A DNA stretch of 64,000 bases, from assembly GCA_949290785.1 (NCBI GenBank), contig CASETE010000013.1, positions 3,529-67,528 of the forward strand, read 5' to 3'. The position numbers were made by a program, and so were the translations under genes. The notes beneath the pieces were generated by a model. It was not told the DNA's origin. It did not search any database and saw only the letters and a program-made list of their open reading frames with translations. The DNA comes from an uncultured Pseudomonadota bacterium. GTDB lineage: Bacteria; Pseudomonadota; Alphaproteobacteria; Rs-D84. Below, in pieces: positions 1-64,000 of the stretch (the first letter of the stretch is position 1; every line of letters begins with the position of its first letter).

Positions 1-2355
1 TTTTTGATAAAACAAGGATATCAACGCGCAATAGTTGATGATGAGTTATACGATTTGTCTGCCGTTCCGCCTTTGGATAAAAATAAAAAGCATACGATGT
101 TCGTAATCGTAGATAGGTTGCAGATGCCGGCTGCAGATGCGTCGGATTCCGATAAAGAAGAATTTCGTTCCAGAATATATTCTTCGTTTGAGGCTTCGTT
201 GCGATTGGTGCCGGGGTCTGTGTTGGTACGTCGCTTGGATACAAATGAGGACAGTTTGTATTCGCAAAATTATGCTTGCCCAGTCAGCGGTTTTACCGTG
301 CCGAAAATAGAACCTAGGTTGTTTTCATTTAATGCGCCTATGGGGGCGTGCAGTGCTTGTGACGGTTTGGGCGTACAGTTAAACATGTCGCCAGATTTGG
401 TTATACCAGATCCGTCAAAGTCTATATTGGATGGGGCAATTGCGCCTTGGTCGCGTGGTGGAATGCTTAGTCAGTTTGAACATTTGTTAGATGCTTTACA
501 TAAAAAATATAAAATACCTCTTTCTAAGCCATGGCATACTTTGACGCCTGAACAAAAAAATCTGATTTTATATGGAAGCGGCGATGAAGCCATAAAAATT
601 AATTGGAACGGTTTTGTTTATGAAAAGCCTTATGAAGGGGTCATTCCTAATATAGAACGGCGCTGGCGAGAATCGGAATCAGAGGCAATGCGCGCTGAAT
701 TGGCAAAATATCAGTCGGAAAAGCCGTGCCCGGTTTGTCATGGTAAGCGCTTGAATATTCAGGCTTTGTGCGTAAGGGTTAATAATAAAGATATCATGGA
801 TGTTTGTGATATGTCTGTTGATGATTCTTTGCGCTGGTTTACGAATTTACCAAACTGTTTATCACAAAAAGATAATGATATTGCAAAAATGATTTTGCGT
901 GAAATTACAAGCCGATTGCACTTCTTGCAAAACGTTGGGTTAGGGTATTTGACTTTATCAAGAATGGCTGGAACTTTATCTGGCGGGGAAGCGCAAAGAA
1001 TTAGACTGGCTTCTCAGATAGGCAGCGGGTTATCGGGCGTTCTGTACGTCTTGGACGAGCCTTCTATTGGTTTGCATCAAAGCGATAACGATAAATTACT
1101 GGATACGTTAAAAATGTTGCGTGATAAAGATAATACTGTAATTGTCGTTGAACACGACGAAGACGCGATGCGCGCAGCCGATTTCTTGGTAGATATAGGG
1201 CGGGGCGCAGGCGTTAACGGCGGAAATGTCGTTGTCGCAGGTAAGCCGGCAGATGTAATTAAATGCAAGGATTCTTTGACGGGTCAATATTTATCTGGGG
1301 CGCGCAAAATAGATGTTCCAAAAAAACGGCGCGCGGGTAACGGGCATATGATTTCTGTATGCGGTGCGTGTGAAAATAACTTAAAGAATATAAATGTAGA
1401 TTTTCCATTAGGTACGTTTATTGCTTTGACCGGCGTTTCCGGTTCTGGTAAGTCAACTTTGTTACTAGATACATTGTACCCCGCGTTGATGCGTGCTTTA
1501 TATAACTCTAAGCTAGAAGTCGGAAAGCATGATATCATTCGCGGTATGGAAAACGTGGACAAGGTCGTTGATATTGATCAGTCGCCCATTGGACGTACGC
1601 CACGCAGTAATCCTGCAACTTATACGGGCGTATTTACTAATATTCGCGATTTCTTTGCGGGGCTGCCAGAAGCAAAAGCACGCGGTTACACGTCTGGCAG
1701 ATTCTCGTTTAATGTAAAGGGTGGTCGTTGCGAGGCGTGTCAGGGTGACGGACAGATAAAAATAGAAATGAATTTCTTGGCCGATGTGTATGTAGAATGT
1801 GATAAGTGTCACGGTGCCCGATATAACGACGAAACCTTGGCTGTTAAATATAAAGGAAAGTCCATTGCAGATGTGTTGGATATGACTGTTGACGAAGCGT
1901 ATAGGTTCTTTATTAATGTTCCACAAATTGCCAGAAAGTTAGAGTTATTAAAGCGGGTAGGCCTAGATTATATTAAACTGGGGCAAAGTTCTTTGGATTT
2001 ATCCGGCGGCGAAGCGCAAAGAATTAAACTTTCAAAAGAACTGGCAGCACGCAGTACGGGGCAAACTATTTATATTTTAGACGAACCGACAACAGGTTTA
2101 CATTTTGAAGATATAAAAATGTTGTTATCTGTTCTTCACGAATTGGTAGACCAGGGAAATACCGTAATTGTGATTGAACATAACTTGGAAGTGATAAAAA
2201 CTGCTGACTGGATTATTGATTTGGGGCCTGCCGGTGGGGCAGGTGGCGGGCGCGTTATTGCAACTGGGACGCCCGAACAAATTGCCGATGTTCCGGAATC
2301 GCTTACAGGTAAATATTTAAAGAAGTATCTGGACAAACCGCAAAAGAAAAAATAA
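1..2355 (+). CDS. uvrA: UvrA excinuclease ABC subunit A, 5' end cut by the window edge
   Basis: The ORF is open to nt 1. It has two ABC modules (Walker A GVSGSGKST, two LSGGEAQR signatures, VLDEPS/ILDEPT Walker B) and CxxC zinc modules (CPVCHGKR; CEACQGDG..CDKCHG). Confidence 0.97.
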   Translation, partial: FLIKQGYQRAIVDDELYDLSAVPPLDKNKKHTMFVIVDRLQMPAADASDSDKEEFRSRIYSSFEASLRLVPGSVLVRRLDTNEDSLYSQNYACPVSGFTVPKIEPRLFSFNAPMGACSACDGLGVQLNMSPDLVIPDPSKSILDGAIAPWSRGGMLSQFEHLLDALHKKYKIPLSKPWHTLTPEQKNLILYGSGDEAIKINWNGFVYEKPYEGVIPNIERRWRESESEAMRAELAKYQSEKPCPVCHGKRLNIQALCVRVNNKDIMDVCDMSVDDSLRWFTNLPNCLSQKDNDIAKMILREITSRLHFLQNVGLGYLTLSRMAGTLSGGEAQRIRLASQIGSGLSGVLYVLDEPSIGLHQSDNDKLLDTLKMLRDKDNTVIVVEHDEDAMRAADFLVDIGRGAGVNGGNVVVAGKPADVIKCKDSLTGQYLSGARKIDVPKKRRAGNGHMISVCGACENNLKNINVDFPLGTFIALTGVSGSGKSTLLLDTLYPALMRALYNSKLEVGKHDIIRGMENVDKVVDIDQSPIGRTPRSNPATYTGVFTNIRDFFAGLPEAKARGYTSGRFSFNVKGGRCEACQGDGQIKIEMNFLADVYVECDKCHGARYNDETLAVKYKGKSIADVLDMTVDEAYRFFINVPQIARKLELLKRVGLDYIKLGQSSLDLSGGEAQRIKLSKELAARSTGQTIYILDEPTTGLHFEDIKMLLSVLHELVDQGNTVIVIEHNLEVIKTADWIIDLGPAGGAGGGRVIATGTPEQIADVPESLTGKYLKKYLDKPQKKK

Positions 2356-2372
2356 TATCATAATAAAGGAGT

Positions 2373-2882
2373 ATGAAAATGTTTGGATTTGGCAAAAAGA
2401 AAAAAGAAAAAATTAGTCCTATTGAAAACGAACAAATAACGGATAAAGAATTACAACAGTTGGAAGAAAAAATACCCAGCGGCATGAAAGAAACCGCGCA
2501 ACGTATGATGTCAGGTCAATTTGACATGAATGATATGTTGGCGCAGTTAAAACAAATTAAAAAAATGAGTAATTTTAGCGGATTGTTAAAAATGGTGCCC
2601 GGTATGTCTGGTGCGGTATCCGCTATGAAAGAAAAAATTAAAGACGGCAGTGTGGACGCGCAGATAAAAATATTAGAGGCTATGACCGCCGCTGAACGGG
2701 CCGAGCCGGAAAAAATATTTGCCAACGCAAAAGCAAGAATTGCAGAAACCGCAGGTTGTACGGTTCGCGACGTTGAACATATGATAAAGCAATATACTAA
2801 AATGCGCCAGCAGATGGCAATGATTCAAAAAATGGGCGGTATGGAAGCAGTTATGGAAAAAATGAGGAAGCAAGGAGTATAA
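2373..2882 (+). CDS. Stand-alone SRP54/Ffh M-domain-like protein (no NG GTPase domain)
   Basis: 169 aa. FDMNDMLAQLKQIKKM, KMVPGM, MTAAERAEPEKI, ARIAETAGCTVRDVEHMIKQY and a Met-rich tail resemble the Ffh M domain as remembered. AGGAG at 2367-2371 favours the second ATG (2379) as the true start. Confidence 0.7.
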   Translation: MKMFGFGKKKKEKISPIENEQITDKELQQLEEKIPSGMKETAQRMMSGQFDMNDMLAQLKQIKKMSNFSGLLKMVPGMSGAVSAMKEKIKDGSVDAQIKILEAMTAAERAEPEKIFANAKARIAETAGCTVRDVEHMIKQYTKMRQQMAMIQKMGGMEAVMEKMRKQGV

Positions 2883-2888
2883 TAAAAT

Positions 2889-3179
2889 ATGGGCCGACGA
2901 AGGTTGATAAACCTAAAAAATAGCGTAAAAAAATTATTAGATAAAAATCCTATCGGCATAGAAGCACCGTTTTCTTGTTACAGAAAGACAGACGATAACA
3001 AACGTCGCTTATTAGGGTTCGTTGTGGTTGTAAAATATAGGTATAGAGCGAATAAAGAACAGGTGTTTGTCGTCAAAAATCAATGCCCAGAAGATAGGAA
3101 GATTGCTTTAAGAAATGCTATTAATTTTTATAACTTGATTAAGGAGCAGATTTATAAGGATAATCAACATGAACATTAA
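2889..3179 (+). CDS. Small basic hypothetical protein, divergent member of a 3-gene paralogous set
   Basis: 96-aa ORF starting 6 nt after the previous stop. Its 3' end overlaps the next ATG by 11 nt. The LLGFVVVVKYRYRANKEQVF core resembles the strand-rich core of the next two genes. Confidence 0.55.
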   Translation: MGRRRLINLKNSVKKLLDKNPIGIEAPFSCYRKTDDNKRRLLGFVVVVKYRYRANKEQVFVVKNQCPEDRKIALRNAINFYNLIKEQIYKDNQHEH

Positions 3180-3444
3180 TTTTAAAAAATTATTTGATTG
3201 GGAAATTAAATGCGTTACAGAACCGTATCGCTTTGTTGATTTTGAAACGGGGGCAAAAGGCTTTAAGGTCAGGGTGCTTTACGTTCATCACGGTTGTAAA
3301 GACAAGTGTTTTGATACGAAAAATCAGCAATCGTGGGCTTGTTATTCGTCAGCGGAAGCGGCGGCTAAAGCATATTATCGTTGTATGATGGAAAAGTATT
3401 TGCATCAGCAAGAGAAAAAAGGGCAGAAAATATATGGTCGTTAA
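3169..3444 (+). CDS. Small hypothetical protein, paralogue 2 (possible AP2/integrase-type DNA-binding fold)
   Basis: 91 aa. It shares NFKK-FDW-IK-V-EP and G(F/Y)(K/Q)V-V-Y-HHG-K-K-F with the next gene. It overlaps both neighbours by 11 nt. Confidence 0.6.
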   Translation: MNINFKKLFDWEIKCVTEPYRFVDFETGAKGFKVRVLYVHHGCKDKCFDTKNQQSWACYSSAEAAAKAYYRCMMEKYLHQQEKKGQKIYGR

Positions 3445-3688
3445 CTTTAAAAAGATTTTTGATTGGTCTATTAAAAGCGTATCCGAGCCGGTGTACGTTT
3501 GGAATGGGGCTAATTATACTGGGTATCAGGTCGTTGTAGAATATAAACATCACGGTACGAAAAAGAAGTTTTTTTATTTAATGGATAAAAAATATAATTT
3601 TGGTAGATGGGGTAATGCCGGGTTCGTGGCAAGTGAATACGCGCAGAAAATGAAACAAAAGCAGAAAAATAGAGATAAAATAAGATAA
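3434..3688 (+). CDS. Small hypothetical protein, paralogue 3
   Basis: 84 aa. MVVNFKKIFDWSIKSVSEP...GYQVVVEYKHHGTKKKFF parallels the preceding gene. Its stop lies 2 nt before the rlmE ATG. Confidence 0.6.
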   Translation: MVVNFKKIFDWSIKSVSEPVYVWNGANYTGYQVVVEYKHHGTKKKFFYLMDKKYNFGRWGNAGFVASEYAQKMKQKQKNRDKIR

Positions 3689-3690
3689 AT

Positions 3691-4350
3691 ATGAAAATTC
3701 TAAATAAAAAAATTGCTGCAAAAAAATCTTCTGTTGCTTGGATTCAACGTCAGGCAAACGATCCTTATGTTGCGCGTGCGCACAAAGAAGGATATCGGGC
3801 GCGTGCCGTTTATAAACTGATTGAAATAAACGATAAATTCAAATTTTTAAAAAACGGGCAGGTTGTGGTAGATTTAGGCGCTGCACCAGGTTCGTGGACG
3901 CAATATGTAAAACGCGAATTTCCAAAGTCTAGGGTGTTTGCAATGGATTTGTTAGAAATAACACCCATACCCGACGTTGAATTTTATAAGGGGGATTTTA
4001 CAACAGACGAGGCGCTTGATTGGTTAGTTGGCAAACTTAATTTGCCCGAAGATGTAACAGAACATGGTACGGTTGATGTGGTGTTGTCAGATATGGCACC
4101 AAATACAGTTGGTCATAAAAAAACAGATCATTTACGACAGATGGTGTTGCTGGAATATGCGTTTGATTTTGCGAAACGTGCGCTAAAACCGGGCGGTACA
4201 TTCGTTGCAAAGTCTTTTACCGGCGGAACAACGGGCGATTTATTAAAGCAAATTAAGGACTGTTTTGAATCTGTGCATCATATAAAGCCTCCTGCTTCTC
4301 GCAAAGATTCTGTAGAGATGTTTATTGTCGCAATGGGATACAAAAGATAA
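3691..4350 (+). CDS. rlmE: 23S rRNA (uridine2552-2'-O)-methyltransferase RlmE/FtsJ
   Basis: WIQRQANDPYV..A.KEGYRARAVYKLIEI and the SAM motif VVDLGAAPGSWTQY; length 219 aa. Confidence 0.93.
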   Translation: MKILNKKIAAKKSSVAWIQRQANDPYVARAHKEGYRARAVYKLIEINDKFKFLKNGQVVVDLGAAPGSWTQYVKREFPKSRVFAMDLLEITPIPDVEFYKGDFTTDEALDWLVGKLNLPEDVTEHGTVDVVLSDMAPNTVGHKKTDHLRQMVLLEYAFDFAKRALKPGGTFVAKSFTGGTTGDLLKQIKDCFESVHHIKPPASRKDSVEMFIVAMGYKR

Positions 4351-4412
4351 TTGTATTAATTTTTCAAATATGATAAAATACGTGTAAGTTGATATTATTG
4401 GCAGAGAGAAAT

Positions 4413-4718
4413 ATGAAAAAAGTATTTTACTGTCTATGGTTTTGTGTTGTGTGCATTTTGGGTTTGTTCCAGCCTGCTTATTGTGATTTGACTTCCAAGG
4501 CTTATGTCGGATATGTTGTCGCCGCCAAAGAAGACATATCAAATAAAGTAACTAATTTTGAGGGTGCAAACGCAACAGATACAAAGTATCCCAGTGCGCT
4601 GGCAGTAAAAACGGAACTTGGCACCAAGGTTGATACCGGTGCAGACGCCATCCAAACAATGCAAGGTAAATATACTGTGTCTGGTACTTTATACGTTCCA
4701 ACACCGCCCTTGCCATAA
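4413..4718 (+). CDS. Small secreted protein (101 aa), possible partner of the giant repeat protein
   Basis: The ATG at 4413 gives the signal peptide MKKVFYCLWFCVVCILGLFQPAYC. A KYPSALAVKTELGTKVD motif is echoed in the N-terminus of the next protein. The listed TTG at 4389 is less likely. Confidence 0.6.
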   Translation: MKKVFYCLWFCVVCILGLFQPAYCDLTSKAYVGYVVAAKEDISNKVTNFEGANATDTKYPSALAVKTELGTKVDTGADAIQTMQGKYTVSGTLYVPTPPLP

Positions 4719-4749
4719 GTATAGGTATTTTTGTAATATTATAACGAAG

Positions 4750-7700
4750 ATGTTAAAACGAATCGTTCGTAGTTTTTTTATTATGTTATTTTTACCGTGT
4801 GCTTGTTGGGGGGCGGTGGCGGTTAATGTGGACTATATTCATTCTTTGATCAGGCGCGATTGGGGTGTTGATATTCCTTATTATCCAAGCGCGGTAAATC
4901 AAATTGCGAATGTAGAGTATTTGTTAAAGGTGGTTGATAAAACAAACGCCTTGTTAAACGGTACCGCTACGACAAGTTACGGTACAGACGAACATTACGC
5001 TACTAAGCAGGCGGTTGACACGGTTGCGACAATTGATGCGGTGGACAGGTTAATCGTCATAGAACCAGAATTTTTCGTAAAAACCACATCGGATACAACG
5101 AATTTTTCTTTCATAATAAGCGCGGCAGGTATTTATTCTATTGATTGGGGAAATTATAAAGAAAGAATAGTTAAAACAGATACAACGCCAATCATATATA
5201 GCCACGATTATAATACCGCAGGTACATATACAATCGGCATTGGTGGTCAGGCAAATAATTATTCAACAGACAGCACGACGGCTGCGGTATCTTTTAAAGC
5301 CAATACGAACATTGCGGGTATTTCGGGCAGTTTGGGCGCTATATTCGGTACATTAGAAAACGGTGCACAGCCTGTTTTCTATCAAACGTTTGGTGGTTGT
5401 ACAAATTTATCAAGTACCATACCAGAAACTTTATTTTCTGGCGTCAGCGGTACACCGATTAAGTATATGTTTTATGGTTTATTTGAGGGTTGTACCAAGT
5501 TAACGGGCGAAATTCCGGCAAATTTATTCTCTGGTTTAAGGGGCGAACCTGGGAAAGCAATGTTTCAAAATACGTTTAGCGAATGCGCTTCGCTATCGGG
5601 GGCGATACCGGAAAGATTGTTTGGTGGAATATCGGGTGCGCCGGCTTCGCATATGTTTTCACAAACTTTTTATAATTGTTCTGGTTTGACTGGTCCCATA
5701 CCCGAAAATTTGTTTGGTTTAATAAGCGGTAATCCTGCGCCTTATATGTTTTATGCGACTTTTAATGGGTGCTCTAAGTTGAACGGTGAAATTCCTGGGG
5801 CTTTGTTTGCAGGGGTAAACGGCGCTCCTGCGGAGTTTATGTTTCAAGGACTTTTTGCTAATTGTAATAGGTTAACTGGCAGTATACCGGAAACGTTATT
5901 TGCTGGCGTTCAGGGGGCGCCCGCAGAGTCAATGTTTCGTAGCACTTTTTATAATTGTTCTTCGCTGTCTGGCGGTTTGTCGGCGCGGCTGTTTGCTGGT
6001 ATTTCTGGCACGCCCGCCAAGGATATGTATTATCAGACGTTTTACGGTTGTTCCGGATTGACAGAGAATTTGCCGAGTAATGTATTCGGCTCTATCGTCG
6101 GAAGACCGGCAGAGGGTATGTATTACAGCACGTTTTATAATTGTATAAGGCTAACAGGTAAAATACCCCAAGGGTTGTTCGGGGACTTGACAGACACGCC
6201 TGCAACAAATATGTTCAGCCAGACTTTTTATAATTGTAACAAACTAGATGGATTGTCTGCGCGTATGCCAGATGGCAGATTCTTGTACGATGTTTACGGG
6301 CGCGATTTGGATTACGGGTTGAACATGTATCGTAACGCGACAGGATTGCAAGAGTATCCTTTTATACCAGTAAAGTGGGGCGGCTTGGGCGTAGAACCAA
6401 AATTCACGGTAACAACGACGTCAGATACGAAAACTTTTTCTTTCAAAATCAGTGCCCAAGGGGTGTTCTATATAGATTGGGGTGACGGTAACTATGAGAC
6501 AATCAATAAAAGCGATACTAACGATACGACATATACCCATGTATATGATGCTGCAGGCAGTTATGAAATCGGAATCGCGGGAACAGCCAGAAATTATTCG
6601 GAAAACGAACAGTTCGCCGCAATAAGTTTTTATGCAAATCAAAATGTTGCAGGTATTTCGGGCAGTTTAGGTGCTATATTTGGCACGTTATCAGACGGCT
6701 TGCAGCCACGTTTTAGGTCTACGTTTGGTGGGTGTACGAATTTAACCGGAACAATACCAGAAGAATTATTCAGTGGTATTACGGGACAACCAACCAGTTT
6801 CATGTTCACCGGATTATTTGATTCGTGTTCAAGGTTAACCGGCACAATACCGGAAAGGCTGTTTTCAGGTTTGTCGGGTGTTCCTACGGAATCTTTGTTC
6901 GCGATAACGTTTCGTGCGTGTTCTTCTTTGGAGGGCTCTATACCGGAAAGGTTGTTCAGCGGCATATCCGGAAAGCCTACGTTAGATTTATTCAGGTCTA
7001 CATTTGAAAGTTGTACTGGGTTGTCGGGCTCAATACCAGCACGGTTGTTTTCGGGCATTTCTGGTGCGCCCGCAGAGAATATGTTTATGGGGACGTTTTT
7101 TGATTGCTCTGGCTTGACGGGTTCTATACCCGAAGGGCTATTTGGTGGGATTTATGGTCAACCGGCACCGGGAATGTTTATGGTTACTTTTGAAAGATGC
7201 GCAAGGTTACAAAATCAAATTCCAGAACGATTGTTCGCCGGTATATCCGGTGCGCCGGCGCCAAGAATGTTTCGCGGAACGTTTTCACAATGTGGAAAAC
7301 TAACAGGGCCTTTGCCTGACAACTTGTTTTCTGGTATATCGGGCGCGCCCGCAGAAGATATGTTTATGGGGACGTTTTATAGTGATATTGGCATTGACGG
7401 TGATATTCCCGTTGGATTTTTCGGAAATCTAACTTCTGCACCCGCGTCAGGCATGTTTGTTGAAACGTTTATGAATTGTAATCGTTTAAGCGGTCCTTCT
7501 GCGCGTACATCAAACGGCGATTTCTTGTATGACATTTACGGACGCGATTCGGATTACGGGCTGGATATGTATAAGGACGCAGTTAATCTGGACGATTATG
7601 AATTTATTCCGAAAAAGTGGGGCGGGTTGGGGCGCGTGCCGGCAGAGTTCGTCGTTACAACAACGCCAGACACAACGGAGTTTTCGGTTAATATTGCTGC

Positions 7701-9915
7701 CAAGGGCGATTTCACTATTGATTGGGGTGACGGCACCGTAGACGAAATAACGCAAACCGTCGTTACAAAAAAGACTTATTCGCATACGTACAGCGCGGCG
7801 GGCAGTTATTCTGTTGGTTTGTCGGGACAGGCAACAGCATATACGACATCTAATACAAGCGTGGTAAGTTTTTCAGAATCCACAAGTGTGGCGGGTATAT
7901 CGGGCAGTTTGGGCGCGATATTCGGCACTTTATCAGACGGTTCGCAACCAAGGTTTTATAGGACGTTTTATAACCACACAAATTTACATGGTGAAATACC
8001 CGCAACGTTATTTGACGGGATAACGGGGCAACCTGTAACGGCAATGTTTTATAGTACTTTTGAAGGTTGTACGGGGTTAAGCGGGGAAATCCCATCGGGA
8101 TTGTTTGCTGGTTTGGACGGGACGCCGACCATACAATTGTTTTTTCATACTTTTGAGGGTTGCACAGGTTTAAGTGGGAATATACCATCGGGGTTATTTG
8201 CGGGAATACAAGGATTGCCGGCTGCGAATATGTTTGCGGGGACCTTTCTAAATTGCACTGGGTTGAACGGAACAATACCGTCGGGTTTGTTTTCCGGTAT
8301 TTCTGGTGCGCCAGCAGCGAACATGTTTAATTCTACGTTTGCCGGTTGCACGGGTTTATCTGGTGCGATACCGTCAACATTGTTTTCCGGCATATCTGGT
8401 GCGCCAGCCACGAACATGTTTACAGGGACTTTTTCGGGGTGCAGTGGTTTAACGTCAATACCGTCAAACCTGTTTGCAGGAATTCAAGGTGCCCCGGCAT
8501 CATATATGTTCAAGGAAACATTCGCGAATTGTACGGGGCTGACGACAATTCCGGGGGCGTTGTTTGCAGGGATTCAGGGTGCGCCAAATACTTATATGTT
8601 TCAAGGGACTTTTTCTGGGTGCAGTAATTTGATTGCACTGCCGGATGACTTATTTGCCGGCATTTCTGGGGCGGGCAAGGGGTATATGTATGACGCAACA
8701 TTTAAAAATTGTACAGGGTTGACGGGAACCATACCTGTGGGATATTTTGGTGATTTAACAGAAACCAAGGCAACGTATATGTTCAGGGAAACTTTTTTGA
8801 ATTGCGCCGGTTTGACGGGTGATTCTGCGCGTTTACTGGACGGTCGGTATTTATATGATGTGTATGGACGTACTGGGACGTACGGGCGAAATATGTATCA
8901 GGGCGCGACGGGTTTGTACGATTATCCATTTATACCGACAGCCTGGGGTGGTTTAGGGCTGGAACCAGAGTTTTATATAACAACAACCCCGGACACAAGC
9001 GTATTTTCAATTTATTTAGGTGCGGCCGGTAATTTCACGATTAACTGGGGTGACGGTAATACAGAAAACATAACCAAGACAGATACCGCCAGCACAAGTT
9101 ATTCGCACAACTATGATACAGCGGGCGAATATTTGATAACGTTATCTGGGAAAGCCACAGAATATTCTGCGCCAAGTTCAACGACACCCGGTGTAATTAC
9201 TTTTGGATATAGTTCTAAAATTGCGGATATTGAAGGCAGTTTGGGACAGATATTTAGTACGTTGGCAGATGGTTCGCAACCAAAATTTGCGAATACGTTT
9301 GCTTATGCTAGTAATTTAACAGGGACGATACCACAATATTTATTTCATAACATTCGTGGCGAACCTGTACCATATATGTTTTATAATACTTTTTCGGGGT
9401 GCAGTGGTTTAACTGGCAGTATACCATCAGATTTATTTGCAGGAATCCAGGGTGCGCCCGCAGAAAGTATGTTTGCCAGCACATTTCGTGGCTGCAGTGG
9501 TTTAACGGGCAGTATACCATCAGATTTATTTGCAGGAATCCAGGGCGCACCCGCAGAAGGTATGTTTTTTTCTACATTTGGGGCCTGTACGGGTTTAACT
9601 TCGTTACCAGCGGGGTTGTTTGATGGTATTTCCGGTGATTGTGCAACAGGCATGTATGCAGGATGTTTTAGTGGATGTACGGGGTTAAGCGGACAAATCC
9701 CGTTGGGCTTTTTCGGTGATTTAACAGAGGTTGGTGCAAATGGTGCATTTGAAGGCACTTTTATGCGTTGTGGTCCCGGTTTAACAGGACCTTCGGCGAG
9801 ATTACCAGACGGTCGGTATTTGTATAATGTCTATGATGGCGGAACTGGCGCCGGAATGTATAGAGATGATACCGGGTTAACTGATTATAGCAGCATACCA
9901 GCTAATTGGAAGTAA
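4750..9915 (+). CDS. Giant secreted modular surface protein: 4 x (PKD-like head + 31-aa LRR/DUF285-like repeats)
   Basis: The ATG at 4750 gives the Sec signal peptide MLKRIVRSFFIMLFLPCACWGAVA. Length is 1721 aa. Four super-modules each carry IDWGDG...Y.H.Y..AG.Y and 6-10 copies of C.GLTG.IP..LF.GI.GAP...MF..TF. Confidence 0.85.
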   Translation: MLKRIVRSFFIMLFLPCACWGAVAVNVDYIHSLIRRDWGVDIPYYPSAVNQIANVEYLLKVVDKTNALLNGTATTSYGTDEHYATKQAVDTVATIDAVDRLIVIEPEFFVKTTSDTTNFSFIISAAGIYSIDWGNYKERIVKTDTTPIIYSHDYNTAGTYTIGIGGQANNYSTDSTTAAVSFKANTNIAGISGSLGAIFGTLENGAQPVFYQTFGGCTNLSSTIPETLFSGVSGTPIKYMFYGLFEGCTKLTGEIPANLFSGLRGEPGKAMFQNTFSECASLSGAIPERLFGGISGAPASHMFSQTFYNCSGLTGPIPENLFGLISGNPAPYMFYATFNGCSKLNGEIPGALFAGVNGAPAEFMFQGLFANCNRLTGSIPETLFAGVQGAPAESMFRSTFYNCSSLSGGLSARLFAGISGTPAKDMYYQTFYGCSGLTENLPSNVFGSIVGRPAEGMYYSTFYNCIRLTGKIPQGLFGDLTDTPATNMFSQTFYNCNKLDGLSARMPDGRFLYDVYGRDLDYGLNMYRNATGLQEYPFIPVKWGGLGVEPKFTVTTTSDTKTFSFKISAQGVFYIDWGDGNYETINKSDTNDTTYTHVYDAAGSYEIGIAGTARNYSENEQFAAISFYANQNVAGISGSLGAIFGTLSDGLQPRFRSTFGGCTNLTGTIPEELFSGITGQPTSFMFTGLFDSCSRLTGTIPERLFSGLSGVPTESLFAITFRACSSLEGSIPERLFSGISGKPTLDLFRSTFESCTGLSGSIPARLFSGISGAPAENMFMGTFFDCSGLTGSIPEGLFGGIYGQPAPGMFMVTFERCARLQNQIPERLFAGISGAPAPRMFRGTFSQCGKLTGPLPDNLFSGISGAPAEDMFMGTFYSDIGIDGDIPVGFFGNLTSAPASGMFVETFMNCNRLSGPSARTSNGDFLYDIYGRDSDYGLDMYKDAVNLDDYEFIPKKWGGLGRVPAEFVVTTTPDTTEFSVNIAAKGDFTIDWGDGTVDEITQTVVTKKTYSHTYSAAGSYSVGLSGQATAYTTSNTSVVSFSESTSVAGISGSLGAIFGTLSDGSQPRFYRTFYNHTNLHGEIPATLFDGITGQPVTAMFYSTFEGCTGLSGEIPSGLFAGLDGTPTIQLFFHTFEGCTGLSGNIPSGLFAGIQGLPAANMFAGTFLNCTGLNGTIPSGLFSGISGAPAANMFNSTFAGCTGLSGAIPSTLFSGISGAPATNMFTGTFSGCSGLTSIPSNLFAGIQGAPASYMFKETFANCTGLTTIPGALFAGIQGAPNTYMFQGTFSGCSNLIALPDDLFAGISGAGKGYMYDATFKNCTGLTGTIPVGYFGDLTETKATYMFRETFLNCAGLTGDSARLLDGRYLYDVYGRTGTYGRNMYQGATGLYDYPFIPTAWGGLGLEPEFYITTTPDTSVFSIYLGAAGNFTINWGDGNTENITKTDTASTSYSHNYDTAGEYLITLSGKATEYSAPSSTTPGVITFGYSSKIADIEGSLGQIFSTLADGSQPKFANTFAYASNLTGTIPQYLFHNIRGEPVPYMFYNTFSGCSGLTGSIPSDLFAGIQGAPAESMFASTFRGCSGLTGSIPSDLFAGIQGAPAEGMFFSTFGACTGLTSLPAGLFDGISGDCATGMYAGCFSGCTGLSGQIPLGFFGDLTEVGANGAFEGTFMRCGPGLTGPSARLPDGRYLYNVYDGGTGAGMYRDDTGLTDYSSIPANWK
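5062..6393 (+). repeat. Super-module 1 of the giant protein gene (about 444 codons, 10 short repeats)
   Basis: Starts EPEFFVKTTSDTTNFSF and ends FIPVKWGGLGV. Confidence 0.8.
6394..7638 (+). repeat. Super-module 2 (about 415 codons, about 9 short repeats)
   Basis: Starts EPKFTVTTTSDTKTFSF and ends FIPKKWGGLGRV. Confidence 0.8.
7639..8961 (+). repeat. Super-module 3 (about 441 codons, about 10 short repeats)
   Basis: Starts PAEFVVTTTPDTTEFSV and ends FIPTAWGGLGL. Confidence 0.8.
8962..9912 (+). repeat. Super-module 4 (about 317 codons, about 6 short repeats)
   Basis: Starts EPEFYITTTPDTSVFSI and ends SSIPANWK. Confidence 0.8.
9400..9567 (+). repeat. Near-identical 93-bp tandem duplication inside module 4
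   Basis: tgcagtggtttaac(t/g)ggcagtataccatcagatttatttgcaggaatccaggg... occurs at 9400 and 9493. I count about 4 mismatches in 75 nt. Confidence 0.85.
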
Positions 9916-9916
9916 T

Positions 9917-9943
9917 AAAAAACCGTCATAACGACGGTTTTTA
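9917..9943. terminator. Bidirectional Rho-independent terminator between the giant gene and rnhA
   Basis: aaaaaaccgtc-ataac-gacggtttttt; stem flanked by an A-run and a T-run. Confidence 0.75.
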
Positions 9944-10369
9944 TTTCAGTTTTTCTGCAGCAGTGCGCGCCAGTTCGTCCACACGTTCGTTCATCGCGTT
10001 GCCCGCATGTCCCTTGACCCATACCCAATGGATTTTTTTGTCTTGGGATATTGTGTCCAGTTGTTGCCACAGTTCCTTGTTCTTTACAGGCTTGTTTGAT
10101 GCGCCTTTCCAGTTGTTGTTTTTCCAACGTGCCAACCATACCTGCATACCGTTCTTGACGTATTGGCTGTCCGTGTGAATTTCAACCTCGGTATGATGAC
10201 GGGCGGCGTTCAACGCACGTATAACAGCGGTTAATTCCATGCGGTTGTTCGTCGTGTCAGGTTCACCACCGCTTCTTTCGGCCGTTTCTTGACCGTTCGT
10301 CGCAATAAATGCCCAACCGCCTGGGCCAGGATTCCCAAGACAACTGCCGTCTGTCCATATTTTTAACAT
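9941..10369 (-). CDS. rnhA: Ribonuclease HI
   Basis: IWTDGSCLGNPGPGGWAFI...TTNNRMELTAVIRAL...TDSQYV...WVKGHAG...NERVDELAR. Confidence 0.95.
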   Translation of the reverse strand: MLKIWTDGSCLGNPGPGGWAFIATNGQETAERSGGEPDTTNNRMELTAVIRALNAARHHTEVEIHTDSQYVKNGMQVWLARWKNNNWKGASNKPVKNKELWQQLDTISQDKKIHWVWVKGHAGNAMNERVDELARTAAEKLK

Positions 10370-10405
10370 TTTTTATTTCCTCGTTTTGTGTTATAATATC
10401 ATAAA

Positions 10406-12190
10406 ATGAGATTTGATGCCAAACAATTAACAGAAATGTCTTCAGCTGCCAAGGCGTATGCGTTGGACGCTATTCGTTGTGCAGGTTCTGGACATGTCGG
10501 TATAGTATTGGGAACCGGCGATATCATAACAACAATATATGCGAACTTTTTGCGTCGCGGTCAGGATAAGTTCGTCTTGTCCGCCGGTCATGGCAGTGCT
10601 TTGTTATATGCCGTTCTGAAATTGGCCGGGTATGATATCGGTGACTTAAAGTCGTTCAGAAAACTTGGCGGACTGCCGGGACATCCAGAATTACATGTGG
10701 ACGGCGTCTTTGCAACGACAGGACCTTTGGGGCAGGGGGTGGCAAACGCCGTTGGACTGGCGTTGGCCGCAAAAATAAAAAAGTCTGATGAACGTATTTA
10801 TTGTTTATGCAGCGACGGCGATTTGATGGAAGGCGTCGCAACAGAAGCCATCGCCTTTGCCGGAAGATACAAGTTAGATAACTTGATTTTGTTGTGGGAT
10901 GATAACGGCGTCAGCATTGACGGAACGGCCTTGACCGATATAAGTGTCCCCGAACGTATGCAGGCAAGCGGTTGGCGGACTTTCAAGACGCCTGGTAATA
11001 ACTTTGATAAACTGGACAGGGTTTTGCGCGATGCCGTTGCGATTCGGGCGCCGGTATTTGTTCAGTGTAAAACAGTTATAGGTAACGGTTCGTCGTTGGC
11101 GGGCAGCCCCAGCGCACACGGGTTGGCTTTGTCGGATGAAGAGTTAGTAAATCTTATTAAAAATTTTTCTTCTGAAGTCGGCGAACGGTTGTGGAAAAAC
11201 GTCGCCGAAAATGCCAGCGCTAAATATGTCGTGCGTCAGGTGGACGTTTGCCCCAAAAATATATCTGCACCACATGCAGCAAGTGACGTTTCTACGCGGG
11301 AATTGTCCGAACAATTTTTGCAAAGTTTAATTGCAAGCGGTGTCGCGTTAATCGGGGGTAGTGCGGATTTGTCCGCCAGTACAGGCGCAAAAACCAAGGC
11401 GCATATTGATATCTCGCCACGCGGCTTTAACGGTAATTTCATTCACTATGGTGTGCGAGAGCATGCAATGGCGGCAATAATGAACGGTATGACCGTCGCA
11501 GGACTGCGGGTATATGGTTCTACGTTTTTGGTGTTTAGCGATTATATGCGACCGGCGATTCGTTTGTCGGCTTTATCTGGATTGCCTGTTGTCTATGTGT
11601 TTTCTCACGATAGTATCGCTGTCGGTGCCGATGGACCAACGCATCAGCCCGTAGAACAGTTGGCGTCCTTGCGATTGATACCGAACTTAAATGTTTTTAG
11701 GCCTTGTAACGGGGCAGAGGTTAAGCATGCTTGGTGTCGCGCAATATCAGAAACAAATAAACCAACGGCAATTGTTCTTTCCAGACAGAAAATAAAACAA
11801 ATTGATACGCCGGATGAAGCAGATATATCACGCGGGGCGTATGTAATACATAAATCAACCGCTAAACGTATAAAGGCCACCATTATCGCTACGGGCAGCG
11901 AAGTACCTTTGGCGGTGGCTGTCGCACAAAAACTGGGCGAAAGCGTTCAAGTAGTAAGTATGCCGTCTGTAGAAGTGTTTCGTGCACAAGACGAAAAATA
12001 TAAAAAAGATATATTGCGCGGATTCATAATAGCAATAGAAGCAGGCGTGACCGCTCCGTGGTTTGAGTTCGCAGATGCAGTCGTGGGCGTTGTTTCTTTC
12101 GGCGTTTCGGGTCCGGGGGACGCTGTGTATTCTCATTTTGGATTTGACATAGATACAATTGTGCGCGATATTTCTAAAAGATTAAAGTAG
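10406..12190 (+). CDS. tkt: Transketolase (short 594-aa form)
   Basis: AGSGHVG, SAGHGSALLYAVL, GHPE, GPLGQGVANAVG, LCSDGDLMEGV, YGVREHAM and SHDSIAVGADGPTHQPVEQL motifs. Confidence 0.93.
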   Translation: MRFDAKQLTEMSSAAKAYALDAIRCAGSGHVGIVLGTGDIITTIYANFLRRGQDKFVLSAGHGSALLYAVLKLAGYDIGDLKSFRKLGGLPGHPELHVDGVFATTGPLGQGVANAVGLALAAKIKKSDERIYCLCSDGDLMEGVATEAIAFAGRYKLDNLILLWDDNGVSIDGTALTDISVPERMQASGWRTFKTPGNNFDKLDRVLRDAVAIRAPVFVQCKTVIGNGSSLAGSPSAHGLALSDEELVNLIKNFSSEVGERLWKNVAENASAKYVVRQVDVCPKNISAPHAASDVSTRELSEQFLQSLIASGVALIGGSADLSASTGAKTKAHIDISPRGFNGNFIHYGVREHAMAAIMNGMTVAGLRVYGSTFLVFSDYMRPAIRLSALSGLPVVYVFSHDSIAVGADGPTHQPVEQLASLRLIPNLNVFRPCNGAEVKHAWCRAISETNKPTAIVLSRQKIKQIDTPDEADISRGAYVIHKSTAKRIKATIIATGSEVPLAVAVAQKLGESVQVVSMPSVEVFRAQDEKYKKDILRGFIIAIEAGVTAPWFEFADAVVGVVSFGVSGPGDAVYSHFGFDIDTIVRDISKRLK

Positions 12191-12202
12191 TGTTGCGTAC
12201 GT

Positions 12203-12910
12203 ATGTCAAATTATGAATTTGTTTTATCTTCCGGTGAAAAGGTGCCTGTTATCATAAACTCGCGTCGCGGGTTGCGTAATATTACGTTACGACCTAAAAC
12301 GAATCCTGCAGTTCAAATTCATATTTCAAAACCTTGGTTGACGCCGACGTCTGTGGCGCTACGTTTTTTGGAACAAAAACGTTCTTGGTGCGAGCGCGTA
12401 TTTGCTAAAAATCCGGCTAAAATCCGCATCAATGACGGCGATGAAATAGAATTCTTGGGATATAAAGTAACAGTTAAGCATAATCCAGCAATGCGTTCGG
12501 ATGAATTCGTACAGTGCGAAGACGGCAGGTGCGTTTTGTTTGTTGGGGGCGGTGCAGATATGCTGGAACGACGCGTTCGCGATTTTATAAAAGCGCGCTT
12601 TTTGTTGACGGTAAAGCAAATTATTAAAACAACACCAAAAGATTTTTGGCCTAAAAAAATTTCTGTTCGAGATACTTCTTCTAGGTGGGGCAGTTGTTCC
12701 ACGACTGGTACCATGTCTTTCTCGTGGCGTTTGGCGTTTGCCCCGCCCGAGGTTATGCGATATGTCGTTATGCACGAATTAGCGCATCAAAAGTATATGG
12801 ACCATTCACCAGACTTTTGGAAACAGGTGTCGGAACTTTACGGGTTCGGCGTAGAACGGGCAAAGCGGTGGCTGAACGTGCACGGTGCAGAACTGCACAA
12901 ATATTTTTAA
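12203..12910 (+). CDS. YgjP/DUF45-type (M48-like) zinc metallohydrolase
   Basis: SRWGSCS... followed by the HELAHQKYMDHSPDFW zinc motif; 235 aa. Confidence 0.8.
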   Translation: MSNYEFVLSSGEKVPVIINSRRGLRNITLRPKTNPAVQIHISKPWLTPTSVALRFLEQKRSWCERVFAKNPAKIRINDGDEIEFLGYKVTVKHNPAMRSDEFVQCEDGRCVLFVGGGADMLERRVRDFIKARFLLTVKQIIKTTPKDFWPKKISVRDTSSRWGSCSTTGTMSFSWRLAFAPPEVMRYVVMHELAHQKYMDHSPDFWKQVSELYGFGVERAKRWLNVHGAELHKYF

Positions 12911-12911
12911 C

Positions 12912-12939
12912 TTGTTTATTTATATCAATAGTTTATACT
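12912..12939 (+). promoter_or_regulatory. Sigma70-like promoter for the structured RNA
   Basis: TTGTTT (12912-12917), 16-nt spacer, TATACT (12934-12939). Confidence 0.4.
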
Positions 12940-12946
12940 GAATATT

Positions 12947-13165
12947 GAATCAACAGGGATGTTGGTTCGGGGACTTAGCAAGCCCGTATCTGTATGACGC
13001 GAAAGCGTTAAAATCCGCCAACGGCGTGCCGTTGGATTGCCTGGCCCGTGGGTCGGGTTGTGTCGGCCATACAACAGATTATTTAATATAATCGAAAACC
13101 GACAGATCATTTACAGATATGATTTGCTAACTTCCCGACCACCAAGAAATCTGGTGGTTTTTGTT
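12947..13165 (+). ncRNA. Unclassified structured RNA (6S-like RNA or cis-acting leader of the downstream OMP gene)
   Basis: Long-range helix: 12963-13005 (ggttcggggacttagcaa..cgtatctgta) pairs with 13109-13140 (tacagatatg..ttgctaacttcccgacc). Internal hairpins are acgc-GAAA-gcgt and ccaacgg-cgtg-ccgttgg. A terminator accacc-aagaaatc-tggtggttttt ends at 13165. Confidence 0.5.
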
Positions 13166-13194
13166 TAACTGTTAGACAAAAAAAGGAAGAGGCA

Positions 13195-13935
13195 ATGAAA
13201 AAAGTACTATGTGGTTCAATGTTTGCATTGGTTGCGACCGGTGCAATGGCAAATGGGTTCTATATCAATCCACAGGTTGCGTACAGCATCACGTCGGTTG
13301 AAGAATCACGTGTTGAAAAATCCGCACAAAATGGTTCTTGGGCTGAATTTGTGAATAACAAGCACGAATCTTGGGCTGATAAGGGACATCAATTTTCACC
13401 AAAAATTGCGGTCGGTTACGAATTTGATATGGATAAGGCCGGTATTTTATCTGTTGAAGCCGAATATGGCGAAGTAGATAATTTCTTTAATGCGGTTGGG
13501 TTCGATATGGCAGAAAATGGTGATATGCCAAACGACACAGATGTCAGAAACTTTACATATGACGAACGTACGTTGGGCTTGAATCTGAAATATGGATATA
13601 AAGTTTATAAATTTATTCCATATGTAACGGCAGGTATCGGGTACACGACAATAGAATCCGAAAATAATTTCCGCAGTGGCCGCTATTTCTGGGAAACACC
13701 GGCAACAACGGAAAATATGTCGTGGAATATCGGCGTTGGTGTCGAAGTGCCGTTGACCGATAATGTCGCGTTCAATGTAGCGTATAAATACACCGACCTG
13801 GGCAGTGTTGAATATACAAACGGTATGTTCTATGACAATCATACCGCGGGCCAGGGCGGAATGACGCGTGTGTTTGATTCAGATGTTGATTTGGATAAGC
13901 ACGAAATCATCGCTGGTGTTAAACTGTCGTTCTAA
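13195..13935 (+). CDS. Outer-membrane beta-barrel protein (Omp25/OmpA-barrel-like)
   Basis: Signal peptide MKKVLCGSMFALVATGAMA, alternating aromatic/Gly strands, C-terminal ...AGVKLSF. Confidence 0.75.
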   Translation: MKKVLCGSMFALVATGAMANGFYINPQVAYSITSVEESRVEKSAQNGSWAEFVNNKHESWADKGHQFSPKIAVGYEFDMDKAGILSVEAEYGEVDNFFNAVGFDMAENGDMPNDTDVRNFTYDERTLGLNLKYGYKVYKFIPYVTAGIGYTTIESENNFRSGRYFWETPATTENMSWNIGVGVEVPLTDNVAFNVAYKYTDLGSVEYTNGMFYDNHTAGQGGMTRVFDSDVDLDKHEIIAGVKLSF

Positions 13936-13959
13936 TACCCGCAATATGGTTTGGTTGAT

Positions 13960-13990
13960 ATGCCACGAATTTTTCGGGGCATATTTTTAT
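13960..13990 (+). terminator. Rho-independent terminator after the OMP gene
   Basis: atgccacgaa-ttt-ttcggggcat followed by atttttat. Confidence 0.65.
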
Positions 13991-13997
13991 AAAAAAC

Positions 13998-14025
13998 TTG
14001 AAAATCGCGGATTTTTGGGTAATAT
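13998..14025 (+). promoter_or_regulatory. Sigma70-like promoter with an embedded AAAATC-N3-GATTTT palindrome (upstream of hisS)
   Basis: TTGAAA (13998-14003), 16-nt spacer, TAATAT (14020-14025). The palindrome is at 14001-14015. Confidence 0.5.
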
Positions 14026-14158
14026 TTTAGTGTGAATATTCAAAATTTCATTTCTTTCACGTTGCATCACGCCCGTTGGGCGGGGTGTTTATAGCGTTTT
14101 GCGATTTCATATGATATAATGCGTTTATGTATAATTATCCGCGTTGGTGCGGACACAA

Positions 14159-15466
14159 ATGGGAAATAAAAAAATGGAATTAAAATCAACAAAAACTTTA
14201 TCGGGATTTATAGAATTATTGCCGGCACAACAGCGTTGCTTTGACGAATGCGCGGCGCGTATGCAGCGTGTGCTGAAAACAGCTGGGTTTGCACATCTGG
14301 ATTTGCCGGCTATTGAACGTGCAGAAGTTTTGACTGATAAAGATAATTGGGATGAAATAGAAACGCAGATGTTTTTATTTCAAAAAGGTGATACTAAAAT
14401 GGGATTGCGCTATGACGGGACTGTCGGGCTGTCTCGTTATGTTGCAGGACATATAAATGATTTAGTTTTCCCTTTTAGAGCATATCAGTTTGCGCGCAAT
14501 TATCGCGGGGAAAGACCGCAACGCGGGCGCTATCGCGAATTTTATCAGATGGATTTGGATATCATGGGAATTGATACCTTGTCCGAAAATTATGATGCGG
14601 AAATAGTGGCTACTTTGGCAAACGCGTATGGCGCAGTACAAGAATTCATCGGACCTGTAAATATTCGTATAGGTAATCGCAGATTTTGGAATGCTTTGTT
14701 TGAAAAATTGAATTTGACAGAACAACAACAAAGGGCAGCTTTTATACTGATTGATAAAAAAGACAAAATCAAAGATTTTTACGATGGTTTAGTTGATGAA
14801 ATCGGTGTAGATGCCGCCGACGAAATAAATAAAGTCTTTTCAAATGGTTGTCGGTCTTTTGCTGGCGCGTCGTCTGATATAGATGCCGCCATCACAGAGA
14901 TGGATAATTTTATGTCTTTATTGGATTCTATGGGAATTAAAAACGCTAAAATTGATTTAGGCATAATGCGTGGGCATTCTTATTATACGGGAATAGTGTT
15001 TGAATTTTTCTTGGATAGATTTCCCGAATTGGGCGCGATTGGCGGCGGGGGCAGGTATGAAAATCTTACCTCTAAATTTTCAAAAACGAAAATCATAGGT
15101 GTTGGGGCTGCGGTTGGTTTTTCGCGCTTGATGGTGGCTTTGATGGACGATAATAAGATAGATTTGTCGTCGTTTGAACAGCCTGTGAAAGCGGCTGTAT
15201 TGGTAATGGGGGCGGAACAAGTGCAATATGCAATGGGGGTATTGGCAGACCTGCGAAATGCAGAAATTGTGTCTGTTCCTTATCTGGATGCCGGCAAGAA
15301 ATTTAAAAATCAGGTTGAATTTGCCGATAAAATCAAAGCACGTTTCAGTTTGATTGTCGGCGAAAACGAACGTAAAAACAATGTGTTGTCTGTGAAAGAT
15401 ATGTTGTCGGGAACGCAACAAACGCTGGACATTAAATCAACAATTGAATTATTAAAGACCGTTTAA
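14159..15466 (+). CDS. hisS: Histidine--tRNA ligase
   Basis: Motif 2 YRGERPQRGRYREFYQMD, GGGGRYENL, and a C-terminal anticodon-binding-like domain. The start is ambiguous (TTG 14144, ATG 14159, ATG 14174). Confidence 0.88.
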   Translation: MGNKKMELKSTKTLSGFIELLPAQQRCFDECAARMQRVLKTAGFAHLDLPAIERAEVLTDKDNWDEIETQMFLFQKGDTKMGLRYDGTVGLSRYVAGHINDLVFPFRAYQFARNYRGERPQRGRYREFYQMDLDIMGIDTLSENYDAEIVATLANAYGAVQEFIGPVNIRIGNRRFWNALFEKLNLTEQQQRAAFILIDKKDKIKDFYDGLVDEIGVDAADEINKVFSNGCRSFAGASSDIDAAITEMDNFMSLLDSMGIKNAKIDLGIMRGHSYYTGIVFEFFLDRFPELGAIGGGGRYENLTSKFSKTKIIGVGAAVGFSRLMVALMDDNKIDLSSFEQPVKAAVLVMGAEQVQYAMGVLADLRNAEIVSVPYLDAGKKFKNQVEFADKIKARFSLIVGENERKNNVLSVKDMLSGTQQTLDIKSTIELLKTV

Positions 15467-15467
15467 A

Positions 15468-16532
15468 ATGATAATAGAGCAAAAATTAAAAGATATTCAA
15501 AATCGCGCAAATGAAATAGAAGCTCAGATGAATTCTGGGCAGGTTTCCGGTACAGAATTGACTAAATTGTCAAAAGAATATTCGAGATTGTCGGGGATTT
15601 TACCCTTGATTTCAGAATATTTCCAGGTGACTCAGGGTATTGCAGATGCAACTGAAATGTTACATGACGAGGAATTAAAATCTATCGCGGCGCAACAGTT
15701 GGCGGAACTAAATCACAAGTTACCAGAAGTAGAAAGAAATTTACAAATTGCATTGTTGCCTCGTGATGAAGCGGATGATAATAGCGTTATTATGGAAATT
15801 CGTGCCGGCGTTGGCGGCGAGGAATCCGCGCTTTTTGCCGGTGATTTATATAATATGTATAAGTCTTATGCATTGCGCAACGGTTGGAAGACAGAGGTCA
15901 TTGAAGAAAACGCAACGTCTTTGAATGGTTATAAGGAAGTCGTTTTTAAAATTGATGGCGTCGGCGCGTATGCGCGTATGAAGTTTGAATCTGGTATTCA
16001 TCGCGTTCAGCGCGTTCCAGAAACCGAAGCAGGTGGCAGAATACACACCAGTGCCGCGTCCGTCGCCGTTATGCCAGAGGCAAAAGATATTGACGTAGTA
16101 ATAGAAGACAAAGATATACGAATCGATGTCTTTCGTGCGTCTGGTGCAGGCGGACAACACGTTAATAAAACAGACAGCGCGGTAAGAATTACGCACTTTC
16201 CAACGGGTATAGTTGTATCTTGTCAAAACGAAAGAAGTCAGTTCCAAAATAAAGCAACTGCTATGGCGGTTTTGCGCGCAAAAATTTATGAAAAGCAACG
16301 GCAAGAGCAAATTAATGCCAGTAACGCGTCTCGTAAAAGTATGGTTGGGTCCGGTGACAGAAGCGAGAAAATAAGAACATATAATTTTCCGGAACAACGT
16401 GTTACAGACCACAGAATAAAACTGACTTTGTATAAATTGGACGATGTTCTTGCTGGCGGGCAGGGGTTGGACGAGATGATAGATGCTTTAACCACTGCTG
16501 ATCAGTTAGAAAGATTGGCAAACTTAGAATAA
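15468..16532 (+). CDS. prfA: Peptide chain release factor 1
   Basis: RVQRVPETE (PxT tripeptide of RF1) and SGAGGQHVNKTDSAVRITH. Confidence 0.96.
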   Translation: MIIEQKLKDIQNRANEIEAQMNSGQVSGTELTKLSKEYSRLSGILPLISEYFQVTQGIADATEMLHDEELKSIAAQQLAELNHKLPEVERNLQIALLPRDEADDNSVIMEIRAGVGGEESALFAGDLYNMYKSYALRNGWKTEVIEENATSLNGYKEVVFKIDGVGAYARMKFESGIHRVQRVPETEAGGRIHTSAASVAVMPEAKDIDVVIEDKDIRIDVFRASGAGGQHVNKTDSAVRITHFPTGIVVSCQNERSQFQNKATAMAVLRAKIYEKQRQEQINASNASRKSMVGSGDRSEKIRTYNFPEQRVTDHRIKLTLYKLDDVLAGGQGLDEMIDALTTADQLERLANLE

Positions 16533-16556
16533 AAAACACCCGTTTGGGTGTTTTTA
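16531..16556. terminator. Bidirectional terminator between prfA and the convergent OMP gene
   Basis: aaaaaacaccc-gttt-gggtgttttt. Confidence 0.75.
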
Positions 16557-17645
16557 AAATATATATTTCATTGAAAAACCGCCGTTCCAACCGCTTCGCC
16601 CACCATCATGACGGTTTAGGTGCAGAGATATGTAAAAACTATCAATAGACTTTTCTATACCTATGCCATATTCTGAATAATTATCAGTGTCTAAAAAGTT
16701 CGTGGTGGTGGAGTTTATGTTGATGTCGCCGCCATAGTTGCTAACGAAAGCATATTTTACACCGATGTAACCGAACCAACCATTATAAATATTTTTTATT
16801 GCCCGAATAAACGGAGTAAATTCAAACGTGGATAAGTTATCGTTTTGTACGATTTCGCTTGTTGAATATGTGTAATCTGCCGACTTTATCCATGTATAAC
16901 CGCCGTACAAGCCGGGCTGTAACATAAAAGTACTATCCAGCGGTATGTCATAGGTCATGTTAAATGATGCGCCTAGCCAAGTGTTTGAAAAATCTTTGTC
17001 CGCATATAACGCCGTGACCTCATTATATAAGGTACCAGTATCAAACGCGACAGCGAAATTCAAATTATTTATATTATATCCTGCGTAAAAACCTATGAAA
17101 CCGCCGTTTTCAGATATATGCAGATAATCGTTTGATTGGTCTCCGCCTACATAGCCGCCAAAAAAGCCAATCTTTGCGGGGTTGTCCCATAATTTTTCAT
17201 CGCCAGATAGACCTAACATTAATAAGTCGTAATCAGAATCTAATCTGCCATACCCGTTAATGTTTACATCTTCATCAAAATGATTCCAATTTAACCATAG
17301 GTTACCAACTGTGTCCGAATATAAATCGTCACCACCATTGCGTCCCTTTATAGAATTCGGTGCGGCGTCGGTCACGTTGTATTCGCCGTATAAAGATTCT
17401 GTCCCGTATACCGGCATTTTGCCATATAAGTTCGGGGAATTATGACTTATGTTTGAATTTAACGCGTTCTTAGTTTGAAAAGTTTGCATTGCTTGAAGCA
17501 TTATTGAATGTTGTATCGCGCCGATGTTGTTTGCAGAGATGTTGTTAGCGAATAAATGGCTGTTGTTACTGTTTATCGGCATGGCGATAGCATCATTTAT
17601 CTGAAATAAAAGTCCCGACAATACGAATAGTGAAACTTTTTTCAT
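16554..17645 (-). CDS. Autotransporter-type beta-barrel outer membrane protein with a very short passenger
   Basis: Signal peptide MKKVSLFVLSGLLFQINDAIA. The barrel has GFFGGYVGG / GFIGFYAGY strands and ends in a terminal aromatic ...FSMKYIF. Confidence 0.7.
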   Translation of the reverse strand: MKKVSLFVLSGLLFQINDAIAMPINSNNSHLFANNISANNIGAIQHSIMLQAMQTFQTKNALNSNISHNSPNLYGKMPVYGTESLYGEYNVTDAAPNSIKGRNGGDDLYSDTVGNLWLNWNHFDEDVNINGYGRLDSDYDLLMLGLSGDEKLWDNPAKIGFFGGYVGGDQSNDYLHISENGGFIGFYAGYNINNLNFAVAFDTGTLYNEVTALYADKDFSNTWLGASFNMTYDIPLDSTFMLQPGLYGGYTWIKSADYTYSTSEIVQNDNLSTFEFTPFIRAIKNIYNGWFGYIGVKYAFVSNYGGDININSTTTNFLDTDNYSEYGIGIEKSIDSFYISLHLNRHDGGRSGWNGGFSMKYIF

Positions 17646-17809
17646 TTTTATATCTCCCTCTCTCGTATTTTATTGTCTATTTAGTATAATTATAGCACAA
17701 AATTCCTGATTTAAAACTGATATTTGCCAAGTCATAAGTCTAAATTGCATAGATTTATTATTGAATTTTTATTGTTTACGGGGGCTTTTTTTAGTATCAT
17801 ATAAAAGAT

Positions 17810-18373
17810 ATGAAAAAAGAATTTGATTTTGTTTTAGATAAACCGATTGTAATGGTTGGGTTGATGGGGGCAGGAAAAACAAGCGTTGGTCGTGCTTTGG
17901 CAAGACGTCTGGGAATACCGTTCGTTGATTCTGATAAAGAAATAGAGGCGGCAGCGGGCTGTAGCGTTGTTGATATTTTCGCGATGTACGGTGAAAAAGA
18001 GTTTCGTCGGGTGGAACAAAAGGTAATAGAAAGAATTTTGGACACGCCGCCTGCGCAGAAAGTTCTTTCAACGGGCGAGGGCGCCTTTATAACACCTGCC
18101 ATACGACAAATGCTGTTACAGCGTGCGGTTACCATCTGGTTAAAAGCCGATTTGGATTTGTTGGTGAAAAGAACCAATTTTAGAAATACACGGCCACAGT
18201 TGTTGCATGCGGATAGCAGGCAAATTTTGGCTCAACTAATCAAAGAAAGATACGATACGTATGCTATGGCGGATATAACCGTAGAAACCAAAGACGAAAG
18301 TCTAAGAAAAACGTTGGAAAAAGTGGAATTTGCTATAAAAAAACACACGCAAAAAAGGGAAAAAAATGGCTAA
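17810..18373 (+). CDS. aroK: Shikimate kinase
   Basis: VMVGLMGAGKTSVGRALARRLGIPFVDSDKEIE...FR..E. Confidence 0.93.
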   Translation: MKKEFDFVLDKPIVMVGLMGAGKTSVGRALARRLGIPFVDSDKEIEAAAGCSVVDIFAMYGEKEFRRVEQKVIERILDTPPAQKVLSTGEGAFITPAIRQMLLQRAVTIWLKADLDLLVKRTNFRNTRPQLLHADSRQILAQLIKERYDTYAMADITVETKDESLRKTLEKVEFAIKKHTQKREKNG

Positions 18374-18926
18374 ACACAAATTGTTATCGGAATTTCGTGC
18401 ATTTATAGAGCGGGGCAGTGCAATTGATATGGCAGTCGGTATCATTGTGGGTAGTGTGATGACCGGGTTGGTTAATTCTTTGGTGTCTGACGTTTTGATG
18501 CCGCCGATTGGCGCTTTGATTGGGAACGTTGATTTTTCTCAGTTCTTTATAGTTTTATCGGGCGGAACGCCCGGGGCGCATTATAATACGATTGCCGAAG
18601 CCCAAGCGGCAGGGGCAGCAACCATGAATGTCGGAAATTTCTTAAATTCTGTGGTTAGTTTTCTGATAACGATGTTTGCAATATTTTTACTTGTACGTTC
18701 TATAAATAAAGTAAGAGCAAAAAAAGTCTTTTTAGGAACAAGGTTTTGTCCATATTGCAAGTCTTCTATTAGTGTGGCGGCAACGAAGTGTCCTAATTGT
18801 TGCTCGAAAGTGAAGCCAGAAAAAAGCGTTGTGGTCGATGATAAAACTATCAATTTACGTTCCGATATCAAAAAAATAACAAAAGTAGCCAGTAAAAAAA
18901 TTTCAAAAATAACAAAGAGTTTATAA
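18366..18926 (+). CDS. mscL: Large-conductance mechanosensitive channel MscL with a C-terminal zinc-ribbon extension
   Basis: EFRAFIERGSAIDMAVGIIVG...LMPPIG and a second TM segment, then CPYCKSSISVAATKCPNCCSKV and a Lys-rich tail. Confidence 0.92.
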   Translation: MAKHKLLSEFRAFIERGSAIDMAVGIIVGSVMTGLVNSLVSDVLMPPIGALIGNVDFSQFFIVLSGGTPGAHYNTIAEAQAAGAATMNVGNFLNSVVSFLITMFAIFLLVRSINKVRAKKVFLGTRFCPYCKSSISVAATKCPNCCSKVKPEKSVVVDDKTINLRSDIKKITKVASKKISKITKSL

Positions 18927-19298
18927 TAAAATATAATGTAATATATTAATAAAAAGTAAAACTTGGGTTGTTGCGTGTTTGATAGATTGAATACGTGATA
19001 TAAGGAACAAAGTTTTACTTTTTTTGATTTTATGGCGCGTTGAATAGTTTGGTAATTATGTGTGTATTATGTATAGTTTTGTGCCATCGGTTTATGTTGG
19101 ATTTTGACTTTTAGGCTTTGGGTGTTTTTTTACGCCGCACAAGTACTGTTGTTATACAATTTGTTCGTATTTGTTTCTTATATGTGGGATGTTTATATGT
19201 TTGTATAATACTTTCAAAGTGTGTTTTATCTCTTTGTATAAAGATTAATTTTAATACGCGTTTAATTTTGGAATGGTGCGGATAAAAATCTGTTTTGT

Positions 19299-19680
19299 GG
19301 CGATGTTTTTATTTTTATGTTTATTGATGAATGTGTTTTTTTTGGGGGTGAATGGCGTTTTTTTGTTTTGGTGGGGGTTGGGTATTAATTTTATATCTGA
19401 ATTGTGAAATAGTTTAGGCAAGAAGCCGTTAAGAACCCGTTTTGGTGGCGCCGTTTTTGGTTTTATTGTTATTGATGAGTGTTCTTTTTACATGGGGGTG
19501 GAATTGGTGGTATTTTATTTTGATGAGGTCTGTATTTAATGTCTGAATTTATTACGTATTAAAAGACTGTAAAATTATTGGCCAACGTGCACAAAATACT
19601 CTCTGTAATAAACAGTCTTGCTATATATCAAAGACGGGCGACGCAGTGTGTAATTGTTTTTTTTGTGGGGATGATTGGAC
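19299..19680 (+). repeat. Three degenerate tandem units (about 148-175 bp) with a T-run + GGGGG + TGRATTGG core
   Basis: ttattgatga at 19321 and 19469. GGGGG at 19344 and 19494, GGGG at 19667. Units align at roughly two-thirds identity by eye. Confidence 0.6.
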
Positions 19681-20149
19681 ACTTTTAGAATGTATAATGT
19701 GTTTTTTGTAACTTTTATAAAAAGTATTTTGTTATTTGCTTGTATTATGTATAGTTTAGTCTTCAAAACGTTGCAAATGACGTGGGTTGTGGTGCTTGTT
19801 GGTGTTTCTGTGTAATCAGTTGTTTATATAAAATAATATAGAAAATACAACGAGTTAAATTTTGACGAGTAGGGCTTTTACGTTGTTTTAACCGAATTTG
19901 TTTGTTAAGGGGTGAAGATCAAAGTTTGTGTTGTTGAAGCGGGTCGGTTTTGTTTTGTGTTGCTGTGTTGTTGTATGGAATTTTTTTGTCGTCTTGCGGG
20001 GCCCGCATCTATATGAATCGAATTTGTAAAAGGGTGCTTGCTGTGTTTTGGGACATTTTTTGTGCATGTGTTTTGTCTTCGCTGTGGTTTTCGTTTGGTG
20101 AGGATTGTATCGGTCGTAACGATAGATAGGTTATAATACGTATAAGGCG

Positions 20150-20169
20150 CATAATGTCGCGACATTATG
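20150..20169. repeat. Perfect 20-bp palindrome cataatgtcg/cgacattatg
   Basis: Read directly. It shares the CATAATGT half-site with the inverted repeat at 20191. Confidence 0.9.
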
Positions 20170-20190
20170 TTGATTTACGAAGTAAATGAA

Positions 20191-20209
20191 CATAATGTGC
20201 ATTATACGC
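20191..20209 (+). repeat. Left inverted repeat of the AT-rich three-gene cassette
   Basis: cataatgtgcattatacgc matches the reverse complement of 21639-21657 at 17/19 positions. Confidence 0.6.
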
Positions 20210-20296
20210 ACGCAAGCGGGCGGGGCGGGGATACCAAATACGAAAAAACAAGCATGCTTTTCATCGTTTGATTCTTATTAAAATAAAGGATTAAAC

Positions 20297-20644
20297 ATGA
20301 TTAAAAATAAACCTTGTTATCGTAATACTGAAAAACTATTGTTTAGATATTTTCAAAGATTAAGATTATTAAAGCATTTTTCAAAACCTACCGAATATAT
20401 TCATGATATTATTTATGAATCTAATGCGTCAATTTGTGACGTTGGCCTTGTATTAAATAATCTAAACCTAACTAATGAACAGTCCGAAATTATTATAAAG
20501 TATTGTTCTAAGGGGCATGCACCTTTTATAAAAAATTCAAACGATTTTAACGTGTGGATTGACGCAATACATATTATACATAACGAATTTATAAAAAGAA
20601 ATATGATAAAAGGCATTTTGTATTCGTCTGAATATATTTGCTAA
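20297..20644 (+). CDS. Cassette gene 1: 115-aa hypothetical protein, possible sigma region-4/ArpU-like HTH
   Basis: Very AT-rich ORF with an AAGGA RBS. LNLTNEQSEIIIKYCSKG resembles a region-4-type helix-turn-helix; this is inference only. Confidence 0.55.
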   Translation: MIKNKPCYRNTEKLLFRYFQRLRLLKHFSKPTEYIHDIIYESNASICDVGLVLNNLNLTNEQSEIIIKYCSKGHAPFIKNSNDFNVWIDAIHIIHNEFIKRNMIKGILYSSEYIC

Positions 20645-20657
20645 AAAAGGATTATAA

Positions 20658-20987
20658 ATGTTAAAAGATTTATTAAATGCTTTATACGCAATTAAAGACA
20701 ATACGCGTTTAGGATTGTTAATTCGGTCTGGTCAAGATTTTGAACCGCAAAATGACGATGAATATCATGCTAAATGTTTATATTGCGAATTGTTAAAACA
20801 TTTTTTTGATGATAAATACAGCGCATATATTACGGCTGATACTATTAAACAAATTCTTGATTTGCGAAATGAAATATACAACCCGCAAAAAATACCACGT
20901 GTTGCTATGTATTTAAGAAATAAACTGCGTCCGGCACAACCGTTAACTGATGATTGGATTGTGTGGTTTGTTCGCAGATTTAGATAA
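20658..20987 (+). CDS. Cassette gene 2: 109-aa hypothetical protein
   Basis: AT-rich ORF 13 nt after gene 1, with an AAGGA-type RBS. No family recognised. Confidence 0.5.
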   Translation: MLKDLLNALYAIKDNTRLGLLIRSGQDFEPQNDDEYHAKCLYCELLKHFFDDKYSAYITADTIKQILDLRNEIYNPQKIPRVAMYLRNKLRPAQPLTDDWIVWFVRRFR

Positions 20988-21008
20988 TAAAAAATAAAGG
21001 TTGAAACT

Positions 21009-21350
21009 ATGAATAATTATAACATAATTGAAAATCATAATGAATATAAAAAAATCATGAAAAGAAAACAAACTATTACAAAAAAAGCAATAAAAAAGGC
21101 AATTCATGCTTTTTGCGATTTAGGCGGTTTTCAAATGCAACACATAGTCCGTTTGCGTATGTATAGTAAAGACAGGCTAATATTTGCAGGCATAGATTTA
21201 TTACATTTGCAAAATGCTATCCTTGAACTGCCTGATAGGGCATTAGAAGCAGTAAGTCAGTACGGCTATGATGAACCTTATTGTAAGGCAGATTTAGATT
21301 ATGCGCTTTCTATTTTGTCCGATAAATTAAAATTAAACGTTATTTATTAA
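21009..21350 (+). CDS. Cassette gene 3: 113-aa hypothetical protein, possible HTH
   Basis: AT-rich ORF with an AAGGT RBS. LQNAILELPDRALEAVSQYGYDE is reminiscent of sigma region 4. Confidence 0.5.
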   Translation: MNNYNIIENHNEYKKIMKRKQTITKKAIKKAIHAFCDLGGFQMQHIVRLRMYSKDRLIFAGIDLLHLQNAILELPDRALEAVSQYGYDEPYCKADLDYALSILSDKLKLNVIY

Positions 21351-21353
21351 TAA

Positions 21354-21381
21354 TATAGGCGGATTACGCCTATATTTTTTT
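21354..21381 (+). terminator. Rho-independent terminator after cassette gene 3
   Basis: tataggcg-gatta-cgcctata followed by ttttttt. Confidence 0.75.
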
Positions 21382-21638
21382 ATTCTTATTTATAAATAAA
21401 TAAATAAACAAATAATTATAATTATAACTATAATTATAAGGATTTAATAAAATTAAAATATTTTTTTAGCCACGTGCAAAAAATATTTTTTTAATAAATG
21501 CCGGTTTTCTGCGAAAAAAATCATTTTGTAAAAAATGTTTTTTATGATAAAATATTTTTTATCAAGCGGGGAAATGTAGGAGGTTGTTTTTTGTGTTTTG
21601 TAGACCCGCCCAGCATTACGGAGTAATGCGCACGCAAG

Positions 21639-21657
21639 GCGTATAATGTATATTATG
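21639..21657 (-). repeat. Right inverted repeat of the cassette
   Basis: gcgtataatgtatattatg; its reverse complement is cataatatacattatacgc. Confidence 0.6.
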
Positions 21658-21940
21658 TATACTTATGTTATTCGTTGTGGGGTGTTTTTTTGTGTGTTTT
21701 TGTTTTTTTATATTTTTTTGTGTTTTATGTCCGATTGGTATTTTTTTTGATCAGCGTGCTTGTTTTTTATATTTATTTTTTTATTAATAATTTTTATTTA
21801 ATACATAAAATATTATTTTGTTTATACAAATATAAAATGGTTTAATTTTATGTTAAATAAAATTTTGTTTGTATGATTTATGGCTGTTGTTTTTGTTACT
21901 CTTTATGTCGTTTTAGTGCGCTTGTACCCTATTTTTGAAC

Positions 21941-22150
21941 TTTTTGCTTGTTTTTTGTAAAAAAAACCAGAATTCCGGGCGTTTTTGAGTGTTTTTTGTC
22001 TTTTTTTGTGTTTTTTCGGAAAAAAGGAGGTTGGCGATGAGAAGTTTGTGTTATTGAGTCTCTGTGGTTTCATCGCCATATTGCAAATAAGGTGCTTTTT
22101 TGCTTGTTTTTTTGTGAAAAAGCCAGATTTTTGCGAATTTTTGTGCATCC
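21941..22150 (+). repeat. Direct repeat pair with 156-bp period in tract B
   Basis: tttttgcttgttttttgtaaaaaaaaccagaattccgggcgtttttg (21941) versus ttttttgcttgtttttttgtgaaaaagccagatttttgcgaatttttg (22096). Confidence 0.6.
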
Positions 22151-22478
22151 TTGGTCCTTTTGTATTTCTTTTTGGAGTAAAAGCGTGTTTTTTTTGCTTG
22201 GTTGTTAGTCTGAAAATGGAACGTTTTTAAAAGTTTGTGTGTGTTTAGGTGGACTTGCGTCGTTTTACGGTTTGTTTTTTGCTGTGGTGTGTAATATCTG
22301 AAAGGTGGTGTTTTTTTACCTGTTTTCAATTAAAATATTTTATTAATATAATAAAATAATAATTTGAAAAGATTTTATATTTTTTATTTTTTTATCGTAA
22401 TTTTTTATCTTTTTGTGTGTTGTGGCTTTTGTTTTTGTCTTCTTGAAAATGGATGTTTTTTGAGGTAAAATATTAAGT

Positions 22479-23192
22479 ATGAGACTTGATCAAGAATTAG
22501 TTAATAGAAATATTTATCCAACTCGTGCTAAAGCTGTGGCGGGAATAAAAAGCGGCTTGGTGCGGGTAAATGGTGTTGTCGCCAGTAAGGCAAGTCAAAA
22601 TGTTTCGGATAAAGACGATGTGATGGGAGATAAATTGCCTTATATGTCTGGTCGTGGTAGTTTGAAGTTGAAATATGCTTTGGATTTTTTTAAAGTAAAT
22701 CCAAATGGTTATGTTTGTTTGGATGTTGGTGCGAGTACAGGCGGTTTTACAGAAGTTTTATTAAAGCGTGGTGCTAAAAAAGTGATTGCTGTTGATGTTG
22801 GAACTGGGCAGTTGGTGCCAGAATTATATAACAATCCGAAAGTGGTGGCACTGGAAAAAACAGACGTTCGTAAATTGGTGCCTTTTGAAAAGGTTGATTT
22901 GATTGTTGTTGATGTTTCTTTTATTTCGTTGGTTAATATTGCGGACAGTTTATTACGTTGGAATGCTGATAAGATGATATTGCTTGTAAAGCCTCAGTTT
23001 GAGGTAGATAGGGCAATTGCTGCAAAAAATAACGGCGTTATAAAATCTGAATTTGATAGACAGCAAAGTGCGGATAAGGTGAGGAAGTGCTTTGAGGATT
23101 TGGATTTTGTGTGTGCTGGTGTAGTTGAGTCGCCTGTTCGTGGTGGTAGTGGAAATGTAGAATTTTTAATGTATCTTGAAAAAGATATATAA
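22479..23192 (+). CDS. tlyA: TlyA-family rRNA (cytidine-2'-O)-methyltransferase
   Basis: N-terminal S4 domain (RLDQELVNRNIYPTRAKA...I..G.V.VNG) followed by the FtsJ-type motif CLDVGASTGGFTEVLL. Confidence 0.92.
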   Translation: MRLDQELVNRNIYPTRAKAVAGIKSGLVRVNGVVASKASQNVSDKDDVMGDKLPYMSGRGSLKLKYALDFFKVNPNGYVCLDVGASTGGFTEVLLKRGAKKVIAVDVGTGQLVPELYNNPKVVALEKTDVRKLVPFEKVDLIVVDVSFISLVNIADSLLRWNADKMILLVKPQFEVDRAIAAKNNGVIKSEFDRQQSADKVRKCFEDLDFVCAGVVESPVRGGSGNVEFLMYLEKDI

Positions 23193-24212
23193 TTAAGTTG
23201 ATTTTTAGTGTTAAATATTGTCTTTGGTGTTTTTTGAAAAAATTTCTAATAAAACAAACGTTCAAACACCGGGCTTTTAACGGCTTATAAAAAACAATGT
23301 TAAAAAATATACAAAATGTGTGGCATGTTTTATTGATTTTATGAAAGGCCGCCCACTTATAATTAAACGAATATGAAAACGTATACTTTTTATCAATACT
23401 TCTTAAAATAATTGATTGCAGAGATGATAAAAGATACGAACTTCAAATTATCCGAAAACTTATAATTGTTTGAGAGTGTCGTTTTTTATCGGTGATGTCG
23501 TTAGAAATATGAATATGGTGTTTTTTGTTATTACGCAGATTGCTGTATGATAATCGGGTGGCACCCTTTCTATATAAAAACATCAAACAGATAAACATAG
23601 TATAGTAAATAACGAAACGTATTGTCCGGTGTACCGGTTTTTTGTGAACCTGTGCATAATTAATCAACATTTAATAGCGCCCTTTAATCTGAAAGCAAGA
23701 AAATAAGCCTTAAACAGAAATATTAAAGGGGCAAGTTTTAGAAAAAATGTTTGCGACCGAATTTGTGCTATTAGTACAGTCAAAAAATGCGCTATATTTC
23801 AAAGCATATTTAAACCCCTGTTTGTTTTATCCTTAAAAGCTAAAACAGTGCCCTATTCTTTTTTATTTATTGTTTGTTTTTACTGTTGTTTTTTTTATTT
23901 TGGAAAATCCCGGATTTTTATAAATGTGACCTGGATAATTATATGTATATAAGGTTAGTTTTTATCAAATGCGTATGGTATACATAAATCTGTGATGATT
24001 TTTGGTAAAAGCAAACTTGGTTGTATTGGTTAGGAGTGAGTGTGGACAAGGCTCGTTTATTCTTTTAAGTTTTTTGTTTATCAAGTGCTATTTATCTTGG
24101 AAAATCGTGGTATAAAATGTGTTTGTATTATGTTGCGTTATAAAAACGCTTGCTTCTTGCTGTGTGGTTTATGTGAAAAAACGCTCCGTCAGGAGCGTTT
24201 TTGTCGTTGTTT
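23193..24212 (+). other. Gene-poor tract C (1.0 kb) between tlyA and rpiB
   Basis: Only short low-complexity ORFs. It contains two copies of the TTGGAAAATC..GG..TATAAA(A)TGTG motif (23900, 24097). Confidence 0.65.
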
Positions 24213-24659
24213 TTACGAAATTTTTTGTATTCTGCGAACGCGCCTTTCTACTTCGTCAAATGGGCTTTCTAGGAAGGCCTGGGCGCAAAGGAAGGCGATT
24301 TCTATGTCTATATCGTCAGCAGACAGCGCCAGTACGTTTATGTCATCGTGGAATCTGTCGTCGCGCGCTTGTTCTGGTCGGTTACATCTGGATGCGCGCA
24401 AATGACGATAGCGGTTAGCGGCGATTTCCATCCCTGCCCCCGTTCCGCATATTAATATGCCACGAGATTTTGCATCGTTTTGCATTTCGTCGGCAAGGCT
24501 TTGTGCTATGTCGGGGAAATCTACGATTTTATTTGGGTTATCAACGCCAAGGTTTACAACAGAATATCCCGCAGCGGTTAACATTTCTATTAAATATAGT
24601 TTTAATCCCACGCCCCTGTGGTCTGAACCGATATATACTTTTGAAATTGTTTTATTCAT
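24213..24659 (-). CDS. rpiB: Ribose-5-phosphate isomerase B
   Basis: VYIGSDHRG..LK...GILICGTGAGMEIAANRY. The ATG at 24659 overlaps the bactofilin stop by 8 nt. Confidence 0.9.
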   Translation of the reverse strand: MNKTISKVYIGSDHRGVGLKLYLIEMLTAAGYSVVNLGVDNPNKIVDFPDIAQSLADEMQNDAKSRGILICGTGAGMEIAANRYRHLRASRCNRPEQARDDRFHDDINVLALSADDIDIEIAFLCAQAFLESPFDEVERRVRRIQKIS

Positions 24660-25011
24660 TCTTTTTGTCCTTTTCCTTTCTTTTGGCAAGTTTACATTCC
24701 AGACCTGTATTGCCGGTGATGTTTAGTGTATAATAAGATAATGTGCCTGTCATTTGTGCGTTACTGAACACGTTTGCAATATTTACTGTTGCCGGACCGT
24801 CAAGCATGCCGTGTAAAAACAAGTTGTTTGCGTGGACTTTGCCAACTACTTTTCCGCCGCGGCCAATTACCACTGTATCCGCAATTACGTTGCCGATAAC
24901 GTTACCGTGAATTTGAACCGTATGGTCTGTTTTTATGTCGCCGGTTAGTTTGCAACCTGCCCCGATTATTGTTGGTGATGTCTTTTCTTTTGCGTTTGTA
25001 AATGCTAACAT
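24652..25011 (-). CDS. Bactofilin (DUF583/CcmA family)
   Basis: Repetitive beta-helix pattern: IGAGCKLTGDIKTDHTVQIHGNVIGNVIADTVVIGRGGKVVGKVHANNLFLHG. Confidence 0.9.
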   Translation of the reverse strand: MLAFTNAKEKTSPTIIGAGCKLTGDIKTDHTVQIHGNVIGNVIADTVVIGRGGKVVGKVHANNLFLHGMLDGPATVNIANVFSNAQMTGTLSYYTLNITGNTGLECKLAKRKEKDKKNE

Positions 25012-25014
25012 TTT

Positions 25015-26292
25015 TTATTCCTTTACAAATTTTGACGGGTCAAACGGAACGCCTTTGTAGCGAATTTCATAGTGTAAATGCGGACCAGTAGAACGCCCGG
25101 TAGAGCCGCCAAGCCCAACAACTGTCCCAGGTCTAACCCAATCGCCGCGTGTTACCATTACTTGTGATAAATGTGCGTATAAAGTTGTAAAACCAAGACC
25201 GTGGTCAATTTCAACTGTTGTACCGTATCCTACGCGTTCGCCGGCAGAAACCACGCGACCTGGTGCAACCGCCATTAATTCTGTACCAATCTTGCCGGCA
25301 AAGTCAATTCCGCGATGGCGTTTTGGTTCGCCTGTGAACGGGTCATTGCGCATGCCGTATGAAGACGTTATTCTGACCTTGTCAACGGGGGCGCCAATTG
25401 GCAAAATGTTATTTAATTTTGATAAGCCGTGCCATAATTCTAGGTCTTCAGCCAATTTTTTATATTTTGGATCAAGTTCTTTATCAAAGTTTAGAGGACT
25501 GAATGCCGCGCCAACAAGCGGATTAGAATATTTATTTGCGTTGTTTATCAGTGTATTCTGGCTGATTCCAAGCGATGCAAGCGTGCTGTTAATATTCTTC
25601 ATGTTGTCACGCAATGCTTCTGTGTTTTCTGATGTTAGTTTTGATACCATGTCAACAATTTGGTTGTCGGCTTGACTGATTTTTTGCATGGTTTCCATCA
25701 TTTGCAAATTACGTTTCTTTAGTTCTTCGTTTTCAGCGCGCGTTAATTCAAATTCTGTTGAAAGTTCGGATAGTTTTGTATATTCAGCCATATAATCTTC
25801 GTTGGCGAACATTTCTGTTATTCGAGTGCGCAGGAAGTCCAATTCGCCCCAAGTCTTTACACGACTGTTCATCAAGTTTTCTTTATCAGCGTCGGTTAAG
25901 TTTTTCGTGTTTAAGATTTTGTCGTCTATGACGTTCAGGTTTCTGGTAAGTTCGTTATATTTTTTTAAGTATGTTTGCAAATCAGTCATTTGTCTTGCGT
26001 GTAATGCGCGGGCTTCTTCCAGTTGTTGCGTGCGTTTTTGTAACATAGGTCTGTGATATACAAAAACGTATGTGGACCAAGATGCCCATATAACTAACCC
26101 CAATTTGCCACAGAATTTGGTAAAGCGCCAAAAACTGCTTTGTTTAAATGTATAAACGTTGCCGCGCGGGGTGTCCATTACTGTAAATTCACGCGGAGGA
26201 AAAATTTTACTTATTAAGCGCCAAATAGCACGAAAAGGCGCCGTTATTAACGCCCATAAAGATGTAAAATGTCTTGTTATAAAATTAATCAT
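25015..26292 (-). CDS. Bitopic M23 (LytM) peptidase with coiled coil, LmdC-like
   Basis: N-terminal cytoplasmic tail, TM segment (LGLVIWASWSTYVFVY) and a long coiled coil. M23 motifs are HRGIDFAG...VEIDHG...YAHLS...GSTGRSTGPHLHYE. Confidence 0.9.
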   Translation of the reverse strand: MINFITRHFTSLWALITAPFRAIWRLISKIFPPREFTVMDTPRGNVYTFKQSSFWRFTKFCGKLGLVIWASWSTYVFVYHRPMLQKRTQQLEEARALHARQMTDLQTYLKKYNELTRNLNVIDDKILNTKNLTDADKENLMNSRVKTWGELDFLRTRITEMFANEDYMAEYTKLSELSTEFELTRAENEELKKRNLQMMETMQKISQADNQIVDMVSKLTSENTEALRDNMKNINSTLASLGISQNTLINNANKYSNPLVGAAFSPLNFDKELDPKYKKLAEDLELWHGLSKLNNILPIGAPVDKVRITSSYGMRNDPFTGEPKRHRGIDFAGKIGTELMAVAPGRVVSAGERVGYGTTVEIDHGLGFTTLYAHLSQVMVTRGDWVRPGTVVGLGGSTGRSTGPHLHYEIRYKGVPFDPSKFVKE

Positions 26293-26972
26293 ATCTTATT
26301 CAGTCTAGACAATACAGAGTCAATAGTCAAGCCGTCGCGTAAAACAGGCTCATAATTCATCTGCAAACCGCGGTATATAAGCGTCCCGCCCCTGCTGCCC
26401 AGGCGACCGCGAATTAATACCCTTTCTGCAAAATCTTTGGAGCCAAATAGAGGTAAAATAGTTATGTCGCCAAAAACATGTCCCATTTCAATAATGATTT
26501 TATGGCACACTTTCGCGTCAACTATCGTGCAAAAATATCCGCCAGGCTTTACCCGTGCAATGCATTTTTGGACCCATTTTTTTAGGTCAGCATTATGGTG
26601 CGCGTTATGTTTGGCGGGCGTGCCTTGAAAATAAGGAGGGTTCGTAATAACTATGTCAAATGTTTCTTGGGTTTTCCAATTAAGTATATTTTCTTGTAAT
26701 AATGATATATTTGCGTTGTTTAACTGTATATTATCGGTGCATAGTGATAGCATTTCTTGGGAAATGTCCAGTCCTGTTATGCTAATTCCTGGGTTGTGGG
26801 CCAACATACATAAAGAAACGCCACCTGTGCCAATTCCTACGTCTAGTGCTGTTTTTGCCTTGGTCGGTGCAAAAGCCGCCAACCAAACGGCATCAGATGT
26901 CGGGTTGTATAAACCGCGACGCATTTTTACTTTTCCACCCAGCAAAGTAAAAACTTCTTGTTTTTGTGTCAT
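26289..26972 (-). CDS. N6-adenine methyltransferase, TrmN6/YfiC-like
   Basis: ALDVGIGTGGVSL SAM motif and DIVITNPPYF. Its N-terminus resembles that of E. coli YfiC. The ATG at 26972 is preferred over the TTG at 26993. Confidence 0.75.
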   Translation of the reverse strand: MTQKQEVFTLLGGKVKMRRGLYNPTSDAVWLAAFAPTKAKTALDVGIGTGGVSLCMLAHNPGISITGLDISQEMLSLCTDNIQLNNANISLLQENILNWKTQETFDIVITNPPYFQGTPAKHNAHHNADLKKWVQKCIARVKPGGYFCTIVDAKVCHKIIIEMGHVFGDITILPLFGSKDFAERVLIRGRLGSRGGTLIYRGLQMNYEPVLRDGLTIDSVLSRLNKI

Positions 26973-27010
26973 ACCTATATAATAATTCAACAAAAATAAA
27001 AGGCAAGTTT

Positions 27011-28018
27011 ATGTTTGAAAATGTGGTTGTCGTACAAAGTGCTGTAAGCGCATTTAATAATGCGGCGTTGGTTGCGCCTGCTTTTTTGTGGTGGGCGATA
27101 TTGGCCCTGCCCTTGTTCGCGTTCGTTTATTTTTGTGGCAATATGTTCCTGGAACGTATCGGTTGGAAACAAAATAATTTATTAAAACCCTTTGCCTTAA
27201 CCGCGGTTGGTTTTACATTGGTGTGGATTATTTTGTTCGGTGGAAATTACGATGTTTTGCGTGACAATATAACCCTTTTGCCTTTTGTTGTTGCTGCTAT
27301 TACTTTTATGTCGGCGTTTTTTATGGGGGCTTATACCAAAGATATCAAGGTTGCCCCTTGGCGCGAATTGTCACGCGGAAATAAAATAAAACGCACATCG
27401 TTCGTTTTGCTTGTATTATTATTTGTGGGTTTGTCTGACTTACATACTTGGTGGGGACCGATTTTACAAATTGGTGCTTTGGCAGCAGGTGGAATGTTTG
27501 GCAGAAAATCTAAATATCAACCAAGTTTGGTTCCTGGGATGTTAATTGTAATGTTGGCAACGACAATTGCCATATTAATGCAACCAGAATATTTCAGATT
27601 CGGACAATTGGGTAGTTTGACGCCGTTACATCTGTTGTTTTTACTTTTTATAGGCGTATGTGCAGTTGCGACTATGGCTTTGCGTAATATCAAGCCAAGA
27701 AAACGTATAAGAAAAAGTGCGTATGTTAAATTAAAGTGGTTGGCACGTTTGATGACAGTTCTTTGTATTGCTTTATTCGTTTTTACAGAGTCCGTGCCTG
27801 TGTTCCTTGGGACTTTGGTTATGGTTGGGATTTTGTTCGCAATGTCAATCTGGCACGCTGAAGATGTGTCGCCACATATATCAGATAAAACTTTGGCTTT
27901 GGTATTAATGGCTTTTGGTACGGTAACTGTAATGCCTGTAATAACTTCGTTAGGAATATTGTATTGGATAAATACACCACAAGTAGATTTCTGGAAGCAG
28001 ATAAAATTCTTGTTATAA
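27011..28018 (+). CDS. Polytopic inner-membrane protein, function unknown
   Basis: 335 aa with about 8 hydrophobic segments. The ATG at 27011 is preceded by AAGG. No family recognised. Confidence 0.6.
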   Translation: MFENVVVVQSAVSAFNNAALVAPAFLWWAILALPLFAFVYFCGNMFLERIGWKQNNLLKPFALTAVGFTLVWIILFGGNYDVLRDNITLLPFVVAAITFMSAFFMGAYTKDIKVAPWRELSRGNKIKRTSFVLLVLLFVGLSDLHTWWGPILQIGALAAGGMFGRKSKYQPSLVPGMLIVMLATTIAILMQPEYFRFGQLGSLTPLHLLFLLFIGVCAVATMALRNIKPRKRIRKSAYVKLKWLARLMTVLCIALFVFTESVPVFLGTLVMVGILFAMSIWHAEDVSPHISDKTLALVLMAFGTVTVMPVITSLGILYWINTPQVDFWKQIKFLL

Positions 28019-28110
28019 TTTGTTATATTTCTTGAATACCAATCGGCCTTTTTATGATGTATTATCAGGCTTGTTAGTAATTAGTAATAAGAACAATAGG
28101 TCTTTAAAAA

Positions 28111-28908
28111 ATGATACATCCAACCGCTATTATTAAAGAAGGCGCTGTCATAGGGGCAGACTGCAAAATCGGTCCGTTTTGCATTGTGGGGCCAAATGTT
28201 GTTTTGGGCGATCGCGTAGAACTGATTTCAAACGTTGTAATTGACGGAAAAACTACTATTGGCGATGATTCTATTGTCTACCCTTTTGCTGTTCTTGGCG
28301 TGATGAGTCAGGATTTAAAATGGCAAGATGAATCTACTATGACGGGCCTGCGCATCGGAAAAAGATGCAAAATACGCGAATATGTAACAATACACTCTGG
28401 CACGCCAGCATCGGATGGTACCGTTATCGGAGATGATTGTCAGATTATGGTTAACGCTCATGTGGGACATGATTGCAAGGTCGGTAACAGTGTCGTTATG
28501 TCTAACTTGGTTCAAATCGCTGGACATGTAGAAATTGAAGATTTTGCGATTTTATCTGGTGGAACTATGGTTTTGCAATTTGCTCGTATTGGTAGAAACG
28601 CGTTTATTGGCGGCATGTCGGGTGTTGGTAATGACGTTTTACCTTATGCAATTTATGACGGTAATCCACGCGCCGTATATCGTACAATTAATCGTGTCGG
28701 TTTAATGCGGCACGGTTTTACTAACGAAGATATGCATGCTATACACTCTGTATATTCCGCGGTTTTTCATGGTACAGAAGGTACCGTTTCAGACAGATTG
28801 GCAAAAGTACGCAAGGAAGTAAAAAATAATAAGTATGCAATGGATGCAATTGATTTTATAGAAAATCGTTCTAAACGTGGAATTGGAACTTCTAAAAATG
28901 CAGAATAA
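28111..28908 (+). CDS. lpxA: Acyl-ACP--UDP-GlcNAc O-acyltransferase
   Basis: MIHPTAII..GA.IG....IGPFCIVG hexapeptide repeats and ...HVGHDC.VGN. Confidence 0.95.
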   Translation: MIHPTAIIKEGAVIGADCKIGPFCIVGPNVVLGDRVELISNVVIDGKTTIGDDSIVYPFAVLGVMSQDLKWQDESTMTGLRIGKRCKIREYVTIHSGTPASDGTVIGDDCQIMVNAHVGHDCKVGNSVVMSNLVQIAGHVEIEDFAILSGGTMVLQFARIGRNAFIGGMSGVGNDVLPYAIYDGNPRAVYRTINRVGLMRHGFTNEDMHAIHSVYSAVFHGTEGTVSDRLAKVRKEVKNNKYAMDAIDFIENRSKRGIGTSKNAE

Positions 28909-30037
28909 GAAAAAAATAAAAGTTTTTATTATCGCCGGCGAAGTATCCGGTGATGTATTGGGTGCCCGCATAATGCGCGAAATGCCTGATGCAGAATTTG
29001 TCGGTGTTGGCGGTGAAAATATGACGTCTGTCGGCTTGCGGTCTTTGTTCCCTATGTCTGATTTGGCTGTTATGGGGATTGTAGAGGTGTTGGCGCATGC
29101 AAAGACCCTGAAAAAAAGAATAAAAGAAACCGCAAACGCAATCATTTCAGAAAAGCCGGACGTCGTATTAACAATTGACGCACCGGGTTTTGCTAAAAAC
29201 GTTATTAAAACCGTTAGAAAATCTGAACAAGGGAAAGAGTTAATTAATAAGGGATTACGTTTTCATCATGTCGTTGCACCGCAGGTATGGGCTTGGCGCG
29301 AAGGACGTGCAAAAACATACGCACAAATTTTTGATAAGTTATATGCTTTTTTTGACTTTGAAGTTCCTTATTTTACTCGGCACGGATTGGATACAGTCGC
29401 TGTTGGACATCCAATTTCAGATGGTTTGATTGAAAGAAAAACAAAAAGAATACAATCAGGTAAGGATAAAATTATTACCCTGGTACCCGGCAGCAGAATG
29501 TCAGAGGTAAAAAGATTAATGCCTGTTTTTCAATCTGTTGCGGAAATGCTGATTGCAAATGGGTATTCTGGGTACAAGTTTGTTATCCCAACAGTTGAAA
29601 CCACAGCAGAATACGTTAAAAATCATATTAAACAGTGGAAAGTTAAACCGACTTTGATATCCAGCAGCGAAAGATATGAAGCGTATTCAAAGTCTTATAT
29701 CGCGATTGTTGTCAGTGGTACTGTCTCTGCGGAATTGGCAATGTTGCATATTCCAACGGTTGTCGTATATAAGATGAATCCTATTACAACATGGATAGGT
29801 AAAAGACTGATAAAAGTAAAGTGGGTATCGTTGGTTAATATTTTATTGAATAAAACAGTATACCCAGAAATACTTGGTTCAGATGTAAACGCGGAAAGAA
29901 TTTTAGATGCCTTTCAACAATTAACGATCCCAAGCGTAAGGGAAAAAATAATCAAGGATTTAAAAAGTGCAGATGCATTATGGCGAAAACCTGATGGTGC
30001 ACCAAGCGCATTAATTGCTGCACATGTTGTCGGATAA
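28898..30037 (+). CDS. lpxB: Lipid-A-disaccharide synthase
   Basis: KVFIIAGEVSGDVLGARIM, DAPGF and VPGSR motifs. The ATG at 28898 overlaps the lpxA stop. Confidence 0.93.
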   Translation: MQNKKKIKVFIIAGEVSGDVLGARIMREMPDAEFVGVGGENMTSVGLRSLFPMSDLAVMGIVEVLAHAKTLKKRIKETANAIISEKPDVVLTIDAPGFAKNVIKTVRKSEQGKELINKGLRFHHVVAPQVWAWREGRAKTYAQIFDKLYAFFDFEVPYFTRHGLDTVAVGHPISDGLIERKTKRIQSGKDKIITLVPGSRMSEVKRLMPVFQSVAEMLIANGYSGYKFVIPTVETTAEYVKNHIKQWKVKPTLISSSERYEAYSKSYIAIVVSGTVSAELAMLHIPTVVVYKMNPITTWIGKRLIKVKWVSLVNILLNKTVYPEILGSDVNAERILDAFQQLTIPSVREKIIKDLKSADALWRKPDGAPSALIAAHVVG

Positions 30038-30040
30038 AAT

Positions 30041-30070
30041 AAAAAAACGCCATTAGTTTGGCGTTTTTTT
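30041..30070. terminator. Bidirectional terminator between lpxB and the convergent 911-aa gene
   Basis: aaaaaaacgcca-ttagt-ttggcgttttttt. Confidence 0.75.
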
Positions 30071-30078
30071 ATTTCGGA

Positions 30079-32814
30079 TTATATGCCCAAACCTTCGGGT
30101 AGATTTGTCAATACGGTAGATGTGCCAGTTTGTTGGTCTATGGTTTCACATTGTCCGTCGGCGTTGGCAATACCATTAAATGGGCATACTTGGTTTTGTG
30201 AGCTTACAGGCTTTGTGCACCACTGTTTCGTTGTTGGTTGTGTCGTAGTGCTTGTCCAAGGTTCATAATTATTAGTCAGTGCCAAAGTGTCACAATTTTG
30301 GTCGTTTGCATCTGATGCACTTGTTGTTTGCTTTGGTGCAATTGGTAGCGCCGATACACATTTGGGGCTTTGACCATACTTACTTCTGCGGCCACCGTTT
30401 TCCCAACATAAACAAGCACCCCAAGATTGCGTGTCTACGTTCAAGTCGTAATCGCGTGGGCACATGTTTTCGTTTTCTCCGATAGAATAAATGTCGGTTA
30501 AATCTGGCATACCATTACTGCCCCCGTATTCAGTTGAATTTTCAAAGGTTGCCACGCATAATTCATCTTCTTTATATAGCCCGTCTTTGATAAATTGCAG
30601 TTCTACAAACCGACCCTGCAAGTTAATGCATTGTGTACTTAATATGTCTACGACTTGGTTATAAATTTCTGTCGCTACGCCGGTTGAACGAGGTGTGTGG
30701 TGTGAAAGTACACGTTTTTGACGTACGGTATTTGGTGCCACAGTAACGTCGGATTCTTCTGTCGCAAGTAAGCCATAGCGTCTAAATGTCGTTGTTATAT
30801 CGGTGTCTTCATCGGTTAACAAATAAAATACAGATTCGTTTTGATGCTTGCCCTTGCCTGCGGTTATTACATCAAACCCGCCGAATGCTTTTTCCATCAT
30901 CTCGGGCGAACTGCAAGAGTCAATGCTCTGTAATTGTTTTGCGCATTCTGATACCGGTTTGCTTGTGTCACGATTACCGTTTTCGTCATATTCGTACAAA
31001 GTAAACCATTGTAATGCCTGGCCCTTTTTAAATACACCGCTATATGGATAATAAAAGTTTTCATAGTTTGAACCGCCAAAACTGTCAAAGCACTGTTTGA
31101 CGACAGCCCTGCATGCTGTCAGGGTATCGGTGTCTTTTCTGTTGTTTATATAGTCCGCAATTATGTCACCAGAATTTTCATAAAACATCATGTTGCAAGA
31201 GTCAATATAATCACGGCAAATTTCAGTAGTTAAAGCGACTTTATCGGGTTGTAATAAAATGCTGCTGTCGTCACCTGTTAATTCCTTCATTGCATCCGTC
31301 AGTGCGGCGTCACTGTTTACGTAACACGCAGACACAAAATCAAAGCAGCCTTGTTTGATTTCTTCAACTTTTGATTTCTGGGCATAGTATATTGCCAGCA
31401 AGGCTTTATCAAGATATTCTTCCCAGACTACATCGGCCTGCTCTGTACACTTGTCCAATGCTGGTTCGGCGAATTTTTTTACGCGTTTTTCAAAGTTTTG
31501 CACAAAAGATTTATTAGATGTAACCTTGGATAATTTTTGTTGTGCAGCATCAACGCCGTCTGCAAATTTTAATAAATTTCCCAGTTCATAGAACTTTTCA
31601 ACACCCGCGATTGGTTTGCCCGTTGATACGTCTATGAATTCACCGTTATCCAAACATTTATGATAACCTGCCCCGCAGACCTCTTCGCTGAGTATCGCGG
31701 CTTCTACATTATTTACACACGTGGTAATGTCGTCAGAATTATGCTTTTGTCTGTTTTCTACGCGTGCCAAGTCCAACAGCGCGCTACTTTCACGGACCGC
31801 CGATTTCATTTCTTTTTGTTGCTGTTCTATGGCAGATTCAACGGTGTTACAGTCTTGTTCTATTGCCATTAAGTAAGCGGTTATCGCGCGTTGTAATTGC
31901 GCGTCTGTACAATCTGATTTGACGGCCTGACGACATTGCGGATAAACGGCGTTATATAAATTTTGACCGTTATAAGTGGCGATGATTTGGCCGGAATCGG
32001 CGGTGCCAAACGCGTTAACCGCATCAAACGATAAATTAATGCTGTTTAAGTCCGAATATTTGCCGCCGACGAAAGTGTCTTCGCCACGAATGGAATTCAT
32101 GATTGCTTGTAACAACGCCTTTGATGCAGACGTGTCAGAAGTTAAGGCGTTTTCCCCTTCGGATGCCGTTTTCATGGCCAATGCTTGCGCCGCCGTCATG
32201 CCGACGACATCAAGGTTTTCTGTAAATTCTGTCAGTTGGTTCCCAGCATCTTGCATTACATTGCGTACCTCGGTCAGTTCAAACACGCGGTTGCTGCAAG
32301 AACAACGTCTGTAATCATCGTTTTTTAAACTGCAAAATTGATCCATACATGTGAAATAAGCGTTTTTACATTGTTCGTATGCCGCCCCCGTGCGAGTTTC
32401 TGTTATTATGTCAGCAGTTTGATCTATTGCGGCCCTGGACACGTTTTGCGCTTGGGGGCGCGATGTAACGTTATTGGTTTTCGGCGTAATTGCAGAACGA
32501 GAAACGGTTGTAGATGCACTTCGCGATGCGTTAGTTGCGTTTGTTTTTGTGACAACGTTTTGTCTTTGAGCAGTTGTGCGTATTGCAGTGCGGCCAGCAC
32601 CAGCAGATATAGTGTTTGTTGCGTTTCGTGTAGAAATATTTGTGTTGTTCGTTCTGTTGGTTGTTGCGGTTCGTGCCGTTACATTTGCGACCGTGTTCGT
32701 TCCGCGTTCTGTAACGCTTGTTTGACGATTGGTCGCGTTTTCATCACGCACGGCAGCCGTTGCATAGGTCGCGCAAATCAAAGCTGAAAATATAAAAAAC
32801 AGAATTTTTTTCAT
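30079..32814 (-). CDS. 911-aa secreted Cys-rich protein with a T/N/R/A-rich low-complexity N-terminal region
   Basis: Signal peptide MKKILFFIFSALICATYATA, then about 130 aa of TN/RT-rich repeats, then a Cys-rich body (many paired Cys). No family recognised. Confidence 0.7.
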   Translation of the reverse strand: MKKILFFIFSALICATYATAAVRDENATNRQTSVTERGTNTVANVTARTATTNRTNNTNISTRNATNTISAGAGRTAIRTTAQRQNVVTKTNATNASRSASTTVSRSAITPKTNNVTSRPQAQNVSRAAIDQTADIITETRTGAAYEQCKNAYFTCMDQFCSLKNDDYRRCSCSNRVFELTEVRNVMQDAGNQLTEFTENLDVVGMTAAQALAMKTASEGENALTSDTSASKALLQAIMNSIRGEDTFVGGKYSDLNSINLSFDAVNAFGTADSGQIIATYNGQNLYNAVYPQCRQAVKSDCTDAQLQRAITAYLMAIEQDCNTVESAIEQQQKEMKSAVRESSALLDLARVENRQKHNSDDITTCVNNVEAAILSEEVCGAGYHKCLDNGEFIDVSTGKPIAGVEKFYELGNLLKFADGVDAAQQKLSKVTSNKSFVQNFEKRVKKFAEPALDKCTEQADVVWEEYLDKALLAIYYAQKSKVEEIKQGCFDFVSACYVNSDAALTDAMKELTGDDSSILLQPDKVALTTEICRDYIDSCNMMFYENSGDIIADYINNRKDTDTLTACRAVVKQCFDSFGGSNYENFYYPYSGVFKKGQALQWFTLYEYDENGNRDTSKPVSECAKQLQSIDSCSSPEMMEKAFGGFDVITAGKGKHQNESVFYLLTDEDTDITTTFRRYGLLATEESDVTVAPNTVRQKRVLSHHTPRSTGVATEIYNQVVDILSTQCINLQGRFVELQFIKDGLYKEDELCVATFENSTEYGGSNGMPDLTDIYSIGENENMCPRDYDLNVDTQSWGACLCWENGGRRSKYGQSPKCVSALPIAPKQTTSASDANDQNCDTLALTNNYEPWTSTTTQPTTKQWCTKPVSSQNQVCPFNGIANADGQCETIDQQTGTSTVLTNLPEGLGI

Positions 32815-32919
32815 CTCTTATATTTTATCTTAGCAAAATACAGAAATTTAGAGCAAGCACAAATTAATAAAATTTTTTACGACGAAAAGCGAAAAAATAT
32901 TTCTGATGCGATTTTCTTG

Positions 32920-32948
32920 TTGCAAAATGCGATAAGTTGCGTTATTAT
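32920..32948 (+). promoter_or_regulatory. Sigma70-like promoter of the tRNA cluster
   Basis: TTGCAA (32920-32925), 17-nt spacer, TATTAT (32943-32948), about 15 nt before the first tRNA. Confidence 0.55.
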
Positions 32949-32962
32949 GCACAAAGTTTTGT

Positions 32963-33049
32963 GGGCATATGGCGGAATTGGTAGACGCGCTAGTTTCAGG
33001 TACTAGTGGTAGCGATACCTTGGAAGTTCGAGTCTTCTTATGCCCACCA
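32963..33049 (+). tRNA. tRNA-Leu (anticodon CAG)
   Basis: Acceptor GGGCATA/TATGCCC, D arm GCG-GAATTGGTAGA-CGC, anticodon loop ttCAGgt, long variable arm, T loop TTCGAGT, encoded CCA. Confidence 0.92.
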
Positions 33050-33056
33050 TAAGAGT

Positions 33057-33132
33057 GGGGTTGTAGCTCAGTTGATAGAGCGCTACGTTCGCATCGTAGA
33101 GGTCGTGGGTTTGAGTCCCATCAGCTCCACCA
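33057..33132 (+). tRNA. tRNA-Ala (anticodon CGC), non-canonical A19/U56
   Basis: G3:U70 acceptor GGGGTTG/CAGCTCC, anticodon loop ttCGCat, D loop AGTTGATA, T loop TTTGAGT, encoded CCA. Confidence 0.88.
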
Positions 33133-33147
33133 GTTTTAAAGGTTGCA

Positions 33148-33234
33148 GGGGATATGGCGGAATGGTAGACGCTGAGGACTTAAAATCCTTTGGTTATTGC
33201 AACCGTGTGGGTTCAAGTCCCACTATCCCCACCA
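33148..33234 (+). tRNA. tRNA-Leu (anticodon UAA)
   Basis: Acceptor GGGGATA/TATCCCC, anticodon loop ctTAAaa, long variable arm, T loop TTCAAGT, encoded CCA. Confidence 0.92.
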
Positions 33235-33241
33235 CCTATTT

Positions 33242-33262
33242 AACCGCCTTATGCGGTTTTTT
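33242..33262 (+). terminator. Hairpin + T-run between tRNA-Leu(UAA) and tRNA-Val
   Basis: aaccgc-cttat-gcggtttttt, ending 8 nt before tRNA-Val. Confidence 0.55.
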
Positions 33263-33270
33263 ATATTTCG

Positions 33271-33347
33271 GGATGTGTAGCTCAGTTGGTTAGAGCGCTT
33301 CGTTCACATCGAAGAGGTCGTTGGTCCGAGTCCAATCACATCCACCA
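33271..33347 (+). tRNA. tRNA-Val (anticodon CAC), non-canonical C55
   Basis: Acceptor GGATGTG/CACATCC, anticodon loop ttCACat, T loop TCCGAGT, encoded CCA. Confidence 0.85.
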
Positions 33348-33569
33348 CAAAAATTTTATATGCTTGATTTTTCCTTGGATTTATGAATTACCCAGCCGAT
33401 ATTCGGGAACTAAATCCGCGCGATATTCCTGATTTTGATATTTTATATATGACTTGTTTAGAAACACAGGTTATTCGTTCAATATAAAGTAATAAACGAG
33501 AAATCTTTGTAGAGATTTTATTTATTTATAAATATTGGCTTGTCTTTTATAAAGTTTGCATTCTAAGAT

Positions 33570-33595
33570 AAAAACGCCCGGTTGGGCGTTTTTTT
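33570..33595 (-). terminator. Terminator of the 33.6-37.7 kb minus-strand operon (ACGCCC-stem family)
   Basis: aaaaacgccc-ggtt-gggcgttttttt; the TAA stop of the 105-aa gene sits in the arm. Confidence 0.75.
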
Positions 33596-33911
33596 ATCTT
33601 AGTCCTTTTGAGCGGCAGCACGCCGACGCGGCACTGCGCCAATCTGAATATTGTTTCCCGGGGGTACGCAAATCTTGCCACGGCTGCCAGCCGTTACATT
33701 TCTTGTTTTCACCTGTGCCCGTACATTTGACGTAACGGCGCAAAGAACACGTTTGATCGGAAATTTTTCCCGTATCGGTTGTGCACTTTACGACGACGTT
33801 TTGATTGCGTGCGTCGTTTCTGCCCAATTCTTTTGATGATAATAATTGATATGCGTTAGCATTGCCGATTGTTAAGAATATTGCTGATATAAATAATAAT
33901 AAACGTTTCAT
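33594..33911 (-). CDS. 105-aa secreted Cys-rich protein
   Basis: Signal peptide MKRLLLFISAIFLTIGNANA; 8 Cys in the mature part. Last gene of the operon. Confidence 0.6.
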   Translation of the reverse strand: MKRLLLFISAIFLTIGNANAYQLLSSKELGRNDARNQNVVVKCTTDTGKISDQTCSLRRYVKCTGTGENKKCNGWQPWQDLRTPGKQYSDWRSAASACCRSKGLR

Positions 33912-33986
33912 ATCTTTCCCCTTGTATAATTAGATTATAAAAATTTTTAAATCAAAAAACAATGGGTAAATGTTCGGCTTGTTTTT

Positions 33987-35837
33987 TTATTCAGACGTAG
34001 TCCAAGGTTGGTCGTTCATTATCAAATAATACAAAGATGCATCTGGCATGTCGGGATTTCTTATTACCGGTCTTACGACATAAATGTCAACATTGCAAGG
34101 ATGTGTGTTTTTGTCTTCTTGGGTTTGTTGTAAGTAAAAATGAAATTTATTCGCAAAATCCATTGCTTGTAAATAAGCCGCATCGTCGTCTTCCGGATTA
34201 ACAGAATCACCCTGCCACATCAACCACATACCATAATTGACAACATTTTCTTGTCCTTGCAAGTCGTCGGCAGAAAGTAGTGTTAACGGTTTAAAATCAA
34301 TATCGTTTGTAAAAGTACCTGTACTTGTTTCTGTAAAGTCGTACATATCACCCAAGAATACAAGCGCACCATATAAAAAACCGCCCATTTCTTCCATCTT
34401 TGTAAGTTTACCTAGGTTGCTCATTGTTGATTGAAACAGCCAGTCGCGTATACGCCCCGATTTCATACTGCTGCGCGCAACCGATGCGCTGCTGCGTAAT
34501 AATCTTCCGCCGGTATTTGCCGCTTTGAATGCACGCCATGTTCTGGCAATTATGTTTCCCCTTTGTTTAATGCGTATACCGCGCAAAGCGTTCCTGTATT
34601 TGTTTAATTCAGAAAACGTTTTTGACTGTTCTTGATATTTTTTGACATCATCGGTTTTCGCCAGTTCTTGTTGTGTCTTTTGTAACTTAGACAGTTCGTC
34701 GCTTTTTGCAGTGCGCAATTTATCAAAATCATCAAGGCTTTTAAAGTCGTCCGCATTCTTACCAAGTTTCATTAATTCGTCAGAATATGTTTTTTCTGCT
34801 GTCTTTAAATCTTCGGTCAATCGTGCAGTTTTGGATGCGTCGGCACCTTTCATGCTGTCTCGGATTGTATTTATTTGACGGTATGCATCGCGCGCCTTAT
34901 CAATGGAACTCAGTTCTTGTGTGGCTTTGGATACATCACCACCAATTTTAATATATTTAACAACGGATTCGGATTGCCGCAATGTTTTTAGTGATGCACT
35001 CAGGTTTTTTAATGTCCTGGACGCACGTGTCGCTTTTGTTATCCCCGTTAAAACTGCCCCGCCACCAGCGGTTGCAACTGTTATTACTACATCCAGGCCA
35101 ACCTCGGCATAGCCTATCCAAGAAAGATTTGCATCGCCCGCAACATAATAGTCGTTTGAATCGTCTTCTATATTTACGGTTTCGTGCATTGCCAAATTTA
35201 TTATATCATCGTCAGACGCAAGTGCGCTTTTACTTGTACAGTTATAACCTTTTGGATAAATAGAATCAATATTATCATTAATCCATTTCATTGATATAGT
35301 GTTGTTTTTATCCGGACCAACAAATTCGTCCAACGCACCTGCCTGCACGACCATTATCGCGTACCATGCTGGGTCGGTGTTTGTCCAGATTGACGCATCG
35401 TTCATGTCGCCTATTCTGGGACTTGGTGTGGCTTCTGTTATGGTTCGCTTTTCAGTTAACATTAAATGTTGTTTAAGTACTTTTGGTTGCGTTTCATAGT
35501 TAACTATAACCTGCCTTCCACCAGGGAAATTATACACAATTGGCAAGAATTTTATTGATTCATCTTCTGGTATGTTTTGTAATTCTGGGCAGTTTAATAC
35601 GTTTTGCAAAACGGTTTTTTCTTGGAAGGTTGAATAAATCCATTGTCTAATTTCTGTTTCTGGCGACGTTTCTGAAACCTGTCCCGCAGAGGCATAAAGC
35701 GCATTTTCAAGAACCTGAGTCGCACATTGTGTATCATCGTATGGTATATTGCCTGTTGTAATATCGGGCGTAATATCTGCTGAAAACGCAGGAGTTGAAA
35801 CAATTGTTAAAAGTAAAATAATCAAATATTTAAACAT
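33987..35837 (-). CDS. 616-aa exported membrane-anchored protein with a central coiled coil, function unknown
   Basis: Signal peptide MFKYLIILLLTIVSTPAFSA, two internal hydrophobic segments (VGLDVVITVATAGGGAVLTGI; MGGFLYGALVFLG) and a K/D/E-rich coiled coil between them. Confidence 0.7.
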   Translation of the reverse strand: MFKYLIILLLTIVSTPAFSADITPDITTGNIPYDDTQCATQVLENALYASAGQVSETSPETEIRQWIYSTFQEKTVLQNVLNCPELQNIPEDESIKFLPIVYNFPGGRQVIVNYETQPKVLKQHLMLTEKRTITEATPSPRIGDMNDASIWTNTDPAWYAIMVVQAGALDEFVGPDKNNTISMKWINDNIDSIYPKGYNCTSKSALASDDDIINLAMHETVNIEDDSNDYYVAGDANLSWIGYAEVGLDVVITVATAGGGAVLTGITKATRASRTLKNLSASLKTLRQSESVVKYIKIGGDVSKATQELSSIDKARDAYRQINTIRDSMKGADASKTARLTEDLKTAEKTYSDELMKLGKNADDFKSLDDFDKLRTAKSDELSKLQKTQQELAKTDDVKKYQEQSKTFSELNKYRNALRGIRIKQRGNIIARTWRAFKAANTGGRLLRSSASVARSSMKSGRIRDWLFQSTMSNLGKLTKMEEMGGFLYGALVFLGDMYDFTETSTGTFTNDIDFKPLTLLSADDLQGQENVVNYGMWLMWQGDSVNPEDDDAAYLQAMDFANKFHFYLQQTQEDKNTHPCNVDIYVVRPVIRNPDMPDASLYYLIMNDQPWTTSE

Positions 35838-35841
35838 AAAT

Positions 35842-37227
35842 TTATTTTTTATTTTGTATATTTGTGTATTCGTCTTTGGTTAAATAACAATATTGAATAA
35901 GACTGATATTCGGTTGAAAATACACTTTGTTGTCATCATTTATATCTAGTTTTTTACTATTTGCATTAATTGTATTTATATTACATTTATTTATAGCCAA
36001 TGGTTGCCAATAGTCGCGTCTATTTGTTACGCATACAAACATTTTTGGTTCTTGTAAGGGTGTTTCTTCAAATACAGTTTCCGCAGGCGCATAAATAACA
36101 GTACCTTGTGTGCAATAGTCGTTATCACATTCAAATACATTGCCTGGTAAATTGCTTATATTATTTGTGTTTGAAGATTGACGTCGTGCTTCGTTATAAG
36201 TCGTTGAATTGCTGTATAAAAATTCATTGTCATCAACATCTTGGAGTATGTTTAAGTATACAGATGTTCTTCCGCATAAGCCAGGATTTTTGCTTTGGGT
36301 TACTATAATTGGTTTTTTATCTTGTGATGAATCAGAAGCGGTATCGCTTGTTGAAGAAGAGTTCGTGGAATTTTTGTTATCTTTATTTGATTTATATTGT
36401 TCTTTTGTCTCTTCGTTCCCTTTTTGTTTTGTGTCTTCTTTTTTTGCTTCACCGTTATTAGAAGATGCATCAGATTGTGCGGATGTAGTGTCGTCAATTA
36501 TGTTGTTAATGGGTTTATAGGCCGATTTATCTTTGTACGGTGCATAACCAGACGCTAAGACCTGTTGTTTTTGTTCAAATGATAAATCCGCGAAAGTCGC
36601 GGGAAAATCTGTTTTTATTACTTGATTAGAACCCGCAGAGTTTTGTGCCTGCAATCGTTTAAGTTCTTCTTCACGGGCACGCATCTCGGTCTGCCAATTT
36701 GATTTCTGCGGTGGCGATGCGACATCTGTATTATTTTTTTTGTTGTTCGTTACATCAGGATTTGGAACAAGTGCTTCCGGAAAAGCAACCGCCTGCCCTG
36801 TTGGCGCGGCGTTGGAATTGTTTTTCTTGTAGGTTTCAAACGTCGGTTGTATATAAGCCGCACACGGCGTTACAAAATTATGTCCCGGTAAACTGGCCAA
36901 TTGAACGGTAATGGTTGGGTTTATATCCGTTAAACTGATATCCATACAATTGTTTCTGCTTGCACAATATGATTCTATCAATGCGCTGACAACCCGTTGA
37001 CAATCAGCCGTTGTAACGTCAGGACCCTGTACATATACTGGTACAGGCATGCGCTGATTATACGGACTGTCCGGCGTCCAAAATGGATTGGATGAATAGT
37101 TTTGTACGTTCTGGATTTGACCGTATTTAGAAAAAGGCTGATTCGGCGTCGGAAATGTCGTCGCGTCCGACGTACAAGGCATTAGAAAACAAATCCCTAA
37201 TAAAACGAAATAAAACCGCATTTTCAT
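35842..37227 (-). CDS. 461-aa secreted protein: two Cys-containing domains joined by an S/N/K/D-rich linker
   Basis: N-terminal hydrophobic leader MKMRFYFVLLGICFLMPCTSDA. The stop lies 4 nt before the next ATG. No family recognised. Confidence 0.7.
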   Translation of the reverse strand: MKMRFYFVLLGICFLMPCTSDATTFPTPNQPFSKYGQIQNVQNYSSNPFWTPDSPYNQRMPVPVYVQGPDVTTADCQRVVSALIESYCASRNNCMDISLTDINPTITVQLASLPGHNFVTPCAAYIQPTFETYKKNNSNAAPTGQAVAFPEALVPNPDVTNNKKNNTDVASPPQKSNWQTEMRAREEELKRLQAQNSAGSNQVIKTDFPATFADLSFEQKQQVLASGYAPYKDKSAYKPINNIIDDTTSAQSDASSNNGEAKKEDTKQKGNEETKEQYKSNKDNKNSTNSSSTSDTASDSSQDKKPIIVTQSKNPGLCGRTSVYLNILQDVDDNEFLYSNSTTYNEARRQSSNTNNISNLPGNVFECDNDYCTQGTVIYAPAETVFEETPLQEPKMFVCVTNRRDYWQPLAINKCNINTINANSKKLDINDDNKVYFQPNISLIQYCYLTKDEYTNIQNKK

Positions 37228-37257
37228 TCTCTATCCATTATCCCCGTTTATTTAACA

Positions 37258-37731
37258 TTATATCAAAAAACTTGTTATTATTAAAGCCAAAAATCCCCCG
37301 GCGATGAAGAACGGAGCAAAAGGTATGAACTGTTGTTTCTTGCGTAACCCCCATATGCCCCCAAAAAGACACGATAATACTAACGCTATGGACAGTCCTG
37401 TAAAGCCAAGCCATATACCGCCAACGCCTATTAATTTTATGTCGCCCATGCCGATGGGGTTGTCGTATTTATATTTACCCTTGTTTTTTATGCTGCCGAA
37501 TATCAGGCCTATAATTGTAGATAAAATGTATCCAAATGTCCCTGCCAGAGCACTTTCGCGCGGACCAATGTGCCACCATGGAAATAAGCTGACAATAAGC
37601 AGGCCTATTAACAACATCGGAAACAAATAGACGTCAGGGATAATTCTTCTACGTAAATCAGCCACAGATATCTTCCAGGCGCAAAATAACGCCCCCGCCA
37701 ATAAGCCGATAAAAAATATATACAAAATCAT
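37258..37731 (-). CDS. A24-family prepilin-type (CpaA-like) aspartic peptidase
   Basis: 157 aa, about 5 TM segments. ADLRRRIIPD (first Asp box), IGMGDIKLIGVGGIWLG (GxGDxKL box), IPFAPFFIAGG. Confidence 0.8.
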   Translation of the reverse strand: MILYIFFIGLLAGALFCAWKISVADLRRRIIPDVYLFPMLLIGLLIVSLFPWWHIGPRESALAGTFGYILSTIIGLIFGSIKNKGKYKYDNPIGMGDIKLIGVGGIWLGFTGLSIALVLSCLFGGIWGLRKKQQFIPFAPFFIAGGFLALIITSFLI

Positions 37732-37800
37732 ATTTTTCCCCCTTGCCTTTCGATTCGAAACTATGCTACACTTATATTGTAATTTAGAAAAGGGTTTTTT

Positions 37801-38373
37801 ATGAGCAAGGGTTGGGATAGTGTGATGTTGAAAAAATTAAAGGCCTTGACTGGTAAAGGCTTGTCAACATCTGAAATCGGTAAACGACTGGGAATGTCAA
37901 AGAATGCCGTTGTAGGTAAGTTAAATAGATTGGGGTGGAATTCCAAGGCCGGTGGCGTGACCAACACAAGTGGCGCCAAAACCCAAAAGAAGACCACGTC
38001 TAAAAAAACGGTTGTTGCGACAACCGGCAAAGTACAAAAAAAGCCCGGTATAATTTCGGCTATCAAAAGTGCCAAAAAGGCCGTTGGTAAAAAAACAACC
38101 GATACAAAAAAACGAGGCGGGGCCTGCGCAGACAAAAAATCTGTAACTAGTAGTAATCGGACGCTGAATAAAAACTTGGCAATGCACCAGCGAATAATTC
38201 AACATTCTTTGGAAATGGCTAATTTGAAACCGAATCAGTGTCGTTGGCCAATCGGTGACCCTGATTCTGAAAATTTTCATTTCTGTGGTGAACAGGTATT
38301 TGTTGGCAAGCCTTATTGTTATGAACACTGCAAGCAAGCATATCAGTTTAACCCACCTAAAAAAAATAAATAA
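37801..38373 (+). CDS. gcrA: GcrA cell-cycle regulator
   Basis: N-terminal W....L..L...GLSTSEIGKRLGMSKNAVVGKLNRLGW and C-terminal CRWPIGDP.....FCG......KPYCYEHC..AYQ. Confidence 0.92.
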   Translation: MSKGWDSVMLKKLKALTGKGLSTSEIGKRLGMSKNAVVGKLNRLGWNSKAGGVTNTSGAKTQKKTTSKKTVVATTGKVQKKPGIISAIKSAKKAVGKKTTDTKKRGGACADKKSVTSSNRTLNKNLAMHQRIIQHSLEMANLKPNQCRWPIGDPDSENFHFCGEQVFVGKPYCYEHCKQAYQFNPPKKNK

Positions 38374-38385
38374 GGGTCATACTAA

Positions 38386-40500
38386 ATGATAAGAGAGAGA
38401 GAAGCGTCTTACCTTCATTTTAAAGATTATCAAATTGATAATAACTCTTTGCGTGCCTTTTATGATAATGAAAACAAGTTGGTTTTTGTTCTTGATAATA
38501 CAATTACAGACATAAAACCAAATGTTATGTTGGTCATGAATCCTGTTGCTGACAGAAAGTGGGACGATATACTTTCTAATGATTATAATGTTGATTTGGA
38601 AACCGTAAGACCTAAAAAAGATAACAAATATCAAAAATTAGACGTTGAATATAGCGGATTGGGGGCTTATGAAAATTTAATTAACGCGTTTATGAACAAG
38701 TCAGATTTAACTGATGCGCTGGCGCTATTGCAATCGGTTCGTAATGTTGCAATGCAACGTTCGGCGACTGACAGACTGGAAACGGCCGAAAGTAACGCTG
38801 AAAAATCGCGTGAAACGATAGTAAAGACAAATCAAACAATTTCTGAATTGCAGGTAAAACTAAGACAATTGCGTGCAAAGTTGACGCAGCAGAAAAATCA
38901 AGTGGGAAAAGAGCCTACAAAACAATCGGCTTCTAAGATATTGCGAACCGAGGCGCAAATTGATGCGATAAACGAAAAGTTAGGTCGCGCAAAAAAACGT
39001 TTGGCGAACGCACAAAAAAGACTTGTTGCAGCAGATGAAGACGCTGAAACAGCGCGTGGTATTTTAGCGTTGCTGGATTCCTTGGGTTCTATGGAATTAA
39101 AGAAATATGAACAAAACGTAAATTTACCTGTTAAACAAGAACGTGGCGATGTGGTCATAAAAAAAGACGCGCCCGTGCCGGTACGGCAAAACGAACATAT
39201 TGAAAAAAATGTTCAAATAAGTAACAATGTAGTAAAAGAAACAAAGGCAGAAAAAATGGCAGACGAAGAAGTAAAACCATTATTTGATAAAGACCCGGAA
39301 ATATTAGATGAAGAATTGGCGTTTAAACCAATAGATTTTGGTTCTGGGACTGGCAATGGCGTGCAGTCTGTGGCACCAACAACAAACGTGTCTGATATGC
39401 AAACGACGCGTAATAATGATGTGGCTTTGGATTCTACGCCGTTATCTTTTACGCCGCCTGTTTCGTCTGTCGGTACGGATGCGAATAATTCTATGTCCCA
39501 GCAAGACAATCAAAGAACAGATAATGTTGTGCCAGAGAATAGACCGGCACCAGTCTTGGATGCTATTAAACCGGTGGAAATGCCGAATGTTAATACTATG
39601 CCGGAAACGCCAGATGATAATTTTCAAGTTACACCATCTGTGAAAGATGCGCCTGTTTCTGTTTCGCCTGTATCGTCAAATCCTGCACCGGTTGCACCTG
39701 TTTCTGGTATTGCGCCGGCGGCAAGACCACAGGCTCCAAGTGTTGCAGGTGGCGGTCGCCCTGTGTCGCCTATTACCGGTTCTGGTACGACCATGACGCC
39801 AGTGCCTAGAAAGCCGACTGTGGCATATTACGTTTTGTTAATCTTGTTGATAGCATTGTCCATATTTACTTTGTGGTTATATCAACAGAGAGGCGTCAAA
39901 AGCGAAGTTCCTGATTTGGCGCCAACAGTTCAACAAACAGAACCTGAAGTTGTTGCGGAAAAATCGGCTGCAGACGAAATGGAAAGTCCATTTATTCAAC
40001 CGGTTGCGCAGCCAAATCAGCAAGTGGATGAACAACAGCAGGTTGTACAGCAAGATATGGGGCAACCAGAACAACCTATGCAAACGCCTGAACAGGTAAC
40101 GGTCGTTGAAGAAGAAACTGTTGTGCAGGAACAAGAAGTTATGGCGCCAGCAGAAGATACTTCTATGAATGTGCCAGAGTCCGACACGATACAACCTACT
40201 GTGGTGCCAGAATATACTGCGCCTGCCCCGGTTGTTCCTACAGAAGATGAAGTAATCGCAAGCAAGCCTGCTTATAACGTTTCTCAGAATGAGAATATGT
40301 TTGTCGCGGATGAAGCCTATGAAACCGACGAACAGTTTTATGCCGAGGAACAGACGGTAAATGAAGGACAATTATGTCCTGATGGTACAAGCCCAGACGT
40401 TAACGGTTGTTGTACGGGTGAAGTTTATACTGATATGGGCAGTGCTGGGTTCAATTGTTGCCCAAGTACCGGTGGCGATTGCTTTGCGCCATTATTTTAA
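38386..40500 (+). CDS. 704-aa bitopic protein: cytoplasmic coiled coil, Pro-rich linker, TM, acidic Q/E/P-rich region, C-terminal Cys knot
   Basis: TM segment VAYYVLLILLIALSIFTLWLY at about residue 485. C-terminus CPDGTSPDVNGCCTGEVYTDMGSAGFNCCPSTGGDCFAPLF. The start lies 13 nt after the gcrA stop. Confidence 0.75.
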   Translation: MIREREASYLHFKDYQIDNNSLRAFYDNENKLVFVLDNTITDIKPNVMLVMNPVADRKWDDILSNDYNVDLETVRPKKDNKYQKLDVEYSGLGAYENLINAFMNKSDLTDALALLQSVRNVAMQRSATDRLETAESNAEKSRETIVKTNQTISELQVKLRQLRAKLTQQKNQVGKEPTKQSASKILRTEAQIDAINEKLGRAKKRLANAQKRLVAADEDAETARGILALLDSLGSMELKKYEQNVNLPVKQERGDVVIKKDAPVPVRQNEHIEKNVQISNNVVKETKAEKMADEEVKPLFDKDPEILDEELAFKPIDFGSGTGNGVQSVAPTTNVSDMQTTRNNDVALDSTPLSFTPPVSSVGTDANNSMSQQDNQRTDNVVPENRPAPVLDAIKPVEMPNVNTMPETPDDNFQVTPSVKDAPVSVSPVSSNPAPVAPVSGIAPAARPQAPSVAGGGRPVSPITGSGTTMTPVPRKPTVAYYVLLILLIALSIFTLWLYQQRGVKSEVPDLAPTVQQTEPEVVAEKSAADEMESPFIQPVAQPNQQVDEQQQVVQQDMGQPEQPMQTPEQVTVVEEETVVQEQEVMAPAEDTSMNVPESDTIQPTVVPEYTAPAPVVPTEDEVIASKPAYNVSQNENMFVADEAYETDEQFYAEEQTVNEGQLCPDGTSPDVNGCCTGEVYTDMGSAGFNCCPSTGGDCFAPLF

Positions 40501-40529
40501 GGTGCGGTTAATAAGCATATAAGTAAAAT

Positions 40530-40557
40530 AAAAAATCCGCATAACGCGGATTTTTTT
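40530..40557. terminator. Bidirectional terminator between the 704-aa gene and acpS
   Basis: aaaaaatccgc-ataa-cgcggattttttt. Confidence 0.75.
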
Positions 40558-40933
40558 ATAATTGTTCTATTACTACCATTGCGACACAATAATCGCCCTG
40601 GTCTGTCAGTGACAGATGTATTTTTGTTTTTTCGACGGTTAGGTTTTTTAATGTCGTTTTTGCCCCGCCTGCTAATAACAGTTCAGGCTTTCCTTTTTCA
40701 TCGTGTATGACTGAAACATCGGAAAAAGCAATTTCATCACCAAAGCCCGTACCCAAAGCTTTTAAGCAAGCCTCGCGCGCGGCCCAGAAATTAGCAAGAT
40801 GTTTTTCAGCGTTAGAGTTATCAGTATCTGCATATTCCAATTCTTTTTTTGTAAATATGCGTTGTTTTTTGAACGCAGACCAATCAAGAAATCGGTCACA
40901 TTCTACAAGATCAATGCCAATACCAAGTATCAC
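40556..40933 (-). CDS. acpS: Holo-[acyl-carrier-protein] synthase
   Basis: MILGIGIDLVE..RF....F....FT..E and ...AAREA.LKALGTG. Confidence 0.92.
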   Translation of the reverse strand: MILGIGIDLVECDRFLDWSAFKKQRIFTKKELEYADTDNSNAEKHLANFWAAREACLKALGTGFGDEIAFSDVSVIHDEKGKPELLLAGGAKTTLKNLTVEKTKIHLSLTDQGDYCVAMVVIEQL

Positions 40934-41020
40934 GGATATTTCCTCCCCTAGACTTTTGGTTAATCGATATGCGTCATACTAGACACTTTTAACCGATTCG
41001 TGCAAGCACAAAATATATTC

Positions 41021-41049
41021 TTGCATTTATTATTTGGTAATTGTATAAA
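41021..41049 (+). promoter_or_regulatory. Sigma70-like promoter of tRNA-Pro
   Basis: TTGCAT (41021-41026), 17-nt spacer, TATAAA (41044-41049), about 12 nt before the tRNA. Confidence 0.55.
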
Positions 41050-41060
41050 TAGGACTATGT

Positions 41061-41137
41061 CGGGGCGTAGCTCAGCCTGGTAGAGTACTTGCATGGGGTG
41101 CAAGGGGTCGCAGGTTCGATTCCTGTCGCCCCGACCA
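41061..41137 (+). tRNA. tRNA-Pro (anticodon GGG)
   Basis: Acceptor CGGGGCG/CGCCCCG, anticodon loop atGGGgt, T loop TTCGATT, encoded CCA. Confidence 0.92.
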
Positions 41138-41170
41138 GAAATAAGAAAAGCTGTGGATAATATTATCATT

Positions 41171-41494
41171 ATGATACATACAATTAATATCAAAGAAAAA
41201 TATTTCAACCTTATTAAATCTGGCGTAAAAACCGTTGAACTTAGATTGTATACTCGCCCATTTCAGCAAATAAAAATTGGGGATAAAATTCAATTTATAA
41301 ACCGTGATGAAAAATTTATAGCAACAGTTACGGGGTTTGTGTTGTCTGATACGTTTAAAAATTTGTTTACAATTATACCTGTAAGCGACGCTGGTTTTTC
41401 CTCTGTCGCAGACGCTTTGAATGTTATGGAGACTTTTTACCCTGTCAAAAGACAACTGGAACAAGGTGTCGTCGGAATAAAAATTAAAATATAA
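41171..41494 (+). CDS. ASCH-domain protein
   Basis: 107 aa. IKEKYFNLIKSGVKTVELRLY....IKIGDKIQF is typical of ASCH/YqfB-like proteins. The listed start at 41093 overlaps tRNA-Pro and is rejected. Confidence 0.6.
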   Translation: MIHTINIKEKYFNLIKSGVKTVELRLYTRPFQQIKIGDKIQFINRDEKFIATVTGFVLSDTFKNLFTIIPVSDAGFSSVADALNVMETFYPVKRQLEQGVVGIKIKI

Positions 41495-41810
41495 CCGAGG
41501 TTTAATAGGTTGAGTTTACGATTTGTATTTTAGGGTCAGAACCCGTTGGCGCAGAATCTTCTTGGCGGTTGGATACAGTCAAATAAATACCTAGCCAAAT
41601 GCAAATAAGAACTATAAGAGTAAATAATATAATCTGAGCAATTTTAAAAGACGTAATTTGTTTTGACAATTGTTGTTCCCTTGGTTTGTTACTTTGTATT
41701 TTATCAAATTATAAGAAGAAAAAATATCCGTTTTTATTCCTGAAAAAATTGATTTCTTAATGGATTTGCTATAATATTTCCTGTGAAAAAAGATTAACAA
41801 AGGTTGGCAT

Positions 41811-42695
41811 ATGTTCGTTACAGAAAAATTAAAAACGTTTTCTTGGGTAAATGTAGGTAATCCAGATCATGAAGATTTTGAAAAATTGCAAAACGAATAT
41901 AAAATAGATGAAGATACCATATCAGACATTCTGGACGCGGACGAACAGCCAAGGTTTGAGGTAGAAGACGATTACAAGGTCATCATCGTTCGTTTCCCCA
42001 TCATTAATCGTGAAATAGACACTTTATGGCATACAGAACCGTTATCTATCATTTATTCTGCTAATCGCGTCATAACGGTTTGTCGTAAACGTTGCGACTT
42101 GCTGGATAAAATCAAAAAGGACGAAAAAACATCCAGAGAAGAATTTATCCTGAACATAATTTATTATATTGCAGAATCTTATCTGCGGTCTGTGAAAGAG
42201 TTAAACAGGCGCGTCATAGAATCAAAAAAGATATTATTAGAACGCATTCGCAAAAAAGAATTGTTGGCGTTGTTAGAGGTTCAAAATAGTTATACGTTAT
42301 ATATGGCTGGTCTGAAAGGAAATCTGGCGGTGCTGGACAAGTTAGAAAAAGTGCGCGGTTTCGTAAAAACAGAAGAAACAAAAGAACTAACCGAAGATAC
42401 CAGAATAGAATTGTCCCAAGGAATAGAAGTTGTTACGTCGTACAGTAAGATGTTGAAATCAATCAAAGAAACGTTTGAAAGCGTCATTAATATGGATTCC
42501 AATACTTACATTAACAGACTAACTATGTGGAACATAATACTTGTGGTGCCGACGGTGGTCGTTGGTTATTACGGCATGAATATGAAGTTACCTTTTGCAG
42601 AAAACGAACAAACTGCCGTTGCAATTTTTGTGCTGATAATGGTTTTGTTGTTGGGCTTTGCTATGTTTAGTTTAATAAGACGTAGAATCGTATAA
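41811..42695 (+). CDS. corA: CorA-family Mg2+/Co2+ transporter
   Basis: YGMNMKLPF (GMN motif) between two C-terminal TM segments; 294 aa. Confidence 0.88.
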   Translation: MFVTEKLKTFSWVNVGNPDHEDFEKLQNEYKIDEDTISDILDADEQPRFEVEDDYKVIIVRFPIINREIDTLWHTEPLSIIYSANRVITVCRKRCDLLDKIKKDEKTSREEFILNIIYYIAESYLRSVKELNRRVIESKKILLERIRKKELLALLEVQNSYTLYMAGLKGNLAVLDKLEKVRGFVKTEETKELTEDTRIELSQGIEVVTSYSKMLKSIKETFESVINMDSNTYINRLTMWNIILVVPTVVVGYYGMNMKLPFAENEQTAVAIFVLIMVLLLGFAMFSLIRRRIV

Positions 42696-42703
42696 TTAAC
42701 TGT

Positions 42704-43252
42704 TTATAACACGGCAAGAATTTTGGCAAAATTATCTTGAACGTCACCGGGAACGGATACTTCTGAAAACTTTATGTTGGATAGTGTAGATAACCACTTT
42801 ATTGTCGGTAAAGTTTCTTGTTCAAATATCTGCAATCTTTTATTAATTATTGCGTCGCTGGCGTCGTCTGTGCGCCCGCCCCCTTCGCGTATACGTTTTT
42901 GTATTCGTTTAATTAGTATATCTTTGGGTACGGAAAGAAAAATAACGTGTATTTGGAATTCTTTTGAATATGTGTTTATCAGCCATTTTGCCTGTTCCAG
43001 CGTTCTTGGAAATCCATCTAATACTGCATCTTTGTCGGCAGAAATGTTGTTGGCAATTATTTGTATCAAGGTTTCAAACGGGACCAACGTACCTTGTTTG
43101 ATTATATTGTTAATGGTTGGGTTCGTCTTGGCAGAATTACGCAAAATGGCACCGGTTTCAATGTAATTGAAGTCGTATTTTTCGCATAGCATACGAGCAA
43201 AAGTTCCTTTGCCAACGCCCTGCCCGCCCATAAGAACAATCATTCTTTTCAT
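42704..43252 (-). CDS. adk: Adenylate kinase (short-lid type)
   Basis: P-loop GGQGVGKGT, LDGFPRTLEQA, R.DD....I.KRL. Confidence 0.85.
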   Translation of the reverse strand: MKRMIVLMGGQGVGKGTFARMLCEKYDFNYIETGAILRNSAKTNPTINNIIKQGTLVPFETLIQIIANNISADKDAVLDGFPRTLEQAKWLINTYSKEFQIHVIFLSVPKDILIKRIQKRIREGGGRTDDASDAIINKRLQIFEQETLPTIKWLSTLSNIKFSEVSVPGDVQDNFAKILAVL

Positions 43253-43272
43253 TATGATTTACATTATATCAT

Positions 43273-43309
43273 AAAAAACACAATCCAGCAAGTTTGCTGG
43301 ATTGTGTTT
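43273..43309 (-). terminator. Terminator downstream of rpsA
   Basis: aaaaaacacaatccagca-agtt-tgctggattgtgttt. Confidence 0.75.
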
Positions 43310-43332
43310 GGTATGCAAATCTAAGAAACATC

Positions 43333-45039
43333 TTATTTTTTGCTGTTTTCAATTGCTGCACCCAAAATGTCGCCCAAGACAGAGCCGCTGTCGGCCTGGT
43401 TTGAGTATTCTTTGACTGCTTGCTTTTCAAGTGTTACCTGCAAAGCACGAATTGAAAGTTTTACAGTATTGTTGTCAACAGAAACAACAGATGCTTCTAC
43501 GGTATCACCTACGTTGAACTTGCTTGTGTCTTGTTCAGATTTTTCACGAGACAAGTCTGTGCGACGAATGATGCCCTTGATGTCGTTTGGCAAGTCCAAA
43601 ATCAATTCATCTGGTGTGATTTCAGATACTGTTCCTGAAACAACGGCGCCTTTTTTAATAGAAGCCGCGTTATTGTCTGCACCTTCGGTTAATTGTTTAA
43701 TGCCCAAAGTGATGCGTTCTTTTTCAGGATTGATGTCCAAAATCTTTGCGGTGACTTCTTGGCCGCGAACGAATTTCTTTAATTCTTCTTCGTCCAGTTT
43801 ATTCCAAGACAAGTCGGAAATATGAACCATACCGTCTAAATCTGGCGTTAATGCAACGAATAAGCCAAATTCTGTTGTGTTCTTGATTGGGCCCGTTACA
43901 ACGTCGCCAACGTTATGCGTTTCGGCGAATTGTTTCCATGGGTTTGGTTGCAATTGTTTATAGCCCAATGAAATGCGACGTTTGTCTTGGTCAATGCCCA
44001 ATACAACAACGTTAATTTCTTGGCCGTTTTGCAGAACTTTGCTTGGGTGAATGTTTTTGTTCGTCCAAGACAATTCAGACATATGTACCAAACCTTCTAC
44101 ATTGTTGCCCAAGTCAACAAATGCGCCGTAATCGGTCAAAGAAGATACTTTACCGGTTACTGTATCGCCAACGTTGAATGCACGTGACGCGTTTTCCCAT
44201 GGGTCTTCTTCCAATTGCTTCGCGCCCAGTGAAATACGATGAGATTCTGGGTCAAATTGTATGACTTTGACTTTGATTTTCTGACCAACGTGTACCAATT
44301 CACGTGGGTGGTTTACGCGTTTCCAAGACAAATCTGTTACGTGTAACAAACCGTCAATGCCGCCTAAATCAATGAACACGCCATAGTCTGTGATGTTTTT
44401 GACAGTGCCTTCTATGACCGCGCCCAATTCAATGTTTTTCATTGCTTCTTTTTGTGCTGCTGCAATTGTGTCCGCCTGTATAGCACGACGAGAAACAATC
44501 GCGTTAGTGCGCAATGCATCCATTTTTAATACGCGGAACTTGTCCTTTAAACCGATTAAAGACTTTGCGTCGCGTACTGGTTTATGGTCAACTTGTGAAG
44601 AAGGCATAAACGCAAATACACCGTTGATATCAACTGTGTAGCCGCCACGAACAACGTCAATGATTGTTCCTTCTGGATCAATGCCTTCGGCAACAGTTTT
44701 TTCAAGTTCTTTCCAGGCCTTTTCAGCACGTGCCTTGGTATAAGACAAAACTGCTGTCCCTTCGCGAGATTCATATCTTTCTACGAATACATCAATGATG
44801 TCGCCAACAGATGGAACGGATGCGCCAAATTCTTTTAGCGGAACGCGCCCTTCTGATTTCAAGCCGACGTCAACCAACGCGAAATCACCGCGGATATCTT
44901 TCACGGTACCTTTGGTGGCATAGCCTTGCAAAGTTTCTTGGTTGCCATAGTTTTGATTAAACATCTGGACAAAATCTTCGCCAGATACAGGATTAAATAA
45001 ATCTTTGGATAAATCTTTCATAAGAGAAGTTTCATACAA
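43333..45039 (-). CDS. rpsA: 30S ribosomal protein S1
   Basis: 568 aa with six S1 motifs (G.V.G.V......G.FVDLG...GL.H.S). Confidence 0.97.
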   Translation of the reverse strand: MYETSLMKDLSKDLFNPVSGEDFVQMFNQNYGNQETLQGYATKGTVKDIRGDFALVDVGLKSEGRVPLKEFGASVPSVGDIIDVFVERYESREGTAVLSYTKARAEKAWKELEKTVAEGIDPEGTIIDVVRGGYTVDINGVFAFMPSSQVDHKPVRDAKSLIGLKDKFRVLKMDALRTNAIVSRRAIQADTIAAAQKEAMKNIELGAVIEGTVKNITDYGVFIDLGGIDGLLHVTDLSWKRVNHPRELVHVGQKIKVKVIQFDPESHRISLGAKQLEEDPWENASRAFNVGDTVTGKVSSLTDYGAFVDLGNNVEGLVHMSELSWTNKNIHPSKVLQNGQEINVVVLGIDQDKRRISLGYKQLQPNPWKQFAETHNVGDVVTGPIKNTTEFGLFVALTPDLDGMVHISDLSWNKLDEEELKKFVRGQEVTAKILDINPEKERITLGIKQLTEGADNNAASIKKGAVVSGTVSEITPDELILDLPNDIKGIIRRTDLSREKSEQDTSKFNVGDTVEASVVSVDNNTVKLSIRALQVTLEKQAVKEYSNQADSGSVLGDILGAAIENSKK

Positions 45040-45239
45040 AGTTTGCCGTCGCTAATTATGTTTTAGACTAGCGAGGTCTTGTGGGGTTAATCGGATTGAT
45101 AATGCGCCCACCCGCAAAATCAGACGGATTATAAAAGATTTTTTTTGAAAAAGCAAGGGTTTATAAAAATTTAACGCGGGTAAAAAATGTTGATACAATC
45201 ATTATATTATGTATTATATCCATAAAATGGAGATGTTAA

Positions 45240-45680
45240 ATGAATCCTATTAAAAACCATAATAACGTTAAAACTTTTGATGACATTAAAGATGCTTTAA
45301 AATATGGTGTACTTTTTGGCTGTACCGCTGCGATTGCTGGGGCGCTGTTTGTGAATTTGCGCATAATTAATCAACATTTAAATACACAGGATAAAAAAGA
45401 CAGTGATTTAATAGGGCTTTCTTTAAAAAATCGCTTTGAAACCGCATATTGTTTAAATACACCAGAAGAACATAAGTATTATTATGAAGAGCCTTATCAT
45501 AACGGTCATGCCGGTGAATTACAGAAAAAATATTATCCGGCACCAAAAAATACTTATTTTGTAATAGGTTATTCAGCCATGGTGGGGGCGCTGTTGGGCG
45601 CGGGCTTTGGCGCTAGCGGTCTTATATCAACAAGGGAAAAAACGCTTACTAACATGAAGCAAAATTCTCGTTCAAGATAA
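45240..45680 (+). CDS. 146-aa hypothetical membrane protein
   Basis: Two hydrophobic segments (GVLFGCTAAIAGALFV; VIGYSAMVGALLGAGFGASGL) and a Tyr-rich loop. No family recognised. Confidence 0.5.
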   Translation: MNPIKNHNNVKTFDDIKDALKYGVLFGCTAAIAGALFVNLRIINQHLNTQDKKDSDLIGLSLKNRFETAYCLNTPEEHKYYYEEPYHNGHAGELQKKYYPAPKNTYFVIGYSAMVGALLGAGFGASGLISTREKTLTNMKQNSRSR

Positions 45681-45702
45681 AAACGCCCGTTTGGGCGTTT
45701 TT
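45679..45702. terminator. Bidirectional palindromic terminator (ACGCCC-stem family) holding both convergent stop codons
   Basis: aagataaaaacgccc-gttt-gggcgtttttatct. The AGA-TAA of the plus-strand gene and of thyA lie in the two arms. Confidence 0.8.
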
Positions 45703-46639
45703 ATCTGGCGACGTCGCCTCTTAACTTTTTATGGTGCAAATAGTTCTTTAAGATAAAGTCCGTTGCGTGCCAGTTTAGCATACCATTCCAATTATCGTCA
45801 GGAATTTCAACCGTTGGCAAAGGTAGTGGATTGCGTGACAGTTGTTCTTTTACTTGCGATAAATGGTTCGTGTAAATGTGTATGTCGTGTAGTTCGCCTT
45901 TTAATATGCCCGGCTTCAGTCCAGATTCTTTTGCATATAACAACAACAACAGCGCATAACTGGCGATATTATAAGGTATGCCTAAGAACATATCGCACGA
46001 ACGTTGCGTCCATATCAAAGACAATTTGCCGTCTCTGACAACCAGTTGGTGCATTATATGGCATGGCGGTAAAGCCATTTGTGGCATTGCGGTTGGGTTC
46101 CATGCGCTTACAATAATTCGTCTGTCGTTTGGATTGTTTTTTAGTTTTTCTATTGCATTTTTTACTTGGTCAACGCCCGGTTTTTTAGGGTTAAAATTAT
46201 TTTCTGGATTTTTATGGTTCCATTTATACGTTCCGCCAAAGTGACGCCACTGAAATCCATATATAGGTCCCAAGTCGCGTTCTTTATCCATAATTTTGTT
46301 TCGTATAGAGTTTTTTTCGTCGTCCGACAGTTTCAACCCGGCGGTTTTCAAATTGTATTTTCTTTCTACTTTTATAGGATTTGCCCATTCGTCCCAAATG
46401 TGGCACTTTCTGTCTTGTAGCCATTTTTTATCGGTTATGCCGCGCAGAAAGAATTCTAATTCTGTCGCTATATTTTTTAGGCCCATTTGTTTAGTCGTTA
46501 TCAAAGGAAACCCCATGTCCATATCATGTACGAATACGGCCCCGGACCCCAGTCCGATATCTGGAATACCTGTCCTGTTGTTGCGTATATTTTTGTGGTT
46601 ATTGTAAATGTCGCTTAGGATTTCAAGATATGCTTTCAT
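45701..46639 (-). CDS. thyA: Thymidylate synthase ThyA (long 312-aa form)
   Basis: NRTG, ...PPCH...Q..V.DGKLS......RS.D.FLG.P.NIASYALL. Confidence 0.95.
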   Translation of the reverse strand: MKAYLEILSDIYNNHKNIRNNRTGIPDIGLGSGAVFVHDMDMGFPLITTKQMGLKNIATELEFFLRGITDKKWLQDRKCHIWDEWANPIKVERKYNLKTAGLKLSDDEKNSIRNKIMDKERDLGPIYGFQWRHFGGTYKWNHKNPENNFNPKKPGVDQVKNAIEKLKNNPNDRRIIVSAWNPTAMPQMALPPCHIMHQLVVRDGKLSLIWTQRSCDMFLGIPYNIASYALLLLLYAKESGLKPGILKGELHDIHIYTNHLSQVKEQLSRNPLPLPTVEIPDDNWNGMLNWHATDFILKNYLHHKKLRGDVAR

Positions 46640-46696
46640 GGATATTTCCCTTTTTATAATTGAGGAATATAGTACTCTGTAAGGAAATAAGTCAAC

Positions 46697-46722
46697 AAAA
46701 AACGCCCAAACGGGCGTTTTTT
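46697..46722 (-). terminator. Terminator downstream of tig; inverted copy of the 45679 hairpin
   Basis: aaaaaacgccc-aaac-gggcgtttttt, the reverse complement of the 45679 element including the loop. Confidence 0.8.
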
Positions 46723-48016
46723 ATTTAACAGTTGCTTGTTTGAATAGTTCTTCTGGTTTGACGCTTTTTTCTTTTGTTTTTACGTGTGTCAACATTGCGT
46801 CCAAAGCCTTGCGTTCAAAAATCATACCGCGCAACATGGCCAAAGCGTTTTGATTTTTGTTATAGAATTCAAACACTTGTTTTGGGTCTGGATAGCGTGA
46901 AGCCTCGGCCCAGATGGCGTGTTGCAGGTCGTCACGAGTTACCTCTACTTTATTTTGTGTTCCCCATTCTGCCAATATCAATCCAAGTTTTACACGACGT
47001 TCTGCTTCTTTACGTTCTTTTTTATCGTCCCATTTATGTTCTTTGTCGTTGGCGTGCATTCTGTCGTGTTCTTGTTTTGCCATATTGTATTCTTGGTCAA
47101 CCAAGATTTCTGGCAAATCCAATTTAACCTTATCCGCCAAGACGTCCAACAATTCATTACGCATTTCTTGTTTGGCCGCTTCGTCATATTGTTCGTTTAA
47201 GATTTTGCGAATATGTTCGCGCAGGTCTTTTACAGATTCTTGACCGATTGTTTTTGCAAATTCGTCATTTAGTTCTGGTAAGACATGCTTGCGAACTTCG
47301 TGAACTTTTACGGCAAAGCGTGCATCTTTTCCGGCCAATTCAGACGCGTGATAGTCTTTTGGAAATTTGACGTTTACATCAAATTCTTCACCTGCTTTGT
47401 GCCCGATGACTTGGTCTTCAAATCCAGGTATGAATGCGCCAGAGCCTAATATCAAATGGTGTTTTGTTGCGGCGCCGCCTTCAAATTGTTTATCGCCCAA
47501 GAAGCCTGTGAAATCAATAACTGCGGTATCGCCGTTTTGTGCAGCATAATCATCTGCTTGTTTTTCGGCAGTACTGCGACTTTTACGCAGGTTCTCTAAA
47601 GATTTTTCAACTTCTGCTTCATCAAGCGTGGTTGTTTTCTTTACAAGCGTGATTTTTTCTAAATCAATTGCCGGTAAAGTCGGTAATATGTCAAACTCCA
47701 TAGAGTATTCAACGTCTTTACCGATTTCCCAACCCGCCAAGTCGGCTTTGGGTGAGCCCGCCAAGCGAATTTTCTTTTCCGTTATATAATCGTTTAAATC
47801 TTTGTTCATCAGTTTATCAACGGCTTCGCCATAGGCAGACGCGTTATATTTTTGACGTAATACGGACAAAGGAATGTGGCCCGGACGAAAACCTGCCATT
47901 TTGGCTGTTTTTCCGTATTCCGTCAGGATTTCGTCGGCTGTTGCCTGCAAATCTGCGGCCGAAATAAAACCAGTGACAGAATAGTGTAAATCTTTGATTT
48001 TTTCTTTTTTAAACAT
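46721..48016 (-). CDS. tig: Trigger factor
   Basis: N-terminal GFRPGHIPLSVLRQKY ribosome-binding motif region, central FKBP-like domain (GFLGDKQFEGG), 431 aa. Confidence 0.95.
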   Translation of the reverse strand: MFKKEKIKDLHYSVTGFISAADLQATADEILTEYGKTAKMAGFRPGHIPLSVLRQKYNASAYGEAVDKLMNKDLNDYITEKKIRLAGSPKADLAGWEIGKDVEYSMEFDILPTLPAIDLEKITLVKKTTTLDEAEVEKSLENLRKSRSTAEKQADDYAAQNGDTAVIDFTGFLGDKQFEGGAATKHHLILGSGAFIPGFEDQVIGHKAGEEFDVNVKFPKDYHASELAGKDARFAVKVHEVRKHVLPELNDEFAKTIGQESVKDLREHIRKILNEQYDEAAKQEMRNELLDVLADKVKLDLPEILVDQEYNMAKQEHDRMHANDKEHKWDDKKERKEAERRVKLGLILAEWGTQNKVEVTRDDLQHAIWAEASRYPDPKQVFEFYNKNQNALAMLRGMIFERKALDAMLTHVKTKEKSVKPEELFKQATVK

Positions 48017-48104
48017 AGTTTTCCCCTAAGAGTAAATTGCGGAATGATTATACACGCTTTTTTTATAAACGCAACACAAAGTTGGGTTGCTGTAAAAAGA
48101 TTCA

Positions 48105-48129
48105 CAAAAAACCGCCACAGGCGGTTTTC
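48105..48129 (-). terminator. Terminator downstream of rpsI
   Basis: aaaaaaccgcc-aca-ggcggttttct. Confidence 0.7.
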
Positions 48130-48145
48130 TGTGAAATATTCGGCA

Positions 48146-48628
48146 TTAACGTTTGCTGAATTGCGTTGAACGACGCGCCTTGTGATGACCAAAGTGCTTA
48201 CGTTCTACGACGCGGCTGTCGCGTGTCAAGAAGCCTGCTGACTTCAACGCTTTGCGCAATTCTGGTTCGGCTTTTTCCAATGCTTTGGAAATGCCGTGTT
48301 TAACTGCGCCCGCTTGACCTGACAGACCACCGCCCATAACAATTGCGAATACGTCATATGCACCTTCGCGTTTTGTAACGCCAAAAGGTTGTGCGATTAT
48401 CATTTGCAACACTGGGCGACGGAAGTATTCAGCGATAGGTTTATCGTTAACGATTATGTTGCCCTTGCCCGCTTTTAAATAAACGCGTGCGACAGAGTCT
48501 TTACGTTTACCTGTTGCATATATTGCGTCATTCAATTTAATGTCGCTGGCAGCCTTCTTTGTCGCAGGGGCGGTTTTTTTAGTTGTTTTTACTGCCTTGG
48601 TTGCAGCAGTTTTCTTTGCTTCTGTCAT
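48146..48628 (-). CDS. rpsI: 30S ribosomal protein S9 with a K/A/T-rich N-terminal extension
   Basis: ATGKRK.SVARV.L..G.G.I.VN and the C-terminal [11 protein letters not shown]. Confidence 0.96.
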
Positions 48629-49101
48629 TATTCACCCCTTTTGTTTTTACGGTTCAAGCCAGCAAAGTCAATAACGATTGGTTTTTGTGCTGTGTGTTTA
48701 TGTTCTGCGCCCGCATAAACGTGCAGTTTGGTCAAGCGTTTGTTTGCCAATGCAACGGCGGTACGGCGCCCCATCATACGTTTGACGGCGTTTGTGACCA
48801 ACGTTTCAGGTTTTTCTTGGCGCATTTGCCCCAGTGTGCGTTCTTTCAAACCACCCGTCCACAAAGAGTGCCAAAAGAATTTTGTTTTATCTGCTTTTTT
48901 ACCAGACAATGCAATTTTGTCGGCGTTTATAATGATTACGTGGTCACCGCAGTCCATATTAGGTGTCCAAGTAGGTTTATGTTTGCCACGCAGGATGTTT
49001 GCGGTATATGCCGCCAGACGACCCAGTGTGCAGTCTGTTGCGTCAATCAGATACCATTTGGCCTCTAATTCGCATTTTTTTAACGATTTTGTCGCTGCCA
49101 T
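48628..49101 (-). CDS. rplM: 50S ribosomal protein L13
   Basis: [15 protein letters not shown]...[18 protein letters not shown]. The stop overlaps the rpsI ATG by 1 nt (TAATG). Confidence 0.96.
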
Positions 49102-49159
49102 TTTTTACCTTTTTTAATTATTTAGCGGGACAATTATGCCCCGCAACACCAGAAAAGTC

Positions 49160-49193
49160 AAGAAAAAATCATATGGTATTATATTACCATATT
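49160..49193 (-). terminator. Terminator downstream of the glycine-rich gene pair
   Basis: On the minus strand: atatggta-atataa-taccatat followed by gatttttt. Confidence 0.55.
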
Positions 49194-49195
49194 GT

Positions 49196-50173
49196 TTACA
49201 TTTTATAAATACGTACGAATGATACGTTGCTGGTGCCGGTTGAACCAGAACCACCATCACCGCCAACGCTTGTGGTCGTAGATGACCTTGCTATAACTGC
49301 AGCGCCGCCACCGCCACCGCCGTACGAATAAGCGTATTGTCCACCACATATATATGGCATTGTGGCCCCGCCCCTGCCACCATTAACTGTTACCAGTTCT
49401 GTACAGGCATATGTTTTACATGATGTTACATTGCCCCCGTCGCCGCCCGATAAACTTGTTCCGTTTTCGCCAGGATTTATAACAATGCCATCAGTTGGAT
49501 AGGTGTATTTATATTGCCAGTTTGCGCCGCCAACGCCGCTCGGTGCGCCACCACCACCACCACCAATACTGTATATAACAGCGTCGGGTTTGTGTTGTAA
49601 AAAACTTCTGGCGCCATTTATATGGTCGGGTAAATTAACGCCGCCGCCGAAACCGTTGCCAACCAATACTGTTGTTGAAGTAGCGACAAGGTTTCTTGCA
49701 CAGTCTTGTTTGGGTCTAGTACAGGTTTTCCCTGGTCCTCCATTTGCACGCCATACACGGTCGCCAATAACCAATATACTGTCAACCCCAGATGCCCCGC
49801 CGCCAAATGAACTTATGCATCCATTTGATATTATCGTTTTCCCTGGATTGCCGTCCCCGCCACGTAATGCGTATACCGTTGTGGGTTGCGATATGCTGAA
49901 TACCGCAGATATTGTCGTATTGTCATCAAAACCAATGTGGTCCAGGCAGTTTTCGTTTGCTGTACCAATACCACCGCGCATCTCTGCACGATAACAACCG
50001 GGTTGTAATACAACTTCGTTACATGTGTTGAAATTAGATGCCTCAAACACCAGTTCTTCTTCGCCCGTTAAAATACACTGGCCTACTGGTACATCGTTTA
50101 CCGCCTTGTACACATTACCATCAGGCGTTTTTACAAATACAGTTTGTGCCAAAAGCAGTGTTGTAAAAAACAT
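49196..50173 (-). CDS. Glycine-rich protein, paralogue B (325 aa)
   Basis: Short hydrophobic N-terminus. VLQPGCYRAEMRGGIG, YALRGGDGNPG, GGGASGVDSILVIG.R..RANGGPG, several GGGGGG runs, C-terminal GSGSTGTSNVSFVRIYKM. Confidence 0.75.
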   Translation of the reverse strand: MFFTTLLLAQTVFVKTPDGNVYKAVNDVPVGQCILTGEEELVFEASNFNTCNEVVLQPGCYRAEMRGGIGTANENCLDHIGFDDNTTISAVFSISQPTTVYALRGGDGNPGKTIISNGCISSFGGGASGVDSILVIGDRVWRANGGPGKTCTRPKQDCARNLVATSTTVLVGNGFGGGVNLPDHINGARSFLQHKPDAVIYSIGGGGGGAPSGVGGANWQYKYTYPTDGIVINPGENGTSLSGGDGGNVTSCKTYACTELVTVNGGRGGATMPYICGGQYAYSYGGGGGGAAVIARSSTTTSVGGDGGSGSTGTSNVSFVRIYKM

Positions 50174-50178
50174 AATGA

Positions 50179-51213
50179 TTATCCTATCTTATAAATTTTG
50201 ATAAAACTGGTTTCAGACGTCCCGGTACTGCCAGACGCGCCGGCACCACCGTCTGCACAGTCAGGGTCACACCATGCGGTACCATATGTTTTACAGGCGC
50301 TGTCAACCCGTCCATAACATATTGCACCGCCACCACCGCCACCATAAGATATGGCTGTTTGGCCACCACAAGAATATGTTACGTTTTGTCCGCCCGCGCC
50401 ACCAATAGCATTATTTGTGGTAACGGCATTCCCCAGCAGATTTGTTGCATTACCGCCCTTGCCGCCACCTGTGGTTGTGCCCGGCATGCTGGCAGTGGCG
50501 GAAAAGTTTGATGTGGTTTTTGAATTGTTTCCATTACCGCCACCGTTTATATTTGCGCCACCGCCACCGCCAGCACACAAAACAGCTGATGAAGCAGCAT
50601 ACGCAGCACCGCCATCGTTTATTGTCGTGTCTGAATAATTCCCGCCACCGCCACCACCGCAGTTATATTTATGGTTGGCGCCACCGCTTGGGAATGCCCG
50701 TGTTTGAAAATTCATACATCTGGTGCCTGGGCCACCGTTTGCGCGTATTGTACGGTTGCCAACAACCAATATACTGTCAACGCCCGATGCACCACCGCCT
50801 GGAACTTGGTGACCCGTAATTGTTGGTCCGTTGTTACCGTCGCCACCACGTAATGCGTATAAGGTTGTGGCATTGTTTAGTTTAAATATACTGGATACAT
50901 ATTCACCGGGTGATTTCATAGTGCCCGTTCCAGTATCACATCTGTATGGTTTACCGCCACTGCCACCACGGAGCTCGGCGCGATATATACCCGCAGGTAA
51001 TTCAAATGTTTGGCATGTGTTTATTGTGTTTTCTTCGTATACCAAGTGCTCGATACCGTCAAATATCCCACCGTCCAACGGCATAATCGGTACGTGATAA
51101 ATATCCCCAGAATGTGTCTTGACATGTATTGCGGGACTGGTTATTTGTTGTTCGCGTGCAACCAGTTCAACGTCGCCTACGTGTAAAGTCAAAGCCAATA
51201 AAGCCGCTATCAT
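50179..51213 (-). CDS. Glycine-rich protein, paralogue A (344 aa from the ATG at 51213)
   Basis: FELPAGIYRAELRGGSGG, YALRGGDGNNG, GGGASGVDSILVVGNRTIRANGGPG, GGGGGG runs, C-terminal GASGSTGTSETSFIKIYKIG. A G-run RBS lies 4 nt before the ATG. Confidence 0.75.
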   Translation of the reverse strand: MIAALLALTLHVGDVELVAREQQITSPAIHVKTHSGDIYHVPIMPLDGGIFDGIEHLVYEENTINTCQTFELPAGIYRAELRGGSGGKPYRCDTGTGTMKSPGEYVSSIFKLNNATTLYALRGGDGNNGPTITGHQVPGGGASGVDSILVVGNRTIRANGGPGTRCMNFQTRAFPSGGANHKYNCGGGGGGNYSDTTINDGGAAYAASSAVLCAGGGGGANINGGGNGNNSKTTSNFSATASMPGTTTGGGKGGNATNLLGNAVTTNNAIGGAGGQNVTYSCGGQTAISYGGGGGGAICYGRVDSACKTYGTAWCDPDCADGGAGASGSTGTSETSFIKIYKIG

Positions 51214-51306
51214 ATATCCCCCCAACACATACTTGTATTATCAGTAAGATAAAATACCTGTTTAATATTTAATGTTATCATAGAAATTTGTAAAACTTAT
51301 AGCAAC

Positions 51307-51334
51307 AAAAAAATGTCCCACCGGACATTTTTTT
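51307..51334 (-). terminator. Terminator downstream of the histidine kinase gene
   Basis: aaaaaaatgtcc-cacc-ggacattttttt. Confidence 0.75.
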
Positions 51335-51353
51335 GTAACTTTTTTTTACTTTT

Positions 51354-52634
51354 TTATATTGGTAAAACAACCCTGACTTTTAATCCGCCCAGTTCGCTGT
51401 TTTCCAAGAACATTTGTCCGCCATGGTTTTCAATGGCCGTTTGCGCAATAGACAGTCCCAAGCCCGTGCCACCGGTTTTGTCGCCGCGCGCTTCGTCTAA
51501 ACGAACAAAGGGACGTAACGCATCTTGCTTTTTGTCGTCTGGGATACCTGGACCGTCGTCTTCAATGATAACCTCTACTTGTTCGGGCGAGTCTTGTTCG
51601 GTAATTTTTATTTTAGTTTTTGAATAACGCGCCGCGTTTTCTATTATGTTACTGAATGCGCGCGCCAACGCCATCGGACGCGCGTAAAATTGTGCGGGTT
51701 CTTCTGGAAATTCCGTTTCTATTTTTTTGTCCGGTGCAGAATCACGCGCAATACGTAATAGCATTGCAGGTAATTCGGTCGCTTGCTCTATTTCCGGCAT
51801 CTCGCCGCGGGCAAAAGACAAATAACCGTTTACCATTTCTGTCATACGATCAATGTCGTGTAGTAAATCTTGTTTTGACGCAGAATCCGTTTCAAGCGAT
51901 AAACGCATACGGGTCAACGGCGCTTTTAAATCGTGGCTGACCGCGTTTAACATATCCGTTCTGGTGCGGTTGTAACGATTTAATCGCTCTTTCATAGTTA
52001 TCATTGCGGTTGCCGCTTCGCGGATTTCTTTTGAACCGGTCGGTTGAAAGCCCGGTGCATCTAGTCCGCGACCAAAACGACCCGCCGCTTTGGCGATTCT
52101 ACGTATGCTGCGCGTGTGCATTATGATAAACGGCGCAATCAATATTGATACGATTAATATTGAACCAATTAACCAGATTATAAATACCTCTGTACTTGTT
52201 GAATATATGCGATACAAAGATGTCCCAAATGTCGCAATCTGACCGTCGTTTGTAGGTACGTCTATGAATACAAGGCGTTTCCCCTTGTCTATGTATATCT
52301 GGGCCGGTCGTTTAAGGCGATTTGATAATTCCGATGCTAACATGCCCGCTTCGCGCGATTCGTTGTCGTTATAACGCGGACGATTAAGTTTTGAATTTAT
52401 CGTTACGTTTATACCAATGTCACGCGCCATGGATTGAACGGCCCCTTGCTCGCCCCGGTCCATGAAATTCATCATCGTTACAATTTCACCAGATAAACTG
52501 CGCGCCAAAGTCGCATGAACGCGCGTCCAGTGATTACCAAAAAAAACATTGGCAATTATTACCTGCGCAACAATAAGCGGTATCAATATCATTAATATAG
52601 TACGCCATAGAAAACTGCGTGGAATTAATCTCAT
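51354..52634 (-). CDS. Sensor histidine kinase (EnvZ-like: 2 TM, HAMP, HisKA, HATPase_c)
   Basis: H-box MLNAVSHDLKAPLT, N-box NIIENAARY, G-boxes DDGPGI and GTGLGLSIA. Confidence 0.9.
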   Translation of the reverse strand: MRLIPRSFLWRTILMILIPLIVAQVIIANVFFGNHWTRVHATLARSLSGEIVTMMNFMDRGEQGAVQSMARDIGINVTINSKLNRPRYNDNESREAGMLASELSNRLKRPAQIYIDKGKRLVFIDVPTNDGQIATFGTSLYRIYSTSTEVFIIWLIGSILIVSILIAPFIIMHTRSIRRIAKAAGRFGRGLDAPGFQPTGSKEIREAATAMITMKERLNRYNRTRTDMLNAVSHDLKAPLTRMRLSLETDSASKQDLLHDIDRMTEMVNGYLSFARGEMPEIEQATELPAMLLRIARDSAPDKKIETEFPEEPAQFYARPMALARAFSNIIENAARYSKTKIKITEQDSPEQVEVIIEDDGPGIPDDKKQDALRPFVRLDEARGDKTGGTGLGLSIAQTAIENHGGQMFLENSELGGLKVRVVLPI

Positions 52635-52658
52635 TTTAGTTTCCTTGTTCGGTTATCA

Positions 52659-53297
52659 TCAGGTATCGTTGGTTATAAGTTTGTAACCTTGCCCCCTGAT
52701 TGTTATTATGTCTATGTTTGATAATACACTATTTAATTTATTGCGCAAGCGTTTTGCAACCATCGGCGATGCAGGCGAAATATTCCCCACCGGCGACGTC
52801 AGATTTATAAGCAATTTCTTTTCTTCGCCCGATAACGCCAGTAATTTGGACGAAGAAGAACCAGCGGAATTTATAAAAAACTCGTTATCCAAGAAAATTA
52901 ACCCGTCGGGCATTTTGCTTTCTGTTGCTGTTACATTCTTCCTTATGATGTTATGCAGTCTTAGCACAAGTTCTTTTAACTGAAACGGTTTTGATAAATA
53001 ATCGTCTGCCCCGCCGGATAAGCCATCTATGGCGTTTTCCGCCCCGGTCATCGCCGTAAGCATTATAACAGGCGTCGCGTCGCCGGAATTGCGAATCTGC
53101 TTTAAAAAAGACAAACCGTCCATGCCCGTCATCATGCGGTCCAGAACAATCGCATCAACAGAGATTCTCGTTTTTACCTGTAAAGCATGTTCGGCAGATT
53201 CTGCAGTGATGACGTTAAAACCCTCGTTCCTTAATCCATTGGCCAAGGTTTTGCGCAACATGTCATCGTCGTCAATAATTAAAACCGTTTTGTTCAT
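52659..53297 (-). CDS. OmpR-family response regulator with a shortened winged-helix domain
   Basis: Receiver LIIDDD...LDRMMTGMDG...KPF. C-terminal LSGEEKKLLINL...RLRNKL...ITIRGQGYKL. Confidence 0.88.
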   Translation of the reverse strand: MNKTVLIIDDDDMLRKTLANGLRNEGFNVITAESAEHALQVKTRISVDAIVLDRMMTGMDGLSFLKQIRNSGDATPVIMLTAMTGAENAIDGLSGGADDYLSKPFQLKELVLRLHNIIRKNVTATESKMPDGLIFLDNEFFINSAGSSSSKLLALSGEEKKLLINLTSPVGNISPASPMVAKRLRNKLNSVLSNIDIITIRGQGYKLITNDT

Positions 53298-53336
53298 AAC
53301 CTATAATATAAACCATAAAATAAGAACAGCAACTTT

Positions 53337-54242
53337 TTATTTCTTTAATGGTTCTACTGCGTATTCGCCCGGTTGTATCGTGCTGTCCGTTACGTCAATG
53401 TCCATCGCAGCACGAAACTTCATACCGCTGGTTGAAAATTCCGTTTTAAATAACGCGTATCCCGTGCCGCCACCAGTCGTCGGCCCCTGCATGCCAAGAG
53501 AATAATAACCACCCAGAATTCCATAATCTAAGTCAATATAATCAATGCTGACCAGCAAAGAAACGTTACTTAGGCCGTCGCTTGTTATGTTACAAGCAAA
53601 TTCACGATTTGACAACGTCGCTTGAGAATTAATGGGGACCATTATGTCCATGACGGTTGGTTCGCATTGACGGTCTATGCCGTTTACTAAAAATTCATAA
53701 GTCATACCAACAGTGGCCTTGGATAAACCCGTTGATACGGTAACGCTGGAAATAGTTGCTTTTGGAATCTTTACCAGCGCATTTGCAATTCCACTGCGTA
53801 CAGGAAATGATATGCCAGATTGCAGACAGTCGCGCGAAAACGGATCCGCTTCGCAAATGTACAGTCTGGAATGTTGATTCATGTTGAACATGTTCGTCAG
53901 ACTGTTAAATAAAAACGTTCTTGTGATTCTGTCGTTCAGTTTGGTGCAACCGAAATTTCTGCATATTATCATAGGTCTGTCCGCAAACATAACCCCAGGA
54001 TGCAACGCCGCTTCTCTGTTGCGCATGTCTATTATGTTTTGGTCATAGTCCAGACTATCTGCCCTTTCCATAAACTCTGTCTCTGGAATAAAGTTTGGGT
54101 CGTCGGGATATGCATAATAAGACTGTACAGGCGTTTCCGTATATATGGTTTGGAAATCTGTGTACACAATGTCTTCGGTTGCGGCAAACGCCCCAACGCT
54201 TACAAAAATCCCGCAAAACATAGACAAAATGAATCTGTTCAT
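53337..54242 (-). CDS. 301-aa secreted hypothetical protein
   Basis: Signal peptide MNRFILSMFCGIFVSVGAFA; 6 Cys. Lies 39 nt upstream of the response regulator on the same strand. Confidence 0.6.
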   Translation of the reverse strand: MNRFILSMFCGIFVSVGAFAATEDIVYTDFQTIYTETPVQSYYAYPDDPNFIPETEFMERADSLDYDQNIIDMRNREAALHPGVMFADRPMIICRNFGCTKLNDRITRTFLFNSLTNMFNMNQHSRLYICEADPFSRDCLQSGISFPVRSGIANALVKIPKATISSVTVSTGLSKATVGMTYEFLVNGIDRQCEPTVMDIMVPINSQATLSNREFACNITSDGLSNVSLLVSIDYIDLDYGILGGYYSLGMQGPTTGGGTGYALFKTEFSTSGMKFRAAMDIDVTDSTIQPGEYAVEPLKK

Positions 54243-54381
54243 GCCTAAAATCCTTTCCTCTGTGTACGAATCTTAGAACATTATGCCCTATTATGTCAAA
54301 ACAAAAATATTTTTATTGAAAAACGTATTTCATTTGTTCTATAAACTATATCAATAAGTTCATAAAGCAGAGAGGCAGAAA

Positions 54382-55041
54382 ATGATAGATATAGTTATAC
54401 CAGGCGAAGCAGGTAAATTACACGCTGTATATCATAAGTCAAACATACCGTCGGCACCTTTGGCGGTCGTGTTGTCAGGTAACCCACGTCAGAAATACCA
54501 TATGAATGATAGGGTCTCTTATGCGATGTTCAGGGCGTTTATGGATATCGGCTTTTCTGTATTGCGCTTTAATTATCGTGGCGTCAACGATTCCGAAGGG
54601 GCAATCGGAACGACTTCGGAAAACATGTTGGATATCGCGACAGTCATAGATTGGATTCAAAATCGTAACGAAGATAGCGATAAAATATGGCTGGCTGGTA
54701 ATCAGTTAGGCGCGTGGTATGTGTTGCAAGTGATGATGCGCAGACCCGAAATTTCTGGCTTTGCTTTGGTGTCGCCTGATCCTTCTGTTTCTGACTTTGC
54801 GTTTTTGTCGCCACGCCCAAATCGGGGGCTGTTGTTGCAAGGCGGCGCGGAATCTGAAGACGCCAAGGCCTTTGCAACGCATCTGACGCAGATATTAAAA
54901 AAGCAAGCTCAAATAGACCTGGAAACCATACGAATAAAAAATTCGGATGCAATGTATTCTCAGCCGGTAGACTTGCGTCAGATGTATAACGATTTAAAGG
55001 CTTATGTCGGACGTGAAAACGAAGACAGTAAACTGCTATAA
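54382..55041 (+). CDS. Alpha/beta-fold hydrolase (small, 219 aa)
   Basis: ...LRFNYRGVNDSEG... then the nucleophile-elbow-like LAGNQLGAW. The family assignment is approximate. Confidence 0.6.
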   Translation: MIDIVIPGEAGKLHAVYHKSNIPSAPLAVVLSGNPRQKYHMNDRVSYAMFRAFMDIGFSVLRFNYRGVNDSEGAIGTTSENMLDIATVIDWIQNRNEDSDKIWLAGNQLGAWYVLQVMMRRPEISGFALVSPDPSVSDFAFLSPRPNRGLLLQGGAESEDAKAFATHLTQILKKQAQIDLETIRIKNSDAMYSQPVDLRQMYNDLKAYVGRENEDSKLL

Positions 55042-55059
55042 AGTATAAAGGCTTGTGTC

Positions 55060-56049
55060 GTGGAAACAAACGATAGATTTTTTAACCCTAATATACCAGA
55101 TGAAATGGCCGCTTCTATCAGACCAAGAGTCTTGTCTGATTTCATAGGCCACGATAGTTTAAAACAAAACTTGTCCGTATTTATATCGGGCGCGAAAAAT
55201 CGCGGCGAAGCAATGGACCATGTTTTGTTGTATGGTCCTCCGGGGTTGGGTAAAACTACTTTGGCACATATCGTTGCAAATGAATTGGGAACTAATTTTA
55301 GGGCGACTGCTGCACCTATGCTTACCAAGCAAGGCGATTTAGCCGCCATATTGACATCATTGGAACCTATGGATGTGTTGTTCATAGATGAAATACACAG
55401 GTTGCCAACCGCGATAGAAGAAGTCCTTTATTCCGCCATGGAAGACTTTAAGTTAGATATTATGCTGGGCGAAGGCCCCAGCGCGAAAAGCGTAAGAATT
55501 GACCTGCCCCCGTTTACTTTGGTTGGTGCGACCACACGTACGGGGCTGTTGTCTAACCCGTTGCGCGACAGGTTTGGCATCGATTTACGTTTGTCTTTTT
55601 ATTCAACGGCTGATTTAGCAAAAATCATTTCGCGCAGCGCAAATATCCTTGGGGTGCCAATTGATGAAGACGGTGCCGTCATGCTGGCGCAAAGCGCGCG
55701 CGGAACACCGCGTATAGCCAATAGATTGTTAAAACGAGCGCGCGATTTTGCTACTGCATTGGGGCGTGACAGGATATCGGGCGATACAATTAAAACGACT
55801 TTGTATCAGTTACACATAGACGCGTGCGGTCTGGACGAAATTGACCGTGAATATATTAGCGCAATTATAAAAAATTATGCCGGTGGCCCCGTCGGAATTG
55901 AAAATTTGGCTGCGACATTATCTGAGCCCGCCGATACCATAGAAGATGTTATAGAACCTTATTTGATGCAACTGGGGTTCGTTCAGCGTACGCCACGCGG
56001 TCGCGTCGTTACAGAGGCTGGATATGCACATCTGGGACTGGTCAAATGA
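55060..56049 (+). CDS. ruvB: Holliday junction branch-migration helicase RuvB
   Basis: RP..L.DFIGH......L.VFI.......[24 protein letters not shown], ...[16 protein letters not shown] start. Confidence 0.96.
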
Positions 56050-56666
56050 GCGATTTAATAGATTTTTTTAAGAATGCTGAAAAGTTACATTCCGAGGCGC
56101 GTACAACTGAATTATCCAGCGGAGCCAAGGAGTCTGTATCTTCGCATTCTTGGATGCTGTCTTTAATGGCGATTGTTTTTTTGCCAAAGTTAAAAGCGCG
56201 GCTTGATTTAACAAAGGTTTTAGAATTATGTACGGTGCACGATTTGGCGGAATCAGTTGTGCATGATATTCCCTTGCATCAGCAGATGAAAGATACAGAA
56301 TTATGTAAAACAAAGCATGATTGTGAAAAACGTGCGATATTTGATTTGGCCAATTTATCGGGTAATAAAGAATTAATTAGTCTGTGGCAGGAATATGAAA
56401 GTCGCCAAACGCCAGAAGCAAAATTTGTAAAACAGTTAGATTTGCTAGAAGTGGATTTACAAATAATGTGTTCGGCATCTTTAAAGTATGTTGCAGAGTA
56501 TGATAATGGCATATATTGGAAGATTTATTTTTCAGAAAATCGCGCTAAACCTTTTGAAGAAGAACCTGTTTTGATGGAGTTCTTTTTGCAGATAAGAAAA
56601 AATATAGAGGAACGCCTAAAAAAAGAATTAAACATAAATCCAGATGTATACAAGGGGTTAAAATAA
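56046..56666 (+). CDS. HD-domain phosphohydrolase (YfbR-like 5'-nucleotidase family)
   Basis: HSWMLSLMA...[13 protein letters not shown]. The start overlaps the ruvB stop by 4 nt. Confidence 0.7.
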
Positions 56667-57043
56667 TGAATAAAACACATCTTTTTCCTTTTTCTGTTGC
56701 TTATGCTGATACAGATGCGGGTGGCATTGTGTATCATGGACGATATATAGAGTTTGCAGAGCGCGCACGTATGCAATGGTTGCGCGGTATAAACTTACCC
56801 GATGGGGATGTCGGCTTTGTTGTGCGTGAATTAAACATAAAGTATCTGCGGCCCTTGCAACTGGGTGACGATTTTACGGTTGAAAGCGTGATTAACAAAA
56901 TTGGCGGCGCGTCGCTGGGGGCTGAACAAAAATTCGTGAAAGATGGGAATATTTGTGCTATAATGAACATTACAATTGCGTATCTTGGTTCGGACTTGCA
57001 TCCAAAGCGCATACCGGATAATATAATTCAAAAACTGTCATAA
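56666..57043 (+). CDS. ybgC: Tol-Pal-associated acyl-CoA thioesterase YbgC (4HBT fold)
   Basis: V.YADTDAGGIVYHGRYIEFAERAR..WLR. Positioned directly upstream of tolQ. Confidence 0.85.
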   Translation: MNKTHLFPFSVAYADTDAGGIVYHGRYIEFAERARMQWLRGINLPDGDVGFVVRELNIKYLRPLQLGDDFTVESVINKIGGASLGAEQKFVKDGNICAIMNITIAYLGSDLHPKRIPDNIIQKLS

Positions 57044-57065
57044 ATAAAATACAAAAGGGGAAAAA

Positions 57066-57560
57066 ATGACAAATACTTTTTCATTAGCGACTTTATTTAC
57101 GGGCGATTTAATGACTTTGTTTATATCGCTGGTTTTGGTTTTGGGCAGCGTGATTTCATGGGCCATAATAATTGAAAAAATTCGTTTGTGGCGTTATCAG
57201 AAGACTAACCCGATAAGAATAAAAGATTCCGATGATTTATCGCTGGTTGCTGATAAGTTAATCAAGCCGTTTGATAAAAATTTGTGGTTTTTATCAATGG
57301 TTTCTTATGTTGCACCGTTTATAGGTTTGTTTGGTACTATTTGGGGCGTAATGGATTCGTTTGCTTCTATTGGCGTAAACCAGTCTGTAAGCATTGGGGT
57401 TATTGCACCTGGGTTGGCGACTGCGCTGGGAACGACGGCTTTGGGGTTAATTGCGGCTGTTCCGGCGGCGATTGCGTATCAGTACTTTATAAAGAAAGCC
57501 GATGACTTGTACGATACTTTGTCTGAAAAGTGTCAAGAACTGAAGTGCAAACACAAATAA
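57066..57560 (+). CDS. tolQ: TolQ/ExbB-family proton-channel protein (short, 164 aa)
   Basis: APFIGLFGTIWGVM.SF......LATALGTTALGLIAAVPA..AY. Confidence 0.85.
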   Translation: MTNTFSLATLFTGDLMTLFISLVLVLGSVISWAIIIEKIRLWRYQKTNPIRIKDSDDLSLVADKLIKPFDKNLWFLSMVSYVAPFIGLFGTIWGVMDSFASIGVNQSVSIGVIAPGLATALGTTALGLIAAVPAAIAYQYFIKKADDLYDTLSEKCQELKCKHK

Positions 57561-57571
57561 GGGTAGAAATT

Positions 57572-57973
57572 ATGTCGCGTAGAAGACTACGAAATTCTGA
57601 TGCAAGTATTTCTTTAACGCCGATGATTGATGTCATGACGGTGTTATTGGCGGTGTTTATGGTTACGACGCCTATGATGACGACGGGTATCGATTTGAAT
57701 TTGCCACGTGCAGGACATTCTGCGCTGTCGGGTAACGACCACGCAATACAAATAAGCGTTGATTCCGCCGGACGTTATTACGTTGGGCAAAGTCAATTAA
57801 GTTTGAACGATGTGGTAAAGCGTGTTGTTGCAATGCGCGGCGAAAATTCACAACTGACTATAATGATAAACGGCGATACCAAGGCAGACTATGGTGCTGT
57901 CATGGCGGTTATGGGAAAATTAAAAGATGCTGGTTTCCAGCGCGTAGGGTTGCGCACACAATTGGATGATTAA
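57572..57973 (+). CDS. tolR: TolR/ExbD-family protein
   Basis: The ATG at 57572 gives MSRRRLR...ISLTPMIDVMTVLLAVFMV. The listed start at 57530 overlaps tolQ. Confidence 0.88.
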   Translation: MSRRRLRNSDASISLTPMIDVMTVLLAVFMVTTPMMTTGIDLNLPRAGHSALSGNDHAIQISVDSAGRYYVGQSQLSLNDVVKRVVAMRGENSQLTIMINGDTKADYGAVMAVMGKLKDAGFQRVGLRTQLDD

Positions 57974-57978
57974 AAGAT

Positions 57979-58737
57979 ATGAATATGGCAAATAGGTTTT
58001 CTGCAGAAAATGTATTAATGTCCGTTTGCGGCCACTTGTTATTAATTGCTATCATGATAACGTCTATTGCGGTTGTCGTTGATAGAGCCGAACTGGTTGC
58101 CTCTGATAGAATAGAGATTATGGAGATTGACTTAAACGCCGTCCGTGTCAGCGGCGATGAATCAATTTTATACAATGTGAACGCAGACCAAGAACCAGAA
58201 GAATCAACCGCAGAACAAGAACAAAAAGTTGAACCCGTTCCCCTGCCCGAACCTGAACCCGTTGTTGAAGAACAACCAATTGAAAACCCAAGTTTAGTAG
58301 AGGATAAACCTGTGCCGGTTACAGAATCAAAGGAACCCAGTGCGGATAAAAAAGACGTGGAACAACCAAAGAAAAAGAAAACGGTTGTTCGTGTAAACCG
58401 CGAGGTTGTGTCCTTGGACAGAACCCTGACAATATCTGTCATAGATGCGTTGCGCGTTGCGATGACGCGTTGTTGGGTAATTGATACAAACAGACCGGGG
58501 ATAAGTGACATTCGTGCGGTTGCGCACTTAACCATGCGCAAGAATGGGACTGTGCGCGACTTATGGTTTGAATCCGCCGCGCGTGAGCAGACCGACCCTG
58601 ATTTCGCGTATGTATTGCAGACAATTCGTCGCGCCATAGACGTTTGTCAGCCGTTAAAGATGTTGCCACCTAATGAATTTGAAAAGTGGGAAAAAATACA
58701 GTTAACTTTTTATCCCAGCCAAGGGAAAGTTATGTAA
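57979..58737 (+). CDS. tolA: TolA-like protein
   Basis: N-terminal TM segment, E/P/K-rich linker (EPVPLPEPEPVVEEQP) and a C-terminal TolA-type domain. Third gene after tolQR. Confidence 0.75.
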   Translation: MNMANRFSAENVLMSVCGHLLLIAIMITSIAVVVDRAELVASDRIEIMEIDLNAVRVSGDESILYNVNADQEPEESTAEQEQKVEPVPLPEPEPVVEEQPIENPSLVEDKPVPVTESKEPSADKKDVEQPKKKKTVVRVNREVVSLDRTLTISVIDALRVAMTRCWVIDTNRPGISDIRAVAHLTMRKNGTVRDLWFESAAREQTDPDFAYVLQTIRRAIDVCQPLKMLPPNEFEKWEKIQLTFYPSQGKVM

Positions 58738-58763
58738 AAAAACGCCGTTGTGGCGTTTTTTTT
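58736..58763. terminator. Bidirectional terminator shared by tolA and rnpB
   Basis: aaaaaaacgcc-gttgt-ggcgtttttttt. Confidence 0.8.
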
Positions 58764-59086
58764 ACAGATGCACGATAAGCCGGATTCTGTTCTGCCAAGG
58801 CCCAGTTTACTTAAACCAAACCAAGGTAGTGGGCATAATTAATCTGCATAATGTGTTACCACAAGATGTCAAGCCTTCTACCCGTTCCCAGACAAGGGAC
58901 TGTGTATAGGGAACCTATTTGAAGTTGCTGCGCATAGAGATTGCCCGTTTCACCCGAACTGAATCGGTTCGTCACTGTTGCTCTAATCGTCGGATTGCTC
59001 CGCTCGGTAAATTAGCCGATATGCTGTCCCAAGCAGTCCGGACTTTCCTCCGCCAAATATATGACGGCTATGCCCTGTGCATCTGT
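58764..59086 (-). ncRNA. rnpB: RNase P RNA, bacterial type A (compact, about 323 nt)
   Basis: The minus strand reads ACAGAUGCAC...GGCGGAGGAAAGUCCGGACUGC...ACAGAAUCCGGCUUAUCGUGCAUCUGU. Both P4 strands are conserved and the P1 termini are complementary. Confidence 0.93.
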
Positions 59087-59094
59087 ATAATGGT

Positions 59095-59122
59095 ATTGTA
59101 GTTATATTTGATAGAATTTCAA
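59095..59122 (-). promoter_or_regulatory. Sigma70-like promoter of rnpB
   Basis: Minus strand: TTGAAA (59122-59117), 16-nt spacer, TACAAT (59100-59095), 8 nt before the P1 5' end. Confidence 0.6.
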
Positions 59123-59214
59123 TTGTTTTTATAACACGGATGTTTTTTATAAATTTTTTACTTGCAAGACATATGGTATTTTTCATAAAATGCAAAGGTA
59201 CAAGAGAAATGTAA

Positions 59215-60846
59215 ATGGGAAGGACAGCGCGTTTTCTACGATATTTGTTATGTTTATGTATGTTGTTTTTCATAGGCAACGCCTTGGCTGCCACCTTTTC
59301 ATGTCCGACATATAAGACCTATACCAGTTGTAATTCTGGGTATTATATGACCGCCAGTTCGTCATCGTGGACGCCTGTAAGAACGCCCGCTGTTGGTAAC
59401 GCTTGTCGTCCTTGTTCCACGATGAATTCATATGTAACGGGCGCGTCATCAATAACATGTAGAGGTGGTACGTCTGTGCCCACCATCAAGTGTCCACCTG
59501 GAACGTATTATTTGGGGACAACGGGAACGAATAATCAACGATGTGCACCCTGCCCAGCCGGTAAGTATTGTAGAGGAATTCAGGTTAATTGGCAACCTGG
59601 ATTGGTAGAGGGATATCAAAATTGTCCCGATGGTTATCCAAACTCTGAAACTGGTGCATCAAGTATAAATGAATGTTATACAACATGTGTTGGGGGTACG
59701 CATGTTGTAGAGGCTAATGGTAGTTGTGAAGAAATAACGTCTGGTAATGTTTATATTGAAACGCACAAGGTATATTATGGTGATTTGTCGCCGGACACTA
59801 AAGACTGTCCTGAGGGATATGTAATAGAAGGTACAACATATACAGACCATGATTCTATTACTGATTGTGGAATTGGTTGTCCGGCTGGAACGCAGGTTGT
59901 TAACCCGGGCGAGGAATGCACAACGCCAGCGGGCAGTTGGTATACCGGTTCACATGTTGTTCCTGCGGGTGGAACGTCTGGGGACAATGTAAAATCTTGC
60001 CCTGCACCAGAACCCGTGCAGTATACAGGCGATGCGTGGGTGGATACCACGAATGTTTATGAAACACCAGATACAACTGAACCAACAAATCATGATGAAT
60101 TATACGATTGCAGAATTGATTGCAGGGGCAGTTATGTAATGAATCCGCATGAAACCTGTATTATGCCGAAAAATCAGGGACATTGGTACAAGGATATACA
60201 TTACGTTAATTGGGGCGATACCAGTGACCCAGAACCTTGTTGGCCGGACTTTTACAATAGCTTCTGTTATGCTGGTAATGCTAATGAAGAACCGGGTTGT
60301 CGTGATAGTGTTGATAAGTGTTTTTTAAGGTGTGGCCCTGGTCAATATTATTCATATCCAAATAATCCCGGGTGTCATGATGTTGGCGAGGGATATTGGG
60401 GACCAGGCGGTGCCGGAAAAACACAGAATGATTTTATGTGGCCAGAAGATGTTCCGGCGGCATTGCCACGTAACCCATGCCCAGAAGGTTTAACAACGCC
60501 TGGATTTGGTATCGGGGCAGATGAATTGGCAGATTGTGGACGCATATTATGGACAAACTATGTTAATGGGAACGGTATACAAACAAAATATTATTTGCGA
60601 ACGAAACAACGTTCCTATCCTACCCTGAAGTTTGAAATTGATAACAGGTATTACTATCTTGATTTGGTTTATGATGAAAAATATATGACCCATGATAATG
60701 AGGGGTTATGGCGTTTGTATAACATTCCATATGTTACTTCGCCGGAGTATCCTATCGGGTCAATCATGGCATTAGATGATTATCAAGAGTCTCTGAGATC
60801 GGATATGGGGCTTGCAATTCGCTTACAAATACCGCAATACCAATAA
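59215..60846 (+). CDS. 543-aa secreted Cys-rich protein with ephrin-receptor/TNFR-like CxxCPxGxY repeats
   Basis: Signal peptide ...LLCLCMLFFIGNALA. CPPGTYYLG....RCAPCPAGKYC, NCPDGYPNSETGASSINEC, GCPAGTQV. About 40 Cys. The Cys-free C-terminal region of about 100 aa is Tyr-rich. Confidence 0.75.
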   Translation: MGRTARFLRYLLCLCMLFFIGNALAATFSCPTYKTYTSCNSGYYMTASSSSWTPVRTPAVGNACRPCSTMNSYVTGASSITCRGGTSVPTIKCPPGTYYLGTTGTNNQRCAPCPAGKYCRGIQVNWQPGLVEGYQNCPDGYPNSETGASSINECYTTCVGGTHVVEANGSCEEITSGNVYIETHKVYYGDLSPDTKDCPEGYVIEGTTYTDHDSITDCGIGCPAGTQVVNPGEECTTPAGSWYTGSHVVPAGGTSGDNVKSCPAPEPVQYTGDAWVDTTNVYETPDTTEPTNHDELYDCRIDCRGSYVMNPHETCIMPKNQGHWYKDIHYVNWGDTSDPEPCWPDFYNSFCYAGNANEEPGCRDSVDKCFLRCGPGQYYSYPNNPGCHDVGEGYWGPGGAGKTQNDFMWPEDVPAALPRNPCPEGLTTPGFGIGADELADCGRILWTNYVNGNGIQTKYYLRTKQRSYPTLKFEIDNRYYYLDLVYDEKYMTHDNEGLWRLYNIPYVTSPEYPIGSIMALDDYQESLRSDMGLAIRLQIPQYQ

Positions 60847-60850
60847 ATAA

Positions 60851-60876
60851 TCCCTCGGGCTTACGCCCGGGGTATT
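60851..60876 (+). repeat. 26-nt subterminal hairpin repeat, copy 1
   Basis: tccctcgggcttacgcccggggtatt (cgggc-ttac-gcccg core hairpin). Confidence 0.9.
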
Positions 60877-60878
60877 GG

Positions 60879-61307
60879 CTACCACACGACTTTCAGTCGT
60901 CCCAAATCTTTTTGCCCCTGTTGTTCAATATATTTTTTGATTATCGTTTCGTCTATCCCTGCCGTTGATACAAAATACCCATCAGACCAAATACCGTCGT
61001 GCCTAAAATATGTTTTTTCAAGAAATGCGTACCTTTCTCTCATCTGCCTGCTGGTATTTGTTTTTATTATGCGAACTACGTTACCCACAGATATTGACGG
61101 TGCTACCGATATCAACATATGTATATGATCTCTATCGTGGTTTATTTCTAATATTTCTATCTGTGGGTAACGTTTACATATTATTTCTACGCATTTCTTG
61201 AAAAAACTAAACGTGCCATCATTGAATATTTTACGACGGTATTTGGTCGGTAAAACTATGTGATAACGGCAGTGATAGACATAATGTGAACCTAACGTTA
61301 ATTCCAT
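60879..61307 (-). CDS. tnpA: IS200-type Y1 (HUH) transposase TnpA
   Basis: YHCRYHIVLPTKYRRKIF, HUH motif DHIHMLISV, ...GIWSDGYFVSTAG...IKKYIEQQ (catalytic Tyr region). 142 aa and apparently intact. Confidence 0.93.
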   Translation of the reverse strand: MELTLGSHYVYHCRYHIVLPTKYRRKIFNDGTFSFFKKCVEIICKRYPQIEILEINHDRDHIHMLISVAPSISVGNVVRIIKTNTSRQMRERYAFLEKTYFRHDGIWSDGYFVSTAGIDETIIKKYIEQQGQKDLGRLKVVW

Positions 61308-61344
61308 ACCTTTATCTTAGAACAAAAGATTTGGGTTGTCTACA

Positions 61345-61370
61345 TCCCTCGGGCTTACGCCCGGGGTATT
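61345..61370 (+). repeat. 26-nt subterminal hairpin repeat, copy 2 (identical, same orientation)
   Basis: tccctcgggcttacgcccggggtatt. Confidence 0.9.
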
Positions 61371-61388
61371 ACGTCAGAACAATAAAAC

Positions 61389-61419
61389 AAAAAATCCCGC
61401 GTATCTTGCGGGATTTTTT
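61389..61419. terminator. Palindromic terminator next to the IS
   Basis: aaaaaatcccgc-gtatctt-gcgggatttttt. Confidence 0.7.
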
Positions 61420-61437
61420 ATATGAATGTTTTTTATA

Positions 61438-61665
61438 TCATCTTTTCTTTTCGCCTTGGTGTTTCGCACTTTGAAGGGCTGTGCGTAATGACTGCTCTGC
61501 AATTTGACGTATTTTTTGTGCAAATGTTCGCATGTTCATCGCGTCCGCAACACTGTCCCCAAATATTTGGGCAATATATTCAATCTGCGTCGGCGCAATT
61601 ACAAAAACTTCGCTGGTTATGTTTGATGGTTTCAGATTGTATACGTTTTCCCTGATTTCTCTCAT
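61438..61665 (-). CDS. 75-aa hypothetical protein
   Basis: ORF with the ATG at 61665 preceded by GAGGG, and a basic C-terminus. No family recognised; it may not be expressed. Confidence 0.35.
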   Translation of the reverse strand: MREIRENVYNLKPSNITSEVFVIAPTQIEYIAQIFGDSVADAMNMRTFAQKIRQIAEQSLRTALQSAKHQGEKKR

Positions 61666-61820
61666 ATTCAAAAGCCCTCGTTTTTATCGGAACCGATTAT
61701 ATTTTTTGTTTTTGTTCCGTTTTACCACTTGTTTGTTCGTTCGCTTGCATTATATCATAAAGTATCTTGACCGCAAGTCACAAAATTGCTATACCATTCT
61801 GGATAAGATAAGGAAAAAAG

Positions 61821-64000
61821 ATGTTAAAAAACGTAATTGGTAAATTAATTGGGTCCGCAAATGACCGCTTGGTTAAGTCTTATGATAAAACCGTTTCTTT
61901 GATTAACGATTTAGAGCCTAAATATCATGCAATGTCCGACGAACAGTTGCGGCAACAGACAGATGTGTTGCGCAAAAGACTGGCCGACGGGGAAAAAGAA
62001 AAAAATATCTTGCCAGATGCGTTCGCCCTTGTACGCGAGGCGTCCATTCGTACAATCGGACTGCGGCATTTTAATGTGCAAATGATCGGCGGTATGGTGC
62101 TGACAAACGGTCAAATCGCAGAAATGAAAACCGGTGAAGGTAAAACCTTGGTCGCAACATTGGCATTGTTCTTGAAAGCGTTGCACGGTAAAGGTGCACA
62201 CCTAATCACCGTTAACGACTATTTGGCGTCGCGCGACGCTAATTGGATGGGGCAAGTATATCGCTTTTTGGGAATGTCAATCGGTATAATTCAGCACGAT
62301 ATGACCGATGACGAAAGACGAAACGCGTATGCGTGCGACATTACTTATGTTACTAATTCTGAATTAGGATTTGATTATCTGCGCGATAACATGAAATTCT
62401 CTAAGGCGCAACAAGTGTTACGCCCGTTGTTCTTTGCTATCGTTGACGAAGTGGACAGCATTTTGATTGACGAAGCCAGAACGCCTTTAATCATATCGGG
62501 CCCGTCCGAAGATACCAGCGAACTTTATGAAAAAGTAGACGCCGTTGTCGCAAAACTTAATCCAGATGATTATAAAAAGGACGAAAAAGACCGTCATGTT
62601 ACCTTGACAGATGTCGGCGTGGACAGCGTGACACGCTTGCTGAAAGATGCGGGGTTGTTGATTGGTGATAATTTGTACGCTTCGGAAAACGCGCCCGTCG
62701 TCATGCATATACAGCAATCTTTGTTGGCGCATCATTTGTATCAGAAAAACGTTAATTATGTCGTTCGTAACGGTGAAATTTTAATCGTTGATGAATTTAC
62801 CGGACGCGTTATGACCGGCAGAAGATTCGGCAAGGGCTTACATCAGGCCATAGAAGCCAAAGAACACGTAAAAGTGCAACCAGAAAATCAGACTGTGTCC
62901 AGTATATCGTATCAGAACTTGTTCCGTCTGTATCCTACTTTATCAGGTATGACGGGTACCGCAATGACCGAGGCAACAGAGTTTGAAGAAATTTACAAGT
63001 TGCGCGTGGTTTCTATACCCACGAACCGTCCGGTTGCCCGCGTGGACCATCACGATGAAATTTATCGCAACAAAGACGAAAAGTATGATGCCATTATAAA
63101 GCAAATCAGCGAATGTATGGAACGTAAGCAGCCTGTATTGGTCGGTACAGTGTCCATCGAGAAATCTGAAGAATTGGCCGCAATTGTACGCGCAAAGCTG
63201 GGAATTCAGCCCGCAGTTTTGAACGCAAAGCACCATGAGTCAGAAGCGAAAATTGTCGCTCAGGCGGGGGCGCCTGGTGCTGTCACCATTGCTACGAACA
63301 TGGCAGGACGTGGTACAGATATTAAATTGGGTGGAAATGCCGAAGAATTAATCGCGACTTTGGATCCAGACGCAGATGATTTTGAAGCAAAAAAACAAGA
63401 AATTTATGAAACTATTGAAAAAAATAAAAAGCAAGTCTTAGATGCTGGTGGCCTGTATGTAATCGGAACGGAACGCCACGAATCGCGTCGTATTGATAAT
63501 CAGTTGCGCGGACGTAGCGGCAGACAAGGAGACCCAGGCGATTCAAAATTCTTCTTGGCGTTGGACGACGATTTAATGCGTATATTTGGGGCCGCGCGCT
63601 TGAACGGTATGTTGACAACGTTGGGATTGAAGCCCGGTGAAGCAATTACGCACCCTTGGATAACAAAAGCCTTGGAAAAAGCGCAAAAACGAGTAGAAGC
63701 AAGGTATTTTGAAGCGCGTAAAGAATTGTTAAAGTACGATGACGTTATGAACGAACAACGCGGCGTCGTTTATAAACAACGTGACGATTTAATGGTGTCT
63801 GATGACTTGGCCCCGCTGGCTAAGGAAATGATTGGTGACGTCGTTGAAATGATTTGCGAAAACAATATACCAGAAAAAACCACTCCGGCTGATTGGAATA
63901 CAAAGGGTATACATGACGCAATGTTGCGGACGTTCGCATTGGATATCACAGATATTGAAAAATGGAAAACAGACGAAACGATAACAGAGCATAAGGCGTT
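61821..64000 (+). CDS. secA: Preprotein translocase ATPase SecA, 3' end cut by the window edge (not in the ORF track)
   Basis: My own translation from the ATG at 61821 gives [19 protein letters not shown]...[27 protein letters not shown]...[12 protein letters not shown]...[19 protein letters not shown]. The frame stays open to nt 64000. Confidence 0.96.

Follow-up and report, generated by a model that had tools for sequence, protein, structure and literature searches.

A four-gene cluster next to gcrA

We analysed a 64,000-nucleotide stretch of DNA (hereafter the window) from a Candidatus Enterousia-like gut alphaproteobacterium of the order Rs-D84. The genomes of these bacteria are below 1 Mb, and the complete Rs-D84 chromosome OZ007020.1 measures 958,618 bp. 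A reduced genome and a suspected partner-dependent life have been described for the lineage (PMC12306168). Four ORFs on the minus strand encode, in this order, an A24-type peptidase and proteins of 461, 616 and 105 aa, with gaps of 30, 4 and 75 nt between them (Table 1). A hairpin terminator lies directly 3′ of the stop codon of the 105-aa gene and closes the cluster. The cluster is flanked by tRNA genes on one side and by the divergent gcrA gene on the other, and a gene for a 704-aa protein stands 3′ of gcrA in all lineages seen.

Table 1 Features of the cluster and its surroundings, in positions of the window
Feature	Position	Strand	Basis or description
Four tRNA genes	32963-33347		
Bidirectional intrinsic terminator hairpin	33570-33593	.	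10-bp stem between A and T runs
105-aa protein gene	33594-33911	-	ORF
Predicted promoter of the 105-aa gene	33934-33962	-	TTGTTT-N17-TATAAT, sigma-70-type, conserved
616-aa protein gene	33987-35837	-	ORF
461-aa protein gene	35842-37227	-	ORF
Cys-rich payload domain, residues ~311-461	35842-36297	-	Species-specific
Adaptor module B, residues ~178-245	36493-36696	-	Short helical stretch + FPxTxADLSF...GYxPYKDxxAY
Adaptor module A, residues ~28-135	36823-37146	-	YGQIQNVQNYSSNPFW...PVY motif, then 4-Cys domain; conservation profile
A24 peptidase gene, 157 aa	37258-37731	-	ORF and Pfam
gcrA-A24 intergenic region	37732-37800	.	Near-invariant across species; CGAATCG, with GANTC at 37752-37756
gcrA	37801-38373	+	Pfam GcrA, 100.8 bits; divergent from the A24 gene
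704-aa protein gene	38386-40500	+	Coiled coil, one transmembrane segment, Pro/acid-rich tail

ORF and hairpin analysis confirmed the coordinates, strand, gaps, single terminator and flanking genes given in an earlier note on this DNA. That note had also described a single tight operon. The spacing and the orientation agree with this description, but the 105-aa gene has a conserved promoter of its own. Checking 115 distinct regions upstream of this gene, we found TTGNNN-N16-18-TATAAT in 105 of them, as against 0.5 in shuffles, with a median distance of 27 nt from the end of the -10 box to the ATG. The four genes therefore do not simply form one operon, with the reservation that this promoter and those below are consensus-level predictions.

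On the gcrA strand, the intergenic region carries TTGCCT-N18-TACACT, the predicted gcrA promoter, which overlaps the ribosome-binding site and the 5′ leader of the A24 gene. A GANTC site lies within the spacer of this TTGNNN-N18-TAnAAT arrangement. In 75 of the 76 loci we found the site (CGAWTCG), almost all of them having it at nearly the same position; it is also present in the distant locus L169, where it falls in the spacer of a TTGATT-N18-TATAAT promoter. GcrA of Caulobacter binds the consensus YGAKTCK (PMC4647560). The CGAWTCG motif fits this consensus on one strand and sits between the -35 and -10 boxes, as in the GcrA/CcrM-controlled sigma-70 promoters of that bacterium (PMC4647560). 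A GANTC-bearing gcrA promoter over the A24 leader suggests cell-cycle-linked expression. In contrast to the Caulobacter promoters, the site is here read from sequence only, and its target may be gcrA itself, not the A24 cluster. The earlier note had missed this promoter overlap, and it had also missed the link to peptidoglycan hydrolases described below.

The cluster genes are real, with at least 799 relatives for the 616-aa protein and 423 clusters for the 105-aa protein. The lack of annotation is the only point in favour of chance reading frames or decayed pseudogenes. Such a reading is refuted by the hundreds of homologues that match over their full length at 50-80% identity and in which the Cys and the catalytic residues do not vary, and we give it practically no credence.

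An A24 peptidase with no pilus genes nearby

The 157-aa protein matches the Pfam family Peptidase_A24 (PF01478; E = 3.2e-15; 56.9 bits against a cut-off of 26.5). Two aspartates, D25 (DLRRRIIPD) and D97 (GMGDIKL), are invariant in 78 orthologues, and both are also present in the protein of the distant locus L084. Judged by these residues, the protein is a catalytically intact peptidase. Hydropathy analysis shows five to six hydrophobic segments, as expected of a polytopic membrane protein. The protein is of the short CpaA/TadV type, without an N-terminal methyltransferase domain, and the earlier assignment to a CpaA-like A24 peptidase with both Asp boxes was upheld by the Pfam match and the invariance of D25 and D97. 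It shares with the CpaA/TadV prepilin peptidases the length of about 150-170 aa, the multi-pass membrane character, the DxxxxIPD and GxGD contexts of the aspartates and the alphaproteobacterial host. Unlike them, it shares only about 30% identity with the annotated plasmid-borne A24 peptidases, it is matched by none of the NCBIfam prepilin-peptidase models, and it is followed by genes for Sec-type proteins.

Six-frame motif scans of the 64-kb window gave no class III leader motif, and those of the window and 85 loci gave no Flp-type pilin with a G/XXXXEY leader. Pilin, secretin, ATPase and platform families were absent among the Pfam-scanned ORFs of at least 130 aa in the window. These comprise nearly all gene-like ORFs of that size, apart from overlapping shadow ORFs and the LpxA, LpxB and S1 genes, which are named by synteny only. 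CpaF/TadA, TadB/C, CpaC and CpaB/E were likewise missing from these ORFs and from the existing Pfam assignments of genes next to the cluster in relatives. The peptidase differs in this from known CpaA/TadV proteins, as no flp or cpaB/C/D/E/F-tadB/C gene lies in the 64 kb of the window or, in about 170 relatives, in the ±10 kb around the locus; its orphan status refers to this range. Neither the window nor any locus yielded a candidate substrate with a class III leader, and the exported proteins do not include a canonical A24 substrate. Both the absence of Tad/Flp, type IV pilus or T2SS partners nearby and the Sec-type nature of the 461-, 616- and 105-aa proteins, without class III leaders, had been claimed before, and both claims held.

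The gene order in relatives had been singled out beforehand as a point on which the earlier proposal could fail. We examined about 170 loci and found the order gcrA<->A24-adaptor-(variable gene)-616-105 kept in about 140 of them, the adaptor being the 461-aa protein or its counterpart. The A24 gene is followed by the adaptor gene in 139 of 141 loci, the adaptor by the 616 gene in 129 of 131, and the 616 by the 105 gene in 93 of 97. A spacing of 20-35 nt between the A24 and adaptor genes is kept in 139 of 141 loci, and the locus L150, on one contig, carries an in-frame A24-adaptor fusion. Divergent gcrA lies within 500 nt of the A24 gene in 141 of 144 loci and just beyond 500 nt in the other three. 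In L084 and L169, which belong to distant lineages, the A24 gene is still beside gcrA, and a 616 homologue (26-35% identity) lies less than 3 kb from this pair on the opposite strand; neither an adaptor nor a 105 gene is near it in L084. This strand switch implies that co-transcription of the A24 and 616 genes is not universal, though the genes stay neighbours. The wider region is also syntenic in these small genomes, with CorA, ACPS and LpxA/B in Rs-D84 loci and with HisS and PrfA close to the cluster in the window as well as in L169, so that the conserved adjacency overstates the functional linkage.

These data bear on whether the A24 protein is an ordinary prepilin peptidase stranded at this site. 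It would then process Flp-type pilins, or pseudopilins, whose Tad, type IV pilus or T2SS locus lies elsewhere in the genome, its position would be inherited synteny fixed by the overlapping gcrA promoter, and the envelope genes downstream would not depend on it for their function. We consider this possible but rather doubtful. The catalytic residues are kept as in a working prepilin peptidase, no protein of the cluster has a class III leader, and the wider synteny, the promoter over the A24 leader and the two loci in which the A24 gene stays with gcrA while lying on the other strand from the 616 homologue all agree with it. Against it stand the narrow A24-to-adaptor spacing, a 616 homologue beside the A24 gene even after rearrangement, the A24-adaptor fusion on one contig and the failure of every NCBIfam prepilin-peptidase model to match. 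A comparative study of Rs-D84 also speaks weakly against it: type IV pili were found only in another lineage, and Tad genes were not discussed (PMC12306168).

Three exported proteins and their modules

The 461-, 616- and 105-aa proteins had been called unrecognisable, and indeed they match nothing in Pfam, NCBIfam, PHROGs, PADLOC or the PDB sequences; the AlphaFold models of the latter two, in their confidently predicted domains, found no match among solved folds either. The 461-aa protein had been described as a secreted two-domain protein with a linker. Its Sec-type export and the S/N/K/D-rich linker (residues ~246-310) stand, but the domains need recasting. The linker joins a conserved adaptor core, made of modules A and B, to a species-specific payload. 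With an HMM of module A, we identified 168 ORFs that carry it across the loci. Its fusion partner is M23 in L169 and GH108 in L017, L021, L023, L024, L037 and L057. About 30 stand-alone GH108 muramidases begin with the module B motif, their genes lying between the 616 and 105 genes in relatives, and we read module B as a putative docking motif. The fusions of the adaptor core with GH108 and PG_binding_3 scored 36.7-38.6 bits (cut-off 21.2) and the fusion with M23 scored 41.8 bits (cut-off 28.7). In relatives, the core is also fused to a paralogue or homologue of the 616-aa protein. Hydrolase fusions occur in only about one-fifth of the loci, and the Pfam search found no GH108 or M23 catalytic domain in the 461-, 616- and 105-aa proteins of the window.

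The payload of the window is shared only with the conspecific locus L004. Between the two, it is 78% identical, whereas the adaptor core reaches 90% and the 616-aa protein 97%. In other species the slot holds at least five unrelated families, either fused to the core or encoded separately, and in most relatives the payload is a separate fifth gene. A constant N-terminus, low-complexity linkers and many unrelated C-terminal domains are likewise features of polymorphic toxins and of LysM/SPOR-type modular hydrolases; modules A and B, however, match no known targeting domain. The cluster might accordingly be read as a polymorphic effector cassette, in which the adaptor N-terminus is a trafficking domain and the variable payloads (muramidase, M23 endopeptidase, Gly-rich membrane-active and Cys-rich domains) are delivered to neighbour or partner cells, possibly by a T2SS-like route needing the A24 peptidase. 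We hold this to be quite improbable. The hypervariable C-termini or adjacent genes behind a constant N-terminus, the peptidoglycan hydrolases among the payloads, the faster divergence of the payload than of the core between conspecifics and the partner-dependent lifestyle proposed for the lineage would all fit. Unlike in polymorphic toxin systems, no immunity-like gene was recognised beside the payloads, and no small variable gene consistently follows them; the genes that do follow, for the 616- and 105-aa proteins, are highly conserved rather than co-varying or polymorphic. There is also one copy per genome at a fixed chromosomal site, no secretion machinery was seen, and the evidence of variation comes from comparisons between species.

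The 616-aa protein consists of a signal peptide, an acidic N-domain with three conserved Cys, a Gly-rich hydrophobic segment (residues 245-268), a basic helical region (~265-480; net charge +21) and an acidic C-domain with one conserved Cys. It has a median identity of 52% to its relatives, and a set of 1.84 billion clustered proteins contains 128 representatives of its family. Its AlphaFold model matched no fold in PDB or BFVD. The earlier note had given it a signal peptide and two further hydrophobic segments. Only the segment at 245-268 reaches transmembrane-like hydrophobicity, and the second (~486-497) is short and weak; with one clear hydrophobic segment only, the topology is ambiguous.

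G485 and G486 of this protein are nearly invariant, with a strongly basic stretch before them and a short hydrophobic run after them. This conserved GG-hydrophobic junction (~485-497) is one candidate cut site if the A24 protein is a GxGD protease that has been co-opted to cleave a membrane protein of the cluster other than a pilin, so that the cluster would encode a pilin-less, A24-dependent envelope machine. The divergent peptidase sequence, the tight and nearly universal A24-adaptor-616 linkage, the A24-adaptor fusion in L150 and the persistence of the A24 gene by the 616 homologue in distant lineages are in line with such a recruitment. We nevertheless deem it unlikely. The candidate site lacks a Glu at +5 and has only about 10-12 hydrophobic residues, we found no precedent, the topology of the 616-aa protein is uncertain, and the strand switch in L084 and L169 makes co-transcription dispensable.

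The 105-aa precursor would yield a basic secreted protein of 85 residues, the most conserved of the cluster, with a median identity to relatives of 71% compared with 52% for the 616-aa protein. We counted six Cys (at 43, 55, 63, 72, 98 and 99), all invariant, and not the eight reported earlier. Its AlphaFold model (pLDDT 84) has a β-sheet and a C-terminal helix and matched no fold in the PDB.

A candidate assembly at the peptidoglycan layer

The cluster is found only in a single uncultured lineage of gut alphaproteobacteria (Candidatus Enterousia with its relatives, Rs-D84), and it probably encodes a new, lineage-specific cell-envelope assembly. From the fusions of modules A and B to GH108, M23 and the 616 family, and from the presence of motif B on the muramidases, we infer a single assembly directed at the cell wall. 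In our judgement, the case is evenly balanced that the exported proteins make up one periplasmic assembly at the peptidoglycan layer, where they would dock wall-cutting enzymes or variable domains.

Some scaffold proteins of envelope machines carry or recruit a peptidoglycan hydrolase of their own. Examples are FlgJ, whose rod-binding domain may or may not be joined to a muramidase, and the "secretion activator" muramidases (GH108) of alphaproteobacteria. The adaptor resembles such hydrolase-carrying envelope scaffolds in that a non-enzymatic module occurs alone or fused to GH108 and PG_binding_3 or to M23, and in that a hydrolase gene lies inside the cluster in relatives. It differs from FlgJ and other components of known machines in having no sequence or fold similarity to them and no accompanying ATPase, secretin or rod proteins, and from FlgJ-type scaffolds also in the limited spread of its hydrolases, which are present in about a fifth of the loci and absent from the window. 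The wider synteny, the small share of loci with hydrolase fusions, the missing hydrolase domain in the cluster of the window, the strand switch in the two distant loci and the ambiguous topology of the 616-aa protein count against an assembly.

For the cell-wall-directed assembly, we propose the following arrangement. The A24 membrane peptidase is co-oriented with the genes of the adaptor and the 616-aa protein, both predicted to be Sec-exported, and the 30-nt and 4-nt gaps suggest that the three are co-transcribed. The adaptor would combine module A, the putative docking motif B and a swappable payload. The 616-aa protein would contribute one Gly-rich membrane segment and a long basic helical region, and the 85-residue six-Cys protein would be expressed from its own promoter. 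Together, they may serve to dock wall-cutting enzymes, or else variable domains of surface or effector type, at the peptidoglycan.

Gene order of the A24-gcrA cluster

The four minus-strand ORFs of the cluster have exactly the coordinates and gaps that the earlier note gave them, the gaps being 30, 4 and 75 nt in order (Table). We confirm the earlier observation as a whole, with minor corrections. One concerns the 105-aa protein, which was said to carry 8 Cys; it has 6, and all six are invariant.

Performing a gene-order tally on about 170 related loci from GTDB genomes, metagenomes and assemblies, we find that the four-gene order is strongly kept. The A24 peptidase gene is followed on the same strand by the gene of the 461-aa protein (the adaptor, consisting of a core with modules A and B plus a species-specific C-terminal payload) at 139 of 141 loci, typically with a gap of 20-35 nt. 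The adaptor gene precedes the 616 gene at 129 of 131 loci, and the 616 gene precedes the 105 gene at 93 of 97 (directly at 65). At 141 of 144 loci, gcrA is divergent from A24 and within 500 nt of it; at the other three it lies just beyond. Measured against the window, median identity is highest for the 105-aa protein (71%), followed by GcrA (62%), A24 (56%), the 616-aa protein (52%) and the adaptor (48%).

Usually the cluster comprises five genes, a variable one lying between the adaptor and 616 genes. At least five unrelated families occupy this slot, one of them a 616 paralogue, and in other genomes slot families are fused onto the adaptor C-terminus. The window's adaptor is of the fused type, with a Cys-rich payload at residues about 311-461. 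This payload is common only to a conspecific genome, at 78% identity; the adaptor core is 90% and the 616-aa protein 97% identical there. The exported proteins make up a conserved, lineage-specific module without detectable relatives, whose function is putative. The relatives' 285-300-aa and 360-510-aa genes have suitable sizes for divergent CpaB and CpaC, but we rejected this reading: profile similarity is absent, and the second gene belongs to at least 5 unrelated families.

Features of the window, in order of position
Feature	Position	Strand	Remarks
169-aa ORF	2373-2882	plus	directly past uvrA
1765-aa protein	4618-9915	plus
AT-rich island	about 19000-22400		29-32% GC vs about 40% elsewhere
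M23 endopeptidase gene, then directly bactofilin gene	24652-26292	minus	endopeptidase 425 aa, coiled coil
911-aa secreted protein	30079-32814	minus	about 30 Cys; T/N/R-rich N-terminus
Four tRNA genes	32963-33347		on the 105-gene side of the cluster
Hairpin	33570-33593		10-bp stem, with A and T runs on its flanks; directly past the last stop codon of the cluster
105-aa protein	33594-33911	minus	ORF
616-aa protein	33987-35837	minus	ORF
Adaptor, 461 aa	35842-37227	minus	ORF
A24 peptidase, 157 aa	37258-37731	minus	ORF
gcrA-A24 spacer	37732-37800		69 nt
gcrA	37801-38373	plus	opposite strand to the cluster; 69 nt from the A24 ORF
704-aa protein	38386-40500	plus
tolQ/tolR-like genes	57066-57973		followed by two ORFs without a family match
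RNase P RNA	58760-59086
IS200-type transposase	60879-61307

Exported proteins and their link to wall hydrolases

The exported proteins had been called unrecognisable, and our family, sequence and fold searches (folds for the 616 and 105 models) were likewise empty. Scanned with Pfam, NCBIfam, PHROGs and PADLOC, the 461-, 616- and 105-aa proteins and the neighbouring 911- and 704-aa proteins showed no more than noise from coiled coils or low complexity. For the 616-aa protein, a PDB sequence search and an alignment profile search returned nothing below E=0.06, and tblastn against a phage collection gave no match; tblastn with the adaptor core against a plasmid collection gave none either. AlphaFold modelled the 616-aa protein with a mean pLDDT of 64, the confident parts being the N-domain, a helical region at 275-410 and the C-domain; the 105-aa protein (pLDDT 84) came out as a small beta-sheet with a C-terminal helix. 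Foldseek matches to the 616 model in PDB and BFVD, and to the 105 model in PDB, had TM-scores no higher than 0.3 and were all noise of a helical-bundle or tape-measure-like kind. The adaptor, 616-aa and 105-aa proteins are three families without known relatives, and the 616 and 105 models match no solved fold. Two further hydrophobic segments had been proposed in the 616-aa protein. The one at residues 245-268 is transmembrane-like, the only segment to reach such hydrophobicity; the other, at 486-497, is short and weak.

A colicin-like toxin (616-aa) with its immunity factor (105-aa) was rejected, as each of the two is a highly conserved, Sec-exported protein encoded in single copy. A Braun-lipoprotein analogue was rejected for the 105-aa protein, which has neither a lipobox nor a C-terminal Lys.

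The adaptor core gave a lead. Module A (residues about 28-135) consists of a YGQIQNVQNYSSNPFW motif and a 4-Cys domain, and module B (residues about 178-245) carries FPxTxADLSF...YxPYKD. In six genomes, a second A+B protein is encoded between the 616 and 105 genes and ends in Glyco_hydro_108 and PG_binding_3, with both domains scoring at or close to their Pfam cut-offs. Module B forms the start of about 30 stand-alone GH108 muramidases whose genes lie between the same two genes. In L169, the locus of a distant lineage, an A+B core and an M23 endopeptidase form one fusion protein, and the 616 homologue likewise begins with an A-type core; a search with the N-domain of this M23 fusion returned a single protein. 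No hydrolase domain was found in the window's own cluster.

Since these modules are common to the adaptor, the wall hydrolases and the 616 family, we infer that the exported proteins form one physical assembly at the peptidoglycan layer. Module B, shared by the adaptor and the muramidases, is a candidate docking motif, and the exported module is recurrently linked to peptidoglycan hydrolases. Such a motif would be one gain from this cluster, beside its three protein families without known relatives.

Promoters and the role of the A24 peptidase

The gcrA-A24 spacer hardly varies across about 75 species, against a protein identity of only 50-60%. CGAWTCG, a GANTC site, is present in it at 75 of 76 loci. 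The gcrA strand shows the promoter pattern TTGCCT-N18-TACAAT, a good -35/-10 pair (the window has TACACT), and the GANTC site falls between the two boxes. In L169 the spacer, at 5404-5467, has an equivalent TTGATT-N18-TATAAT, also with CGAATCG. The site beside gcrA fits the Caulobacter GcrA preference, YGAKTCK (PMC4647560). Because the -35/-10 pair lies within the spacer, the predicted gcrA promoter overlaps the A24 ribosome-binding site and leader, and this overlap may be a reason why gcrA and A24 never separate. The pattern suggests that the gcrA promoter is methylation-sensitive and possibly autoregulated, and that expression may be tied to the cell cycle. The cluster physically joins the exported module and the GcrA cell-cycle circuit.

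Of 115 distinct sequences upstream of the 105 gene, 105 contain TTGNNN-N16-18-TATAAT (0.5 in shuffles), whichever gene precedes. This conserved pattern makes the 105 gene an at least partly independent unit, probably a strongly expressed one. The four genes had been taken as one operon, a view that its own predicted promoter revises.

The 157-aa protein matches Peptidase_A24 with 56.9 bits (Pfam cut-off 26.5) and has five to six hydrophobic segments; its D25 and GMGD97 motif do not vary among 78 orthologues. As the N-terminal methyltransferase domain of PilD-type enzymes is missing, we take the protein to be the short form, like CpaA/TadV. Its identity to annotated plasmid A24 peptidases is only about 30%, none of the NCBIfam models scanned matches it, and the best 80 loci in a metagenome scan for distant relatives were all from Rs-D84. 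The A24 peptidase is an ordinary, if divergent, family member.

Whether this peptidase serves the exported-protein module is a closer question; we regard it as plausible, though short of probable. The spacing from the A24 gene to the adaptor gene is tight and almost universal, but the wider region is also syntenic across these small genomes. In two distant lineages (L084 and L169), a 616 homologue of 26-35% identity lies 0-3 kb from A24-gcrA amid different surrounding genes; however, it is on the opposite strand while A24 is still divergent from gcrA, and L084 has no adaptor or 105 gene nearby. The L084 homologue has a gene for a 2477-aa autotransporter-like giant directly upstream. On one metagenome contig (L150, 2420-4999), A24 and adaptor are fused by a clean in-frame deletion of about 40 nt, which runs from the stop codon of A24 through the spacer into the first adaptor codons and leaves an 860-aa A24-adaptor-payload protein. 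This fusion favours service to the module; it could be natural or an assembly error.

Motif scans found no class III leader in the cluster proteins or in any ORF of at least 30 aa at 85 loci, and ORF family scans found no pilus or T2SS gene in the window; the earlier note had it so for the three downstream proteins and for the genes nearby. These two results also count against service to the module, and direct processing of a cluster protein by A24 seems very unlikely to us. The 'orphan' status of A24 is a local one, shown for the window and the relatives' loci. That A24 serves pilins encoded elsewhere in the genome is rather unlikely, if less so than direct processing.

It is improbable, in our estimate, that Rs-D84 is devoid of any type IV filament and that this GxGD protease serves a pilin-less, cell-cycle-timed envelope machine. 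A24 would then act as an intramembrane or juxtamembrane processing enzyme. The machine, composed of the adaptor, 616-aa and 105-aa proteins, would bring peptidoglycan hydrolases, along with variable payloads, to the cell wall, or else pass them on to a partner cell. If true, bacterial A24 peptidases would gain a new class of substrate, and the envelope system would be a new one too. If A24 is merely stranded, the envelope module would still be new and the peptidase puzzle gone. The cluster is a test case for the function of an A24 'prepilin' peptidase with no pilin in sight.

Host organisms and neighbouring features

The genome closest to the window is an uncultured gut MAG with a 98% identical 616-aa protein. 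The other 79 species-level genomes with the 616 family are gut or rumen MAGs named 'Alphaproteobacteria bacterium' or 'Candidatus Enterousia', and 616-carrying genomes include one complete chromosome of 958,618 bp. Counted in a 90%-identity database, the 616 family reaches at least 799 members; when 1.84 billion sequences are clustered at 50%, just 128 represent it. The 105-aa family forms 423 clusters, all unnamed. Enterousia is placed in the order Rs-D84 and described as having genomes of less than 1 Mb, few transporters and neither flagella nor a respiratory chain; a partner-dependent life is suspected (PMC12306168). The same paper mentions type IV pili only for another lineage and is silent on Tad genes (PMC12306168). 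Rs-D84/Enterousia bacteria, which are uncultured, commonly inhabit the guts of animals and humans. The cluster is kept in every genome examined, with conservation above that of many housekeeping genes, so it is likely central to how Rs-D84 cells build or use their envelope.

Other features of the region deserve mention. The 911-aa protein (53-69% identity among relatives) is usually encoded downstream of the 105-aa gene and before lpxB; in the window, the tRNA genes part it from the cluster. The 704-aa protein follows gcrA in every lineage seen, including L084 and L169, and is built of an N-terminal domain, a coiled coil, a Pro-rich linker, a transmembrane segment at 475-502, an acidic tail and a C-terminal Cys cluster. 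The 1765-aa protein, whose sole family signal is a weak PKD-domain match below the Pfam cut-off, is probably a large surface protein. The 169-aa ORF encodes an SRP54 M domain (signal-peptide binding) alone, with no N or G domain upstream. The AT-rich island shows a strong plus-strand T bias and holds only three ORFs, of 109-115 aa and unmatched in PHROGs; clear repeats and RNA families are absent. The M23-bactofilin pairing equals the LmdC-BacA morphogenesis module of Hyphomonas (PMC10945521).

Follow-up and report, generated by a model that had tools for sequence, protein, structure and literature searches.

Genes A and B, two adjacent minus-strand genes in the window (the 64,000-nucleotide stretch of DNA that was analyzed, from a gut bacterium of the Candidatus Enterousia group with a very small genome), are tandem paralogues that form an obligate A-B pair. 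Structural models indicate that their products are very probably free-standing copies of the 'TG' fold, in which a TNF-like β-sandwich is combined with a glycine-rich, polyglycine-II-type strand lattice. This fold forms the ligand-binding region of ALK/LTK and occurs at phage tail-fibre tips; to our knowledge, structures of it are known only for ALK/LTK and a small number of phage tail proteins. Because the glycine-rich domain is widespread in microbes and phages, the finding is a variant rather than a new kind; what is new, and well supported, is the paired, fast-diverging, free-standing form of a known fold, linked to a small fibre-like protein, F. The most likely role of A and B is that of exposed, variable binding heads, whose export and targets we infer.

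The initial annotation placed two adjacent genes encoding 344 and 325 aa, 5 nt apart, between rplM and a two-component (HK/RR) pair, and the open reading frames of the window bear out both the coordinates and the location. The unit comprises the following features:

50179–51213, minus strand: gene A, 344 aa from the ATG, a stand-alone TNF-like plus glycine-rich (polyglycine-II type, predicted) domain protein
49196–50173, minus strand: gene B, 325 aa, a paralogue of A with the same predicted fold
51217–51223, minus strand: Shine-Dalgarno sequence GGGGGGA of A, 3 nt upstream of the ATG at 51213, read from the sequence
51305–51277, minus strand: candidate σ70-type promoter 1 of A-B, TTGCTA-17-TATGAT, from a consensus scan only
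51264–51237, minus strand: candidate σ70-type promoter 2 of A-B, TAAACA-16-GATAAT, from a consensus scan only
51305–51336, bidirectional, no single strand: strong terminator hairpin with a 14-pair stem and T-run, which ends the upstream HK/RR operon
49163–49192, minus strand: weak AU-rich hairpin and U6 run 3' of B, 8-bp stem, −7.9 kcal/mol, z = −1.9

An alternative GTG start of A at 51228 would give a protein of 349 aa, but the 344-aa start is favored because the Shine-Dalgarno sequence lies directly before the ATG. An identical G-run precedes the start in A orthologues, where gene callers translate it as 'MGGFM'. B is probably translationally coupled to A, since its start lies 5 nt (tcatt) past the A stop with an AGGA 9 nt upstream. 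Because the bidirectional terminator divides the pair from the histidine-kinase operon, A-B is a separate transcription unit. The two promoters are candidates, and the consensus scan of the upstream region (51237–51305) returned no more sites than in shuffled sequence. The terminator of its own that had been proposed for the pair at 49160–49193 is present as a hairpin (49171–49192) followed by a U6 run (49163–49168), and these probably terminate transcription, but the hairpin is weak and was not called by a terminator consensus scan.

The proteins are 45% identical over the N-terminal 147 aa (BLASTP, E = 2e-31) and about 38% identical over their full length, which agrees with the earlier description of tandem paralogues with a conserved scaffold. 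The motifs proposed to make up that scaffold, YRAE.RGG, YALRGGDGN, GGGASGVDSILV, SYGGGGGGA and GSGSTGTS..SF..IYK, are invariant or nearly so in 61–66 homologues. A total of 127 homologues were found, falling into orthologous groups, and the family was seen only in reduced-genome gut Alphaproteobacteria of the order Rs-D84, where its distribution is patchy (25 of 200 genomes). There are three subfamilies, A, B and C, the last being basal and single-copy. B lies directly 3' of A at every locus for which downstream sequence is available, and one relative carries at least eight cassettes. Glycine makes up 19–21% of A and B residues, with at least 10 motifs of three or more glycines in A and seven or more in B, and these motifs account for the columns that stay invariant in the family alignment. 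The number of cysteines is even in 95 of 111 homologues; four are clustered in A (C299, C307, C315, C319). Searches of NCBIfam and PHROGs with A, B and C gave no match.

AlphaFold2 models of A (pLDDT 90, pTM 0.82) and B (pLDDT 91.7, pTM 0.85, with residues 1–10 below 50) are confident, and the N-terminal 40–50 residues of both form short strands of low confidence and no helices. In Foldseek searches of the PDB, the best 19 matches of A and the best 21 of B are all glycine-rich domains (GRD) of ALK/LTK, with probabilities up to 1.0, and among the matches listed the TNF-like plus glycine-rich domain of ALK/LTK is the only significant one for either protein. TM-scores of 0.20–0.33 and rmsd values of 13–20 Å mean that global superposition is poor while the ranking is specific. 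Phage tail-tip and fibre proteins follow in the ranking: chain 9D93_Qa from the mycobacteriophage Bxb1 tail tip comes directly after ALK/LTK for both models (E = 0.005–0.08), and the cyanophage Pam3 fibre (7YFW) appears for B only weakly (E = 0.24). Matches in the viral Foldseek library are glycine-rich-domain, minor-tail and virion proteins. In sequence searches, A passes the Pfam ALK_LTK_GRD profile (PF12810) with a score of 25.5 bits, where the cut-off is 24.5 (E = 1.5e-5, residues 69–296), B has no Pfam match, and only one of 66 family members clears the PF12810 cut-off; the family profile nevertheless reaches P0195, a clear PF12810 protein, with E = 1.7e-51. Searches of PDB chains with A, by single sequence and by family profile, matched only talin, which was set aside as a chance match. 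The initial annotation had named a glycine-rich domain of phage tail-fibre-like and bacterial surface proteins, and this identification was correct, because the models match the ALK/LTK GRD first and proteins of phage tails next.

The top fold match, the TG supradomain of ALK/LTK (PF12810; PDB 7NX1, 7NX0, 7LRZ, 7LS0, 7N00, 9G5I), shares with A and B an order of elements in which β-strands are interleaved with about 10–14 Gly-rich motifs, distributed over the C-terminal two thirds, as well as conserved cysteines. Sequence identity is nevertheless only 10–18%, and A and B stand alone as bacterial proteins of about 330 aa and lack the membrane anchor, kinase, EGF-like module and three-helix N-terminal part; they form a heteropair, and no cytokine-like ligand is known for them. 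Pam3 gp24 also combines a TNF-like with a glycine-rich domain and has conserved Gly motifs; its distal tips are hypervariable and are proposed to bind the receptor (PMC9608196). A and B share this domain pair, the conserved Gly stem and the variable loops, but their models lack the N-terminal α-helical docking and trimerizing domain, and their loci lack a phage context, virion genes and a chaperone gene; gp24 is a homotrimer, whereas A and B are two paralogous chains. The gp38 adhesins of T2/T6/S16-type phages have hypervariable, specificity-determining segments placed between invariant glycine-rich motifs, and gp38 is a small separate protein that docks on the fibre gp37 (PMC3157838, PMC9608196). 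The same motif-loop logic is found in A and B, and the docking parallels that proposed below for A/B on F. However, gp38 (polyglycine-rich domain, PDB 6F45) has no TNF-like sandwich and 6F45 is not among the best 50 Foldseek matches; the resemblance is one of function or architecture only.

Sequence variation in A and B is concentrated in discrete segments, located as follows:

50719–51063, minus strand: conserved β-rich (TNF-like) half of A, residues ~51–165, with motifs YRAELRGG, YALRGGDGN and GGGASGVDSILV and strands in the model
50254–50718, minus strand: glycine-rich half of A, residues ~166–320, with four hypervariable loops between invariant Gly motifs, from alignments
49574–49726, minus strand: main hypervariable region of B, residues ~150–200, from alignments, 69.7% nucleotide identity to the nearest relative
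49265–49312, minus strand: second, smaller hypervariable region of B, residues ~288–303, from alignments

The four loops of A span about residues 167–185, 196–213, 223–247 and 298–320, and residues ~51–165 are near-identical among close species (dN/dS 0.17). The nearest relative (L007) has the same synteny as the window around A-B. Its flanking DNA is 91–100% identical, whereas A-B is 59–88% identical, with the minimum of 59% in the glycine-rich half of A, so the pair forms a local island of divergence. In that half dS is 1.2, versus 0.31 in the N-terminal half, and overall dS is two to four times higher in the variable halves of A-B. Purifying selection acts on the pair as a whole (dN/dS 0.21–0.25). 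Scaffold columns give dN/dS 0.24–0.31 and hypervariable segments 0.8–1.05, a contrast that is in part circular, as variability was the criterion by which the segments were picked; dS is elevated in them too, and positive selection is not claimed. In the relative with at least eight cassettes, the paralogues are 75–90% identical and differ in discrete segments between Gly motifs, the same segments in which variation between species falls. Two 32-nt palindromes in inverted relation upstream of these cassettes were considered as a possible invertible promoter, which has no support because every assembled copy is oriented alike and the segment measures only ~86 bp. A serine recombinase adjoins one cassette (L016), but this linkage is inconsistent, and its homologues in the window's genome are on other contigs.

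The ggtggc/ggcggt repeats pointed out in the initial annotation are present in the coding DNA, but they are short: TRF found four arrays of 17–20 nt, consisting of 2.2–2.8 copies of 6- or 9-mers and of (GGT)6, at 49305–49321, 49548–49565, 50325–50344 and 50556–50572. The associated claim that this DNA is slippage-prone and invites in-frame indels is unsupported, because the repeats are this short and the lengths of the Gly runs are conserved (in 96 of 111 proteins the S/T-Y/H-G(n) run has a length of 6 or 7); it is the loops outside the Gly motifs that vary. It is thus highly improbable that A-B is a contingency locus whose phase or length varies through GGY-GGY slippage. The location of all four arrays within coding DNA, and the difference between 6 and 7 residues in the Gly run of some homologues, would fit such a locus, but the arrays are of mixed codons and in frame, conservation is highest in the Gly-motif columns, and close relatives differ by substitutions and indels that fall in the loops outside these motifs. 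The intact loci included no frameshifted copy, and A-B does not contain the long perfect tandem repeats of simple-sequence contingency loci. Still less tenable, and refuted by the results above, is the view that the open reading frames are low-complexity artefacts or functionless disordered proteins. The glycine content and the marginal Pfam score of A could suggest this, but the models are confident, the homologues fall into orthologous groups, gene order is conserved, and dN/dS is low. Full disorder or a lack of conserved homologues, named at the outset as grounds for abandoning a functional pair, were not what was found, because A and B are folded in the models (pLDDT 90–92), homologues are conserved and the genes are under purifying selection.

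A short hydrophobic N-terminus had been listed as a feature of both proteins, but for A this does not extend to the family, as most A orthologues start with MPVLHVGD and have no hydrophobic stretch. Inspected by eye, the N-terminus of B and of the window's A is a hydrophobic stretch of 10–12 residues that ends in small residues (AQT, AQA, ANA, LSA), has no charged n-region and differs from the genome's own signal peptides; in most A and C proteins a signal peptide is absent. Export of A/B is therefore put forward only as a prediction. The distant homologues P0130, P0139 and P0141 carry complete Sec signal peptides, which stop immediately ahead of the xLHxG motif, and distant relatives of the motif region occur within type IX-secreted proteins; together with the even cysteine counts, these features lean towards an extracytoplasmic location.

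The opposing view is that A and B are cytoplasmic and not displayed, for example as a polyglycine-II bundle with a structural or scaffold role or as a metal-binding protein. Such bundles do occur inside cells, as in the Obg N-domain, the clustered cysteines of A could bind metal, and the missing signal peptides of most A orthologues and the stub of B would be in keeping with this location. We consider it unlikely, given that hypervariable loops and a sharp island of divergence amid 91–100% identical flanks are typical of exposed proteins, that cysteine counts are even across the family, that distant homologues have full signal peptides, that F, the recurrent neighbor, is a Sec-exported protein, and that the basal subfamily is found at a secretin locus.

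F is a small protein with a Sec signal peptide that carries phage tail-fibre motifs and matches tail-fibre PHROGs, and its linkage to the family recurs in relatives. Its C-terminus is conserved (..GR.FIW.N). It adjoins all three subfamilies in several lineages, and the basal subfamily C follows a TcpQ-secretin pair and F; in at least 10 genomes, TcpQ-secretin-F is immediately followed by C or its relics. Of the 21 genomes with an intact family member, 19 have F, versus 33 of the 179 without (p = 6e-11, a statistic that ignores phylogeny). In the window's genome, F follows the TcpQ-secretin pair on another contig, unlinked to A-B. Beyond the nearest relative, A-B pairs occur beside RNase E/G, PriA, MscS and other genes, and a link with the adjacent HK/RR pair, suggested previously, was rejected on these differing contexts.

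These tail-fibre motifs, along with a fold used at phage tail tips, raise the alternative that A-B are tail-fibre genes for receptor-binding proteins that belong to a phage, prophage remnant or gene-transfer agent and serve a virus-like particle. A distant homologue (L046) near a GH108 lysozyme-type gene and a 601-aa tail-fibre-like protein encoded on another contig of the genome point the same way. We nonetheless regard a viral origin of this kind as improbable. The neighbors of A-B are housekeeping genes, in line with the earlier remark that no phage genes lie nearby, and neither a capsid nor a portal gene of HK97 type occurs in the whole genome. No viral relatives of A-B were found in IMG/VR contigs, nor by tblastn in GenBank phages, and A, B and C match no PHROG. 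The pair, which lies amid housekeeping genes with a promoter region and terminators of its own, is syntenic with its nearest relative, F carries a Sec signal peptide, which is absent from virion proteins, and the basal subfamily resides at a core chromosomal secretin locus.

On balance, we lean towards a proposal in which A and B are paired TG-fold heads, exposed and variable, that dock on F and serve in attachment or recognition. The two proteins, at equal gene dosage, would act jointly as an exposed binding head, probably as a hetero-oligomer; the invariant Gly motifs would provide its rigid stem, and the loops between them, which differ among paralogues and species, would make up the surface for recognition. 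The head probably docks on the small, Sec-exported, fibre-like F. Candidatus Enterousia (order Rs-D84) has genomes of <1 Mb and lacks the TCA cycle, respiration and standard transporters (PMC12306168), and the assembly could let such a reduced-genome, partner-dependent gut bacterium attach to or recognize a surface, be it host, food particle or another microbe. A fast-diverging and probably exposed pair, maintained by purifying selection, could reasonably be the means by which Enterousia cells meet partners. A limited literature search returned no functional study of a bacterial TNF-like/glycine-rich member; the family offers a minimal, carrier-free system of about 330 aa, with natural sets of variants, a candidate docking partner in F and a candidate export locus.

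A further-reaching and doubtful extension of the head proposal is that A/B, F and the TcpQ-secretin constitute an undescribed surface appendage with a Sec-exported F stalk, exchangeable TNF-like/glycine-rich heads, a secretin route and cassettes swapped by recombination. Duplication of the head cassettes (up to eight or more per 1-Mb genome) and their exchange by recombination would alter binding specificity; having no canonical signal peptide, the heads would take an unusual path to the cell surface, passing through the secretin or alongside it. If so, this would be a way in which metabolically dependent Enterousia cells hold a partner or host. Co-occurrence with the secretin is uninformative in this respect because a secretin is present in 197 of the 200 genomes of the order, irrespective of the family. 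A T2SSE-family ATPase is encoded in the window's genome, and A-B itself is unlinked to the secretin.

Gene A and gene B, the neighboring glycine-rich paralogues, are separated by 5 nt. The two genes and their flanking signals are as follows:

49163-49192, minus strand: weak AU-rich hairpin and U6 run 3' of B (-7.9 kcal/mol, z=-1.9)
49196-50173, minus strand: gene B, open reading frame of 325 aa
50179-51213, minus strand: gene A, open reading frame of 344 aa, start ATG at 51213
51217-51223, minus strand: G-rich Shine-Dalgarno of A, 5' of the ATG at 51213
51305-51336, both strands: bidirectional 14-pair terminator closing the histidine-kinase/response-regulator operon upstream

A and B are 45% identical over their first 147 aa (E=2e-31) and ∼38% identical over their full length, which bears out the initial annotation of tandem paralogues; the motifs listed there are real and correspond to invariant columns of the family. 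The position of the putative Shine-Dalgarno argues against an alternative GTG start of A at 51228, and the same G-run occurs in A orthologues, where gene callers sometimes take it as 'MGGFM'. Because A-B is flanked by the 51305-51336 terminator and the hairpin after B, the pair forms its own transcription unit, whose candidate promoters are consensus matches only.

In Pfam searches, A narrowly passed PF12810, the ALK/LTK glycine-rich domain (GRD; 25.5 bits, cut-off 24.5), B did not pass, and only 1 of 66 relatives did, so assignment to this domain from sequence alone is marginal. AlphaFold2 models computed from family alignments (A, pLDDT 90.0 and pTM 0.82; B, pLDDT 91.7 and pTM 0.85) were confident, with uncertainty limited to the first 40–50 residues. 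When these were compared with the PDB using Foldseek, the 19 best matches of A and the 21 best of B were all TG (TNF-like plus glycine-rich) domains of ALK or LTK, with probabilities declining from 1.0 at the head of this series to ∼0.6 at its tail; next came the Bxb1 tail tip (9D93) and, for B, also the Pam3 fiber (7YFW), and the remainder was noise. The TM-scores of the matches were low (0.20–0.33), which we read as a predicted common architecture that diverges in detail, with no close structural match. The viral library returned phage and giant-virus proteins annotated as 'glycine-rich domain-containing', minor tail or virion proteins. A family profile found only 98 proteins among 1.84 billion representative proteins; its weak matches include P0195, itself an unambiguous PF12810 member (E=1.7e-51), and type IX-secreted proteins bearing an RGGDGN..GGGASG region. 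The likeness to a glycine-rich domain noted initially is thus supported by the PF12810 match of A and by the ranking of ALK/LTK and then phage tail proteins. Pfam already lists this domain, which occurs commonly in microbial and viral data, and we conclude that A and B are a small divergent subfamily within the TG/GRD superfamily.

All homologues found come from uncultured Alphaproteobacteria of the gut, several carrying the label Candidatus Enterousia, a member of the order Rs-D84 with genomes <1 Mb and without a TCA cycle, respiration, flagella or standard transporters (PMC12306168). The genome containing the window measures 1.0 Mb and is 97% complete. The family is accessory, not core, in Rs-D84: 25 of 200 sampled genomes carry it, from 3 of 23 genera, with match counts per genome of 1 to 10 and a few relic fragments. 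The homologues form three groups, A-type, B-type and single-copy C-type, and a tree without support values, rooted on distant homologues, places C as basal and A and B as sister clades. The B gene lies directly 3' of A in all loci with enough sequence. Flanking genes differ between lineages, except that L007, the nearest relative, is syntenic with the window; the tie to the two-component system proposed earlier is therefore not general.

Synteny with L007 extends over >10 kb, with flanking 300-nt bins 91–100% identical, but identity drops to 59–88% across A-B and is lowest in the glycine-rich halves. Whole-gene dN/dS values of 0.25 and 0.21 for the two genes indicate purifying selection overall, and the N-terminal halves give 0.17 and 0.09. 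Since dS is 2–4 times higher in the C-terminal halves of A and B, the pattern points to replacement of the variable halves by recombination, beyond point mutation alone. The multi-copy relative SIG46 / G057 contains at least eight A-B cassettes, duplicated as a unit that starts ∼200 nt before A and ends with B, with 80–90% identity among A copies and 75–88% among B copies. Cassette differences are confined to discrete segments between invariant Gly motifs; the same segments vary among closely related species, in which the beta-rich N-terminal halves hardly differ. Slippage in GGY-GGY DNA, suggested initially, was rejected as a source of variation because Gly-run lengths are conserved across the family and the DNA repeats in the A-B coding sequence are only 17–20 nt long. 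One database protein, P0004 (341 aa, 6.7-kb contig), joins A-type residues 1 to ∼283 to the C-terminal ∼60 residues of B-type, and is either a real A/B recombinant formed by deletion between tandem genes or an assembly artefact.

The C-type gene lies in a conserved block consisting of a TcpQ-like protein, a lipoprotein-type secretin, F (a signal-peptide protein of 126–129 aa) and then the GRD gene. By coordinate comparison, at least 10 genomes have a C gene or its relic immediately 3' of the secretin. The window's genome carries the block on a different contig from A-B:

C6:104164-107249 (L039 5165-8250): TcpQ-like protein, lipoprotein-type secretin (542 aa) and F (129 aa, signal peptide)

The single-copy GRD gene that follows F in several relatives is absent at this C6 locus. 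T2SSE-family ATPases are present in the same genome. F contains A-S-x-x-Y-V-D, then phage tail-fiber SDWNQSD..PDYIKNKP or NPHNVTKAQIGLGNV, and its conserved C-terminus reads ..GR.FIW.N; one orthologue matches tail and tail-fiber PHROGs (E down to 6.5e-9). In two distant lineages whose GRD proteins bear signal peptides, F lies directly 5' of the GRD gene; in three lineages (L018, L016 and G157) it lies 3' of A-B. Among the 200 genomes, F was found in 19 of the 21 that carry an intact GRD gene versus 33 of the 179 that do not (Fisher p=6e-11, a test that ignores phylogeny). The secretin does not discriminate family carriers, being nearly universal in Rs-D84 (197/200).

The distant homologues P0130, P0139 and P0141 have complete Sec signal peptides and are thus predicted to be exported; these peptides stop immediately ahead of the xLHxG motif, with which A-type proteins begin. 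A 10–12-residue hydrophobic N-terminal stretch with small residues at its end, without a charged n-region and disordered in the model, is present in B-type proteins and, unusually for its type, in the window's A; most A-type and C-type proteins have no such stretch. Of 111 full-length homologues, 95 contain an even number of cysteines.

The best-supported reading, by analogy, is that A and B would be paired, exposed binding heads of the phage fiber-tip kind, probably docking on F. In Pam3 gp24, a Gly-motif stem is conserved and the distal loops vary (PMC9608196), a design resembling the invariant Gly motifs and variable intervening segments of A and B. A cytoplasmic role is a less likely alternative, for which the missing signal peptides speak. 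That A and B are phage or GTA proteins is weakened by the chromosomal setting of the pair, the signal peptide on F, and searches that found no relatives in IMG/VR contigs or GenBank phages and no HK97-type capsid or portal genes in the window's genome. The new elements here are a free-standing heteropair of glycine-rich-domain proteins, cassette expansion with variation restricted to loops, a sharp divergence island at A-B, and the family's link to F and the secretin locus.

Other fiber-like proteins occur in the window's genome. A tandem array at C6:136800-140800 (L047) encodes at least three long secreted proteins; the two of three whose N-terminus falls inside the retrieved stretch have a signal peptide and then A-(S/T)-x-x-Y-V-D, as F does, and the proteins continue with repeated tail-fiber-like motifs KITYDSKGLVTGS and TGLATVATTGSYNDLSDKP. 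The array looks like a surface-fiber family with a common N-terminal module. A 601-aa phage-tail-fiber-like protein without a signal peptide (C14:27719-29524; L048 1720-3525) is present although this genome yielded no HK97-type capsid or portal gene; it combines an N-terminal GE.G.E.DT..K.GDG.T.W motif with the NPHNVTKAQIGLGNV motif and a C-terminus that we take to resemble a tail-collar domain. Within the window, exactly the thyA segment (45703-46697) is missing from L007, which is fully syntenic at 92–97% nucleotide identity; in sister genomes, thyA thus seems to behave as a presence/absence cassette.

Additional elements lie near cassettes in relatives:

L013 5858-5975 (also L016, L017, L019, L024, L004 and L005): palindrome region upstream of cassettes
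L013 5625-5808, L008 7968-8352, L024 8000-8196 and L025 3793-3997, either orientation: GC-rich ∼190-nt repeat
L016 7993-8595, minus strand: serine recombinase (resolvase/invertase type), 200 aa, N-terminus IGYIRVSS..Q
L004 15471-16811, minus strand: reverse transcriptase (RVT_1), 328 aa, preceded by a 108-aa ORF

Of 7 cassettes in the multi-copy relative, 6 have a common upstream region holding two 32-nt palindromes (ACTATAAAACAAAC-CAAC/GTTG-GTTTGTTTTATAGT) in inverted relation, their centers 86 nt apart and the second stopping 5 nt before the ribosome-binding site. The region has the same orientation in all assembled copies, and the palindromes, which do not occur in the window, are probably operator or hairpin elements. 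The GC-rich repeat adjoins several cassettes in this otherwise AT-rich genome; its copies are 93–100% identical, and a small RNA, a MITE or a recombination substrate are candidates. The serine recombinase lies between the B gene and F at one cassette of the multi-copy relative; the window's genome encodes homologues on contigs C12 and C14, away from A-B. The reverse transcriptase is ∼6.5 kb from an A-B cassette and could represent a diversity-generating or group II-type retroelement.
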